Positions 1 to 64,000 of a stretch of 64,000 nt of DNA are shown piece by piece (the first letter of the stretch is position 1; every line of letters starts with the position of its first letter). Source of the DNA: Mobula hypostoma (lineage: Eukaryota); the NCBI RefSeq assembly GCF_963921235.1, contig NC_086097.1:73348001-73412000 (forward strand). The letters are read 5' to 3'. Below the pieces are notes generated by a model. It was not told the DNA's origin, made no database searches, and saw only the letters and a program-made list of their open reading frames with translations. The translations under genes and the position numbers were made by a program.

Positions 1-2420
1 TATCAATGAGGCATAGGAAGAGTTGCGGAGCAATGCCAGTGTAGGCTTGGAACATGGACTGTTCCACATAGCAAACAAAAAGGCAAACATAGCTGGGACC
101 CACACGAATGCCCATGGCTGCTCCTTTGGTTTGAAGGAAGTGGGAGGAGCTGAAGGAGTAATTATTGAGAGTGAGGACCAGTTCTGCCAACGGAAGAGAG
201 TGGTGGTGAAGGGGAACTGGTTGGATCTGCTGTCCAGAAAGAAGCAGAGAGCTTTAAGGCCCTCATGATGGGCGATGGAAGTGTATAGGGACTGGACGTA
301 GCATGTTTGTGTTACATGTGAAGTGTGGCTTCAACAGGAAGGACTGTTTAGGGCCCTGAATGAAGGTGAGGGAGGATGTGAATGGGCAGGTGTAACACTC
401 CTCCCACTTGCAAGAATAAATGCCAGGAGGGAGATTAGTGGGAAGGGATGAATGGGCAAGAGAATCACAGAGGCTGCTATTCCTGTGGAAGACAGAGAAT
501 TGGGGGAGGAGGTAGTAAAGATGTGTTTGGTGTAGGGTCCCCTTGAAGATGGCGGATATTGCAGAGGATGATGTGTTGGAAGAGAATCATAGGGTAGTAG
601 ATGAAGAACAGAGGAACTCTGTCCTTATTAAGGCAGCAGGAAGATGGGCTGAGGATAGATGTCAAGGAAATGGAGGAGATACAGGTGAGGACAGCATCAA
701 TGGTGGAGAAAGGGAAACTTTGTTCTTTGAAAAAGGAAGACATCAGAGATGGCCTGGATAGGAAAGCCTCAACCTAGGAACAGATGCGGCAGAGACAAAG
801 GAACTGTGAAAAGGTAATGGCACTTTTATAGGAGACAGGTTGGAAAAGGTATAGTCAAGACCATAAGACGTAGGAGCAGAATTAGGCCATTCAGCCCATT
901 CTGAATGGCTCTACCATTTCATCATGGCTGATCCCAGATTACACTCAACCCCATACACCTGCCTTCTTGCCATATCCTTTGATACCATGACCAATCAGGA
1001 AACGATGGACCTCCGCCGTAAATATAGGCACGGACTTGGCATCCACTGCAGTCTGTGGCAGAGTATTCCACAGAGTTGCTACTCTCTGACTAAAAATGTT
1101 CCTCCTTACCTCTGTTCTAAAAGGTCGACCCTCATCTTTGAGGCTGTGCCCTCTAATTCTGGATATCCTCACCATAGGAAATATCCTCTCCACATCCACC
1201 CTGTCTAGACGTTTCAACATTCGGTAGGTTTCAATGAGATCCTCCCGCATTCTTCTAAATTCCAATGAGTACAGGCCCAAAGCTGCCAAGTGCTCCTCAT
1301 GTGTTAATCCATTCATTCTCAGAATGAGGACATGAGTCAACGTTCACTGGGGCAGGAGCAGGCAGAAACAGTCGGCATAACTGAACAGTTAAGCTAGTGG
1401 ATATTGGCTAGGAGGTAGAAATGAGCACTGAGGGGTAAATGAACTGTGAGATTGGTGTCTGTGGTTAGGAGATCACCAGAATGGATGAAGTTGGTGATGG
1501 TTTCGGAGACAAATTTCTGACGTTCCTGAGTGTGGTCCTTTACAAAGGGTAAGTAACAGGAGGTGTCTAGAGTTTCTGTCTGGCTTCAGCAAAGTAGAGG
1601 TCAGTCCACCACACTATAACAGCACCCCTTTTTTCTGTGGCTTTCATGGTGAGGTTGTGATTGGTGCCGAGAGAGTGGATGGAAGTGAGTTCAAAAGGGA
1701 TAATGCTTGAAGAGGAAAGAGGAGTGCTGAAGTCGAGCCAGTTGATGTCTGCAATTAGGGATGAAAAGATTTAGAGCAGGCAGAGAACCAGAGAGGAGTG
1801 TTCATGAGGAAGAGGAAGGTTAGAGACAGGAGAAAGAGGTCATCGGTGTGGGGTGGTGAATTCTTGCCAAAGAAGTGGGCTCGGAGATAGAAGTAAAGTT
1901 TGACGCTGTGATGGGCGCAGAACCCACTGAGGTGCGGGCGAAGGGGGACAAAGATAAGGCCCTTGCCAAGGACAGAACATTCCACCTCAGAGAAGGGAAG
2001 GTTGGGGGGAATGATGAAAAACGTTGCAGGGATCAGAGGGAGGAAATAAGTTAGTGGTGTCAGAAGATGGGAGAGTGGGAAAGTATGGTGGGAGGAAAAT
2101 AAAGACTGAGGACTCGGGAGGTGGGGGGGATCCTGAGAAACCCGGGGTTGGGGGAGTAGTGATGGAGGAAGGGGAGCCCAGGGGCTCAGTGGCATTGGGG
2201 AAGGTCACAGCCTGGAGGTGAGGGTGGCCAAGTTCGGGGCTGGAGATAGAGCTGGAACTCATGTAATTTGCTGTCTAAAGGCATACTGGAACCTGAGTTG
2301 GAGATGGTGGGATACTCAGTCTGGAGATATCCGGGGTTGTTGTAGTTTGGGGTTCCTGCAGTCTGGAGGAGTCCAGCACTGTTGCAACCTGAGTTACACA
2401 GTCTGGAGGCATCTGATCAA
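1..2420 (-). mobile_element. Degraded, internally rearranged Penelope-like retroelement (N-terminal region, RT, thumb, start of GIY-YIG), interrupted by a CR1 tail at 862-1335
   Basis: Minus-strand translation gives VQSLYTSIAHHEGLKALCFFLD (RT motif A region, ~298-230), MSSFFKEQSFPFSTI...DRVPL...QHIILCNIRHLQGDPT (477-743) and ECSVLGKGLIFVPLRPHLS (1755-2195), homologous to the younger copy at 27158-29237. Confidence 0.85.
862..1335 (-). mobile_element. CR1-clade LINE 3' fragment
   Basis: ORF 945-1340 LGLYSLEFRRMREDLIETYRMLKRLDRVD...RGHSL...FSQRV is a CR1 ORF2 C-terminus, followed by a typical 3' tail. Confidence 0.9.
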
Positions 2421-5400
2421 ATCAAAGTCCAAAATAATGGTTACTCCGGATCCGATGCAGCACCAAAAAAAAACACGAAAGACAAAGAACACAATAATAA
2501 GAAATCTCAATAAATGTAAATACATAATATAGCTTATATACATAGGTTGATTGTAAGTCCATAAAGTGACATTAGGCTGTATATAAGGTGACTGACAGGA
2601 AATAATAAAGTGGTGGTGGAGTTAATGGATATAGATGTTGATCAGCCTTACTGTTTAGGTAAAGTAACTGTTTTTGAGTCTGTTCGTCCTTGCATTGACG
2701 CTATTTGGCCTCCTCCCTGTTGGGAATGGGACAACCAGTCCATGAGCATGGTGGGTAGGATTCTTCATGATGTTACTGGCCCTTTTCCAGCACTTTTCTG
2801 TATATATGTTCTTGGTGGTAGGAGGGCTGGTGCTGGTCATGCATTGGGCAGTTTTGATTACTCATTGTAGAGCCTTCCTGTTCGTTGCAGTGCGGTTTTT
2901 GTACCAAGCAGCGATGCAGCTTGTTAGGATGCTCTCTGCTACACATCTGTAGATTGACATGAGTATTGATGAGTATGGGTGGAGCTGAGAAACAGGAAAG
3001 GTATGGCCACATTAGTGGGATTGTATTACAGACCACCCAATAGTCAACGAGACTTGGAAGAGCAAATCTGCAGAGAGATAGCAGGCAACTGCAGGAAACA
3101 TAAAGTTGTGGTGGTAGGGGATTTTAGTCTTCCATACATTGATTGGAACTCCCATACTGTTAGGGGTCTAGATGGTTTAGAGTTTGTAAAATGTGTTCAG
3201 GAAAGTTTTCTAAATCAGTATATAGAGGGACCAACTAGAGGGGATGCAATATTGGATCTCCTGTTAGGAAACGAATTAGGGCAAGTGACAGAAGTCTGTG
3301 TAGGGGAGCACTTTGGTTCCAGTGATCATAACACCATTAGTTTCAATTTGATCATGGACAAGGATAGATCTGGTCCTAGGGTTGAGGTTCTGAACTGGAA
3401 GAAGGCCAAATTTGAAGAAATGAGAAAGGATCTAAAAAGCATGGATTGGGACAGGTTGTTCTCTGGCAAAGATGTGATTGGTAGGTGGGAAGCATTCAAA
3501 GGGGAAATTTTGAGAGTGCAGAGTTTGTATGTTCCTGTCAGGATTAAAGACAAATTGAATAGGAATAAGGAACCTTGGTTCTCAAGGGATATTGCAACTC
3601 TGATAAAGAAGAAGAGGGAGTTGTATGAAATGTATAGGAAACAGGGGGTAAATCAGGTGCTTGAGGAGTATAAGAAGTGCAAGAAAATACTTAAGGAAGA
3701 AATCAGGAGGGCAAAATGAAGACATGAGGTTGCCTTGGCAGTCAAAGTGAAGGATAATCCAAAGAGCTTTTACAAGTATATTAAGAGCAAAAGGATTGTA
3801 AGGGATAAAATTGGTCCTCTTGAAGATCAGAGTGGTCGGCTTTGTGCGGAACCAAAGGAAATGGGGGAGATCTTAAATAGGTTTTTTGCGTCTGTATTTA
3901 CTAAGGAAGCTGGCATGAAATCTATGGAATTGAGGGAATCAAGTAGTGAGACCATGGAAACTGTACAGATTGAAAAGGAGGAGGCACTTGCTGTCTTGAG
4001 GAAAATTAAAGTGGATAAATCCCCGGGACCTGACAGAGTGTTCCCTCGGACCTTGAAAGAGACTAGTGTTGAAATTGCGGGGACCCTGGCAGAAATATTT
4101 AAAATGTCGCTGTCTATGGGTGAAGTGCCGGAGGATTGGAGAGTGGCTCATGTTGTTCCATTGTTTAAAAAAGGATGGAAAAGTAATCCGGGAAATTATA
4201 GGCCGGTGAGTTTAACGTCAGTAGTAGGTAAGTTATTGGAGGGAGTACTAAGAGACAGAATCTACAAGCATTTGGATAGACAGGGGCTTATTAGGGAGAG
4301 TCAACATGGCTTTGTGCGTGGTAGGTCATGTTTGACCAATCTGTTGGAGTTTTTCGAGGAGGTTACCAGGAAAGTGGATGAAGGGAAGGCAGTGGATATT
4401 GTCTACGTGGACTTCAGTAAGGCCTTTGACAAGGTCCCGCATGGGAGGTTAGTTAGGAAAATTCAGTCGCTAGGTATATATGGAGAGGTGGTAAATTGGA
4501 TTAGACATTGGCTCGATGGAAGAAGCCAGAGAGTGGTGGTAGAGAATTGCTTCTCTGAGTGGAGGCCTGTGACCAGTGGTGTGCCACAGGGATCAATGCT
4601 GGGTCCATTGTTATTTGTCATCTATATCAATGATCTGTATGATAATGTGGTAAATTGGATCAGCAAGTTTGCTGATGATACAAAGATTGGAGGTGTAGTA
4701 GACAGTGAGGAAGGTTTTCAGAGCCTGCAGAGGGACTTAGACCAGCTGGAAAAATGGTCTGAAAAATGGCAGATGGAGTTTAATACTGACAAGTGTGAGG
4801 TATTGCACGTTGGAAGGACAAACCAGCGTAGAACATACAGTGTTAATGGTAAGGCACTGAGGAGTGCAGTGGAACAGAGGGATCTGGGAATACAGATACA
4901 AAATTCCCTAAAAGTGTCGTCACAGGTAGATAGGGTCGTAAAGAGAGCTTTTGGTACATTGGCCTTTATTAATCTAAGTATTGAGTATAAGAGCTGGAAT
5001 GTTATGATGAGGTTGTATAAGGCATTGGTGAGGCCGAATCTGGAGTATTGTGTTCAGTTTTGGTCACTAAATTACAGGAAGGATATAAATAAGGTTGAAA
5101 GAGTGCAGAGAAGGTTTACAAGGATGTTGCCGGAACTTGAGAAACTCAATTACAGAGAAAGGTTGAATAGGTTAGGACTTTATTCCCTGGAGCGTAGAAG
5201 AATGAGGGGAGATTTGATAGAGGTATATAAAATTATGATGGGTATAGATAGAGTGAATGCAAGCAGGCTTTTTCCACTGAGGCAAGGAGAGAGAAAAACC
5301 AGAGGACATGGGTTAAGGGTGAGGGGGGAAAAGTTTAAAGGGAACATTAGGGGGGTTTCTTCACACAGAGAGTAGTGGGAGTGTGGAATGAGCTGCCAGA

Positions 5401-6790
5401 CGAAGTGGTAAATGCGGGTTCTTTTTTAACATTTAAGAATAAATTGGACAGATACATGGATGGGAGGTGTATGGAGGGATATGGTCCATGTGCAGGTCAG
5501 TGGGACTAGGCAGAAAATGGTTCGGCACAGCCAAGAAGGGCCAAAGGGCCTGTTTATGTGCTGTAGTTTCTATGGTTTCTATGTGCAAAATCCAGCTCTC
5601 TTCAGCCTCCTCAGAAAGCAGAGGCATTGATGGGCTTTATTGATGGTGCAGGTTGTGTTCTAGGACCGTAAGAGATTATTTATGATGTGCACTCCCAGGA
5701 GTTTGAAACTGCTTGCAGTTACCACTGTGGTGTTGCTGATGTAAAGAGGGGTGTGAGTAGTACGAGTTGGTAACTATCTCCTTTGTCTTGTTGATATTAA
5801 GGAAGAGGTATTTGCCCGGCACCAGTCCTCAAGTTCTTCCACCTCCTCTCTGCAGGCTGTCTCATTGTTGGTGATGAACCCCACCGCTGTTGTGTCATCA
5901 GTAAACAACAATGTGATTTCTCAGGTGTTTAGCGGTGCAGTCGTGTGTGGGCAGAGTATACAGCAATGTGCTCAGCACACAGCTCTGGAGGGCATCAATG
6001 TTGAGGATGATGGGAAGGGACTAGCAGTTGTACATCATGTCTATCTGAGGTCTTTTCATTAGGAAGTCCAACACCCAATTGCACAGTGGTGTATTTAGAC
6101 TGAGAAGGAGTTTGTCCACCAAGGAGTGTGGGACAATAGTGCTGAATGTCAAACTGAAGTCCAGAAACAACATTCTGACATAAGTGTCATTGTTTTCTTG
6201 GCATGACAGGGCCAGGTGCATGACTGATGCTATGGCATCTGTCGTAGAGTAGTTCTGTCAGGAAGTATATTGGTGAGTGTTCAATATGACATGAATGGAG
6301 TTTTTGATATGTGCCATTATCAGCTCTTCAAAGCACTTCATGATGATTGGTGTCAGTGCCCTGGGTGGTAGTCGTTTAGTTCAGAAGGTGTGGAGTTCTT
6401 CCATACTGGGGTGATAGTGGCTGGTTTGAAACAGCTGACTACAGCACCCTAAATGAGTGAAGTGTTGAAGATGTCAGTAAGCTGGTGAACACCCTCCCCG
6501 GGTACTCGGCCTGGAATGTTGTCTGGCCCCGCCGCCTTTTGGGTGTTTACTCTCTGCAGAGCCCTTCTCATGTCTTCTGTTGTTTCACGAGGAAGTGGGG
6601 GGGGGGGGGTACCTTTCGTGGCCGGCATTGTGTTGCTTGCCTTGAAGCACGCGTAAAACTTGCTTAGAGCATCAGGAAGGGTGGTGAACTTGTACAGTCG
6701 ATGTTGTTTTCTCTCGCATAGTCAGTAATGCCCTTGATACCTAGCCACGTATCTGGTGATCGTTATCGGACAGGTGTTCCTGAAGTTTTT
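2420..6790 (-). mobile_element. Rex1/Babar-type LINE (degraded RT and 3' end), split by the CR1 insertion at 2974-5583
   Basis: KRASNIMKNPTHHAHGLVVPFPTGRR...RTNRLKNSY (2655-2840) and [19 protein letters not shown]...[14 protein letters not shown] (6021-6221); sequence resumes colinearly after 5583. Confidence 0.85.
2974..5583 (+). mobile_element. Young 5'-truncated CR1 (HER1-like) LINE; ORF2 with partial APE endonuclease and RT; one in-frame stop (3717-3719) and a frameshift near 5355
   Basis: ORFs 2979-3719 and 3735-5375 share a frame; motifs GDF, SDH, NYRPVSLTS, DFSKAFDKVPH, GVPQGS, KFADD; 3' tail GTTTCTATGGTTTCTATG. Confidence 0.97.
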
Positions 6791-7559
6791 TTCATGCAAA
6801 GGTGGCTTTTTCCCTGGATACCCAAGATGAGGTACCAATTACTATGTCTGTTTGTGTATTGTGTTTGCAGTAGTTAACCTAGTTTTCAGCTGTTTAAAGG
6901 AGAGGGATGTAGTATGATTAATTTCTTTTACTTGGATGACCAGGTGATAGTCCAAATTGTTTATGGTGAGTCATATGATAATGCTTTAACTTGCAAAATG
7001 TTTTTTTTTTATTGGGGCTCTTAATGAAGACTAAGAACTGAATGCATTCATGTGGATTGAGTGTAAGGAACTGGCAGAAACAATTAAAGTAGCTGCATTA
7101 CTCACTAGGTTAGACAGCATGTGTGGAGAGAAGCAGGTTCAATGTTCCAGATTGCTAATTTTTCATCAGAACCATTTTGGTTTTCTGCACAGATGCCTGC
7201 CTGATCAGCTGGCAATTCAAGCATTTTTCATATTTAATTTAGATTTACAGTACTTGCATTAGTTTGCTTCTTAATTGAAGTTGCTGGATTAGATGAGAAT
7301 TACTGATTGGAATATCTCTGAGGTAGTTGCTGCTGCTGGTGCTGCATCTATTATATATGAATGAAGGAAGTGGAGCAAGTTTAAAAAAAATGTTGGTGCT
7401 GGAAATTGAAGTAAGAATACAAAATGCAGGGAAAACTGAACAGGTCAGGCAGCATTTGTGATAAAGACCGAACTAATGTTCTAGGTCTGCAACCCTTGGA
7501 TCTGAAACTCTTCTTAAAGAAAACAAGGACTTCCATTTATAGGACACTGGGTGACCTTA

Positions 7560-8530
7560 AATACTTTATACTTTATCGTCGCCAAACAATTGATACTAGA
7601 ATGTACAATCATCATAGTGATAGTTGATTCTGCTCTTGCCACTCCCTGGATTACAAATCAATAGTAAATATTAAAAATTTAAATTATAATCCATAAATAG
7701 AAAATAGAAAAATGGAAAGTAAGGTTGTGCAAAAAAACCGAGATGCAGATCCGGATATTTGGAGGGTACGGCTCAGATCCGGGTCAGGATCCGTTCGGCA
7801 CTCTTATCACAGTTGGAAAGAAGCTGTTCCCAAATCTGGGCGTATGAGTCTTCAAGCTCCTGAGCCTTCTCCCGGAGGGAAGAGGGACAAAAAGTGTGTT
7901 GGCTGGGTGAGTTATGTCCTTGTTTATCCTGGCAACACTGCTCCAACAGCGTGCGGTGTAAAGTGAGTCCAAGCATGGAAGATTGGTTTGTGTGATGTGC
8001 TGCACCGTGTTCACGATCTTCTACAGCTCCTCCGGTCTTGGACAGGACAGCTTCCATACCAGGTTGTGATGCACCCTAGAAGAATGCTTTCTAGGGTGCA
8101 TCTATAAAAATTAGTCAGGGTTTTAGGGGACAGGCTAAATTTCTTTAGTTTTCTCAGGAAGTAAAGGTGCTGGTGGGCCTTCTTGGCAGTGGACTGTGCT
8201 TGGTTGGACCAAGTCAGGTCATTTGTGATATTGACCCCGAAGAACTTAAAGCTTTTGACCTGTTCCACTTGCACACCACCGATGTAAATTGGGTTGTGCA
8301 GTCCGCTACTCCTTCTGAAGTCAACAACAAATTCCTTCGTCTTGCTGACGTTGAGGGATGGGTTATTGTCTTCACACCATGCCACCAGGTTCTTAATTTC
8401 CTCTCTGTACTCAAACTCATCATTACCTGAGATACAGCTACAATTGTTGTGTCATCAGCAAACTTATATATTGAGTTAGATGGAAACTTGGCTACATAAT
8501 CATTGGTGTACAGTGAGTACAGCGAGTACA
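7560..8530 (-). mobile_element. Rex1/Babar-type LINE, 5'-truncated
   Basis: [81 protein letters not shown]. Confidence 0.92.
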
Positions 8531-8549
8531 AGAGTTGAAATTCACTAAA

Positions 8550-8885
8550 CTGGTACATTTCTTATTGTTGCATGTACAAAATACAGTCAAAATCTGCATG
8601 CCATCCATACAGTTCATTTTACATCAATCCATCAAGGTAGTATAAAGGGAAAGCAGTAACAGAGAAGTTCAGGCAGGCAATAAGGCACAAGGCCATGGCA
8701 CAGTAGATTGAAGTCAAGAATCCATCTTGTTGTATAAGAGGTTTGTTCAGTGATTTTTATGGAAGTGGGATAGAAGCAGTCCTTGAGCCCGGTGGTAAGG
8801 ATCTTCAGCCCGATGGAAGGGAAGAGGAGAGAGAAAGTCAGTGGCGGGAGTCTGATTATAGTGGCTGCTTTACCAAGGCATTGCA
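8550..8885 (-). mobile_element. Degraded Rex1/Babar 3' fragment
   Basis: QCLGKAATII...TTGLKDCFYPTSI resembles the Rex C-terminus seen elsewhere in the window. Confidence 0.55.
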
Positions 8886-9869
8886 AAGTGTAGAGAGATT
8901 TGCGTGCTGCAATGTGTTAATGATCAAACAATCTATATCAGTTATGTTGCTTCAGAGATAAATATTTGCAAGGACACAGGAAAATTGTGTTCTTTGAAAT
9001 AGTGCCATGTGTTTTCCACAACCACCCAAAAGAGCAGTATTACATCCAGAAGTTTGGGTGATGGAACCTGACACTAATTTTGGGGTAGGAGGACAATGTG
9101 TTTGAAATAAAGGGTTGAGAATGATAGCATAGTCATTAAACTGATTTGGAAAAATGTGTAGGTACAGCAGTTGTTGCACACAAAAATACTACATGAAGGA
9201 AAGGTTAACAGTTCTATATAAAAATTTGTGACATAGCTGAGGATGAAACAAATGGAAAGTAAGGCATCTTGTTAGATTCAATGCCAAAGCAGATGGAAGA
9301 GCAGTGAAGAAGATTAATAAGATTTCGAACAAAATGAAGAAAATCATAGATTCATTTTCAAGAGGTAACGATCAAACAGTACGCTGCTCTTGTGAAATCA
9401 TACATTTTGATTTTGTTACCCAAGGAATGAAATATTCTAGTACTGGAAGAGGTCCAGTATGCAGGTACTGTATGAGGTTGATTTCTTCTGTCAGATAATG
9501 AAGAAAGATGGGTCAAGCTTCGACTTTTCAGCCTGAAGGGAAGCTTTTGATCTTTGATGTAAGCTAATGAAAACATGATTAATATATGGATTAAGCTTAT
9601 AGACATGTAGGGTTGTGGCAGAAGCCCTGGAAATACTTAATGTAAATAATGGGAGATGTCGAGACCTTGTCTTTTTCAATAATTGCACTTTTAGATGAGC
9701 CAAATGGTATTCCCTTGTCATAGTTATGCTAGAAATTTATGATTACTGAATCGCTTGATTCTGTATTTTTGCAGCAGCATCACAAACTGATTGAGACTGA
9801 TAGGTCAACACTGCTGTTTTCATGCAAAAGTGTGGGCACACTGCCACCCTGGGGATGAGGCAGTGTGAG

Positions 9870-10225
9870 AGAGAACGGAGATGCGGCGGGCGTGCTGGGT
9901 TGAGGGCTGACCCCTGCAGTCTGACTCTCCTGTCAAGGCCACTCCAAGGAAGATGAGCTGGATTGCCTCCATCTGCAGCTGGCCCAATACGAGATGAGAA
10001 ACTGCTGTGTACTTGTTTTTACAGAAATGTGGCTCCAGAATAATATTCCATGCACCATAAATCTTCAGGCCATGCGTCACGTGGTCTCGTGCTATTAATC
10101 TTTTTCCAACTGTATGTGCTGTCGCTGCTATATGTATTTGCTGTGTTTTCCAACTTGGCTCTGGAGGAGCACTGTTTCATTTAGTTGTATACATGTGTAC
10201 GGTTGAATGAGAATTAAACTTCCAC
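9870..10225 (+). mobile_element. Internally deleted Rex1/Babar-like remnant (endonuclease N-terminus joined to a 3' tail)
   Basis: Plus strand reads YEMRNCCVLVFTEMWLQNNIP (APE motif with TETW-like signature), then a Rex-like 3'UTR. Confidence 0.55.
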
Positions 10226-10449
10226 TTTTGTGACTTGATCTCTGTGTGAATCCAGAACAACTGCAATGTAATAAACTCAAATTCCCAGTTGAAGCATCTA
10301 GTATAAACCAACTGTATTAAGGCCACTGTGCAGGTGATAATTTATTTATCAAATCAATAGGAACATCCTGTAAAAAAAGATAAACAAGATCCATAATGTT
10401 GGGAAAAAAATAACACATTTGCAATGTCATGAGCAGTGGTTATTTTTCA

Positions 10450-11705
10450 GTAGAGATACAAGAGACTGTTGATGCCGGAATTTGAAGTAACAAGCTGTTC
10501 GAGGATCTCACCGTTGAGTAGAATCTATGGAGTCAAAGGGATAATTGACATTTTACGGCAAAAACTCTGCTCCAGGACACCAGGGAGGGGAGGTGGCCAC
10601 AATAAAGGGTGAGAAAGGAGCTAGAAGGAGATTGGTGGATTGTGGATGGATGAAGGAGGATTGGCATTTGGGACCCGTTAAGGGAGAGGGCGAGGTGGAA
10701 AATGAGGTAGATAGGCGATAGATTGGCAAAACAAAGGAAGCCAATGGAGCAAGGTGGGGAGAGGAGAGGGTGGAATGATCATAAAGACTATCAGTGCTGG
10801 TTTCTGATAAGTCAGGAAGGTGATAATTAGAACCATACAATGAGAACCGAAAGACAGATGGAACCATATGGGAGATGGTAGGATTCAGAGTATAAAATGT
10901 GTGGTTGGGTGGATGGAACTAGATGGGGCAGGGAGGAATCATCTACAGGTAATGAGGTGCTAGGGGGATGGGTATGGGAAAGGGGCCAAAACTGAGAGGA
11001 CCTAAGGTGCATGGGAGGAAGAGAGGGGGTGAGCAGAATGAAAGAGTTACCTATGAAAAGAGGACAATTTCAAGGTGAGCATCCCTTCACAATGAGGTAG
11101 TAAAATTGAGACACAAGACACTGCAGATATTGAAATCTAGAGGAACAAGCAATTAAATGGAGGGGCTCAGCAGATCAAGCAGCTTCTGATTGAAGGGCTT
11201 AGCAGGAAAAGAATCTGGAGACTTATTGATGTTGCTCCAGATTCCAACATCTGCAGTGTCCTGTGTCATCAGATGATAGGTGAAACCAGGTATGATGAGG
11301 GATTTGTGGGCAGATGGAGCAGGGGGATGAGGATGGTAGTTTTGCAACAGGCTGATGGGAACAGATAAGGAAAAAAGAAAAAAAACTGGGCAGGTGGAGC
11401 CAGGTTTGGGCTGGGGAGAAGGAAGTTGGAGAGAGAGGCTGGAAAGTGATGAGTGGAACCAGATATGGAGAGATGTTGGGCAGATGGAACAAGACAGGAG
11501 GAGATAGGAAGGGAGAAGAAACCCAGGTGAATAGTTGTGTGGGTGATAGGCAGATCTTCCTCTACCAACCCACCCAAGTTCTCTGTCCTTTGGTTCACCT
11601 TTTGCATTCCCCCCTTCTTTTGTTACATAGTTCCTCTAACAGATTGTTGCTTCAGATTTCAGCATTTGCAGTTTCTTGTATCTTCGTGTTCTTAATCTCT
11701 TGTTA
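10450..11705. mobile_element. Cluster of old Penelope 3'UTR/pseudo-LTR remnants in both orientations
   Basis: Purine-rich tracts and degenerate ctgcagatgctggaa/ttccagcatctgcag motifs (10465-10490, 11120-11140, 11240-11260, 11655-11675) like the pLTR at 29190-29237. Confidence 0.55.
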
Positions 11706-11924
11706 GGGCTGATGTACAGTGTTTGTGATTCCTCACAAGCAGTCAGCCTTTGAGAGCTTAAGTTATGGACAGCATTGTTATTCAATCTGAAAGGCATTAC
11801 AGCTGATCCACACACACAGAGTTCCAGAATCTCTTTTTATTTTAATATACTTTGCAGTAGTGTGCATGAGGTAGAGTAGGATAGCTATATAATTGCTTTT
11901 TTTGCCTCAGCGTTTTCAAGGGAG

Positions 11925-12130
11925 GATACAATAATTCAATGGCAGATTCTTCCCCTCTACCATCAGATTTCTGAATGATCCTTGAATCCTACCTTATTCT
12001 ATCTTTTTACTCTATTTATTTATTTTGTAATTTATAATAATTTTTGTCTTTGCACAGTAGTGCTGCTGCACTGCAAAGCAACAAATTACATGCCATGTAA
12101 ATCAATGATAATAAATTCAGTTCTGATTAT
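11925..12130 (+). mobile_element. Rex1/Babar 3' tail fragment
   Basis: ttcttcccctctaccatcagatttctgaatg...gataataaattcagttctgatt matches the 3' end of the copy at 48302-49377. Confidence 0.65.
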
Positions 12131-12239
12131 CATCAAGCAAAATTAGCCAGTATTCTAAACAGATGGCCATTCCACTTAAGGAACTACCCACTTCAGGGTA
12201 TGCACTATCTGGAAACTGGCAGCTTTGTCTACATCATGA

Positions 12240-12550
12240 GTGTAGTAGTGTGGTCAATAAATTACTGGACTAGCAAGTAGACTGCCTAACCATTGGTCCT
12301 GAACCCCAGTTCAAATATCAACAGAAGTTTGTGCATTTAAATTGAAGCAATGGAATAAATGTGAAGATTTTAAGCAAAAGCTGCTAACAATCAGCATAGT
12401 ACTATTTGATTGTTATAAACAGGTGTCATTAATGTCCTTCAGTTAAGGAAAGTTGTGATCCTTGTCTGGTCTGACCAAGATGTGACACAATTGCTGCCTT
12501 AGTTCAGTTAGTAATTACCAGTAATGTCACATTCCATGGGTAAATTTAAA
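12240..12550 (+). mobile_element. Old tRNA-head SINE (same family as 34528-34790)
   Basis: A/B-box-like head (agtgtggtc...gttcaaat) and shared body motif taatgtccttcagttaaggaaa...ctggtc. Confidence 0.5.
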
Positions 12551-13929
12551 TCAAAATTCCAGATTGGTCACCTATGCTAAAATTCTAAATCTGTGTCCCT
12601 GAGGATTTGTTATTATACTGACCACTTCAATACTGACCTGGCTCACAAAGACTTGAATGCTGTAGATTAGGGTTAGAGCAACATTTCTGATTTTCTTTCT
12701 CGTTAACTTCTTTGGTTACTTGAAGGAAAGAGGTCTTCAGACCATAATTCATCTGTTAATAGGCTTCTCTATTCATGGACGGCGATTTATTTGTTAGACT
12801 CTGTTGAAATGGAAAGTGGAAACGCACATAACACCTGACACATTGATAGTTATTGGCAGATTTGCTTTTTGCTGCTTGATTTCTGCTGTGGAATTTTCCA
12901 CTATTATTCCAGCTGTTAGGCAGAGTGGATATTTAAGTCGTGATACCCTGCTTCGTACTTTCACCAAAGATGAACCATTAAATTGATTGACCAGTACTGA
13001 TAGGCTATGAAATATTGCCTGAACTTCATTCATGTAGTTAATTGGATAATATTTTTAAACCAGTCATACCAATCTATGCAAACAATTCTCCAGCTCATTT
13101 GCAACCAGCAGCTCTGGATGATACATCTAAATGCTTTCTTTTTTGGAAGCTATGTAATAGCATATTTCTGCTAACAGAAGGTCTGCAATATTTTGTTCTA
13201 TGCAGACAATAATCATTTTTTCTTTCTCTGTTGCTGTAAACTGCAAGGTGATAGACCATGTGAGGAACAAAGAAAGATGATTTTTTTTTCCTTTTTGGTA
13301 CAGTCCTAAATATTTGGTATTCTGGGTTTTATAAATACAGAGTACAAAAAAAAACATAAATTTAGCCCCAGTCTGACTATCATGTTTAATTCTGGGAATT
13401 CAACATGAGCAAGGGTATGAAGGCCTGCCAGAGGGTAAGCTTTCCCAATCTTGAACATCCAGTGATTAAGTTCTGACTGTTCTACGTACCAAGAGAGTTC
13501 TTCACTGTGATCCTGACTGCAATTTACATAGAGTACTGCCAAAGGCAAATGTCAAGCAAGCACTCACTGTATTGAGTGCCATGATTAACAAGTGATTCAT
13601 TTTGAGGGGATGGTAGTGTTGAATGTTGTGCTGTAATCAATAAAGAATATCCTGATGTATGCATCTTCATCTACAAGAATGGTTCCAGAGATAGACTGGC
13701 AACGTGGGATGGTGCTGATCATATACGATGACATTTTACAGGCAGCTCACAAAACTACGAAATATGCATGTCCTGAACTGCTATCGCTACAGTCTGCAGC
13801 CTGTAATTTCCCTTTAAGTAACATACATTTGAGCCATCTAAAGGGACTGGTGATTTACGATCACTTGAAGGACTTAGTGAACTTGATTCTTTGGAATGTA
13901 GTTACAGCACCTTAAAGGTTGGCTGTCGC

Positions 13930-14680
13930 TAGAAGAGAAGACGCTGGGATAGACTTCAAGCTGGATTATAGCAGTGGGGCATGTGACTACCTCTCCTTAG
14001 CACAATGCAGTTTAATGTACAGTCACTGGAGAACATGATACAGGACCCAAGGACAAGATTACTGTATCAGTCGGAAATGAGGGTTTGCTGTCTACTGTGT
14101 TCACTGAGACATGGCTCACCCCCGATACTCCGGACATGGCACTTCATCCAATAGATGAACTGAACTGCAGAATCAGGAAATGGGAGGGGTGCTGGGTGGA
14201 CTTCATGATAACTGCTTTGTGGTGTTCCAGCATACAAATCTTGGCTCACTCTTGTTCTCCCGATCTTGAACCTCAAATGATTAGGTTCTGACTGTTCTAC
14301 TTAGCAAGAGAGTTCTCCACTGTGATCCTGACCACATTTTACATAGAATACTGCCAAAGGCAGATGTCAAACAAGCACTCAATGTATTGAGTGCCATCAT
14401 TAACGTGTGATTCATTTTAAGGGAATGGTAGTGTTAAATGCTGTGCTGTAATCAATGAAGAGTATCTTGATGTATGCATCTTCATTGTCCATAAGTTCCA
14501 GAGCTGAGTGAAGAGCCAATGAAGTGGCATCTGCTGTAACAGTAAGCAAATTGAAGTGGATCCAAGTTATTCCTGAGGCAGGAGCAGTTATGCTTCATGG
14601 CGAACCTCTCAAAGTACTTCATCACAGTGGATGTGAGTGCTACTGGATGATGGTCATTGAAGCAGGTTACCACGTTCTTC
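13930..14680. mobile_element. Rex1/Babar remnant with internal inversion (+ strand endonuclease to ~14403, then - strand RT)
   Basis: +: VFTETWLTPDTPD, SCSPDLE; -: CFNDHHPVALTSTVMKYFERF...LDPLQFAY. Confidence 0.8.
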
Positions 14681-14877
14681 TTGAAAATTGTACAGAGGGA
14701 AGAGATTGCTGCACCTTTGGTCATGATCTTTGTATCCTCAGTAGCCACAAGAGTGCCAGAAGATTGGAAGGTGGCAATGTTATTCCTTTGTTTTACAAAG
14801 ATAATAGGGATAATCCTGGGAATTATGGAACAGTGACCCTTGCATCAGTGGTGAGGAAGCTATTGGAGATGATTCTT

Positions 14878-17800
14878 ACATCAGACCCAGGCAATGAACA
14901 AACGACGATGAGGAAGCAGTGTGCATGTGGCAAAATCTGCAAGAACGATCATGGCTTGAAGATCCACCAAGCGAGGATGAAGTGTTTGGCGGGAGCAGGA
15001 GCAGCACAATGCACAGGTGTCCAACCTGGTGAGCCGAAGGAGGGGCCTGGCCTGGAGTCACCCCATAGTGCCCGGAACCTCCAAGTGTTGCAAACTAATC
15101 CCTCAAACATGAAGTCTAACAGGAGGCGGATCAAATGGCCTGCAGCTAACATGACTTCACTGTGGAAGCAGATGGATGAAGATGTTAACCAAATTCTGGA
15201 GGCAATGGTGAAGGGAGGGGTTGATAGGAAGCTGCAAGCCACGACAACAATTATTGTTAGTATCACAGCTGAACGGTTCAGAGAAGAGGAGAAGGAAGGC
15301 TCCAAAACATCCTACTCAAAGAACCAAAGAGCATTGAGGATCCACAACATCGGGCAGGAGATGAAAGCGCTGAAGTCCCAATACAAGGAGGCAGGAGAAG
15401 AGGAGCGCATTGGCTTGGGCCAGCTGATGTGCATACTACGAAAGAAGATCAGGGTCCTCCGCCGAACAGAGTGACATCAGAGGCGGCGGCGTGAAAGGGC
15501 TCAAAAACGTGTTGCCTTTATCGCCAACACCTTCAAGTTCACCAAGGAGTTGCTGGGGGAGAAGCGCAGTGGGAAACTGGCCTGTTCGCAGGAAGACATA
15601 GACCAACATCTGAAGAAGATATATAATGATCCTGAAAGAGAGCAGGAGTTGGGAGAGTGCGACATCCTAATAGACCCACCCGAACCAGATGTGCAGTTCG
15701 ACATGTCAGAGCTGCAACTAAAGGAAGTCAGAGAGGTCGTCCGCAAAGCAAGGGCAAGCTCGGCTCCAGGACCAAGCAACACCTCGTACAAAGTGTACAA
15801 GAACTGCCCCAAACTCCTGCTGCGTCTGTGGAAGATCCTGAGAATCTTCTGGAGAAGGGGGAAAATCCCAGAACAGTGGAGGGTGGCTGAAGGGGTGTGG
15901 ATCCCGAAGGGGGAAAATGCCACCCAGATAGATCAGTTTCGCATCATCTCCCTGCTGTGTGTCGAGGCGAAGATCTTCTTCAGTGCAGTTTCTAAGCGGC
16001 TGTGCACCTACCTAGCAAAGAACACCTATATTAATACATCAGTCCAGAAGGGTGGCATTTCAGGGATGTCAGCTGTCTGGAGCACATCAGTGTGGCGACA
16101 CAGCTCATCAGGGAGGCCAGAGAGAACAAGGGCAACTTGTCAGTGTTGTGGCTCGACCTGGCAAATGCATATGGCTCCATTCCGCACAAGCTGGTGCAGC
16201 TCACACTGACCAAATATCACGTCCGCAGCAGAATCAGAGACCTTATCGCTGATTATTACAGCAACTTCATGATGAGGATCTCTTCAGGAGCAATTACATC
16301 AACCTGGCACAAGGTGGAGATCGGCATCATCACAGGGTGCACTATCTCAGTGACACTGTTCTCCCTAGCCATGAACATGCTCACTAAGTCTGCTGAACGA
16401 GAGTGCGGAGGGCCCAGAATGAATTCCGCTCAACGGCAACCACCTATCAGGGCATTCATGGATGACCTCACAGTCACCACAGAATCAGTCCCAGGCTGCT
16501 ATAGGATTCTGCAAGGGCTCGAAAAGCTGGTGGAGTGGGTCCGCATGCGTTTCAAACCTGCCAAATCAAGATCGATGACGCTGAGGAAAGGGAAGGTGGA
16601 GAACAAGTTCCGGTTCAGCATCGCAGGCACAGCCATCCCAACCATCACAGAAAAGCCAGTCAAGAGCTTAGGCAAAGTTTTTGACAGCTCTTTAAGGGAC
16701 ACAACATCCATTCAGGCAACCTGCACCAAGTTGGATGGCTAGCTGAAATCTGTGGACAAGTCTGGCCTACCTGCGAAGTTTAAAGCCTGGGTGTATCAGC
16801 ATGGCATTCTTCCCAGAATCCTGTGGCCCCTCCTCGTCTATGCAGTTCCGATCTCGACAGTCGAAACCTTAGAGAGGAGGGTTAGCAACCACCTCAGGAG
16901 ATGGCTGGGGCTGCCAAAGAGCCTGAGCAGCATCGCACTCTATGGACACCACAACAAACTGCAACTGCCCTTCAAATCCTTGGAGGAAGAATTCAAGGTA
17001 ACAAGAGCCAGAGAAGTGCTACAGTATAGGGACTCAAGTGACCCGAAGGTGGCTAGGGCAGGGATCCAAGTAACTACTGGCAGGAAGTGGAGGGCAGAGG
17101 AAGCTGTTCAGGAGGCAGAGGCGAGGCTGTGTCACAGGAGGCTGGTGGGAGTGGTCACACGAGGCCGAGCTGGGCTAGGCTCCTTTCCAACTCCCCAAAT
17201 GGACACCAGAGGAAAGGAAAGGCATTGTCTAGTTCAGGAGGAGGTGAGAGCAATAGTGGAGGAGATGAGAGCCTGCAAGGTGGTGGGAATGAAGCAAAAG
17301 GGAGCTTGGACAAGATGGGAGAATGCGGTTGAGAGGAAAGTGACCTGGGCTGATCTTTGGAAAGCCAAACCACACCGCATCCAATTTCTCATCCAGGCAG
17401 TGTACGATGTGCTTCCAAGCCCATCAAACCTGCACACATGGGGCAAGGCAGAGTCATCTGCGTGCCCACTGTGCTCCAAGCGCGGAACCCTGGAGCACAT
17501 CCTCAGCGGCTGTGCAAGGGCACTTGGTGAGGGACGGTACGGGTGGAGGCATGATCAGATCCTGAAGACCATCGCTGAAGCCGTCAGCGCAGGAGTTGAG
17601 TGGGCGAAGTGGTCCCGACCCTCCAAGCAGACCATTGCCTTTGTCAGAGCTGGGGAGCAGCCAATACCTGCCAAACGAACATCTGCAGGCATTCTAACCT
17701 CTGCAAGGGACTGGCAGCTGTTGGTGGGACCTTGAAGGGCAGCTGAAGTTCCCCAACCATATCGCAGCCACCACCCTGCGACCAGACTGAGTCTGAGTCT

Positions 17801-18260
17801 ACTAAGCAAGTGGTGCTGCTGGAGCTGACAGTCCCATGGGAAGATAGCTTGGAGGAGGCCTTTGAAAGGAAGCTCTTCAAGTACGCAGAACTGGTCAGCA
17901 ACTGTCAGCAGGCTGGATGGGGAGCGAGGTGTCTCCCAGTGGAGGTTGGTTGTAGGGGATTCGTAGCCCGTTCTTTAGTTAGAGCCTTCAGCATTTTGGG
18001 CATCGAGGGAGAGAGGAAGAGGAGAGCCATCCACAGTACCACCGATGCGGCAGAGAGGGCCTCAAGATGGCTGTGGCTCAAAAGCAGGGAGCCATAGAGT
18101 CATAAGTAGCTAGCCATCTGGACACAAGCTGGGGTCTGATCAGCCCCGGCTGGGTCACCTGGAGGATGTTGTATGATGTTGAAAGACCCGAAACACCCGA
18201 TGATTCCAGGAACATCACTGAAGATGTGTCCAGAAGCATCAATAGATGTATGTACACAAC
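14878..18260 (+). mobile_element. HERO-type (R2 group, restriction-like endonuclease) non-LTR retrotransposon, near full-length single ORF with ~4-5 disruptions
   Basis: N-terminal Zn finger CACGKICKNDHGLKIHQARMKC; RT motifs FRIISLL, WLDLANAYGSIPH, GIITGCTIS, FMDD; CCHC CPLCSKRGTLEHILSGC; RHD; RLE LLELTVPWE...ERK...KY...PVEVGCRG. Stops at 15472 and 16740, frameshifts near 16070 and 17730-17790. Confidence 0.92.
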
Positions 18261-18713
18261 AGAGACAGGATTTATGGGCATTTGGAGAAACATAGGCTAA
18301 TTAGGATTAGTCGCTGCGGCTTTATGAGGGCCAGGTTGAGTTTCACAAGCTTGACTGAATTTTTCAAAGTGACAAACAAATTAATAAAGGTGGAGCAGTG
18401 GATGTGGTGCATATGGATTTAATTAAGGTGGAGGAGACACACTGGGTTGAACAGCCTAATTCTGCTCCCATCTCTTATGTCCTATGGTTTGAAAAGGTTC
18501 CCTGTGGCAAGTCATGTACAAAAGACTTTCATACAGAAAGTCAGAAGGCATGGGATACAGGTAAATATGGATGCGTGGATTCAGAATTGGCTTGCCCACA
18601 GAAGTAAAGAGTGGTAGTGGATGGAATGTAATCTGCCTGGAGGTCAGTGACCAATAGTGTTCCACGAGGATTTGTTTTGGGATCCCTGCAGTTGTGATTT
18701 TTATAAATGACTT

Positions 18714-19378
18714 CTCTGGTCCTCCCGGGAGGGGGAGAAGATGGCGGCGCGACGGCAGCACGTGCGGCCACTTCGGTGATGATATCTGTTATCTGTCAAG
18801 TAGGGGACCGTGCATAATTCTGATTTGATGGAGACAGATGTGAGAGCACGGAGGAACATCTGGAAAACCTGCTTCACTGCCGCTGCTACTGTGTGGTAAC
18901 CGAAATCTCCGGAGCTGAAGGCCCTGAAATCCTCGGCTTTGCGTGTTTCAGTGGCCAGGGAGAGGTCGATGGCGCTCAGCAGAGGATTGCGCTCGGGAGG
19001 CTGTATCGGAGAGGCTGATCGGAAGCTCGAAGTTTTCGGACGGATGGACTCAGTGTCAGCTGCTTCCAAGGTATCGGCAAGTTGACAGTGCCTGGAGGTT
19101 TATGGCAGGGAGTTTCTCCCTTTTGCCACCTGCTATCGGGGACTCGGGACTTTGAGACATTTTTTTACTGTGCCCATGGTCTGTTCTTCATCAAATTATG
19201 GTATTGCTTTGCACTGCTGTAACTATATGTTATAATTATGTGTTTCTGTCAGTGTTAGTCTTTGGTCTGTCCTGTTTTCTGTGATATCACTCTGGAGAAA
19301 CATTGTATCATTTCTTAATGCATGTATGCATTTCTAAATGACAATAAAAGAGGACTGAGTGTTCTCCTAATGTAAAAA
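18714..19378 (+). mobile_element. Non-autonomous ~665 bp retroposon (GC-rich head, LINE-like 3' tail) with 9-bp TSD
   Basis: TSD aaatgactt at 18705-18713 and 19379-19387; AATAAA and A-tail; homologous to 56445-57056. Confidence 0.85.
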
Positions 19379-20199
19379 AAATGACTTGGATGATGAAGTG
19401 GAAGGATAGGTTAGGAAGTTTGCCGATGATACGGAGCTTGGTGATGTTGTGCATAGTGTAGAAGGTTGTCATAGGTTACAACGGGACATTGATGGGATGT
19501 AGATCTGAGATGTAGCAGGTGGTGTTCAATCCTGAAAAGTGTGAGGTTATATATTTTGGAAGGTTAAACTTGAAGGCAGAGTACAGGGTTCTTAACAGTG
19601 TGGAGGAATATAGAGGGAGCTTGGGATCCATATTCATGGATCCCTCAAAGTTGCCTTGCAAGCTGATAGGTGGTTAAGAAGGTTTATGGTGTGTTGGCCA
19701 TCATTAGTCGGGGAGTTGAGTTCAAGACCCACGGGTAATTTTACAGGTCTAAAACTTTGATTTGACAACTCTGTGAGTATTGTGTTCCTTGCTTGTTACC
19801 TCATTATTGGAAGAATGCTGAAGCTTTAGAGAGGGTGCAGCATAGATTTACCAAGGTGCTTCCTGTACTTCTGAATTTGGAAAGGTTAAGTGAGCTAGGA
19901 ATTTCTTGATGACTTGATAAAGTTTTATAAGATGATGAGGAATTGATAGAATGGACAGCCAGAGCCTTTTCCCAGGGTGGAATTTGTAATGTATGGATCT
20001 GTTTCTTTAAGTGCAATGACTACCCTAGCAGTACTTATTGACTGATAACTTACCCATGCACATTGATCTGTTATTCTCTATCTCTGCAAAGTCAATATGC
20101 CAGTTAACCGCATCTCCACGGGCATGCTTTTATTTAATTGATATGTAGTTGTACAGACACAACAGAAATGCTAGAGAAGAAGGAATATGATAGAGAAGA

Positions 20200-20553
20200 G
20201 TGTACCATGAGAGACAGGAAATAAGGAGGGGCACCAGGTGGAATGATAGTCAGGTAAGGAGAAGAGGTAAGAGGCCAGAGAGGAAAGTAGAAGAAGAAGA
20301 AGTGAAGTAAAGAAAAAAACTACCAGATGGAGAAATTGATGTTCATGCCATCGGGTTGGAGGTTACCTGGATGGAATATGAAGTGATGCTCCTCCAGCCT
20401 GAGAGTGGCAGAAGAGAAGGCCTTGGATTGACATGTCGTAATGGGAATGAGGATCAGAATTCAAGTGGTTGGCCACCGGGAAGTTCTGCTTTTGGCGGAT
20501 GGAGCGGAGGTGCTTGTCAAGGTGTTCCCCCAATTTATGTTCGGTCTCACCAC
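20200..20553 (-). mobile_element. Penelope GIY-YIG C-terminal fragment plus 3'UTR
   Basis: GETEHKLGEHLDKHLRSIRQKQNFPVANHLNSDPHSHYDMSIQGLL. Confidence 0.85.
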
Positions 20554-22088
20554 TATTATTATTTTGTTTTTGTTTTACCTGGAGCGAATAGAAGAACCTT
20601 GACACAGTTTACTTTGCTGTGTTGCAATCATTCTGTGTCTCTTGTGCATTTTCTTCCCCAATTCCTAAGCTTTTTATTACATTTCCCAGACTTACTCCCT
20701 CATGCATTTGTGGTCCTCTTTTTGTCCTTCTACCTGCTTTTGACTTTGGTGTTCATTCTTTCCCTTGGCTTTTATTCTTTCCCTCAGCGAGACTCCTCTT
20801 TATCCGCCCTATGAGTACCAGATGAATTCTTTTCCCTGAATGCGTGTGTGCTTCTCTTTATTTGTATCCGATGGGTCCTTTTTCAATTAATTTCTGATTT
20901 ACCTCCTGTGACTCTTACATTGTACTCTATCTCACTTTCGTATGTCATTTTCTGATTTCCTTGTGCTTCCTTCAATAGTTCTGCAAGACTTGTTCCTTTG
21001 CCATGTAAAGAAGTGCTAAAAGATTTTTTCCAGGAAATATAAAAACCCCCATGAGCATTGGAATTCAGTAAAGGTGACACAAAGGGATAACAGAACTTCA
21101 TGGTTCACATTATTTTCAGTGGAAGTAATGTTTTTAATTTACAAGCTAGTAATTACATTTTGATGGTAGTTTGTTATTGATTTCAAGAGCTTAGGAATTG
21201 TTTTAGAATTGAAGTGTCACATTGATGAGGTGGAAGGTGCAGTCTTGCTGAGATTCACAGTAAGTTGCATTGCAGGTTGATCGTACTTGCAAGGAGGGAG
21301 TGCTGCGTTCAGAAAGGTAGTTGCTGTGCCTGACCTAATGTACTTTGTTGAATGTTGCTGAACACAGCAAGCAAGTGGTTCATTAGCTAGCATCGTTGTC
21401 ACCAGTGATAATGAGGACACATGGTACATTACAAATCCTAACCTGTAATTAGTGAATACCAAGATCAGCATTGCCAGTCTCTCTGAGATGTTGTTTTCAT
21501 TGTGAGAATTGCTTGTCGGCAGCAAATGAATGGTCTGAGCTGCAGGGCGTTTATCAGAACCAGTATCAAGGACAAACATCACAGAAGAATATGTGAATAT
21601 AAGAAATAAAAGTACTTGGAACTGTGAGAGATACAAGCCTTGTTGTGTACCTGCTTCCTTGTTCTGCCTGGGTAAGGAGGTGGAAGTATTTGCCATCACC
21701 ATCTGTTTGCCCAATTTCCCATCAATTTCGCAAAATAAATTAACCAGTGGGCATTTTTAATTCTCTAAACCATAATAATCAGTATTGCAATTCATTTTGT
21801 GAGGCAACACAAGATCACTGTAGTGTTATCTGATCCAGTTAATTCTCCAACAAATTTTATCCTTGTGTTGAAATTAGATACTATTACGTTCTTAATACTG
21901 CAACTAAAATAATTTGGAAGTAATTTTACTCCTGCAAATAGAATGATTTGTTCTATGTGTCAGAATCTAAATTGCACCAGAAGTTACTGATTTTGAGTAT
22001 GGAGTTATAGATTACTGAAACTACTTTAATCCTTTGGACAGCTAGGATTGAAACTCCAGTGAAGCATTTAATCCTAGTTTTGCAAGTA

Positions 22089-22241
22089 CAGGTCGACCTT
22101 CACTAATCCGGCACCATTGGGACCTGAGGAGTGCCGGATTAGTGAAAATGCCGAATTACGGAAAGATCACATTAAGCATAATCAGTGCCGGACTATCGAA
22201 GGAACCAGATTACAGGTAATCGGATTAGTGAAGGTTGGCTG
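22089..22241. mobile_element. Tc1/mariner-superfamily (pogo/Tigger-like) MITE, 153 bp
   Basis: TA on both flanks (22087-88, 22242-43); TIRs caggtcgaccttcactaatccg / cggattagtgaaggttggctg; internal ccggatta-like subrepeats. Confidence 0.85.
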
Positions 22242-22597
22242 TACTAATTTTTCTTGTATGAAACTTGTTATGTTGTCTGTTTTTCCAGAGGTTATGAACA
22301 AATTTATTGAGAAGGAATAAGTTGAATGCAAATAAGTGGAATTTCAAAGGAACTATATCTAAAGTAACAGGGTGTGGAAAACCAACTTCGTTGGAAATTT
22401 GCTATATGCTATACAGTAGTATGTCTTATTTAGTTATCACATCATTGAAATCAAGTAATTTATTTTAATATTAATTTATGAGTCAATTATTTGCAAATAG
22501 ATGAAGGTTTACTGAACAATTTTGGTGATGAAAACATTTCAAATAGCTAATTTTTTGTCATTCTTTCAAAATCGCAAAGCATTTTGATGTTATTATT

Positions 22598-22756
22598 CAG
22601 CTAGTCCTTCCTTCAGTTAGTCCTGACGAAGGGTCTCGGCCTGAAACGTCGACTGCACCTCTTCCTACAGATGCTGCTTGGCCTGCTGCGTTCACCAGCA
22701 ACTTTGATGTATGTTGCTTGAATTTCCAGCATCTGCAGAATTCCTGTTGTTTGTTG
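22598..22756 (+). mobile_element. Solo Penelope pseudo-LTR/3'-end unit carrying a hammerhead motif, with 14-bp TSD
   Basis: Near-identical to 29093-29237; flanked by exact ttgatgttattatt at 22584-22597 and 22757-22770. Confidence 0.9.
22618..22655 (+). ncRNA. Minimal type-I hammerhead ribozyme motif
   Basis: Stem I tagtc(22618-22)/gactg(22651-55); core CTGACGA 22623-29; stem II agg..cct 22630-42; GAAA 22643-46; loopless palindromic stem III ACGT; predicted GUC cleavage after 22650. Confidence 0.8.
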
Positions 22757-22884
22757 TTGATGTTATTATTGTTTATAACAAATGCTATATTATGTAAATG
22801 TGCATGTAGGGCAAGTTAGCCAATATGTACTGTCTTTTGGGCTAATTTTCACTCCCTATAGTTGCTGATTTAATGAGAGGCCAT

Positions 22885-23912
22885 TTATCCACAAGGGTCA
22901 GTGTTGGGACCATTTCTTTTTATGCTCTAAGTCAATGATTTAGATGATGAAATAGATGAATTTTTTTGCCAAGTTTGCAGATGATATGAAGATTGGTAGA
23001 AGGGCAGGTGTGTTGAGGAAACAGGTAGCCTGCAGAAGGACTTGGATTAGGAGAACGGGCAAGAAAGTGGCAAATAAATTACACTGTTGGAAAATGCATG
23101 ATCATGCACTTTGGTAGTGGAAATAAATGTGAAGACTATTTTCTAAATGGGGAGAAATTCCAAAAATCTGAGATGCAAAGGGACTTGGGAGTTCTTGTGC
23201 AGAGCACCCTAGAGGTTAACTTTCAGGTTGAGTTGGTGTTGAGGAAGGCAAATACAACATTAGCATTCATTTCAAGGGGTCTAGAATATAAGAGCGGGAG
23301 ATGTGGTGCTGAGTCTTTGTAAGGCACTGGTAAGGCCCTCACCTTGAGTATTGTAAACAGTTCTGGGATTCTCATCTAAGAAAAGATGTGCTGCCATTGG
23401 AGAGGGTTCAGAGGAGGTTCACAAGGATGATTCTGGGAATGAAAGGGTTATCATATGAGAAACGTTTGACAGCTCTGGGTCTGTACTCACGGAATTTAGA
23501 AGGATAAGGGGAGGATCTCATTGAAACCTTTCGAATGTTGAAAGGCCTAGACAGAGTAGATGTGAAAAGGATGTCTCCCATGGTGGGGGAGTCTAAGACA
23601 AGAGGGCATAGCCTCAGGATAGAGGGTCATCTATTTAAAACAGAGATGTGGAGAAATATCTTTAGCCAAAGTGTGGTGGATTTGTGGAATTTATTACCAC
23701 AGGCAGCTATGGAGGCTAGGTCATTGGGTGTATTTAAGGCAGAGATTGATAGGTTCTTGATTGCACATGGCATCAAAGGTTATGGGGAGAAGGCAGGTGA
23801 GTGGGGCTGAGGAGGTGGAGAAAAAGGATCAGCCATAATTGAATGGCGGAACAGATTCGATGGGCCAAATAGTCTAATTCTACTCCTATGTCTTCGGGTC
23901 TTATGTTCTTAT
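22885..23912 (+). mobile_element. CR1 LINE 3' fragment (degraded RT C-half and tail)
   Basis: KFADD-like ccaagtttgcagatgat, QRDLGVLV, MLKGLDRVD...TRGHSLRI; same subfamily as 862-1335. Confidence 0.9.
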
Positions 23913-24336
23913 TCAAACTCTCATCCCAATGGCTATTATTCATGTGTCATCTGGCTATTGGATTCTAATAAAAATTGCAGCCATGCCTGACTGCATACTT
24001 CCCTGCTCTGCGCACACTGACTTATTTGAGGCTGAGTTTATGGACTGAAAATTGAAAGAGGAATTCTGATATCTTTTCCTATTCTAAAATGATAGTCAAT
24101 TGCAAACTGCTCACACTGATTAAGATTAAAATAGACCGTGGAATCTGTTCGATCTTTTATGTTGCACACAGATTGGGAGCATTTCTGTTTGATTTAATGT
24201 TTTGGCTAGAGTGGTGGTAAATAGTTTATGTATACTTTCCTATGATTAGTATTGCACGAGCATGAGTTCTATTTTCTATTAACTTCGAGCACATCTCCAG
24301 TATGATTTCAGGAAACTCCTTGATTATAAATCTGTG

Positions 24337-24950
24337 CGACAGGTGATTGATAAGTTCATGGCCTAAGGTAGAAGGAGTCAATTTTATAAAACCTAGAATA
24401 TTTATTTTTCAACATAGTCCCGTCCTACATGTCCACACTTAGTCCAGCGGTCGAGAAGCATACGGATCCCTTCTTTGTAGAAGTCGTCCACAGCAGGGGT
24501 GATGGATAAGTTTGTGGCCTAAGGTAGAAGGAGATGAGTTATTAACTTCAAACTTTCTGTATTATCACTCAAAGAGTTGAACTGCACGTGCATGTAATGA
24601 GAGCGTCTTGGACCTCCAGATTGTCCATAGGGGTGATTGATAAGTTCATAGCCTAGGGTAGAAGAAGATGAGTTATACCACTCTCGTTACATGCGCGTGC
24701 AGTTCAACTCTTCGAGTGAAAATGCAGAAAGTTTGAAGTCTCATCTCCTTCTACCTTGGGCCACGAATTTATCAATCACCCCTGCTGTGGACCACTCCTG
24801 GAGGTCCAAGACGCTGACTTCTACAAAGAAGGGATCCGTATTCTCCACGACCACTGGACTAAATGTGTAAATGTAGGAAAAATAAATGTGCTAGGTTTTC
24901 TAAAATTGACTCTTTTTACCTTAGGCCACAAACTTATCAATCACCCCTCG
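24337..24950. mobile_element. Mariner-derived non-autonomous element with reiterated terminal repeats
   Basis: Outer TIR cga(ca/gg)ggtgattgataagtt..tggcctaaggta; right flank TA; transposase C-terminal remnant FYKEGIRILHDHWTKCVNVG (24756-24953). Confidence 0.85.
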
Positions 24951-25182
24951 TAAGATAATGCTTTAATTACCAGTGCTTCAGTAACAGTTGGCCTCTGGCA
25001 TTTGTACAAGTCTGTCTTAATTCATTGATGCTTTCCTGCATTTGGAATCCTTGAAATGGAGGTTCACGTCCTGAAATTCACTGGTAAACCATTTATGATT
25101 GCTGTAATTTCACATTTCATCACCTGAAATAGTTTTCACAGCAACTGTAAAAATAGCAACATACACAGCTGATGAAGTATTT

Positions 25183-25285
25183 ATCCTGCTGAAGGGTCTC
25201 AGCCCAAAACGTTGACTGTACTTTTTTTTTCCATAGATGCTGCCTGGCCTGCTGAGTTCCTCCAGCATTTTGTGTGTGTTGCTTG
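25183..25285 (+). mobile_element. Degenerate solo Penelope pLTR unit (mutated hammerhead core)
   Basis: tcctgctgaagggtctcagcccaaaacgttgactg...gatgctgcctggcctgctgagttcctccagcattttgtgtgtgttgc. Confidence 0.75.
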
Positions 25286-25784
25286 AAATATTTAATCCTG
25301 TTTTGCTGCTGGGTTCTGTGTGACCTTGACAAGGTAGCATGTATTTCCTGCTTTCAGGTCTTTTGAAAAGGTTTAGTGAGCTGGATTTTGGAGCCCACGT
25401 GGTTGGGATGACAGATTAGAAGGAGAACCAGGTTTCGTAATGTTTTTTCTTTTAGTCTTTTTGGGAGATGTGATTGAGCATAGAGATGCTCCAAAAGTAC
25501 TGATTTTAATTTGTTGCAACTCATGTCACAAATATTGATACTGCATCTGGAGATAGGGCATAAAACTGCAGTGTCCTTGATGTCATCTTGCCTAGAAGTA
25601 TTTTGCAACTTAGCCAGAAAATATTTCATCCTGTTACTGATTTGAGCCTGTAGCATTCTGAAGAGGTTTTGATGGGGTTAAGTAAGCTGCACATGACAGT
25701 TCTGTAGTCCAGATCCTGTAGTTGTTGATGTGTTACATTATAATACAATGATAGACATTGTTTAATCTTTTTGCAAATAAAGTC

Positions 25785-26225
25785 ATAGAAAAGTACAGCA
25801 CAGAATGGACCTTCAGCTCATTTAGTCCATGCCAACCATTTGAGTTATCTATTCCCATCGATCTGCATCGGGACTATAGCCCTGCATACCCCACCACGCA
25901 TGTATATATCCAAACTTCTGTTAAACATTGAAATCAAGCTCGCATGTACTACTATTCTGGCAGCTCATTCCACGCTCTCATGCCCCTCTGAGTTGAGAAG
26001 TTGTCCCTCATGTTCCCCTTAAACTGTCCACCTTTTACCCTTAGCCCATGACCTCTGGTTGTAGTTCCACCCAACCTCAGTGGAAAATTCCTGCTTGCAT
26101 TTACCCTATCTATACCATTCATAATTTTGTAAATCTCTATCAAACCTCCTCTCAATCTCTATATTCCTAACCTATTCAATCTCCGTATAACTCGGGTCCT
26201 CTAGTCTCAACAACATCCTTGTAAA
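25785..26225 (-). mobile_element. CR1 LINE 3' fragment
   Basis: RGGLIEIYKIMNGIDRVNASR...TRGHGLRVKG. Confidence 0.88.
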
Positions 26226-27212
26226 TGATTGAATTCTATCAAAATATTTAAGGTATCAGAAGTTTCAGGCACCAGGACAAGATTCATTTATAACACCAGC
26301 TATAATACTATATGTAGAATTTTAAGATCACAACAGCATGTCATGCTGGGCACTGTGGCCTGAGAAACCTTGGATAGAAATAGTTTTGCTATAATTTGAG
26401 TAAGAGTGAAAATCACACAGGCACTCACTTTCAGCTTCCACATTTGGAATTTGCTATCCATAATGAGTAGTGAAGGAGCTGAGAAAGTTCATAAAAGGTT
26501 GGTGTGGGCCAGCACTAAATGTGGGAAAAGTCATCAAGCAGTGAGGTCTGGCACCTAAGTCCATGAGGTATCACCTCCTACTGTAATCTTGACCAAGCGC
26601 AGAGTCCACTAATGCCCTCAGCTCAGAGCCCTCATGCACTTTGATCCATCAACTCAACTTTATGCTGACCACTATTTGGCAGAATTTATCATTTTTTTTT
26701 AGTATTTGACCTTTTTTGTAAGTGCCTGCTAATTATTAGAGATATTTGAATACTTCAAAGACCTTCACAATATCAAGCTGTTGAAAGGCCAGTAAGGATG
26801 TGCTAAGGGTGGGAACATAGGATACCCCCCATCCATGTTTTGGTAGCTAGTCATGACCTTCTGTAGCTTATGGACTACAGCAGCAAGCCAGATATCCAGC
26901 TTGAACAGGGCGGGAGAAGTAAGTGCAGCCACTGATGGTGGGCTCCATTGAGTAAAGTTAGACAAACTGCATTCAGTTTTGACATTTCAGCTTCAGCCTT
27001 ATCAATTGTCCTTTCAACTGGCTTTCAAAACTTTTAGATAAAATATAAATGGCAGTGTTCAGTCCGTAATCTGACAAAATAATCATAATACAGAATACAA
27101 TAAATAAATTAAAAATTTAAAAAAAGACTAAATACAGGTCATAGACCAACGTATCTTCAATAAAAGTTGCTGGTGAACACAGCAGGCCAGGCAGCATCTC
27201 TAGGAAGAGGTG

Positions 27213-27250
27213 CAGTCGACGTTTCAGGCCGAGACCCTTCGTCAGGACTA
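27213..27250 (-). ncRNA. Minimal type-I hammerhead ribozyme motif (left arm)
   Basis: Reverse complement reads tagtc CTGACGA agggtctcggcct GAAA cgtc gactg. Confidence 0.8.
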
Positions 27251-29102
27251 ACTGAAGGAAGAGTGAGTCAGGGATATGAAAGTTGGAGGGGGAGGGGGAG
27301 ATCCAAAATGATAGGAGAAGACAGGAGGGGGAGGGATGGAGCCAAGAGCTGGACAGGTGATAGGCAAAAGGGATACGAGAGGATCATGGGACAGGAGGTC
27401 CGGGAAAAAAGACAAGGGGGTGGGGGGAACCCAAAGGATGTGCAAAGGGTATATTCAGAGGGACAGAGGGAGAAAAAGGACAGAGAGTGAGAGAAAGAAT
27501 GTGTGTATAAAAATAAGTAACAGATGGGGTACGAGGGGGAGGTGGGGCATTAGCGGAAGTTAGAGAAGTCGATGTTCATGCCATCAGGTTGGAGGCTACC
27601 CAGACGGAATATAAGGTGTTGTTCCTCCAACCTGAGTGTGGCTTCATCTTTACAGTAGAGGAGGCCGTGGATAGACATGTCAGAATGGGAATGGGATGTG
27701 GAATTAAAATGTGTGGCCACTGGGAGATCCTGCTTTCTCTGGCGGACAGAGCGTAGGTGTCCAGCAAAGCGGTCTCCCAGTCTGCGTCGGGTCTTGCCAA
27801 TATATAAAAGGCCACAGCGGGAGCACCGGACGCAGTATATCACCCCAGCCGACTCACAGGTGAAGTGTTGCCTCACCTGGAAGGACTGTTTGGGGCCCTG
27901 AATGGTGGTAAGGGCATGTGTAGCACTTGTTCCGCTTACACGGATAAGTGCCAGGAGGGAGATCAGTGGGGAGGGATGGGGGGGACGAATGGATAAGGGA
28001 GTTGCGTAGGGAGCGATCCCTGCGGAATGCAGAGAGAGGGGGGGAGGGAAAGATGTGCTTAGTGGTGGGATCCCCTTGGAGGCGGCGGAAGTTACGGAGA
28101 ATAATATGTTGGACCCGGAGGCTGGTGGGGTGGTAGTTGAGGACCAGGGGAACCCTATTCCTAGTGGGGTGGCGGGAGGATGGAGTGAGAGCAGATGTAC
28201 GTGAAATGGGGGAGATGCGTTTAAGAGCAGAGTTGATAGTGGAGGAAGGGAAGCCCCCTTCTTTAAAAAAGGAAGACATCTCCCTCGTCCTAGAACGAAA
28301 AGCCTCATCCTGAGAGCAGATGCGACAGAGACGGAGGACCCCTTCTCCCGTCTTCAACCCTCCTCCTCTTCATGGACATCCCGCTCTGGTCTTCTGCCTG
28401 CTCTGGATCTCTTACCTTCAACTGTCGGAGGCAGAGTGCTCTGTCCTCAGTAAGGGCCTCACCTTTGTCCCCCTTCGCCCACACCTCAGCGAGTTCCGTG
28501 TTCGCCATGATGCGGAACTTTTCTTCCGCCGTCTCCGTCTTCAAGCCTACTTCTCCGGCAAGGACTCTTCCACCCCCACCGATGACCCCTTCTCCTGTCT
28601 TCAACCCTCCTCCTCTTCATGGACACCCCGCTCTGGTCTTCTGCCTGCTCTGGATCTCTTCATCCCATTCCCATTCTGACATGTCTATCCACGGTCTCCT
28701 CTACTGTAGAGATGAAGCCACACTCAGGTTGGAGGAAGAACACCTTATATTCCTTCTGGGTAGCCTCCAACCTGATGGCATGAACATCGACTTCTCTAAC
28801 TTCCGCTAATGCCCCATCTCCCCCTCGTACCCCATCTGTTACTTATTTTTATACACACATTCTTTCTCTCACTCTCCTTTCTCTCCCTCTGTCCCTCTGA
28901 ATATACCCCTTGCTCATCCTCTGGGTTCCCCCCCCCCTTGTCTTTCTTCTCGGACCTCCTGTCCCATGATCCTCTCGTATCCCTTTTGCCTATCACCTGT
29001 CCAGCTCTTGGCTCCATCCCTCCCCTTCCTGTCTTCTCCTATCATTTTGGATCTCCCCCTCCCCCTCCAACTTTCATATCCCTTACTCACTCTTCCTTCA
29101 GT

Positions 29103-29140
29103 TAGTCCTGACGAAGGGTCTCGGCCTGAAACGTCGACTG
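29103..29140 (+). ncRNA. Minimal type-I hammerhead ribozyme motif (right arm)
   Basis: tagtc CTGACGA(29108-14) agggtctcggcct GAAA(29128-31) cgtc gactg. Confidence 0.8.
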
Positions 29141-29449
29141 CACCTCTTCCTAGAGATGCTGCCTGGCCTGCTGCATTCACCAGCAACTTTTATGTGTGTT
29201 GCTTGAATTTCCAGCATCTGCAGAATTCCTGTTGTTTGACCAATGTATCTTTCTTTGTTTACTGTGATTATCTGGACACAGGACAAAGCAACATAGAAGT
29301 ACAGAAGGAAACGGTCAAAGCCAATAGAAATATAAAACAGCATTTTAAAAACATTATTGAAATTGGTACTCTTTAAAGTGTCATATACACACCAAAATAC
29401 TTCTGAACTGTAATCGTTATTCTAATTAATGAAATATAACATTTCGGAT

Positions 29450-29910
29450 ACAATAAACAATAGACAATTGGTGCAGGAGTAGGCCATTCAGCCCTTCGAT
29501 CCAGCACCACCATTCACTGTGATCATGGCTGATCATTCACATCAGTACCCTTTTCCTGCCTTCTCCCCATATCCCTTCACTCCGCTATCTTTAAAAGCTC
29601 TATCTAACTCTTTTTTGAAAGAATCCAGAGAATTGGCCTCCACTGCCTTCTGAGGCAGAGCATTCCACAGAACCACAACCCTCTGTGTGAAAAAGTTTTT
29701 CCTCAACTCCGTTCTAAATTGTCTACCCCTTATTCTTACACTGTGGCCTCTGGTGTTGGACTCCCCCAACATCAGGAACATGTTTCCTGCCTCTCGCCTG
29801 TCCAATCCCTTAACAATCTTATATGTTTCAATCAGATCCCCTCTCATCCTTCTAAATTCCAGTGTATACAACCCCAGTCGCTCCAATCTTTCAACATATG
29901 ACATTCCCAC
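29450..29910 (-). mobile_element. CR1 LINE 3' fragment
   Basis: GMSYVERLERLGLYTLEFRRMRGDLIETYKI...FFTQRVV. Confidence 0.92.
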
Positions 29911-30129
29911 CATACAGCAAAACCTTAACCGGAAAATACTTTTAATGATGCTGATTGAGGGATAAAAATTGCTTCAGATCCATCACAGGAGCATTTGTAT
30001 TTGTCTGAGAGAGGATACATTTCACACCCTGATATTAAATGTAAAAAAACACTTTCTGAAGTTAGAAAAATGCCTGATCTTTCTCTTGCTGGATTGATCA
30101 TCCTTATCATTCCAAGAAACAGTTCACTT

Positions 30130-32600
30130 AGAAACATAGAAAACCTATAGCACAATACAGGCCCTTCGGCCCACAAAGCTGTGCCGAACATGTCCTTACC
30201 TGAGAAATTACCTAGGGTTACCCATAGCCCTCTATTTTTCTGAGCTCCATATTTCTATGTTTCTATGTTTACCTGTCCAGGAGTCTCTTAAAAGACCCTA
30301 TCGTATCCACCTCCATCACCATTGCCGGCAGCCCATTCCACGCACTCACCACTCTCTGCGTAAAAAAACTTACTCCTGATATCTCCTCTGTACCTACTTC
30401 TAAGCACCTTAAAACTGTGCTCTCGTGCTAGCCATTTCAGCACTGGGAAAAAGCCTCTGACTATCTACACGATCAATGCCTGTCATCATCTTATACACCT
30501 CTATCAGGTCACCTCTCATCCTCCGTCGCTCCAAGGAAAGAAGGCAAAGTTCACTCGACCTATTCTCATAAGGCATGCTCCCCAATCCAGGCAACATCCT
30601 TGTAAATCTCCTCTGCATCCTTTCTCTGGTTTCCACAAACTTCCTATAGTGAGGCAACCAGAACTGAGCACAGTACTCCAAGTGAGGTCTAACCAGGGTC
30701 CTATGAGTGAGCCAGTAGGATTGTCTGTACCATCTGAGGGGAATAATGCTCATAGTGATTTTTGGCAAGGTATACATCTCTAGAGTTAGAAAGTATGTGA
30801 TAGCATTGCACCAGTGGTAGCTTTATGTGTGCTATCATGCATTTTATAACACTACCTTAAAATAAGCATTTCTGAAAAGTGGCCAATATAAAGTTCAACA
30901 TATATATTCAACCTAGTGGTACTTTGTCACCAGCAATCCCTCAACATTGAAATTTGTCACAATGATAGCTGAGTTCAAGCACTTTTCATCAAATGTTGTT
31001 ATAAAATTCTACATTGAAAACTATGTCATTGGTGGCACTCCAATTTCAGTAGAGTGAATCGTTTCATTTTTAGAAAAATATTTGTCTGTTGTTTATTTTG
31101 AAAAAGTCAATAAAAACCTTAGGACACATATAATCACATGGATTTGTAGAGAACTTATTCAGGAATTCAAATAAGTAATCACTTTTTATATATATTCCAT
31201 ATTAACATCAGTACAGCAGAAAATGTTACCCTGCCCCCAAAACTTTCCACACTCTCTGAGGTGGATGCCTGGTTCTCATAGTCTGTCAGTCTACACATGT
31301 CAGTACACCTGAGGCCATTTGCAACACACATACATCTTGGGAGTGAACATTTTTTTTGGACAGTTACAGGCCAGTAGATCCAGGATGACATCGGGTGCTT
31401 GTTGGCCTTCCATCCAGTGCACCACCAACTGTTCAGCTTCCTCTCTCTCCATCTTCCATCCTCTGTCAACAAGGCTTGGCACTTGTGGGTCCTTCTCCAA
31501 ACATCATCTCCATATACTAGCCTGGTAGTTGACTCGCTGTGCATGTTTTGTTAAGCAGTCCTTGCATGGTAGGAGTTGATGACTTTCAATTTCACCTTTT
31601 TTTGGCACAGAAAAGGTTATACCTGAGCTCATTGACCTTGGTGGTCGATGCTTTTGGGGCATACAGGATATATGTAAATGCCTCCAGTTTGTCCATCAGT
31701 TCTGGGGAGAGGTCCCATTTCTGACCCAACTCTAAGAATGTGTCCTGAGTTTCCCTGTTTCTGGTCAGAAATTTTAGGGCACTTGTCTTCCTTTTGCCTG
31801 CAAAAGTGCTTACAGTGTCACGTCCCATATTTGCGTGCAGCCCGATCAGAGCCCTACAAATCTCTATGCCAACAGTGGCAGCAACCTTCCTGATGTCTAC
31901 CAGCCTTGTATGGGTTCTAGTGCCACCCTTCTGGAACAATGGGGCCTTAATCTAGTCACAAAATGCTAAAGACATGATAAAGACATCTGTGTCTTCTGAG
32001 CAGATCACTACAGATTGGTATCCCCTCTAATGTGGCATGGGCAGCATGGAGAAGTAGGCAGCCATCTGTTTCTACTTGTTGACACTGAAGAGCTGACACC
32101 TCCTCGCTGTCTCGAGATGTGATTCTGTAACATTTGTCATTCACAGTTGCATAGAGAATCTTCACCTGTAGCTTTGCTCTGTACTCCACCTTCCTCCATT
32201 CATGGACTATGAAGCTAATGAGACTATTTTTGTTACTGACTTTGGTCAGGAAGCTCCTCCACTGCCTCACCATCTGTGTGCCTGTGATGCCTTGCAACTC
32301 ATGACCAGTCTGTTCACCCCGTAGAGATCTTTCACTATTCTTGGTAGAGTTCTACACAGAAAGCTACCACTGCTGCAATGCTATCACATATTTTCTAGCA
32401 CTAGGGGTGTATACCTTTCCAAAATCACGATAAGAATTATTCCCCCCAGATGGTACTAGTGGCCCAAATTTGGGGTCCTGGCTCACGGAATATATATATA
32501 TATATAGCTGCAACATTACCTCTCGGCTCCTAAATTCAATCCCACAATTGATAAAGGCTAATGCACCATATGCTTTCTTAACCACAGAGTCAATTTGGTA
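30130..32600 (-). mobile_element. CR1 LINE 3' fragment split by the Academ element
   Basis: IDSVVKKAYGALAFINCGIEFRSREVMLQLY (32600-32500) joins RTLVRPHLEYCAQFW (from 30703 down). Confidence 0.88.
30703..32490 (-). mobile_element. Internally deleted AcademX-type DNA transposon (XPG/FEN1-like nuclease and Cys-rich C-terminus remnants) with ~125 bp imperfect TIRs
   Basis: Minus frames: CQQVETDGCLLLHAAHA, SEDTDV, ALIGLHANMGRDTVSTFAGKRK, LRYNLFCAKK, RVNYQA..W, LACNCPKKCSLPRCMCVANGLRCTDMC; TIRs 30707-30830 / 32353-32486. Confidence 0.78.
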
Positions 32601-34527
32601 ATAAAACTGATAAATTAAGTGATGCACAGGTTTTCCCTTTGAGTGTGTCTCCTGTAAAAGAAAATATTAGTTCACAATTATTTTCTTCATATGAGAGCAA
32701 TAAAGTGCACCCTGTCCACAAGAATGGCTTGGGCATGGTGTTCATGTGTGATGCAAATGGAAAGCAAGTATCTGTATAATTTAGGAGGACCGGGAAGAAA
32801 AATATTCTCACATCTTACTTACTGAAGAATCAAGAAGCAAGTCCAAGCCAAATAGTGCAGAACACCAAGTTTGGAAAAAATAGAAGTAACAGCTAAAGAA
32901 TTTGTGATATTTGTAAAGCAAAAAAAAATACATGAAGGAGAAAACCTGTGGAAAGATGGAGCCAGAACTTCATTAGAGAGGAGCAAAGAGGGTGGTTTAT
33001 CCCTCTGCTGCATTGTTTGTAATGCACTATCAACTCAGTCTCTCCACTTTCATTTGTTCCCAATGCTAGGTGATGCTTTAATAACAGAACAGACCAATGC
33101 TTTTCTACTTAAGGGTTTAAAGTATCTATTTAATATTGTGAAATAGGAAAGAGGTGAAAGAGAAGGACTGGGGAAATAAAAGGCACTATGTAAAATAAGA
33201 ACATTTCTTATTTTACATGTCTCTGATCTAATGAATAGAGACTAAAGCAATTTGTTTGACTTTACTAAAGTAAATTGTGAAGTTTGTTTACTTTTTATGA
33301 TCATAATTATTCGACAAAGTGACTCATTCTACTCTGTATTAAGTTCACACTGAAGGGCTTATGCTTTAGCTAATGTTTATGTGAACTGAGGTTTAATTAT
33401 GCATTCACATTGTTACAGCATCTCACCCAGCTATCCCCTTCTGCTTTATACTTCAGCTTTCAGAAATCCAATTTTCAAATTCCAACACAGTGTATCAGAC
33501 GCTGGTTTCCAGAGCATTTCCAATATAATTTTGTTTTTCTTTTCTTCCAAAGTAAAGTCAATGAAAGTCAATGAAAAAATATAATTGTCATGATGTTGAT
33601 CTTGCTTTAATTAGCTCCAGTCAGGGGAATGCAGGAAAATAGAAGTGGTTCTATGGCAGATTTCCAGTTAAAATCTCTTACACCTTCTATTTCCTCCTTC
33701 TAAACTCCCATCTTTCTGCCTTGAGGTTTCATTGGCAGCCACAATCTTAGATCTGCCTTATCCCCACACCCTTTTGATATGTGTCATTCTCCACTGAGAA
33801 TGACAATTGAGAATGGTCTTAATGAAATTGATCCTTTTGTTTTCTGATGCGTTTGCATCTGAAAGTTTATGAAGAGTGATAAGAGCAGGATGCCTGGCTG
33901 ATTTATTGTAGGAGCCTTGAATTCAGTTTCAGTCTCTGAACCTGAACAAAGAAATGCTCCAAGACTTGTGCTGTATCCAGGCTGCACCTTGATGAAATGG
34001 ACTGAAGATATGGTGGGGATATGAGATCCACTTTCCTTGTATCAAAATTTTTATTACTTTGAGAGACTAATGATTTCCATAAGACTGCAAGCTGTTTTTT
34101 AAGGAGAATATATTCTCCTTTGAAGTCTGAAAGCAGTGATGCTTCACGCCAGTAATACCCTGTAATTTCTCAGAACCGCCATAAATAGTTCTGCCATGCT
34201 TTACCAATAACTGTCTCTGTTCTGTCATTTCCATCCACCCACCTACTGCTAAAACTTCAGCAGAACTGTTGTACCAATGAGTTATCAAGTTTTTACTTTG
34301 TTTAAGGCACAACTATGTTTTTAAAAAAATTGTCGGGAAGTCAGTTGTGAAGGGATGTTTTTGAAGAGATGAGGTGGAAAAGGAATTTTTTTTGTATTCA
34401 CATAGATTAAAAATATACACGTGTAAATACATCAACAAAAGCATTGCTCACAATAAATCAAATTTGGCTGTCATTTCACAGAGACAATAATTAATTAAGA
34501 AGAAGCAGACAAAAGGACACCTGCATT

Positions 34528-34790
34528 TGGTGCAGTGGTGGCAAAGCGGTTAAATTACTGGTTTAGTAGTCCAGAGTCCAATAATACAGATAGCAGAGTT
34601 CAAATCCCATTGTGGCAGCCGTGGAAATTAAATTTAGTTGAACGTTTTTTTTAAGAAAGAAGTCAACGCTACCATATTGCTGTAAGCAACACCTTTTGGA
34701 TCACTCATGTTCTTCAAGGGAGGAAATCTGGCATGCTTACCTGGTCAAGATGGCCTCAAGCCACTCGTCTCAAGGGGAAATAGGATATGC
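34528..34790 (+). mobile_element. Old tRNA-head SINE
   Basis: A-box-like ggtggcaaagcgg, B-box gagttcaaatccc; body shared with 12240-12550. Confidence 0.6.
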
Positions 34791-35049
34791 AGTAATCGTT
34801 TCAGTGTTATCTAATCCTAAAGGATGATTACTTGGAAGAAATGTACAGCCCGTCTCCTGGGTCAGAATCCCATTGCAAATCATGATGGTGCCAAGCTGTG
34901 GTGTCTGACAATGTTGTAGCTGAGACTTTGTAGGTATGTAGGGACGGTTTTGAGTACAGTTTGAGGAGGTAGTGGTTAGGTTAGGGTTTAGGCACAGGGA
35001 AGATGAGGGGGATTTGGAGGTGAGAGGTTGTAAATGAAGATTCTGGGCA

Positions 35050-35980
35050 GGAGTTTGAGTCCAGGTCAAAGCGTGGTTGAATGTCAGCAATCCCAGAAGT
35101 CATGTCGGCAGGCACTAACGAGACCAGCATTTCCCAGGTCGGAGATCGGACCTGGGTTGGAGGTCAATACAGCAAGTCCCAAATCCCAGATATGGGCAGG
35201 AGTCACGAGGTTATGTTCCCACCCCTGGTCACTGGGGTCAGAGGTCTCTGTGAGTCTGGAAGTCAAGGCCTGAAGGTCAAACTGGCAAAGTCCAAAGGGC
35301 AAAGCTATATCCAGAGCATCACAAGTCTGGAGGTAGGAGCCTAAATGTTAAAGACTGAAGGTAGAGGTCTGAAGGAGCTCAGGTCACCAGGGTCAAAGAC
35401 CTGTGGCGTCCGGAGGCCGAAGCCTGAAGGTCAAACCAGTGATCAGTGAGTCCTGGGTGAAGTCCAAAGTTGGAGGCCCGATATCTGCAAGTCTGAGACT
35501 CTGGGAACAAAGACTGGATACCCAGACACGGCCTGTCATGGGACTGAATACCCAGACACGGCCTGTAATGGGATTGGATACCCAGATACGGCCTGTCATG
35601 GGACTGGAGACTCAGACATGTCCTTTCATGGGACCAGAGACCCAGACACAGCCTGTCATGTGACTGGAGACCCAGATACGGCCTGTCATGGGACTGGAGA
35701 CCCAGACACAGCCTGTCATGTGACTAGAGGTCTGTATGTGTGTGTTGGGGGGGTGTCGTTGGGAGGGTTGGGAAAAGGGGGTCACTTTGCTGTTGTTGTT
35801 TTGTTTTATGATTGCTGTTGCTGCTTGTATTGTCCTCTTGAACATTTTTGGCTTGAAACGTTGGTGCCAGAATGTATGGCAACAGTTGTGGGTTGCCCCT
35901 AGTGCATCCTTGGGTGTGCTGGTTAACACATTTCCCTGTACATTTCAATGTACATGTGATAAGTAAATCTGAATCTGAAA
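35050..35980 (+). mobile_element. Unclassified non-autonomous retroposon with low-complexity body, internal minisatellite and (TCTGAA)n tail
   Basis: Ends gtacatgtgataagtaaatctgaatctgaa; related to the minus-strand copy at ~62275-62550. Confidence 0.55.
35511..35728. repeat. 30-bp minisatellite, ~7.3 copies (consensus ggactggagacccagacacggcctgtcatg)
   Basis: Units start at 35511, 35541, 35571, 35601, 35631, 35661, 35691 and (partial) 35721, with no spacers. Confidence 0.97.
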
Positions 35981-36966
35981 TGGGCTGTTGTTGATTCCAT
36001 TCCCAAACACGTCATGGAAGTAATGGGCTAGATTGTCCAGTTGATGTCTGCTGTACTAGTTATCGACAAATTTCAGCTGTAACCAAGCCAACTGCCATTC
36101 TTTGAGCTTGCTGAGTACTTGGGTTTGACAGGGCATTCAAAGGCAGTCTGGGATGGGAAAGGGAAAGTCTTATAACCAGTCAAGCTGGCCATTAATGAAA
36201 TTGTTTAATAGTTGATTAACGTGGAAACCATTGATGATATTTCTCAGCCATGTTATTTACACAAAACAAAGGTCACAATGAGAAATGCCACTTGTGCTTC
36301 TACAAAATGGCAATGCAAGTGTAATTTAAAACATAATTATTTTAAATTATTAAGGCTTTCATTTAGTTACTTACCTGTGCCTTGCAGGCTCATATTTTAG
36401 TCAAACAGTTTTATGGGTCATCTGAACCAAATTCAGATTTCCAAACACCTCAACAGTGTCAAAAATAGAGCTGAAAGTACTCAGGTGCTGAGGCAGCATT
36501 TGTGGGAAGAGGAACCGTTAATATTGCCTTTTAAAGACACTTCATCAGAACCTGTCACGTGGCCTTCCTCTCTCATGTCTCCCCCTCCTGTTCCCATCAC
36601 TCCGGGTGCACTGAATGCTGGGATTGACCTGTCAAGCTCAGTCATACACTCAGCACTTCTGATATACATCAAGCAGTGCAGATTTTTGTTGTGTAAGTGG
36701 CAAGGCAATTATTTGGCACATTACTTCCATAATGCAGCAGCCTGATACAGAGACCCTGAGAGAGATCTGGGCTCTCTCAGCAAAGCCTTTTGGCATTCAG
36801 GCATCCAGTTCTGCAGAAAAAAATTCTTAGCAGAGGTAGATTGCTGAATGACAGGAGTCCACCTGCTGACTTAAAGGCTGGGAGAATTCTTCCTGCCAGT
36901 GGCACAGGGTAGGGCTGGCATAAGAAGGTGGACAGTTTGAAAATGGTTTTCTGAGCAATCACCACC

Positions 36967-39382
36967 TCTGCAAGTTCTTCTATGCCGGTCTGTATGATGA
37001 AAAGGCCACAGAATCCACAGCCTCCCGCAACTTCCTGTCGTCTATCACGCAGGTCTTAGACGACGGCAAGCGGGAGAGTCTGGATCAGCCACTGACCCTG
37101 GACGAGCTGACAGGCTCCATCCGTTCCTTTGGGTCGGGTAAGACTCCCAGAAGCGATGGCTTACCGGCTGAGTTGTACTCGGCTCTGTGGAACTGGATGG
37201 GCCCAGACCTGCTGGAAGTGTACAATGCTATGCTTCTGGCCGGCAGTATGTCTGAGTCCATGAGGAAGGGCATGATCACCCTCATCTACAAGCAGAAGGG
37301 GGAAAGGGAGGACATTAGAAATTGGAGACCCATCTCTCTCCTGAATGTGGATTACAAGGTCCTGTCCAAGGCTATCACCAACAGGGTCAAGTCTGCTCTG
37401 GGACAGGTGATCCACCCGGACCAAACCTGTGCTGTACCGGGCAGGAAGATCTCAGACAGCCTCGCGCTGCTGAGGGACACCATCGCCTACGTGCAGGACA
37501 GGGGGGTGGACGCCTGCCTGGTCAGCTTGGACCAAGAGAAAGCCTTCGACAGGATATCGCACACGTACATGGCGGACGTGCTCTCCAAAATGGGATTTGG
37601 GGAGGGAATCCGGAATTGGATTAGACTGCTCTACACAGACATCTGTAGTGCAGTGCAGGTCAACGGGTGGGAAACAGACAGCTTCCCCATCAGGTCTGGA
37701 GTCAGGCAGGGCTGTCCCCTCTCCCCTGTCTTGTTTGTCTGCTGCATAGAACCCTTTGCGGAAGCCATCAGGAGGGATGAGGGCATAAGAGGGGTGACGC
37801 TGCCAGGCAGTGGAGGGACCCAAGTGAAAACCTCCCTGTACATGGACGACGTCACCGTCTTCTGCTCTGATCTGAGGTCAGTTCGCAGGTTGATTGGCAC
37901 CTGCGAACAGTTCGAGCTAGCATCGGGGGCCAGGGTCAACTGCACGAAGAGCGAAGCCATGCTCTTCGGCAACTGGCCCGACCGATCCAGCGTCCCCTTC
38001 ACCATCAGGTCTGACCACGTGAAGATGTTGGGGATCTGGTTCGGAGGGGCCGAGGCGTGCAACAAGAACTGGCAGGAGCGGACTGCCAAGGTGAAACAGA
38101 AACTGGGACTGTGGGGAGGGCGCTCCCTGTCGATAACGGGCAAGAACCTGGTCATCAGGTGTGAGGTGCTCTCAGGGCTGCTGTACTTGGCACAGGTCTG
38201 GCCCATCCCCGGCTCCTACAGCTCGGAAATCACCCGGGCTGTCTTCAGATTCGTCTGGGGATCCAAGATGGAGCGGGTGAGACGGACCGTCATGCACAAG
38301 TCCCTGGACAACAGGGGCAAGAACGTCCCCAATGTCGCCCTCACCCTGATGGCCAGCTTCGTATGTGGCTGCATCAGGTTGTGTGTAGAACCCAGGTACG
38401 TGGGCACCAAGTACCACTATGTGCCCAGGTTCTACCTGTCGCCCTGGCTACGAAGGATGGGTCTGGCCCCACTCCCGCGCAACGCCCCAGTCAGCTGGTC
38501 GTTGCCGGCATACCTGTCCTATGTAGCAAAGTTCTTCCAGGAGAACGCCTTTGACCACAGGGCCATCAGGCAGTGGTCGGCACATAGTGTCCTGCAGGCA
38601 CTGCAGGAGAAGGACATGATGGACACAGTGGGGTGGTTCCCTGAGCAGACTGTCCAGTTCATCTGGCAAAATGCCTCATCGCCAGATCTCACCAACAGGC
38701 ACCAAGACCTCGCCTGGCTGGCAGTGAGAGGGCCCTCCCAGTCACAGCCCTCCTGTACGCCCGGAACGTCGTCTCCACACCCCACTGCCCACGGGAGGAC
38801 TGCAGTGAGGAGGAGTCTGTGACCCACCTCTTTGCACACTGCCAGTTCGCAAAGAGGGTGTGGAGGAGGATTGACGGGCTAGTGTCACGTTTTATCCCTA
38901 GCAGCTGCGCAACAGAGGACTCTCTGATCTACGGGCTGTTCCCGGGGACGCACACGGAGACCAACATCCGGTGCTGCTGGCAGATCATCAACTCGGTGAA
39001 AGACGCTCTTTGGTCGGCCCGAAACTTGATGATCCACCAGCACATGGAGATGTCCGTGGGAGAATGCTGCCGACTGGCACATTCTCGGCTGCAGGAGTAC
39101 ATGCTGAGGGACGCACTGAACTCGGTGCAGCCACCGCAAGGGCCCGGTGGAGAAGGACCACAGTATAGGTTTCTCCACCCATGGGAGTGGGAGGGGTCGG
39201 TGGGCAGGGAGTATACCCCTCAACAATGATGTGATAAGATGAACTACTGGAGTGCCACATGGGTGGTTATAAATATGGATATGTACTGAGTATAATGGAA
39301 ACGTATGTAAAGGATGAAGAGTTATTGAATGGTTTATTGTATATATTTATTTTTGAATAAAGTATATTTTGAAATTTAAAAA
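36967..39382 (+). mobile_element. Tx1/L1-clade LINE, 5'-truncated; ORF2 RT and CCHC, one frameshift ~38730; 10-bp TSD
   Basis: NWRPISLLNVDYK, SLDQEKAFDRISH, GVRQGCPLSP, YMDD; CPREDCSEEESVTHLFAHC; AATAAA and A-tail; TSD aatcaccacc 36957-66 / 39383-92. Confidence 0.95.
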
Positions 39383-40302
39383 AATCACCACCGATGTAAT
39401 GACCAGTCACTCTCACCTTATGTTTAGAATTTACCTCGTTCATCTGTTGATTTATTTATTGTTGCGTTTTCTTGCAATGCACTTCAGTTGTTCTGTTTAT
39501 GATGATGGCTGGTACGTACTTTCATGAAACAATGGCCAAACTTCTGAAATTCCGCTTCCTCTCAAAAGGTGATTGCCCTAGTACTTGTGTGCTCAATGCT
39601 CATTGGAGTTTCTGGTATTTTGTTCCAACAATGTGAAATTTTACAGCATCCAGGCAGTAATAAATAGAAAGTGTTTTCACCTTGACAAGCTATATTTGCT
39701 TTGTGTCAGGCTGAAATTAAAATTTAAATTTGGAGACATTTTCATTTGTGTTGTGTCTACTTAAAGTGAAGGTGTTGAATTAGTGAACTGTACAAAATGA
39801 ATCATCACCACTTTAGAACAAAGCTCAGAGAGCATCAAGTATTGTGTAAATCTGAGTCAGGAGTAATCGCCTTATCTCAATCCTCAGTTGTTTTGTCTTC
39901 ATGGGTGCTGCACCTAAGCAGCAATATTTACCATTTCATTTCACAATGTTGTCTTTGTGCAGAGAGAATAGCAATTAATTAATTTTCCATAGCTCATGAA
40001 TAGGCTTTACAGATTTTTGTCCTTGTTTCCTTCCCATTTCTTTTTAGCAAAAAGGGACTTCACACAAGTTTTGTGTCAGCAACCTAGCAAAGGACACTGA
40101 ATGGAAAATGCTGGGGTAATGAATTTTCCATTGTTCTAGACTTTCTCTGCCTAATATTTATGACATTTATAACACAGCTTATCTGTCTGCAATGCTTGAA
40201 CAAGAGAAAGCCAAAGTTCTGGAAATAAATGTATATTGTATATTTTTTGTGTTGTATGGTACTGATTTGGACTTGAATGTACTTGCATAGTATGAAGTTT
40301 TC

Positions 40303-40410
40303 AGTACCAGTCCTGATGAAGGATATTGGTTCGAAACATTGACTCTTTATTCCTCTCTACAGATGTTGCCTGACACGCTCAGTTCCTCCAGTATTTTGTT
40401 TGTGTTGCCA
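40303..40410 (+). mobile_element. Degenerate solo Penelope pLTR unit with hammerhead core retained
   Basis: cagtc CTGATGA(40313-19) aggatattggttc GAAA(40333-36) catt gactc. Confidence 0.7.
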
Positions 40411-40809
40411 TTATGAAAGTTCACTGTGTGGTTGATTGTTGGTTGGGGACAGTTTAGACTGTAAGAAGATTTTCCAGTAGGAAAACCAAGTAAAGCAATA
40501 GTGGTAAGCGAATCTTTAGGTAGAGGGACAGATAGGAGATTCCATGGCCATGGAAAAGAAACCAGAAGGATTAATTGTCCCCTGGGGGCCAGGGTGAAGG
40601 ATTTCTCAAAGCAGTTACAGAGCATTCTTGTGGGGGAGTGTGAAAATCAGAGATGGTGGTGCACATTGGTACCAGTGACGTGGGTAGAAAGGGGGAAGGG
40701 GTCCTGCACAGTGACTGTAGAGAGCTAGGAAAGAGTCTGAAGATCAGAGCCTTGAAGGCAGCAATCTTTGGATTACTCCCGGTGCCATGTGCTTGTCAGG
40801 GCAGGAATA

Positions 40810-41468
40810 AGACCATAAGACCTAGGAACAGAATTAAACCATTCAGCCCGTTGAGTCTGCTCCACCATTCAATCATGGCTGATTTATTTTCCCTTTCAAA
40901 CCCATTCTTTTGTCCTCTCCCTGTAACCTTCGACACCTTTATTAATCAAGAATCTATCAACCTCTGCTTTAAATATACCCAATGACTTGCTTCCACAGAT
41001 TCATCACCCTTTGGCTAAAGAAGTTCCTCCTCATTTCAGTTTTGTTTTTGGGGTGCCACAATAGAGTAGCAGTTATGGCAATGCTATTGTAGCCTGGGGT
41101 GTTCGGAGTTCGACACAGTGCCATCAGTAAGGAGTTTGTATGTTTTCTCTGTGACTGTGTGGGTGTGCATCAGGTGCTCCAGTTTCATCCAACAATCGGA
41201 AGATGTATTGATTAATAGGTTAATTGGTCATTGTAAGTTGTCCTGTGATTAGGCCAGGATTAAATAGGTGGGTTACTGGGCAGTGTGGCTCATTTGGCCA
41301 GAAGGGGTTATTCTGCGTTGTGTCAGTAAATAAACTAATTGTTTTTAAAGGAGTATTCTTGTATCTTGAGACCATGACCTCTGGTCTTAGACTTCCTCTG
41401 CATAGGAAACACCCTCTCCATGTCCACTGACATCCCTCTCCCCATTCTTCTAAACTCCAGCAAATACA
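40810..41468 (-). mobile_element. CR1 3' tail fragment (interrupted by a V-SINE)
   Basis: LEFRRMG...MERVFPM..SKTRGHGLKI and tail as at 862-1335. Confidence 0.75.
41050..41338 (+). mobile_element. HE1-like V-SINE
   Basis: tRNA-like head, V-domain-like ggagtttgtatgttttctctgtgactgtgtgggt...ggtgctccagtttc, CR1-like tail ggccagaagggg..ttctgcgttgt...taaataaa. Confidence 0.75.
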
Positions 41469-42038
41469 GAATAGAAAGGATGGATGAATGTATGTTTGCA
41501 GGGGGCAGGGTTTCCGGTTCTTGGATCACTAGAACTTTTTCTGGGGCAGTAATGACCAGTATTAGAAGGATGGGTTGTACCTTAACTGAAGGTGAACCAG
41601 TATCCTGGCTGGGAGGTTCACTGGTGCTACTCAGGGAGATCTAAACTAGTTTGGCAGGGAGATGGGAAGTTGAGGTCAGAAAATGCAGGGATGAGAGGAA
41701 GACAGATATCATGACCAGTAAGAACAGATTTGGCCTTAAATATAATGGATATTATCTTAAAATAATGGATATAATAAGATGGCCGGTTTGAAGTGTGTGT
41801 ATTTTAATGCTAAGAGCATTCTGGATATGGGTGATGAACTTCAGTACATGGAACTATGATGATGTGGCATAACAGAGACTTGGTTGAGAGAGGGAGAGAC
41901 AGGAATGGATGCTTAATGTTCCAGAGTGCTGATGTTTCAGAGAAGATAGAGGAGGTAAAAGGGGGTGGAGTTGCGCTATTAATCAGAGGCAGTATCACAG
42001 CTGCACTCTGGAGGGCTCATCCATTAGAACTCAAAAAT

Positions 42039-43422
42039 TTTGAGAGTGTTTATCCCCAAGTAACCCAAATGTGTCTCCCAAGACGAGAAGTCTAGGGCAG
42101 AAAGGGAGTTGAATACCTGAAACTTCACCAATATACTTAAGTATCATAATCCAAAATCCTTGAGTCCTGGGACAGGACCAGAGTGCATGTACTAAGTCCC
42201 CTTTATCCGCCCTACAGTGCCAGCATTCAGGGGTGGTTTTCAACCCTAGTCTATGTAACCTTGCTGGAGTCCAATAGAAACGGTGTAGGATCTTAAACTG
42301 AATAAGGCGTACCCTCATGTCTCTTGACATTGTTTTGACATTTTTGCAAATTTTGTCCCACTCTTTTGTCTCAAAAGTCACACTCAGCTCTTTTTCCCAT
42401 GCTTTTTTAAGACCCAACAGAATTTTGTTCCCGGAAATTTGTGTTAAAGCTGAATAATAAGTTGAAGCTTTGTGATCTTTACCATATGCAGCCAGTACAG
42501 TAGACAATATCGTAGCAACTTGTGGGGGTTGCTGTGTAGAGCCAAAAGTTGTATGTAGCAATTGGCGCAGTTGAAGCTATCTCCAAAATTGTGACCTAGA
42601 AATATCATACTGTTAGATTAATTGATTAAAAGATTTTAAACTATTACCATTATGAAGGTCTCCCAACCTAATAATGCCTTTCCCTTGCCATTCCCTCCAG
42701 AAGAAAGGGGACTTACTAATACGCAATTTCAGATTCATACAGATACTCAAGGCTTCATTTAAATATGGATTAAATTTAAATAATCTAGCTGTCTTATTCC
42801 AAAACAAATGCATATGCGATATAATTGTGTGAGACCTTGCCTCAGGAAGTAACTTGATGGACGAACGCTGTAATGGAGAGATGGGAGGAAGAGCAGAACA
42901 CTCAATACAATACCAAAGAAGCACTCTTTCCGGAGGGAGAGACCAATATGCTAAATGTCTAAGAGTAAAGGCATAATAATAATATATTAAACACTCTCAA
43001 AATTGGATCCAGACAAGTATAATGGTAGGAAGACAAATTATACTTGGAGGTTGGAGGAACTTGGGGGGACCATCATTTCAGGAGTGCGTCACAGAATTAG
43101 CCAAAGTGGCAGCTTTTGAACGCATGTCCTACAAACAGTTTGATAGATTGGACACCTATACACAAAAATGGGGCAAATATTTAGGTTTCCTGGGCGGGGG
43201 GGAATAGTGGTGAATGTAGTGGTGAAGCATATTGCTGAATGGCAGCCTTTTCTGTTAAATAGGCACACATGGTTATTATATTGATATTTATTTCTGCCCT
43301 GTTTGTTTTTATTTTATGGATAATTTTATGTTTTGTAAGTTATGATTTATAAAATTCTAACACTGACTCAAGGGTTCAGGGATACAAATTTTCTAGAAAT
43401 AAAATCTGGAAATTGTTTTTTC
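42039..43422. mobile_element. L1-clade LINE 3' fragment with 5' inversion (42039-42987 antisense, 42988-43422 sense), 13-bp TSD
   Basis: - strand: RLIQFKILHRFYWTP..CWHCRADKGDLVHALWSC..KHSQN; + strand continues KHSQNWIQTSIMVGRQII...KWGKYL; TSD agaactcaaaaat 42026-38 / 43423-35. Confidence 0.9.
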
Positions 43423-44417
43423 AGAACTCAAAAATCAGAAAGTAGCAATCAGTCTGGGATTATACTACAGACACCCCAATACTCACTGGGCCATTGAAGC
43501 ACAGATAAGCAGAAAGATTAGGATTGTTGTAGTGGGTGACTTCAATTTCCCCGGTATAGACTCAGATCTCCCTAGTGCGAGAGATTTAGACGTGGCAAGA
43601 TTTGTTAGGTACAATCAGGGGGGTTTCTTAAATCAATATGTGGATGGTCCAACTAAAAGATGGACCATATTGAACTTTAAATCGAGAAATGAGCATGGCC
43701 AAATGACGGACCTTTCAGTCGGAGAACAGTTTGGGAACAGTAAGATAGACAAGGTTAAGTGTGGACCTTGTGGGAGAGTATTAAATTGGAGCAGGACCTA
43801 GGGAAAGTCACATGTCATGACACGTGGAGGGTGTGTAAAGACCAACTGCACATAATACAAGGCACAGAATTATTCCAGTAAGAAGGAAGGACAAGGATGG
43901 CAAGGTAAGAGAACGTTGGATGTCAAGAGATGTAGTGGAGTTAGTCAAGAAGTAAAATGAAGCATATATAAGGTTTAGGAAGTTGAAGTCAAATAGAAGC
44001 CTTGAGGATTATAAAGATGACAATAAATAACTCAGGAAAGGAATTTAGGAAGCTAGGAGGGGCCTTGAAAAGTCCTTAGCAAGTAGAGTTAAAGACAATC
44101 CCCAAGGCATTCTATGCATCCATCAAGAGGGTGACCAGGGAGTGGATAGAGCTACTCAAGGATAAAGGAGGGAGCCTGTGCTTTGAGTATTTTGCATTAG
44201 TACTTGCCACCAAGAAGGACATGGAGCACAGGGTGATCAGTGTGAAGCATGCTAATGTGCTTGTGCATTTCAAAATAAAGGAGCAGGTTGTGTTGGATCT
44301 CAAAGAAAATAAAGGTGGCTAGGACCCTCGGGCAAGATGAGATTATACCCCATGTTATTGAGAGGAGCAAGAGGTGTGATTGCTGGAGCCTTGACAAGGT
44401 CACGTCTCACCAACTCA

Positions 44418-44551
44418 AACTCGAGGAAAATCTGCAGATGCTGGAAATCCAAGGCAAAACACACAAAATGCTGGAGGAACTCAGCAGGTCAAGCAGCATC
44501 TATGGAAATGAATAAACAGTCGACATTTCAGGCCGAAACATTTCAACAGTA
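44418..44551 (-). mobile_element. Solo Penelope pLTR unit with 12-bp TSD, degenerate hammerhead
   Basis: aatctgcagatgctggaaatc...cagtcgacatttcaggccgaaac; TSD ctcaccaactca 44406-17 / ctcactaactca 44552-63. Confidence 0.8.
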
Positions 44552-46919
44552 CTCACTAACTCAGTTGAGTTTATTGAGGGACTGACAAATGTGATTGAGG
44601 GTAGAACTATGGATGCTGTCTACATGAATTTTAGTAAGGTGTTTGACAGGTTCTTTGTGGAAAGTTCTTCCAGAAAATAAAGATGCATGGGATCCACGGT
44701 GAGTCCATGTTTGGACTCATAATTGGCTTGTCCATAGAAGACAAAGAGCACTGGTATATGGGACTTACTCTGGTTGGAAACCTGTGATTAATGGTTTCCC
44801 ATATTGGGACCTCTGCTGTTTGTGATATATATGACCCAGATTACAACTTAAATAGTTGAGTTACTAAGTTTGCAGACAATATGATGATTGGTGGTGTTAT
44901 GGATAGTGTAGAAAACTGGCAAAAGATACATTGGAATATAGATCAGTTGCAGATTTAGGCAGAGATATGGCAAATGGAGTTTAACCTGACCATGTGTTAA
45001 GTATTGCTCTTTGGGAGATCAAATGTAAAGGGACAGTGTGCTGTTAATGGCAAGACCCTTAACAGTGTTGATGTGTACTTTTGACCTTAAGATATCTCAG
45101 CATGGTAGTTTCACTCTAGATCCAGAATAGTTGCAAATTCAAAGTATTATAGTGTAGTGTGTCTGTTCATTAGAATTTTTGGAAGGTGGATTGTGATGTG
45201 GCATCAATTTGGAAGTCTTATTTGGAAGGTGGGATGCATGACATGGGTAATGGAATTTCTGCTGATGTCAAGTGGCATCTTTCAACAGTAGTGACTGAGG
45301 CATAGTGCTGAGGAGGATTAATCAGCATTTCTTTTATTTTGTTTCTGTCCCAGAGTGCACCTTGTCTGTCATTCTTAGAGCTTGACAGAGTGAAAGAAGA
45401 GTTTGAAATAGACAGCGTTACTGAAAATTTTCGTAATAGAAGTGGCTATGTTCTGCGTGAGGTTAAAAGCAATACCTCTTGATATTTGTAAAGCCATGAG
45501 TTTGGAATAATGTTTTCCAGAGATTATCTTACTTTTTCTCTCTTTGTTAAAATGACGTTAAGCTAAGTAACATTTAGCAGGCTAGTGCTGTGTGCTGTGC
45601 TTTATGTTCAGTTCAAAGCCATGCAGGAGATTAAAAAAGACAAGCAGGAACAGTGTAAGATGTCCAAATTATCAGGGTGGTGATGCATTTTTATGGACTG
45701 TGCAAATGAGCAATTAGGTTGAACACCAGCCTCTTTTGATCTCATTTATGCTGCCACTGCTACCTATACTGACTCATGACAAACAACAGCAGACAATGGC
45801 AGCTCAGGTGGTCCTGTAAAATTCTCAAAAACTCTTTACACCACCCCATAATTATGTTTGTAGGTATTGAAGTACAAATCCTCGCCACAGCTTAGGCACT
45901 CTTTGCTTGCTGGAATGACCAAACATGTTTTTCCATTTTGTCCTGTTGCTGAAAGTGAGGAACTATTGCCAGAATTATCCAAAGAAGCTGAAGAAATTGA
46001 TCTGTGAAATGCTGATCCCAGGCAAAGCCAAGTTGCAGGGCACTAAGTTTTAGCAGCAGCGCTTCTGCGTTCCTTAACCAGTGCTCCCCAATCTTTTGGC
46101 ATGAAAGCCCCAAGTTTTCCGTACTTGATACAATTCTGTAAATACCTGATAACTTCACAGACTACTATTTTTCAGGAGCTGGGTTTATTCTTGTAGCCAG
46201 TGTAACTCGCATTCCAGCTGTAGTTATTGTCGCAGTTTGTGTGAAATTTGGAATTAAATTTTCAATATTCAATATTTTATAAACTTGACAGCCCCCTTAT
46301 AATTTATAGTGTCTCCTTTTCCTTAAGGAGCTTGTATGGCCTTAATTCCTTCACCTTAAAAAGCACTAATTCCTTCCTCGGATAGTTTATTTTGGAGAGA
46401 AAGAACTGTCAGACAGATTTCCCAGGCAATCCTGGAATTTGATCTGAAGACATAGTGGTCTCTTCTGGTCTCCAAGAGATGCTGAAGGCTTGTGCAAATG
46501 TTATGGTACCTGACCTACTAACTCCAAAGCAATATCTACCACTTTAGCACAGAGTGAAGCTTAAGCTCTCCACATTTTCTCCTCTACCTTTACAGCAGCT
46601 TGCATGGTTTAGAAAGCTGATCACTCTACCGATGGGTACCAGGCCTGGCTGCTTGGATTACTCGCATGTGTCCTGTATTCCTTGATACAAACAAATGGCT
46701 GTGTTTTGCCAGCCTTGTTTCTCCGACTAAGGAAGTCCTCAAAGGCAGGCGGCATCCAAAGTGATATCTATTTTAAAGCCAGGAGAATTAGCCAGCAATT
46801 GCTGAACTTAAATGCATTATCCCTCCCTCAACCTTTAGTAAGCTTTCTGTCCAACAGCTACAAGGTAATCCAGCCACCTTTATTAAGATGCAGAAGGAAG
46901 AAATTGCTCTGATCACTTA

Positions 46920-47390
46920 GAGTCAGAGAGAACCTAGCCTGGTCCATGCTGACCAAGATTCTCACGTAAGTTAGTCCCATTTGTCCTTGGTTGTCTCTAA
47001 TCCTTTCCTAGCCAGGTACCTCTCGAAGTACCTTGTTAGTGTACCTACCTCAACGATTTCCACTGGCAACTTATTCCGTAGATGGATCACTGTCTGGGTG
47101 AAAATGTTGCCCCTCAGGTACCGAATAAACTCTGATCTTATGAACTGGAGGGCATAGATTTCACTTCCCAACTCTGAGGGAAAAGACTCTGCACCTTCAC
47201 CCTACCTATGATCCTCGTAACTTTATACACGTCTATAAGATCACTCCCCATTCACCTGTGCTCCACTTTTCCCATCCTGCTCAATGTAATTCAGTCCCTT
47301 GAGTCCCGACAGCATCCTTGTAAATCTCCTCTGCACTCTTTCCAGGTTAATGGTGACCAGAGGTGAATACAATATCCCAAACATCCTTGC
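46920..47390 (-). mobile_element. Degraded CR1 3' fragment
   Basis: LRGNIFTQTVIHLRNKLPVEIVEVGTL. Confidence 0.75.
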
Positions 47391-47399
47391 ACCTGCTGT

Positions 47400-50270
47400 C
47401 AATGTTGAATCAGGCTGCCTGAAGACATGAACTACCTTTGGAGATTAGTTAATGGCATACTGTTGGATATGAAGGCTTTTACCAATGCTTTCAATAGTCA
47501 TTTAATGCCTTTTGGATCTTTGACTTGTCAACAAAGTAACAAGTAATCTCACATCAAAGACAACCTCCAATGTGTCGTATAGCTCTACAAATTGCTGAGT
47601 GGGGTAGAAATGATCAGGCACATCAAAAGTGGGTATTCATACAGCTCATGGACCATTACCAGTAGTAACAGTAGTAGAAGTGTACTCTACCAAATTCTAT
47701 AAACCTCATGGCCCATCATGTCTCCCACTATAAATATGATACCAAGAGATCAGCCCTGATTCAATGAGTGCAGGAGGGCATGTTGGGAGCAACATCACAC
47801 ATCATGATGTTCTGGCCCAGTGGAGTAACATTTAGGATCGATGTGTACTGAACAACATGCAAAAGTCAAAGCTGAACAGTCACACAGCCTGCAACTCAGA
47901 TAAGTGGCTCAGTAGCCCTACCACGTCTATTCATGAATGGTGGTGAGCAGTTATTCAGACAAAAAGACTTCAAGAATGTCTTCGTACCGATGATATTGGG
48001 ACCCAACGTGTTAATGCTGAAGAAAAGTCTTAATTAGTTGTTACTATATTCAGTCAGAAGTACAGAACAGATGATCCAGTTTGAGATCCCCACTGTCACA
48101 AAAGCAAATCACCAGCTAAATCTGTTCAGTTCCTGTAATATCAGGAAACTGATGAGAACACAGGATATGGTAAAAGTGATCAGACCAGAAAAATTCCCTA
48201 CAGCAGCATTGAAAACGTACACTCTAGAACTAGCTGTGCCTCAAGCCAAGCTGTTCATTGACATCTATTCAACAATGTGGAAGATTAGCCAGATATGTCC
48301 CATTCAGCATTTAAGACCTTCATTCCCACAATCCTGATTGAGAAGTTGCGGAACCTGGGCCTCAGTACCTCCCTCTGCAATTGGATCCTCAATTTCCTAA
48401 CTGGAAGACCACAATCTGTGTGGATTAGTGGTAACATCTCCTCCTCGCTGACGATCAACACTGGCGCACCTCAGGGGTGTGTGGTAGCCCACTGCTCTAT
48501 TCTCTCTATATCCATGACTGTGTGGCTAGGCATAGCTCAAGTACCATCTATAAATTTGCTGATGATACAACTATTGTTGGTAGAATCTCAGGTGGTGACG
48601 AGAGGGCATACAGGAATGAGATGTGCCAACTAGTGGAGTGGTGCTACAGTAGCAAGCTAGCCCTGAACATCAGTAAGATGAAAGGACTGATTGTGGACTT
48701 CAGGAAGTGTAAGGTGAAGGAACGCATACCAATCCTCATAGAGGGATCAGAAGTGGAGAGAGTGAGCAGTTTCAAGTTCCTGGGTGTCAAGATCTCTGAG
48801 GAACTAACCTGGTCCCAGCATATTGATGTAGTCATAAAGAAGGCGAGACAGCGGGTATACTTTATTAGGAGTTTGAAGAGATTTGGTATGTCAACAAATA
48901 TACTCAAAAACTTCTATAGATGACCAGGGAGAGCATTCTGACAGGCTGCATCACTGTCTGGTATGGGGTATGGTACTAGCCTACAAAGTACCCAAGATAT
49001 CTTCAAGGAGCGGTGTCTCAGAAAGGCAGCATCCATTATTAAGGACCTCCAGCACCCAGGGCATGCCCTTTTCTCACTGTTACCATCAGGTAGGAGGTAC
49101 AGAAGCCTGAAGGCACACACTCAGCGATCCAGAAACAGCTACTTTCCCTCTGTCATCCAATTCCTAAACGGACATTGAACCCTTTGGACACTACCTCACT
49201 TTTTTAGTATACAGTATTTCTGCTTTTTACACGATTTTTAATCTATTCAGGATACCTATACTGAATTAGATTGATTCATTTATTCTATTTTATGTATTGC
49301 ATTGAACTGCTGCTGCTAAATTAACAAATTTCTCGTCACATGCCGGTGATAATAAACCTGATTCTGATTCTGATTCTCAAAAAGCAGGACAATTCAAGTC
49401 TGGCAGATTACTGTCTTATCAACGCATTCTCAATCATCAACAAATTTATGGAAGCTGTTTGGCACTTGTTCACCAATAATTTACTTGCTGATGCCCAGTT
49501 TTGTTGTGCCAGGATCAATACACTCCCAGATCTCATCAGTCTCCTTGTGAACCTTGACTGTGATGTCAAGGCAGCATTAAGGGAAATGGTAGAGCTGAAC
49601 TCCAACAGTATCAAAGAGAAACTCACATGGCTGGAGTCATAACTTGCACAAATAGAAATGGGTCAAAGTCAATCTTCCCAGCTCCACACATCACAGGGTC
49701 TGAAGTGGGAATGTTCACTTTTGATGGCACGGTGTTCAATTGTCTTTACAGCCCTTAGACAAATGAAACTGTCCGTGATTGCCTGTAACAAGACCAAGAC
49801 ATTATTCAGGCATGGAATGATAAGTGACAAGTAACATTGATGACACAGAAGTGCCAGACGGTGACCCTGGTAGGAGAGATTAAAACAAGCTACTGAATTC
49901 ACCATCAAAAACATCACCAAGCTCATCTCGCAAACCACCCAACCACCCTTAGTTATTGTGACTGCAAGAGTTAATCTGAGGCTGGTTAACCTGTGCCAAT
50001 TGATATGTTTCTTAACAAAATAATGCTTTTCCACCATGTACAAAGGTTAGACGAGGTGTGATGAAATGTTTTCCACTCACCTGCATGAGTGCAGAGCTAG
50101 CAACATGCAAAGAGCTTGACATGATTCGAGACAAATCAATCTGCCTGATTGGCACTTCATCAACCATGGTAAACATTGACTTCCTCTACTATTGGCTCAC
50201 AGAGTCTTCAGAATGCAGCCTTAACAAAGTGCACTGCAGTTACGTTCCCAGACTCTTCTACAAATGGGGC
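47400..50270 (+). mobile_element. Ancient CR1/L2-group LINE remnant split by a Rex insertion
   Basis: ALKTYTLELAVPQAKLF...MWKISQICP (to 48300) continues KKQDNSSLADYCLINAFSIINKFME...NLLADAQF (from 49378). Confidence 0.65.
48302..49377 (+). mobile_element. Rex1/Babar LINE, 5'-truncated
   Basis: SAFKTFIP...[14 protein letters not shown]...[46 protein letters not shown]; tail aataaacctgattctgattctgattct. Confidence 0.95.
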
Positions 50271-50694
50271 AGATAGTGCCAGACCAGAGTAGACTTCCAG
50301 GTGAGTTCTTTGTCAGGTGTTAGGCCAGAGCTTTGAGAGTCAGTGAAGATGTTTTTTGGAGGCTTTGTTAATTTCTGCCTACCTGTTAATTTCTTCCCAT
50401 AAGAGAGTTCAGAATACTGTTTTTCAGGAGTTTTTTTTAGAAGTTTGGATAGGTACATGGATAGTAAAGTTATGGAGGGCTATGGTCCCAATGCAGGTTG
50501 ATGGGAGTAGGCAGTTTAAATGGTTTTGGCATGGACTCGAAGGGTCGAAAGACCTGTTTCTGTGCAATACTTTTCTATGACTTTATGATGAGGAGTGTGT
50601 AAACAACATGGCTTGCCTATTGTAACTGACAACCTATAGCGGGCATTGATGTTTGATCCCTTCCCCCTACTGTCATATTCTGCCATCTTTTCAT

Positions 50695-50840
50695 TCCTTT
50701 CCAGTCTTGATGAATGGTCTCTCCCCAAAACATTGACTGTTTATTCATTTCTGTTGATGCTGTCCAACTTGCTGAGTCCCTCCAGCATTTTGTGTGTGTT
50801 ACTCTGGATTTCTAGCATCTGCAGAATCTCTTGAGTTATC
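50695..50840 (+). mobile_element. Degenerate solo Penelope pLTR unit
   Basis: cagtcttgatgaatggtctctccccaaaacattgactg...tagcatctgcagaatctc. Confidence 0.72.
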
Positions 50841-50944
50841 GATGCTTGTTTACTTGCCTTTCCACTGAATTTGAGGATTTTGAAGAAAACTGTTGATGGC
50901 ACTTTTCCAGTGTCTTGTGAAGTCTTACTGCAAGGATACTGTTG

Positions 50945-53900
50945 AGGGGGGGATGACTTACCTGGGACTAGCTGCAGTAGCCGGATCTCTGGCACTGAGT
51001 CTGGCTCTGCAGTGCAGAAGGGAGGGGGGGAGAAAGAGGAGAGCGGTAGTGATAGGGGACTCGATAGTTAGAGGTGCAGATAGAAGGTTCTGTGGTCGTG
51101 ACAGAGAATCCAAGATGGTTTGTTGCCTCCCAGGTGCCAGGGTCAAGGATGTCTCTGATCGATTGCATGACATTCTGAAGTGGGAGGGTGATCAGCCGGA
51201 TGTCGTGGTGCACAACGGTAACAATGACATAGCAAGGAAGAGTGAAGAGGTCCTGGACAGTGAGTATAGAGAGCTTGGTAGGAAGTTGAAAAGCAGGACC
51301 TCAAGGGTGGTAATCTCAGGATTGCTACCTGTGCTAGGTGCCAGTGAGGGTAGGAATAGGATGCTCTGGAGGAGGAACAAGTGGCTGAGGAACTGGTGTA
51401 GGGGGCAGGGTTTCAGATTTCAGGATCATTGGGACGTCTTCTGGGGCAGGTGGGACCTGTACAAGAGAGACGGGTTACACTTGAACCACAGGGGGACCAA
51501 TATCCTTTCAGGGAGGTTTGTTAGTGCTATTGGGGAGGCTTTAAACTAGATTTGCAGGGGGATGGGAACCAGAGTGCCAGAGCTGACAGTGTGGCTGGGG
51601 TGAAAATAAATGATGTTGAAGGTTTAAGCAAATCCGCTGATAGAAAGTTTGTGAGTGATGGTAAAAATCTTCTGAGGTGTATATATTTCAATGCTAGGAG
51701 TATTGCGGGGAAGGCGGATGAGTTGAGGGCGTGGATTGACATGTGGAATTATGATGTTGTAGCAATTAGTGAAACTTGGCTACAGGAGGGGCAGGACTGG
51801 CAGCTTAATATTCCAGGGTTCCGATGTTTCAGATGTGATCGAGGCAGAGGAATGAAAGGTGGGGGAGTAGCATTGCTTGTTAGGGAAAATATTACAGTAG
51901 TGCTCAGGCGGGACAGATTAGAGGGCTTGTCTACTGAGTCCTTATGGGTGGAGCTGAGAAACAGGAAAGGTATGGCCACATTAGTGGGATTGTATTACAG
52001 ACCACCCAATAGTCAACGAGACTTGGAAGAACAAATCTGCAGAGAGATAGCAGGCAACTGCAGGAAACATAAAGTTGTGGTGGTAGGGATTTTAATTTTC
52101 CATACATTGATTGGGACTCCCATACTGTTAGGAGTCTAGATGGTTTAGAGTTTGTAAAATGTGTTCAGGAAAGTTTTCTAAATCAATATATAGAGGGACC
52201 AACTAGAGGGGATGCAATATTGGATCTCCTGTTAGGTAACGAATTAGGGCAAGTGACGGAAGTCTGTGTAGGGGAGCACTTTGGTTCCAGTGATCATAAC
52301 ACCATTAGTTTCAGTTTGATCATGGACAAGGATAGATCTGGTCCTAGGGTTGAGGTTCTGAACTGGAAGAAGGCCAAATTTGAAGATATGAGAAAGGATC
52401 TAAAAAGCATGGATTGGGACAGGTTGTTCTCTGGCAAAGATGTGATTGATAGGTGGGAAGCCTTCAAAGGGGAAATTTTGAGAGTGCAGAGTTTGTATGT
52501 TCCTGTCAGGATTAAAGGCAAGGTGAATAGGAATAAGGAACCTTGGTTCTCAAGGGATATTGCAACTCTGATAAAGAAGAGGGAGTTGTATGAAATGTAT
52601 AGGAAACGGGGTAAATCAGGTGCTTGAGGAGTATAAGAAGTGCAAGAAAATACTTAAGAAAGAAATCAGGAGGGCTAAAAGAAGACATGAGGTTGCCTTG
52701 GCAGTCAAAGTGAAGGATAATCCAAAGAGCTTTTACAAGTATATTAAGAGCAATAGGATTGTAAGGGATAAAATTGGTCCTCTTGAAGATCAGAGTGGTC
52801 GGCTTTGTGCGGAACCAAAGGAAATGGGGGAGATCTTAAATAGGTTTTTTGTGTCTGTATTTACTAAGGAAGCTGGCATGAAATCTATGGAATTGAGGGA
52901 ATCAAGTAGTGAGACCATGGAAACTGTACAGATTAAAAAGGAGGAGGTGCTTGCTGTCTTGAGGAAAATTAAAGCGGATAAATCCTTGGGACCTGACAGA
53001 GTGTTCCCTCGGACCATGAAGGAGACTAGTGTTGAAATTGCAGGGGCCCTGGCAGAAATATTTAAAATGTCGCTGTCTACGGGTGAAGTGCCGGAGGATT
53101 GGAGAGTGGCTCATGTTGTTCCGTTGTTTAAAAAAGGATCGAAAAGTAATCCGGGAAATTATAGGCCGGTGAGTTTAACGTCAGTAGTAGGTAAGTTATT
53201 GGAGGGAGTACTAAGAGACAGAATCTACAAGCATTTGGATAGACAGGGGCTTATTAGGGAGAGTCAACATGGCTTTGTGCGTGGTAGGTCATGTTTGACC
53301 AATCTGTTGGAGTTTTTCGAGGAGGTTACCAGGAAAGTGGATGAAGGGAAGGCAGTGGATATTGTCTACGTGGACTTCAGTAAGGCCTTTGACAAGGTCC
53401 CGCATGGGAGGTTAGTTAGGAAAATTCAGTCGCTAGGTATATATGGAGAGGTGGTAAATTGGATTAGACATTGGCTCGATGGAAGAAGCCAGAGAGTGGT
53501 GGTAGAGAATTGCTTCTCTGAGTGGAGGCCTGTGACCAGTGGTGTGCCACAGGGATCAATGCTGGGTCCATTGTTATTTGTCATCTATATCAATGATCTG
53601 TATGATAATGTGGTAAATTGGATCAGCAAGTTTGCTGATGATACAAAGATTGGAGGTGTAGTAGACAGTGAGGAAGGTTTTCAGAGCCTGCAGAGGGACT
53701 TGGACCAGCTGGAAAAATGGTCTGAAAAATGGCAGATGGAGTTTAATACTGACAAGTGTGAGGTATTGCACATTGGAAGGACAAACCAACGTAGAACATA
53801 CAGGGTTAATGGTAAGGCACTGAGGAGTGCAGTGGAACAGAGGGATCTGGGAATACAGATACAAAATTCCCTAAAAGTGTCGTCACAGGTAGATAGGGTC

Positions 53901-54540
53901 GTAAAGAGAGCTTTTGGTACATTGGCCTTTATTAATCAAAGTATTGAGTGTAAGAGCTGGAATGTTATGATGAGGTTGTATAAGGCATTGGTGAAGCCGA
54001 ATCTGGAGTATTGTGTTCAGTTTTGGTCACCAAATTACAGGTAGGATATAAATAAGGTTGAAAGAGTGCAGAGAAGGTTTACAAGGATGTTGCCGGGACT
54101 TGAGAAACTCAGTTACAGAGAAAGGTTGAATAGGTTAGGACTTTATTCCCTGGAGCGTAGAAAAATGAGGGGAGATTTGATAGAGGTATATAAAATTATG
54201 ATGGGTATAGATAGAGTGAATGCAAGCAGGCTTTTTCCACTGAGGCAAGGGGAGAAAAAAACCAGAGGACATGGGTTAAGGGTGAGGGGGGAAAAGTTTA
54301 AAGGGAACATTAGGGGGGGCTTCTTCACACAGAGAGTGGTGGGAGTATGGAATGAGCTGCCAGACGAGGTGGTAAATGCGGGTTCTTTTGTAACATTTAA
54401 GAATAAATTGGACAGATACATGGATGGGAGGTGTATGGAGGGATATGGTCCATGTGCAGGTCAGTGGGACTAGGCAGAAAATGGTTCGGCACAGCCAAGA
54501 AGGTCCAAAAGGCCTGTTTCTGTGCTGTAGTTTCTATGGT
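50945..54540 (+). mobile_element. Young CR1 (HER1-like) LINE: 3' part of ORF1 (SGNH esterase-like) and full-length ORF2 (APE and RT) with frameshifts (~52090, ~52605) and a stop (54042-54044)
   Basis: ORF1 VVIGDSIVRG...CLPGARVKDV...DGLHLN; ORF2 CIYFNARSI, ISETWL, SDH, DFSKAFD, KFADD; near-identical to 2974-5583. Confidence 0.97.
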
Positions 54541-56444
54541 TTAAGGGGTCTGGGTCCCAGGAGGGCAGCGTTTGTTGCTGCTCAGGAGACAATAAGCTTT
54601 GTGCCAGGCTGAAATCTTGATCTTCAAATGCCTTGTTCAGTACTTGATCCAAGGCTGTGCTGGGGTATTGAGGACTCTGGTCAGATATGTTGTGAATATT
54701 TGCCTTCTCTAAGATGCCTGTGATCACTCAAAGTGGGGGAACATTTAGAACATTGAGGTCATGTGGTGGGAGAGCACAAAAGCTCTGGGAAAACAGTGGA
54801 AGAAGTGAAACCACCTCACAAACTACCCACTGCCTGTTTTACTCGCCTGCATCTGGTTCATTTGTGAAAGAGTCTGTAGTTTTAATGGCTTCATGAGCTC
54901 CCTGGAATCCACAGAGCCATCATGGAATTAAATCACCCTTGATCCCAAGAGAAGGAGAATAGTAATTATGCATCTGGTGTTGACCCAGTAACCAGATCGC
55001 TAGTACCATGGTAAATGTGCAATATAAAGACCTGATACTTCATTACTGTGGAGCAAATGGCACCTTTGACTTTTATCTTAGATTTCTCTCAGCAAACTCA
55101 ATTGAATCCACCTGGGGGCCGCAGCACCAAGTGTGTCTGCGGTCTCAGGTCTAGAACATATCACATTATCTTGTCTACTCTCATCTCCAGCAAATGTATC
55201 TCATTGGCTTTGTAGCAGGCTTGTTTGTGTGGGTTACTAAACTAGACATCCTGAATTAAGCTTGCATTCACAGAAATATAGTTGAAATTTGTAATGTCAT
55301 GACATATTGATAGGATGTGTCAATACTTTTTTGAGATGTAACTGATGGAACTTAGAATGGTGTGAATTTGTATTACATTGATGTTCCTACCACCACACAG
55401 CCAAAACCCTTAAAATAGAATCCCCAGACTATTTCTTTGTGGAATAGGCACTTAATATGCATACTCTTTCAAAGTGATTCCTGCTCCAAAATGCAGTTTT
55501 TCTTTAGCATAATTTCAGCAAGAGTGGTTATGAATTCAGTACATTATTTTGGGCAAGTGACTGGAGTTTTGAAATAGTGAACAGTTTAAGATAGTAAGTA
55601 TTTTGTTGTGTAATTAAAATTCCATCTTAATTAGGTTTCTCTCAAATCAAAATATCACTTCAACTCCTATAACATTTCAGAAGATTATAAAGAATAATCC
55701 CTTCAGTTTATCATTACTTTGGGTAATTGGAATGATTGTAACCCAAAGCCAATTTTTTATGTTAGCTCAGAAGATGGTGACCATTATTCCAAAAATTACA
55801 GTGGAGGCTTTGCATGTTTAAGTTGCTAAAAAGTGAAGGCATTTCAATGCCCTACATAATAAAAGCCAGCACAGAGGTTGAGTCAGGAGTAAAGTGTACA
55901 AATATTTGCAAGAAAGCCTTAGAGTGCTGGGGAATGGAACTCTGGCTGGGATTTTTCTAAGGAGCCAGCAGAGATGCAGTGGGATGAATTGCTTCATTCT
56001 ATGCTGCTGTTATTATGTGTGCACTAGTCCATTTCTGAAATGTACGTACAACATAATGTATTCCAATCAGGTTCTCAGTAATCCGCAGTAAGGTTGAGAA
56101 GAAATCGATCATAGGTTTACTAAATTTACCTCTCATTGTAAATGGAATAAGTTGATTATCATAGCAATTAATATTATTTACTTGTCATGTTACAATTAAT
56201 GTTTTCTTTGCACATTATTTTAATACACTTTTTAATTGTATTGCTCCATATCTTCACAGTTCATGCACACATGAAGCCTTTTACGTGTAGTGGACTCTCT
56301 GCTGGGAATACTGTTGGATCTGCACAGTGTCATCTTTGTTGAATTATTCAGTGATGTGGAGAAATAGCTGAAGTGATACCTTACCAGGTCACATTTGCAG
56401 CATGTCACTCATTGAAAAGCCTATCTTACAAATGCTGGACATGT

Positions 56445-57056
56445 GATTAGATTAGATTAGATTATGAGGACACTCAGTCCTCGTTTATTGTCATTTAGAA
56501 ATGCATGCATTAAGAAATGATACAATGTTCCTCCAGTATGATATCACAGAAACACAGGACAGACCAAGACTAAAACTAACAAAAACCACATAATTATAAT
56601 ATATAGTTACAACAGTGCAAAGCAATACCGCAATTTGATGAGAGCAGACCATGGGCACGGTAAAAAAAAAAGTCTCAAAGTCCCAATAGCCCATCATCTC
56701 ACGCAGACGGTAGAAGGAAGAAACTCTCCCTGCCATGAACCTCCAGCACCGCAAACTTGCCGCTGCAGCACCCTGGAAGCACCCGACCACAGCCGACTCT
56801 GAGTCCGTCCGAAAACTTCGAGCCTCCGACACCAAGCACCATCTCTGCCGAGTGCTTCGACCCCGCCTCAGCCGCCAAGCAACAAGCAAAGCCGAGGACT
56901 CGGGGCCTTCCCCTCCAGAGATTCTGGATCGCACAGTAGCAGCAGTAGCGAAACAGGCATTTCAGAAGTTTCAGCAGATGTTCCTCCGTGCTTTTCACGT
57001 CTGCCTCCATCAAATCAGGATTGTGCACGGCACCCTGCTTGACAGATAACAGATAT
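56445..57056 (-). mobile_element. Second, 5'-truncated copy of the non-autonomous retroposon at 18714-19378, (TAATC)n tail
   Basis: Reverse complement shares atatctgttatctgtcaag...gatttgatggag and gcatgcatttctaaatgacaataaa.gaggactgagtgt. Confidence 0.85.
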
Positions 57057-57294
57057 ACTCAACTAAAATCTATCAATAATGGAAATATTCAGCAGGCTGG
57101 GCCATTCCCATAGAGAAAGAAACAGTCTCATTGTTTAATTGGCTCTTCGTTTCCTCACACTCACTTGAGGCAGGGTACCTGAAGATTGATTCATCTTCGC
57201 TGCAGAGATTCTAGTAAAGTTCTGGGGATAAGAAGATCATAGACCTAAAATATGAGAGTTTCTCTCTCTCCACAGCTGCTGCCTGACCTGCTGA

Positions 57295-58088
57295 GATAGA
57301 ATCAGAGAAAAGTACACCCATCTAGTCCATGCCAAAACCATTTAGACTGCCTTCTCCCATCAACCTGCACCAGAACCATATCCCTCCCTACCCCTACCAT
57401 CAATGTACCTATACAAACCTCACTTAAGCATTGAAATTGAGCTCAAATGTGCCATTTTTGCTGACAGCTCATTCCACCCTCTCAAGATCCTCTGAGTGAA
57501 GAAGTTTCCCCTCATGTTCCCCTCAAACTTTTTACCTTTCAACCCATGACCTCTGGTTGTCGTCCCACTTAACCTCAGTGGAAAAAGTCCTCTTGCATTT
57601 ACTCTATCTATACCCTACAAAATTTTGTATACTTCTATCAAATCTCCTCTTAGTCTTGCATGTTCCAAGGAATAAAGTCCTAATCTATTCAATCTTTCCT
57701 TATAACTCAGGTCCTCCAGACCCAGCAACATCCTTGTAAATTTTCTCTGTCCTCTTTCAAACTTATTTACATCTTTCCTGTAGATAGTTGACCAAAACTG
57801 TACACAATACTCCAAACTAGACCTCACCAGTGCCTTGTACAACTCCAACATTACATCCCATCTCCTGTACTCAGTACTTTGATTAATGAAGGTCAATGTG
57901 CCAAAAGCTTTCTTTACAACCCTATCTACCTGTGGTGCTACCTTCTATGAATTATCGACCTGTATTCCCAGATCCCTCTGCACTACCACACTCCTCAGTG
58001 CCCTACCATTCACTGTTTAAGACCTACCATGGTTGGTCCTAACGAAGTGTAACACCTTGCACTTTTCTGCATTAAATTCCACCTGCCC
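57295..58088 (-). mobile_element. CR1 LINE 3' fragment
   Basis: FINQSTEYRRWDVMLELYKALVRSSLEYCVQFWS...RGDLIEVYKI. Confidence 0.92.
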
Positions 58089-58574
58089 TGATGATTAGAA
58101 AGACTTGACAAGGCACTACAAGGATTGTCATGAGCTTACACACACAATATGCTGGAGGAATTCTGAAGCAGTGTCTATGGAGGGGAATAAAGAGTTGATG
58201 ATTTGGGCAGAGGCTTTTCATCAAGACCTGACCAGTTATGTCAAGTATCCATTTGAAAGAAACTTCCGATGCAACATTTCAAAAAAGTATCCAGCCAAAA
58301 GAGAAGTAATCAGGCAGTGCATGCAATGCACAATTTGTTTGATGGTCTATGTTGTAAAAATTCTTCAAGTTGGCAATCACCATAGAATTACTCCTGCATT
58401 CTTAAACATGTTTTTCCTTTGTGTCTTCAACCATTGTTGAGGGTGAGAGGAACTGCACGAGTTGTAATTATTTAGAGGAATGTCTGCGTGAGGTTGATCT
58501 CAAGCTCCAGATTCCCCAGTGTGAGATATATGAATGTTTTTAAATAATTAGGAATCTGGCTTCATAAGCATTTT

Positions 58575-59130
58575 AGAACATAGCACATAGAAAAGTACAG
58601 CACAGTACAGGCCTTTCGGCCCACAATGTTGTGCCAACCCTTAAACCCTGCCTCCCATATAACCCCCCCCATCTTAAGTTCCTCCATATACCTGTCTAGT
58701 AGTATCTTAAGTTTCACTAGTGTATCTACCTCCACCACTGACTCAGGTGGTGCATTTCATGCACCAACCACTCTCTGAGTAAAAAACCTTCCTCTAATAT
58801 CCCCCTTGAACTTCCCACCCCTTACCTTAAAGCCATATCCTCTTGTATTGAGCAGTGGTGCCCTGGGAAAGAGGCACTGGCTGTCCACTCTAGGTATTCC
58901 TCTTAATATCTTGTATACCTCTCTCATGTCTTCTCTCATCCTCCTCCTCTCCAAAGAGTAAAGCCCTAGCTCCCTTAATCTCTGATCATAATGCATGCTC
59001 TCTAAACCAGGCAGCATCCTAGAAAATCTCCTCTGTACCCTTTCCAATGCTTCCACATCCTTCCTATAGTGAGGCGACCAGAACTGAACACAGTACTCCA
59101 AGTGTGGCCTAACCAGAGTTTTCTAGAGCT
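58575..59130 (-). mobile_element. CR1 LINE 3' fragment
   Basis: EYCVQFWSPHYRKDVEALERVQRRFSRML...FFTQRVVGA. Confidence 0.92.
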
Positions 59131-59131
59131 G

Positions 59132-59210
59132 ACAACAGGAATTCTGCAGATGCTGGAAATTCAAGCAACACACAACAAAGTTGCTGGTGAACGCAGCAGG
59201 CCAGGCAGCA
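59132..59210 (-). mobile_element. Short 3'-terminal piece of the young Penelope pLTR (no hammerhead core)
   Basis: aacaggaattctgcagatgctggaaattcaagcaac...gttgctggtgaacgcagcaggccaggcagca is the reverse complement of 29157-29233. Confidence 0.8.
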
Positions 59211-60932
59211 CAGTTCATGACCTCTGAATGGTCTGAAGCACTCCACATCCAGTGAAGTCCCTTTAAGAAATGATGCCACTAATTTATAACGCATTCTCAG
59301 AATCAGCCAGAGGGTAATCTAGTTCAGTCCCATGGGTTCCTTTTCATTCATAGACACTGGGGAGAACGCTTCCAATAGCACCCCTTTTGTAATTGTACAA
59401 TCTAGAGAATGAACTGCAGTTACCCATCTAACTACTGAGAGCAGCTACCAACTCTGAACTTCCACCAGCAAGATGGACAAGCTTAGCAGGGCATGAAAAC
59501 AACAACAACTATTCCTCCAAGATGTACACTAACCTGACTTGAAAATATGTGCTGATCCTTTGTAGGGTTTATATCCTGGAACATGGCAACACAGAGCATA
59601 ATAGGTGCATCTGAACCAAAATCTGAATTCAAGAAGGCAGCTTGTCATTAGCTTATCAACACCAATTAGCGATGGGCAATTAATGCTGGTCTTTCTGCCG
59701 ATGGCCAGATCTGGAATAAAAAGAAACTTTGTTTAAAAAAAAAATAATCTGTGAATATAGCAGGGCTTTCAGTTCGACGTCTTTTTCATGGAATACCCTC
59801 CAACAGTGTAACCCTCTCTTGGTACTCTATTAGGCTATCAATGAAGTTTGGATATCAAGCCCCTGGAAAGGCTTACAAACTGTGTGCCTGTATCAAACGT
59901 GAAAGTTTAGCAACCAAGCAACAGCTGACACCTAATGTTAATTGTTATCTGAATGGGATTTTGTATTTTTCATATTTACATCTCAAATATTTTAAAGCAA
60001 TTGAATCTGGTATTTTAATAGGCACTGGAATAATGCTAATGAAGCCCTGGTACATTAAAATTTCCTGTGACAATCAGACAGCTGTTCTGATTGAACAAAA
60101 CTTCATTAATATTGCCTTAAATTATTTAATGGTATTTAATATCTAAATGTTATTACATCGTACAAATTTAAGTGGCTGTCTATTGAAGCTGAATGGTAGA
60201 TCCTACCACTTTATATTTTTAAACATGAATCTTTGGAATAATTTTTCACAGTCAATTTATTTTGAATAACTTGATGGTATCTCATAAATTGGATGGAAAA
60301 GGGGCCTCAGCACTTGCAACTTGGAAAGATACTGCATTGCCTGTGAAAAGGATAAGCCAGCAGAAAGCTTTTGTATTTGAATCTGTTTACCTCTATGTGA
60401 AATATGTATGGATTCGGATAACTTTTCCTTGCTTGTATTGCTTTGCAATTCGAATACAGACTAGCCTCACAGTCTTGCATCTCACTGAATACTTTTTTAA
60501 TATAAAATAAATCGGATCAGCAGAATAAATGAGAAGCATTCAAGATAGTTGCTGTCTCATGTCATCAGCTGACTTAATCCATAAAGGTGTTACAGTGTGG
60601 AAATTGGTATCTGTACACCTTGGATAAGGAGAAGAAAATGATAAATGTATTGATAGAATCTGTGTCTTGCTTAGTGACACAGCCTCCTAAGAAGAATGGT
60701 GCTGCCATGCCATTGGAGGTTTATAAATGAATAATCTATACCTACGTAATATATAGAAAAGACTTCTGGATCTCACCGAAATTCTAGAGAGGGGAAAAGC
60801 TCCCTTGAGAGAAGAGTGGACAAAATAGAGAAATGAATTGTTATAAGATAAAATTTGGTGTGAAATCTGGTCTATGGACAATGAGTTGGCTCAAACTTGT
60901 GTTCACTGCTTACATGCTATAATAGATTACAG

Positions 60933-62115
60933 CAGCGGTCCCCAACCACCGGGTCGCAAAGCATGTGCTACCAGGCCTTGAGGAAATGATATGATTTGGC
61001 GATATGAGTCAGCTGCACCCTTCCTCATTCCCTGTCACGCTCTGTTGAGCTTGAACACACACAAGGTCATTACCTGCGCGTCATCCATGTCAGCGCAGGA
61101 AGGAGATCAACTCCTCGAGCTTGCAAATGACGGTAGGCTGAAAAGTTTGTTTGACATAACATCTCTGCTGGCATTCCGGATCAAAGTCAAGGCTAAATAT
61201 CCTGAGATAGCCACTAAAGCACTGAAAACATTGCTCCCATTTCCAACATATCTCTGCAATGAATGCAACGAAAACTAAATTGCGGAATAGACTGGACATA
61301 AGGAACCTCCTTCAAGTATCGCTGTCTCCCATCACCCCTCGATGGGACCGTCTTGTTGCCGGGAAACAAGCCCAGGGCTCCCACTGATTCAGCGACATTG
61401 GTGTGTTGCAATGATTTTATATGTTATACGGGGAAAATACGTGCTGTGTGTTTAATATCCAAATGTTACTTAAAATGTTATGATGCTATTGACTTATATA
61501 ACTAAATAACAATTACAGCACAGAAACAGGCCATCTCTGCCCTTTTAGTCCGTGCCAAACGCTACTCTCACTTAGTCCCACCGACCTGCACTCAGCCCAT
61601 AACCCTCCATTCCTTTCCTGTCCATATACCTATCCAATTTTTCTTTAGATGTTAATATCGAACCTGCTTCTGCCACTTCTACTGGAAGTTTGTTCAACAC
61701 TTACTTCAAGCTCCCCTGATAATTGACTTATCACTATATTCATGCAAGGAAAATATGCGCTGTGTGTTTAATATTAAATTTGTTAGATAAACCCTTTTAG
61801 AAACGAAATTGAGTGTATTAGCCACTTATTCATCACCTATATTCCGGTCGTGATTAACACTCCCCCCCCCCCCCTGGGCAGAATCGCCAAAAGTGATTTG
61901 TGGGGGAAAAAAATCGGCACGGTCACACATGTGCACTGGTGCCCGCGCAAGGCTTCATAGTCATTGTAGTCTTTCTTGGGGTAAACACAATGTATTTGAC
62001 TGCTACTCTTGTCCGTTGGCAACCCTATCCCCCCGCCCCCCCCGGGTCGGCGGGTCCGCAAGAATATTGTCAATATTAAACTGGTCCGCAGTGCAAAAAA
62101 AGTTGGGGACCCCTG
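60933..62115 (+). mobile_element. Non-autonomous hAT (Charlie/Buster-type) element with transposase C-terminal remnant, 8-bp TSD
   Basis: TIR cagcggtccccaac / gttggggacccctg; TSD gattacag (60925-32) / ggttacag (62116-23); DQLLELANDG..YPEIATKALKTLLPFPTYLC..KTKLRNRLD..KQAQGSH*. Confidence 0.92.
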
Positions 62116-62159
62116 GGTTACAGAACTAAGTCGGCCAGCATTGCCAACAAGCGTGCATT

Positions 62160-63990
62160 ACTTCCCCATGAGTTTAACACATTCTATGCGCATTTTGAAA
62201 GGAAGGAAATGGGTATGTCAAGCTGATAGTCTGCTTTGCACCTGAATCTACAGTCATTGTCGCAGGTATTAGAGTGGATTCATTTACTAATCACAAGTAC
62301 ATTGAAACATACAGTGAAATATGTTGTTTGTGTTATCAACCAATGCCATCTGAGGCCAGCATAGTATGCCCACCATGTTCAATAGAACAACACACAGCCA
62401 ACATACAACAGCAAAACAAACCCTTCCCCACCCTCACCCCACAGACACAGATTGACTTCAACCCCAGGACAAGTCACCTTCAGACCGTGGACCCAGACTA
62501 GCAGACAACGGGCCTTTGATATCCGATCTCAACAACCTAGGAGCTTCAACCCAGGACTGGAGGGTTAACCTGTGGAAAGCATTGGGCCTGGATTGTATCT
62601 CCAAATAAGTAAAAAGTAGTGTCCCTAGCCATATCCTTAGATCCTGTACGGATCAGCTAGCAAGGGTATTTGTATTCATTTTTAACCTCTTCCTGCTTCA
62701 GGTTGTGGATCCTCCTACTTTAAGGAGACCACTATCATCCTGGTGTCCAAGAAAAACAAGGTAACGCACATTAAATACTACAGCCCAATGGTTCTGACAT
62801 CCACCATCATAAAGTGCATCAAGAGGTTAGTCATGGCTTGCATCAACACTAGTTTTCCAAGCAACCTCAAACCACTGTAATTTGTCTTCTGCTGAAACAG
62901 GTCTATGGAGGATGCCATCTCCCTAGTCCTACGCTCATTTCTGGAGCATCAAGACAGTAAAGGCACCCACATCAAACTTTACTGACTACAGTACTGCATT
63001 CATTACTATCATTCCGAGCAAGCACATCACCAAACTCTGGACCATAGGAGTCACTGCTTTCCTCGTTAACTGGATTCTTGACTTCAATCCCAATAGACCA
63101 TAATTAGTAAGGATAGGAAGCAACACCTCCACTGTGATTATCCTAAACACAAGGTTGTGTGCTCAGCCCCCTATCCCTGTACTCTCATGACTGCATGGCA
63201 AGGTTCTGCTCTAAATCTGTCTACAGGTACTGTATGCAAATTATATCACTTTAGTGGGAAGCATCTCAACGATTAGTCAAGAACAGGAAGTAGATGGAGA
63301 GCTTAGTGACATAGTGTCATGACAGCAACCTTTCCCTCAATGTCAACAAAACAAAAGAACTGGTCTTTGACTTCAGGAAGGGGACGGTAAACATGCTCCT
63401 GTCTACATCGAAGGTGTTGAGGTTAAGAACAATCAAATTGCTAGATGTGAATACCATCAATAGCCTGTCACGGTCCAACCACACTGATGTCATGGCCAAC
63501 AAAGCTCACAAATCCTTTTACTTCCTCAGGAGGCTAAAGAGGCTCATCGACCCATACCAATTGTTATCCATGCACAATAGAAAGCAATCTGTCTGGATGC
63601 CTAATGGCTTGGTATGGCAGCTGTTCTGCACACAACCACAAAGAATTGCAGAGTTGTGGGCACAGTTCAAGCATCACAGAAACCATTCTTCCCTCTATGG
63701 ATGTTGTCCGGAGTTCTCATTGCTTCAGTAAAGCAGCCCCACCACTGACATTTCCTCTTCTCTCTTCTCCCCTGTCCCAGAAGTCCTGGGGTTGAAGTCA
63801 ATCTGTGTCTGTGGGGTGACAGTGGGGAAGGGTTTGTTTTGTTGTTGTATGTTGGCTGTGTGTTGTTCTATTGAATATTGTGGGTAGAAGATACAAAAGC
63901 CTGTAAGCACGTACTTTGAGGCTCAAAGACAGCTTCTCTTTCACTGATATCAAACTCTTGAGTTGGAGCTCTTGTATGATAAAATAGACT
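62160..63990 (+). mobile_element. Degraded Rex1/Babar LINE with a nested minus-strand retroposon (~62275-62550)
   Basis: FKETTIILVSKKNKV..YYSPMVLTSTIIKC, NLSLNVNKTKELVFDFRK, KAHKSFYFLRRLKR. Confidence 0.8.
62378..63875. repeat. 93-bp inverted repeat (62378-62470 / 63783-63875), 3 mismatches
   Basis: Direct comparison; the ORF track shows SIEQHTANIQQQNKPFPT(L/V)TPQTQIDFNPRTS on opposite strands. Confidence 0.93.
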
Positions 63991-64000
63991 CCAGGCCTTA

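Follow-up and report, generated by a model that had tools for sequence, protein, structure and literature searches.

A solo pseudo-LTR with an intact minimal hammerhead motif from a young Penelope-like element of Mobula hypostoma, and related short arrays as candidate newborn retrozymes

Introduction

Penelope-like elements (PLEs) carry minimal type-I hammerheads in their pseudo-LTRs (pLTRs), and these are abundant as single motifs that correspond to truncated PLEs (PMC4209133). Solo pLTRs that include the first codons of the element have been reported, as has a rotifer pLTR running into the open reading frame (ORF; PMC3846280), and a pLTR intron of D. virilis ends at helix I (PMC4209133; PMC2377424). 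For the PAc element, reverse transcriptase (RT) initiates internally at two sites and needs downstream ORF RNA, hammerhead cleavage being unnecessary in vitro (PMC11167929). Non-LTR retrozymes form tandem arrays that are believed to move in circular form by means of PLE enzymes (PMC7229834); a pLTR origin has been proposed for them, and growth of their arrays by unequal crossover has been suggested (Li et al. 2026, bioRxiv 10.64898/2026.07.22.740005). In addition, a CX2-5CxxC linker serves as a criterion for the Neptune clade (PMC8557442).

Here, a 64,000-nt stretch of M. hypostoma contig NC_086097.1 (hereafter the window) was analysed around a short hammerhead-bearing insert, for which the original prediction had proposed an independently inserted retrozyme- or SINE-like unit. 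Taken alone, the insert is unremarkable, since PLE ends of this sort number in the tens of thousands; more can be learned from the family, and above all from its arrays.

Materials and methods

Copy ends were tabulated from the first 100 exact matches to a 3' anchor on one contig (C1, first 6.8 Mb), 30 of which came with only 1.5 kb of upstream sequence. Positions within the element are given as d, the number of nucleotides upstream of 22749. A similarity search biased towards whole-query matches was left out of the length statistics, and one locus (L057) with a local duplication was counted as 50 nt in length scoring and as 144 nt with a target site duplication (TSD) on separate examination. 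Genome-wide 5'-end patterns required three mismatched (non-element) bases upstream. The pLTR-to-ORF junction pattern gave 388 genome matches, and 69 loci (68 distinct) were examined.

Results

Identity and boundaries of the insert

The features of the insert, its neighbours and the related loci are listed in Table 1. The exact 14-bp TSD of the original prediction was confirmed, its 14-mer occurring only twice in the 64-kb window with a chance of about 4e-8 per placement. The two copies bound an insert of 159 bases (22598-22756), as had been described. Apart from its first 9 nt and last 3 nt it consists of PLE sequence, the part collinear with the PLE beginning at 22607; the nine extra bases probably reflect a brief jump of the RT when it reached the end of its template, and other solo copies carry at most 15 extra bases at their 5' ends. 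The collinear part was 97% identical to window positions 29092-29238, 99% identical to one long copy, and 97-98% identical to both pLTRs of a full-length tandem copy (L370). The insert is the PLE's own pLTR, i.e. its 3' end, and the same sequence stands upstream of the ORF in tandem copies. The view of the insert as free-standing non-coding DNA does not hold, as in tandem copies the 3' end of the pLTR continues directly and in frame into the PLE ORF. As the ATG at 22711 was present in only 17 of 51 copies, the tail may represent either the first codons or else the end of the 5' UTR. The 3' ends of copies point to RT start zones in this region near 22704-22729 and 22750-22756.

Table 1. Coordinates of the insert, its parts and related copies. 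Positions refer to the window, except for loci elsewhere in the genome, which are given by locus name.
Feature	Position	Strand	Detail or basis
5' TSD copy, 14 bp	22584..22597	+	identical to 22757-22770
Extra bases, 9 nt	22598..22606	+	8/9 identical to 22614-22622
Solo pLTR of a young Neptune-type PLE (3' terminus = 5' leader)	22607..22753	+	identity to PLE copies
Pyrimidine tract and two AG (22615-16, 22619-20), predicted 3' splice acceptor	22607..22620	+	sequence
Minimal type-I hammerhead, intact	22618..22655	+	stem I 22618-22622/22651-22655 (5 bp); cleavage site after C22650
Hammerhead core CUGACGA	22623-22629	+	GAAA box at 22643-22646
Hammerhead stem II, 4 bp	22631-34/22639-42	+	unpaired A22630 (A9a) ahead of stem II
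Loopless palindromic stem III ACGU	22646-22649	+	sequence
3' tail region, in phase with the start of the PLE ORF	22711..22753	+	copy comparison, 3' ends
3' TSD copy, 14 bp	22757..22770	+	identical to 22584-22597
Inverted, 5'-truncated arm of a separate same-family copy	27160..28338	-	C-terminal portion of the RT, Zn linker, GIY-YIG and a tailless pLTR
Direct arm of the 27160-29238 copy	28331..29238	+	fragments of the N-terminal ORF fused to the final 580 nt, which include hammerhead and tail
79-nt copy of the same PLE 3' end, without hammerhead	59132..59210	-	similarity
Full-length tandem copy	L358 (G000:C2:157228500-157238400)		same PLE family as focal unit
310-nt-unit array	L359 (G000:C2:157813000-157820000)		4 identical junctions and partial 5' unit
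310-nt-unit array	L375 (G000:C50:58410983-58414005)		2 junctions and 17-nt partial 5' unit
Further arrays	L301, L303, L304, L307, L310-L313, L316, L322, L327, L329		a different junction in each
Further arrays	L339, L340, L342, L350, L356, L367		a different junction in each

The full-length tandem copy L370 has a 3,515-nt monomer with an uninterrupted 1043-codon frame, and the family may therefore still be active. The frame possessed DKG and YxDD RT motifs (YIDD at 689), a CX2-5CxxC linker and, at its C-terminus, a GIY-YIG domain; Pfam matches on a sister copy (RVT_1 and GIY-YIG) were both below the curated cut-offs, and a PDB search with the 1043-residue frame returned no match. The parent is preferably assigned to the Neptune type rather than to Nematis, since only Neptune and Poseidon are reported from vertebrates in bioRxiv 10.64898/2026.07.22.740005. 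Exact genome-wide matches numbered 23,285 for a hammerhead 49-mer and 36,207 for a 3' 27-mer, and the family is young and very abundant.

Over 143 nt, the focal copy differed at 1-10 positions from short copies (n = 14) and at 0-11 from long ones (n = 37). Its termini and TSD likewise resembled the ones seen in long copies. Features of a pLTR were present (optional tail of 30-40 nt, inverted upstream copies, TSD), and those of a SINE-like family were absent, neither fixed ends of its own nor diagnostic sequence apart from the autonomous partner being found. No Pol III head derived from tRNA, 7SL or 5S was detected, the insert being almost wholly PLE sequence with no Rfam match. The focal unit is single, and tandem arrays as defined for retrozymes were present at other loci (e.g. 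L359, L375 and L311). Head-to-tail junctions giving units of 150-170 nt were found at four loci genome-wide (L081-L084), two of which (on C12 and C58) shared an identical matched junction.

Other elements in the window

The separate copy of the same family at 27160-29238 has a head-to-head layout and is bounded by a 14-bp TSD of its own in which one base is mismatched (27144-27157 and 29238-29251). It retained only residues 311-404 and 778-1043 of 1043, without the YIDD core at 689. Because the RT core is absent, this copy was not the source of the enzyme, a role that the original prediction had given to the RT/GIY-YIG sequence at 27158-29237.

PLE ends of greater age that also bear a hammerhead and share 70-80% identity with the focal unit were present at 25184-25287 (+), 44412-44557 (-), 50703-50827 (+) and 40354-40409 (+), and older related PLE fragments at 15-856, 1342-2176 (-) and 20330-20556 (-), with 40-80% amino-acid identity to the young frame. 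Two copies on the forward strand (2973-5578 and 51525-54542) were 93-98% identical to each other and had long open frames of 551 and 489 codons; we take them to resemble a young LINE, of which many older fragments would also be present (e.g. 22960-23890). The window further contained clustered long open frames (235-632 codons) with higher GC at 14512-17735 and 36924-39229 (+), and a minisatellite at 35482-35751 with a 30-nt period and about nine units.

Structure and conservation of the hammerhead

A type-I hammerhead descriptor found three motifs in the window (22617+, 29102+ and 27251-), whereas 60 approximate dinucleotide shuffles gave 0.017 per 64 kb on average. The focal motif possessed the CUGANGA and GAAA boxes, a UH cleavage site, stems I and II and a palindromic stem III, and the predicted type-I hammerhead with a loopless stem III was thereby borne out. 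Stem II was likewise present, its better fit being an unpaired A22630 followed by 4 bp, as in the published minimal-hammerhead consensus; this adenine was retained in 50 of 51 older relatives. In contrast to the descriptor, an Rfam search of the insert gave no hammerhead at the gathering threshold or at E<=10, the weak matches being due to chance, and the missing stem III presumably explains this.

The 159-mer was about as stable as its shuffles (z = -0.54). Based on nearest-neighbour energies, which ignore tertiary contacts and help from proteins, the 38-nt hammerhead would prefer an inactive fold (-11.0 kcal/mol) to the active one (-7.0 kcal/mol), and for a double hammerhead the predicted values were -11.5 versus -30.3, with the active form not favoured. 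The predicted inactive preference supports the earlier expectation that a monomer should fold poorly and not cleave.

Concerning conservation, the hammerhead parts were 70-88% identical in 51 diverged relatives, compared with 29% upstream and 53% just downstream, figures to be read with the caveat that these relatives were selected to overlap the motif. In 51 young copies, by contrast, the core was no better conserved than the flanks (divergence of 2.2-2.5% compared to 1.1% upstream), as expected of dead copies.

Distribution of copy ends

The 100 anchored copies ranged from 37 nt to more than 2,470 nt and comprised 58 with an inverted arm, 23 solo copies with a TSD of at least 9 bp, 15 solo copies without a called TSD, and 4 others. 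TSDs of the 23 other solo copies measured 10-17 bp and were 66% A+T. The 5' ends of 39 of the 100 copies lay at d120-160. Among copies still at risk, 24 of 79 ended at d120-133, 15 of 55 at d134-160 and 4 of 40 at d161-250, and the stop rate per nucleotide was 0.022 at d120-133, 0.010 at d134-160 and about 0.001 at d161-1000. Inverted arms behaved similarly, with 28 of 50 ending at d118-157. Genome-wide, 5' ends numbered 2,320 at d130 (G22620), 465 at d143 (the position of the focal copy) and 612 at the cleavage site (d99), these three counts being given without anchor totals of their own, and 28 at d195, where the anchor occurs 45,523 times.

When 30 loci were inspected per position, solo copies with a TSD of at least 9 bp numbered 12 at d130, 5 at d143 and none at d99, and inverted copies 12, 17 and 19, respectively; inverted-copy junctions at d99-146 were steered by microhomology, stem I included. 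The 5'-end peak thus lies at the AG on the 5' edge of hammerhead stem I and not at the cleavage site, with the focal copy on its shoulder, in the zone (22607-22620) where 5' ends accumulate. Within the main peak lies the G belonging to the second AG, which is not the first exon base, and solo 5' ends were spread over d78-175. Hammerhead cleavage as the origin of the 5' ends was rejected, as none of the 30 loci at d99 was a solo copy with a TSD. The 3' ends fell into two zones 30-45 nt apart, and 46 of 50 inverted arms began at d21-46. Overall, the 5' ends of short solo copies were non-random and smooth random truncation was not found; insertion of the unit on its own by retrotransposition, and its dependence on a PLE RT/GIY-YIG enzyme, were both supported.

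A candidate 126-nt GT...AG intron was recognised in the pLTR by motif alone, and copies spliced at it were absent from 289 genomic hammerhead contexts. The contigs listed from RNA runs, which cannot show starts and whose RNA status is not on record, had no GT-AG joint and none crossed the 310-nt junction described below, a result that speaks neither for nor against splicing or a circle. Conservation of the YAG does not prove splicing, because the YAG is also part of stem I. We give about even chances to the 5' pile-up arising from RNA 5' ends made around splicing of the pLTR intron; the same accumulation might instead mark a transcription start, which seems rather unlikely, or a roadblock to the RT, which is doubtful.

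Short arrays and the 310-nt unit

Among the 68 distinct pLTR-to-ORF loci, the ORF continued for at least 500 nt in 44 (four of which started at d131-152) and stopped early without re-entry in 5. The other 19 were arrays, in which the pLTR and the ORF up to +71 to +309 are followed by the pLTR again. Their 3' termini were in or close to one of the RT start zones in most cases, and an exact TSD of 12-14 bp surrounded the whole array at five loci (L307, L311, L322, L342 and L359). Every junction was different among the 19 arrays. Re-entry points clustered at d131-147 (8 of 19), matching the predicted acceptor and branch region, and at d253-259 (4 of 19), matching the predicted donor of the 126-nt intron. 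Since ORF sequence 3' of the RT start is found upstream, the RT moved on from the template's 5' terminus to its 3' terminus, and short RNA templates, as read from these sequences, exist. The shortest array template extended to ORF +71, and all recovered short templates carried at least 60 nt past the RT start. The related mini-arrays had units of about 200-450 nt and at least two hammerheads, and those made of pLTR and ORF start (L301 to L367) are candidate newborn retrozymes. For L322, two units were identical and the third different, so that later duplication is the likelier origin at this locus.

At L359, the repeated junction connects ORF +178, where a GT stands, with the first AG of the predicted acceptor (22615-16), and L375 was the only other locus with it. 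The two loci are on different contigs, their flanks differ, and the arrays show four differences, two of them at subfamily-variable sites. Both are likely rolling-circle copies of a back-spliced circular RNA, which would fit repeated passes that end away from the junction. Imperfect microhomology is an alternative for this junction, which is the one GT-AG junction among the 19 arrays and carries such microhomology; the GT-AG reading alone is not beyond chance, and the recurrence of the junction at two unlinked loci is the stronger point for a circle. As a general source of arrays, back-splicing was rejected, with one of 19 junctions reading GT-AG. A contig from one RNA run (L209:714-1226, run X4; depth 276) joined ORF +247 to the pLTR in a 513-nt unit with no splice signals, its RNA status being a guess from that single run.

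Discussion

Origin of the focal unit

The focal unit is a solo pLTR that was quite probably inserted by the element's own RT and endonuclease from a short RNA, with its hammerhead uncut, and it is a predicted dead end. The PLE protein would bind the RNA across the pLTR-ORF junction and its GIY-YIG domain would nick an A+T-rich target, after which the RT would start internally on the RNA, at either of two sites separated by about 30-45 nt; a nick and an internal start are suggested by the A+T-rich TSDs of 10-17 bp and by the in vitro work on PAc. The cDNA would then run off or stop 120-160 nt upstream, where the pile-up is seen, possibly owing to the predicted 3' splice site adjoining stem I, and a 9-nt jump may have completed the focal copy. 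For the focal copy alone, a short 5'-end RNA and an early stop on a long RNA are both possible and cannot be told apart. The solo unit is predicted neither to re-mobilise nor to cleave, as it lacks at least 60 nt past the RT start and a partner hammerhead. If the RT instead crossed from the 5' end of the RNA to its 3' end, or circled, a mini-array with at least two hammerheads would result, which would keep both the region downstream of the RT start and a partner ribozyme.

More tentatively, and at somewhat less than an even chance, the family may catch the birth of retrozymes in the act, with splicing-defined short pLTR-ORF RNAs as the main templates and jumps or circles giving arrays. Run-off on short templates would produce the thousands of solo units, and multi-hammerhead arrays would come from end-to-end jumps, or from a back-spliced hammerhead circle of 310 nt copied in rolling-circle fashion; arrays with the RT-binding region could cleave in cis, circularise and spread. 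If so, retrozymes would arise in a single retrotransposition step, and cDNA ends at the 5' splice site, the branch region and the 3' splice site would link intron retention in PLEs to the copying of unspliced or intermediate RNA.

The original prediction had the unit belong to an independent, non-autonomous retrozyme or SINE family of about 160 nt, self-cleaving as dimers and spread by PLE proteins, and we now regard this as improbable. Such a family would account for short solo copies that occur in the thousands, bear TSDs and favour certain 5' ends, and for the conservation of the hammerhead between related families, and animal retrozymes have been proposed to derive from pLTRs (bioRxiv 10.64898/2026.07.22.740005). 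However, the short solo copies cannot be separated in sequence from long copies, their 5' ends range over d78-175 with two 3'-end classes, and tandem junctions of unit size number four in the genome; the cleavage site lies inside the unit, uncut, with 0 of 30 solo copies with a TSD starting there, and the core of young copies diverges by 2.2-2.5% compared to 1.1% upstream.

Chance truncation at the 5' side when a full-length PLE mRNA is copied from its 3' pLTR, the length then being accidental, would explain the length continuum from 37 nt to full length and the 79-nt copy without hammerhead in the same window. It is disfavoured as a full account and, at that, highly improbable: the stop rate was 10-20 times higher at d120-160 than upstream, genome counts rose from 28 at d195 to 465 at d143 and 2,320 at d130, and the arrays show that short templates exist. 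That the solo pLTR is the remnant of a full-length insertion whose two direct pLTRs recombined, a process that would retain a TSD and has been suggested for rotifer solo pLTRs (PMC3846280), is scarcely credible here, as the upstream pLTR starts at d131-152 in 4 of 44 long loci, compared with 13 of 33 solo copies of at least 130 nt starting at d130-146, and the 388 pLTR-to-ORF matches are far fewer than the short solo copies.

Because the PLE family is both young and huge, past reverse transcription by PLEs can be read from its copies, which bears on PLE templates, hammerhead use, intron retention and the link to retrozymes. The family also yields exact predictions, namely RNA ends at the stem I boundary, scarce solo copies at the cleavage site, a lower limit to template length and a 310-nt circle. 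In the literature covered, which included few subscription journals and neither supplements nor Repbase, splice-site-aligned copy ends or arrays from one RT event were not found described.

Comparison with known systems

One close likeness is to the pLTR hammerheads of PLEs (Cervera and de la Pena 2014, PMC4209133; Arkhipova et al. 2013, PMC3846280). They share with the focal unit a minimal motif on the sense strand, an extra base before stem II, a palindromic stem III and a short stem I. Also shared are the prevalence of single motifs, a pLTR that runs into the first codons, a 30-40-nt tail and head-to-head inverted copies. The focal subfamily differs in that 10.1-11.1 is G.U in place of G-C, with C found in 29 of 51 older relatives, and the passages covered of both papers do not describe a sharp 5'-end pile-up at the stem I boundary.

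PAc (Poseidon) of Anolis (Frangieh et al. 2024, PMC11167929) is alike in its two tail-defining RT start zones, its A+T-rich targets, a template that reaches some 60 nt beyond the start, and a hammerhead at the pLTR-ORF junction that does not define the ends of copies. In the focal family, in contrast, the protein is of the Neptune type with a Zn linker and the hammerhead sits upstream of where the ORF starts rather than within the ORF; the evidence for the focal family is genomic, whereas that for PAc is biochemical.

Metazoan non-LTR retrozymes (Cervera and de la Pena 2020, PMC7229834; Li et al. 2026) likewise have a type-I hammerhead, a PLE-derived origin and a large TSD. The related mini-arrays fit the tandem definition, whereas the focal unit is a monomer, and the retrozyme hammerheads of PMC7229834 are canonical, compared with the minimal one of the focal unit. 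Compared with the unequal crossover suggested in Li et al. 2026, the 5'-partial units and the TSDs around whole arrays found here point to birth during reverse transcription.
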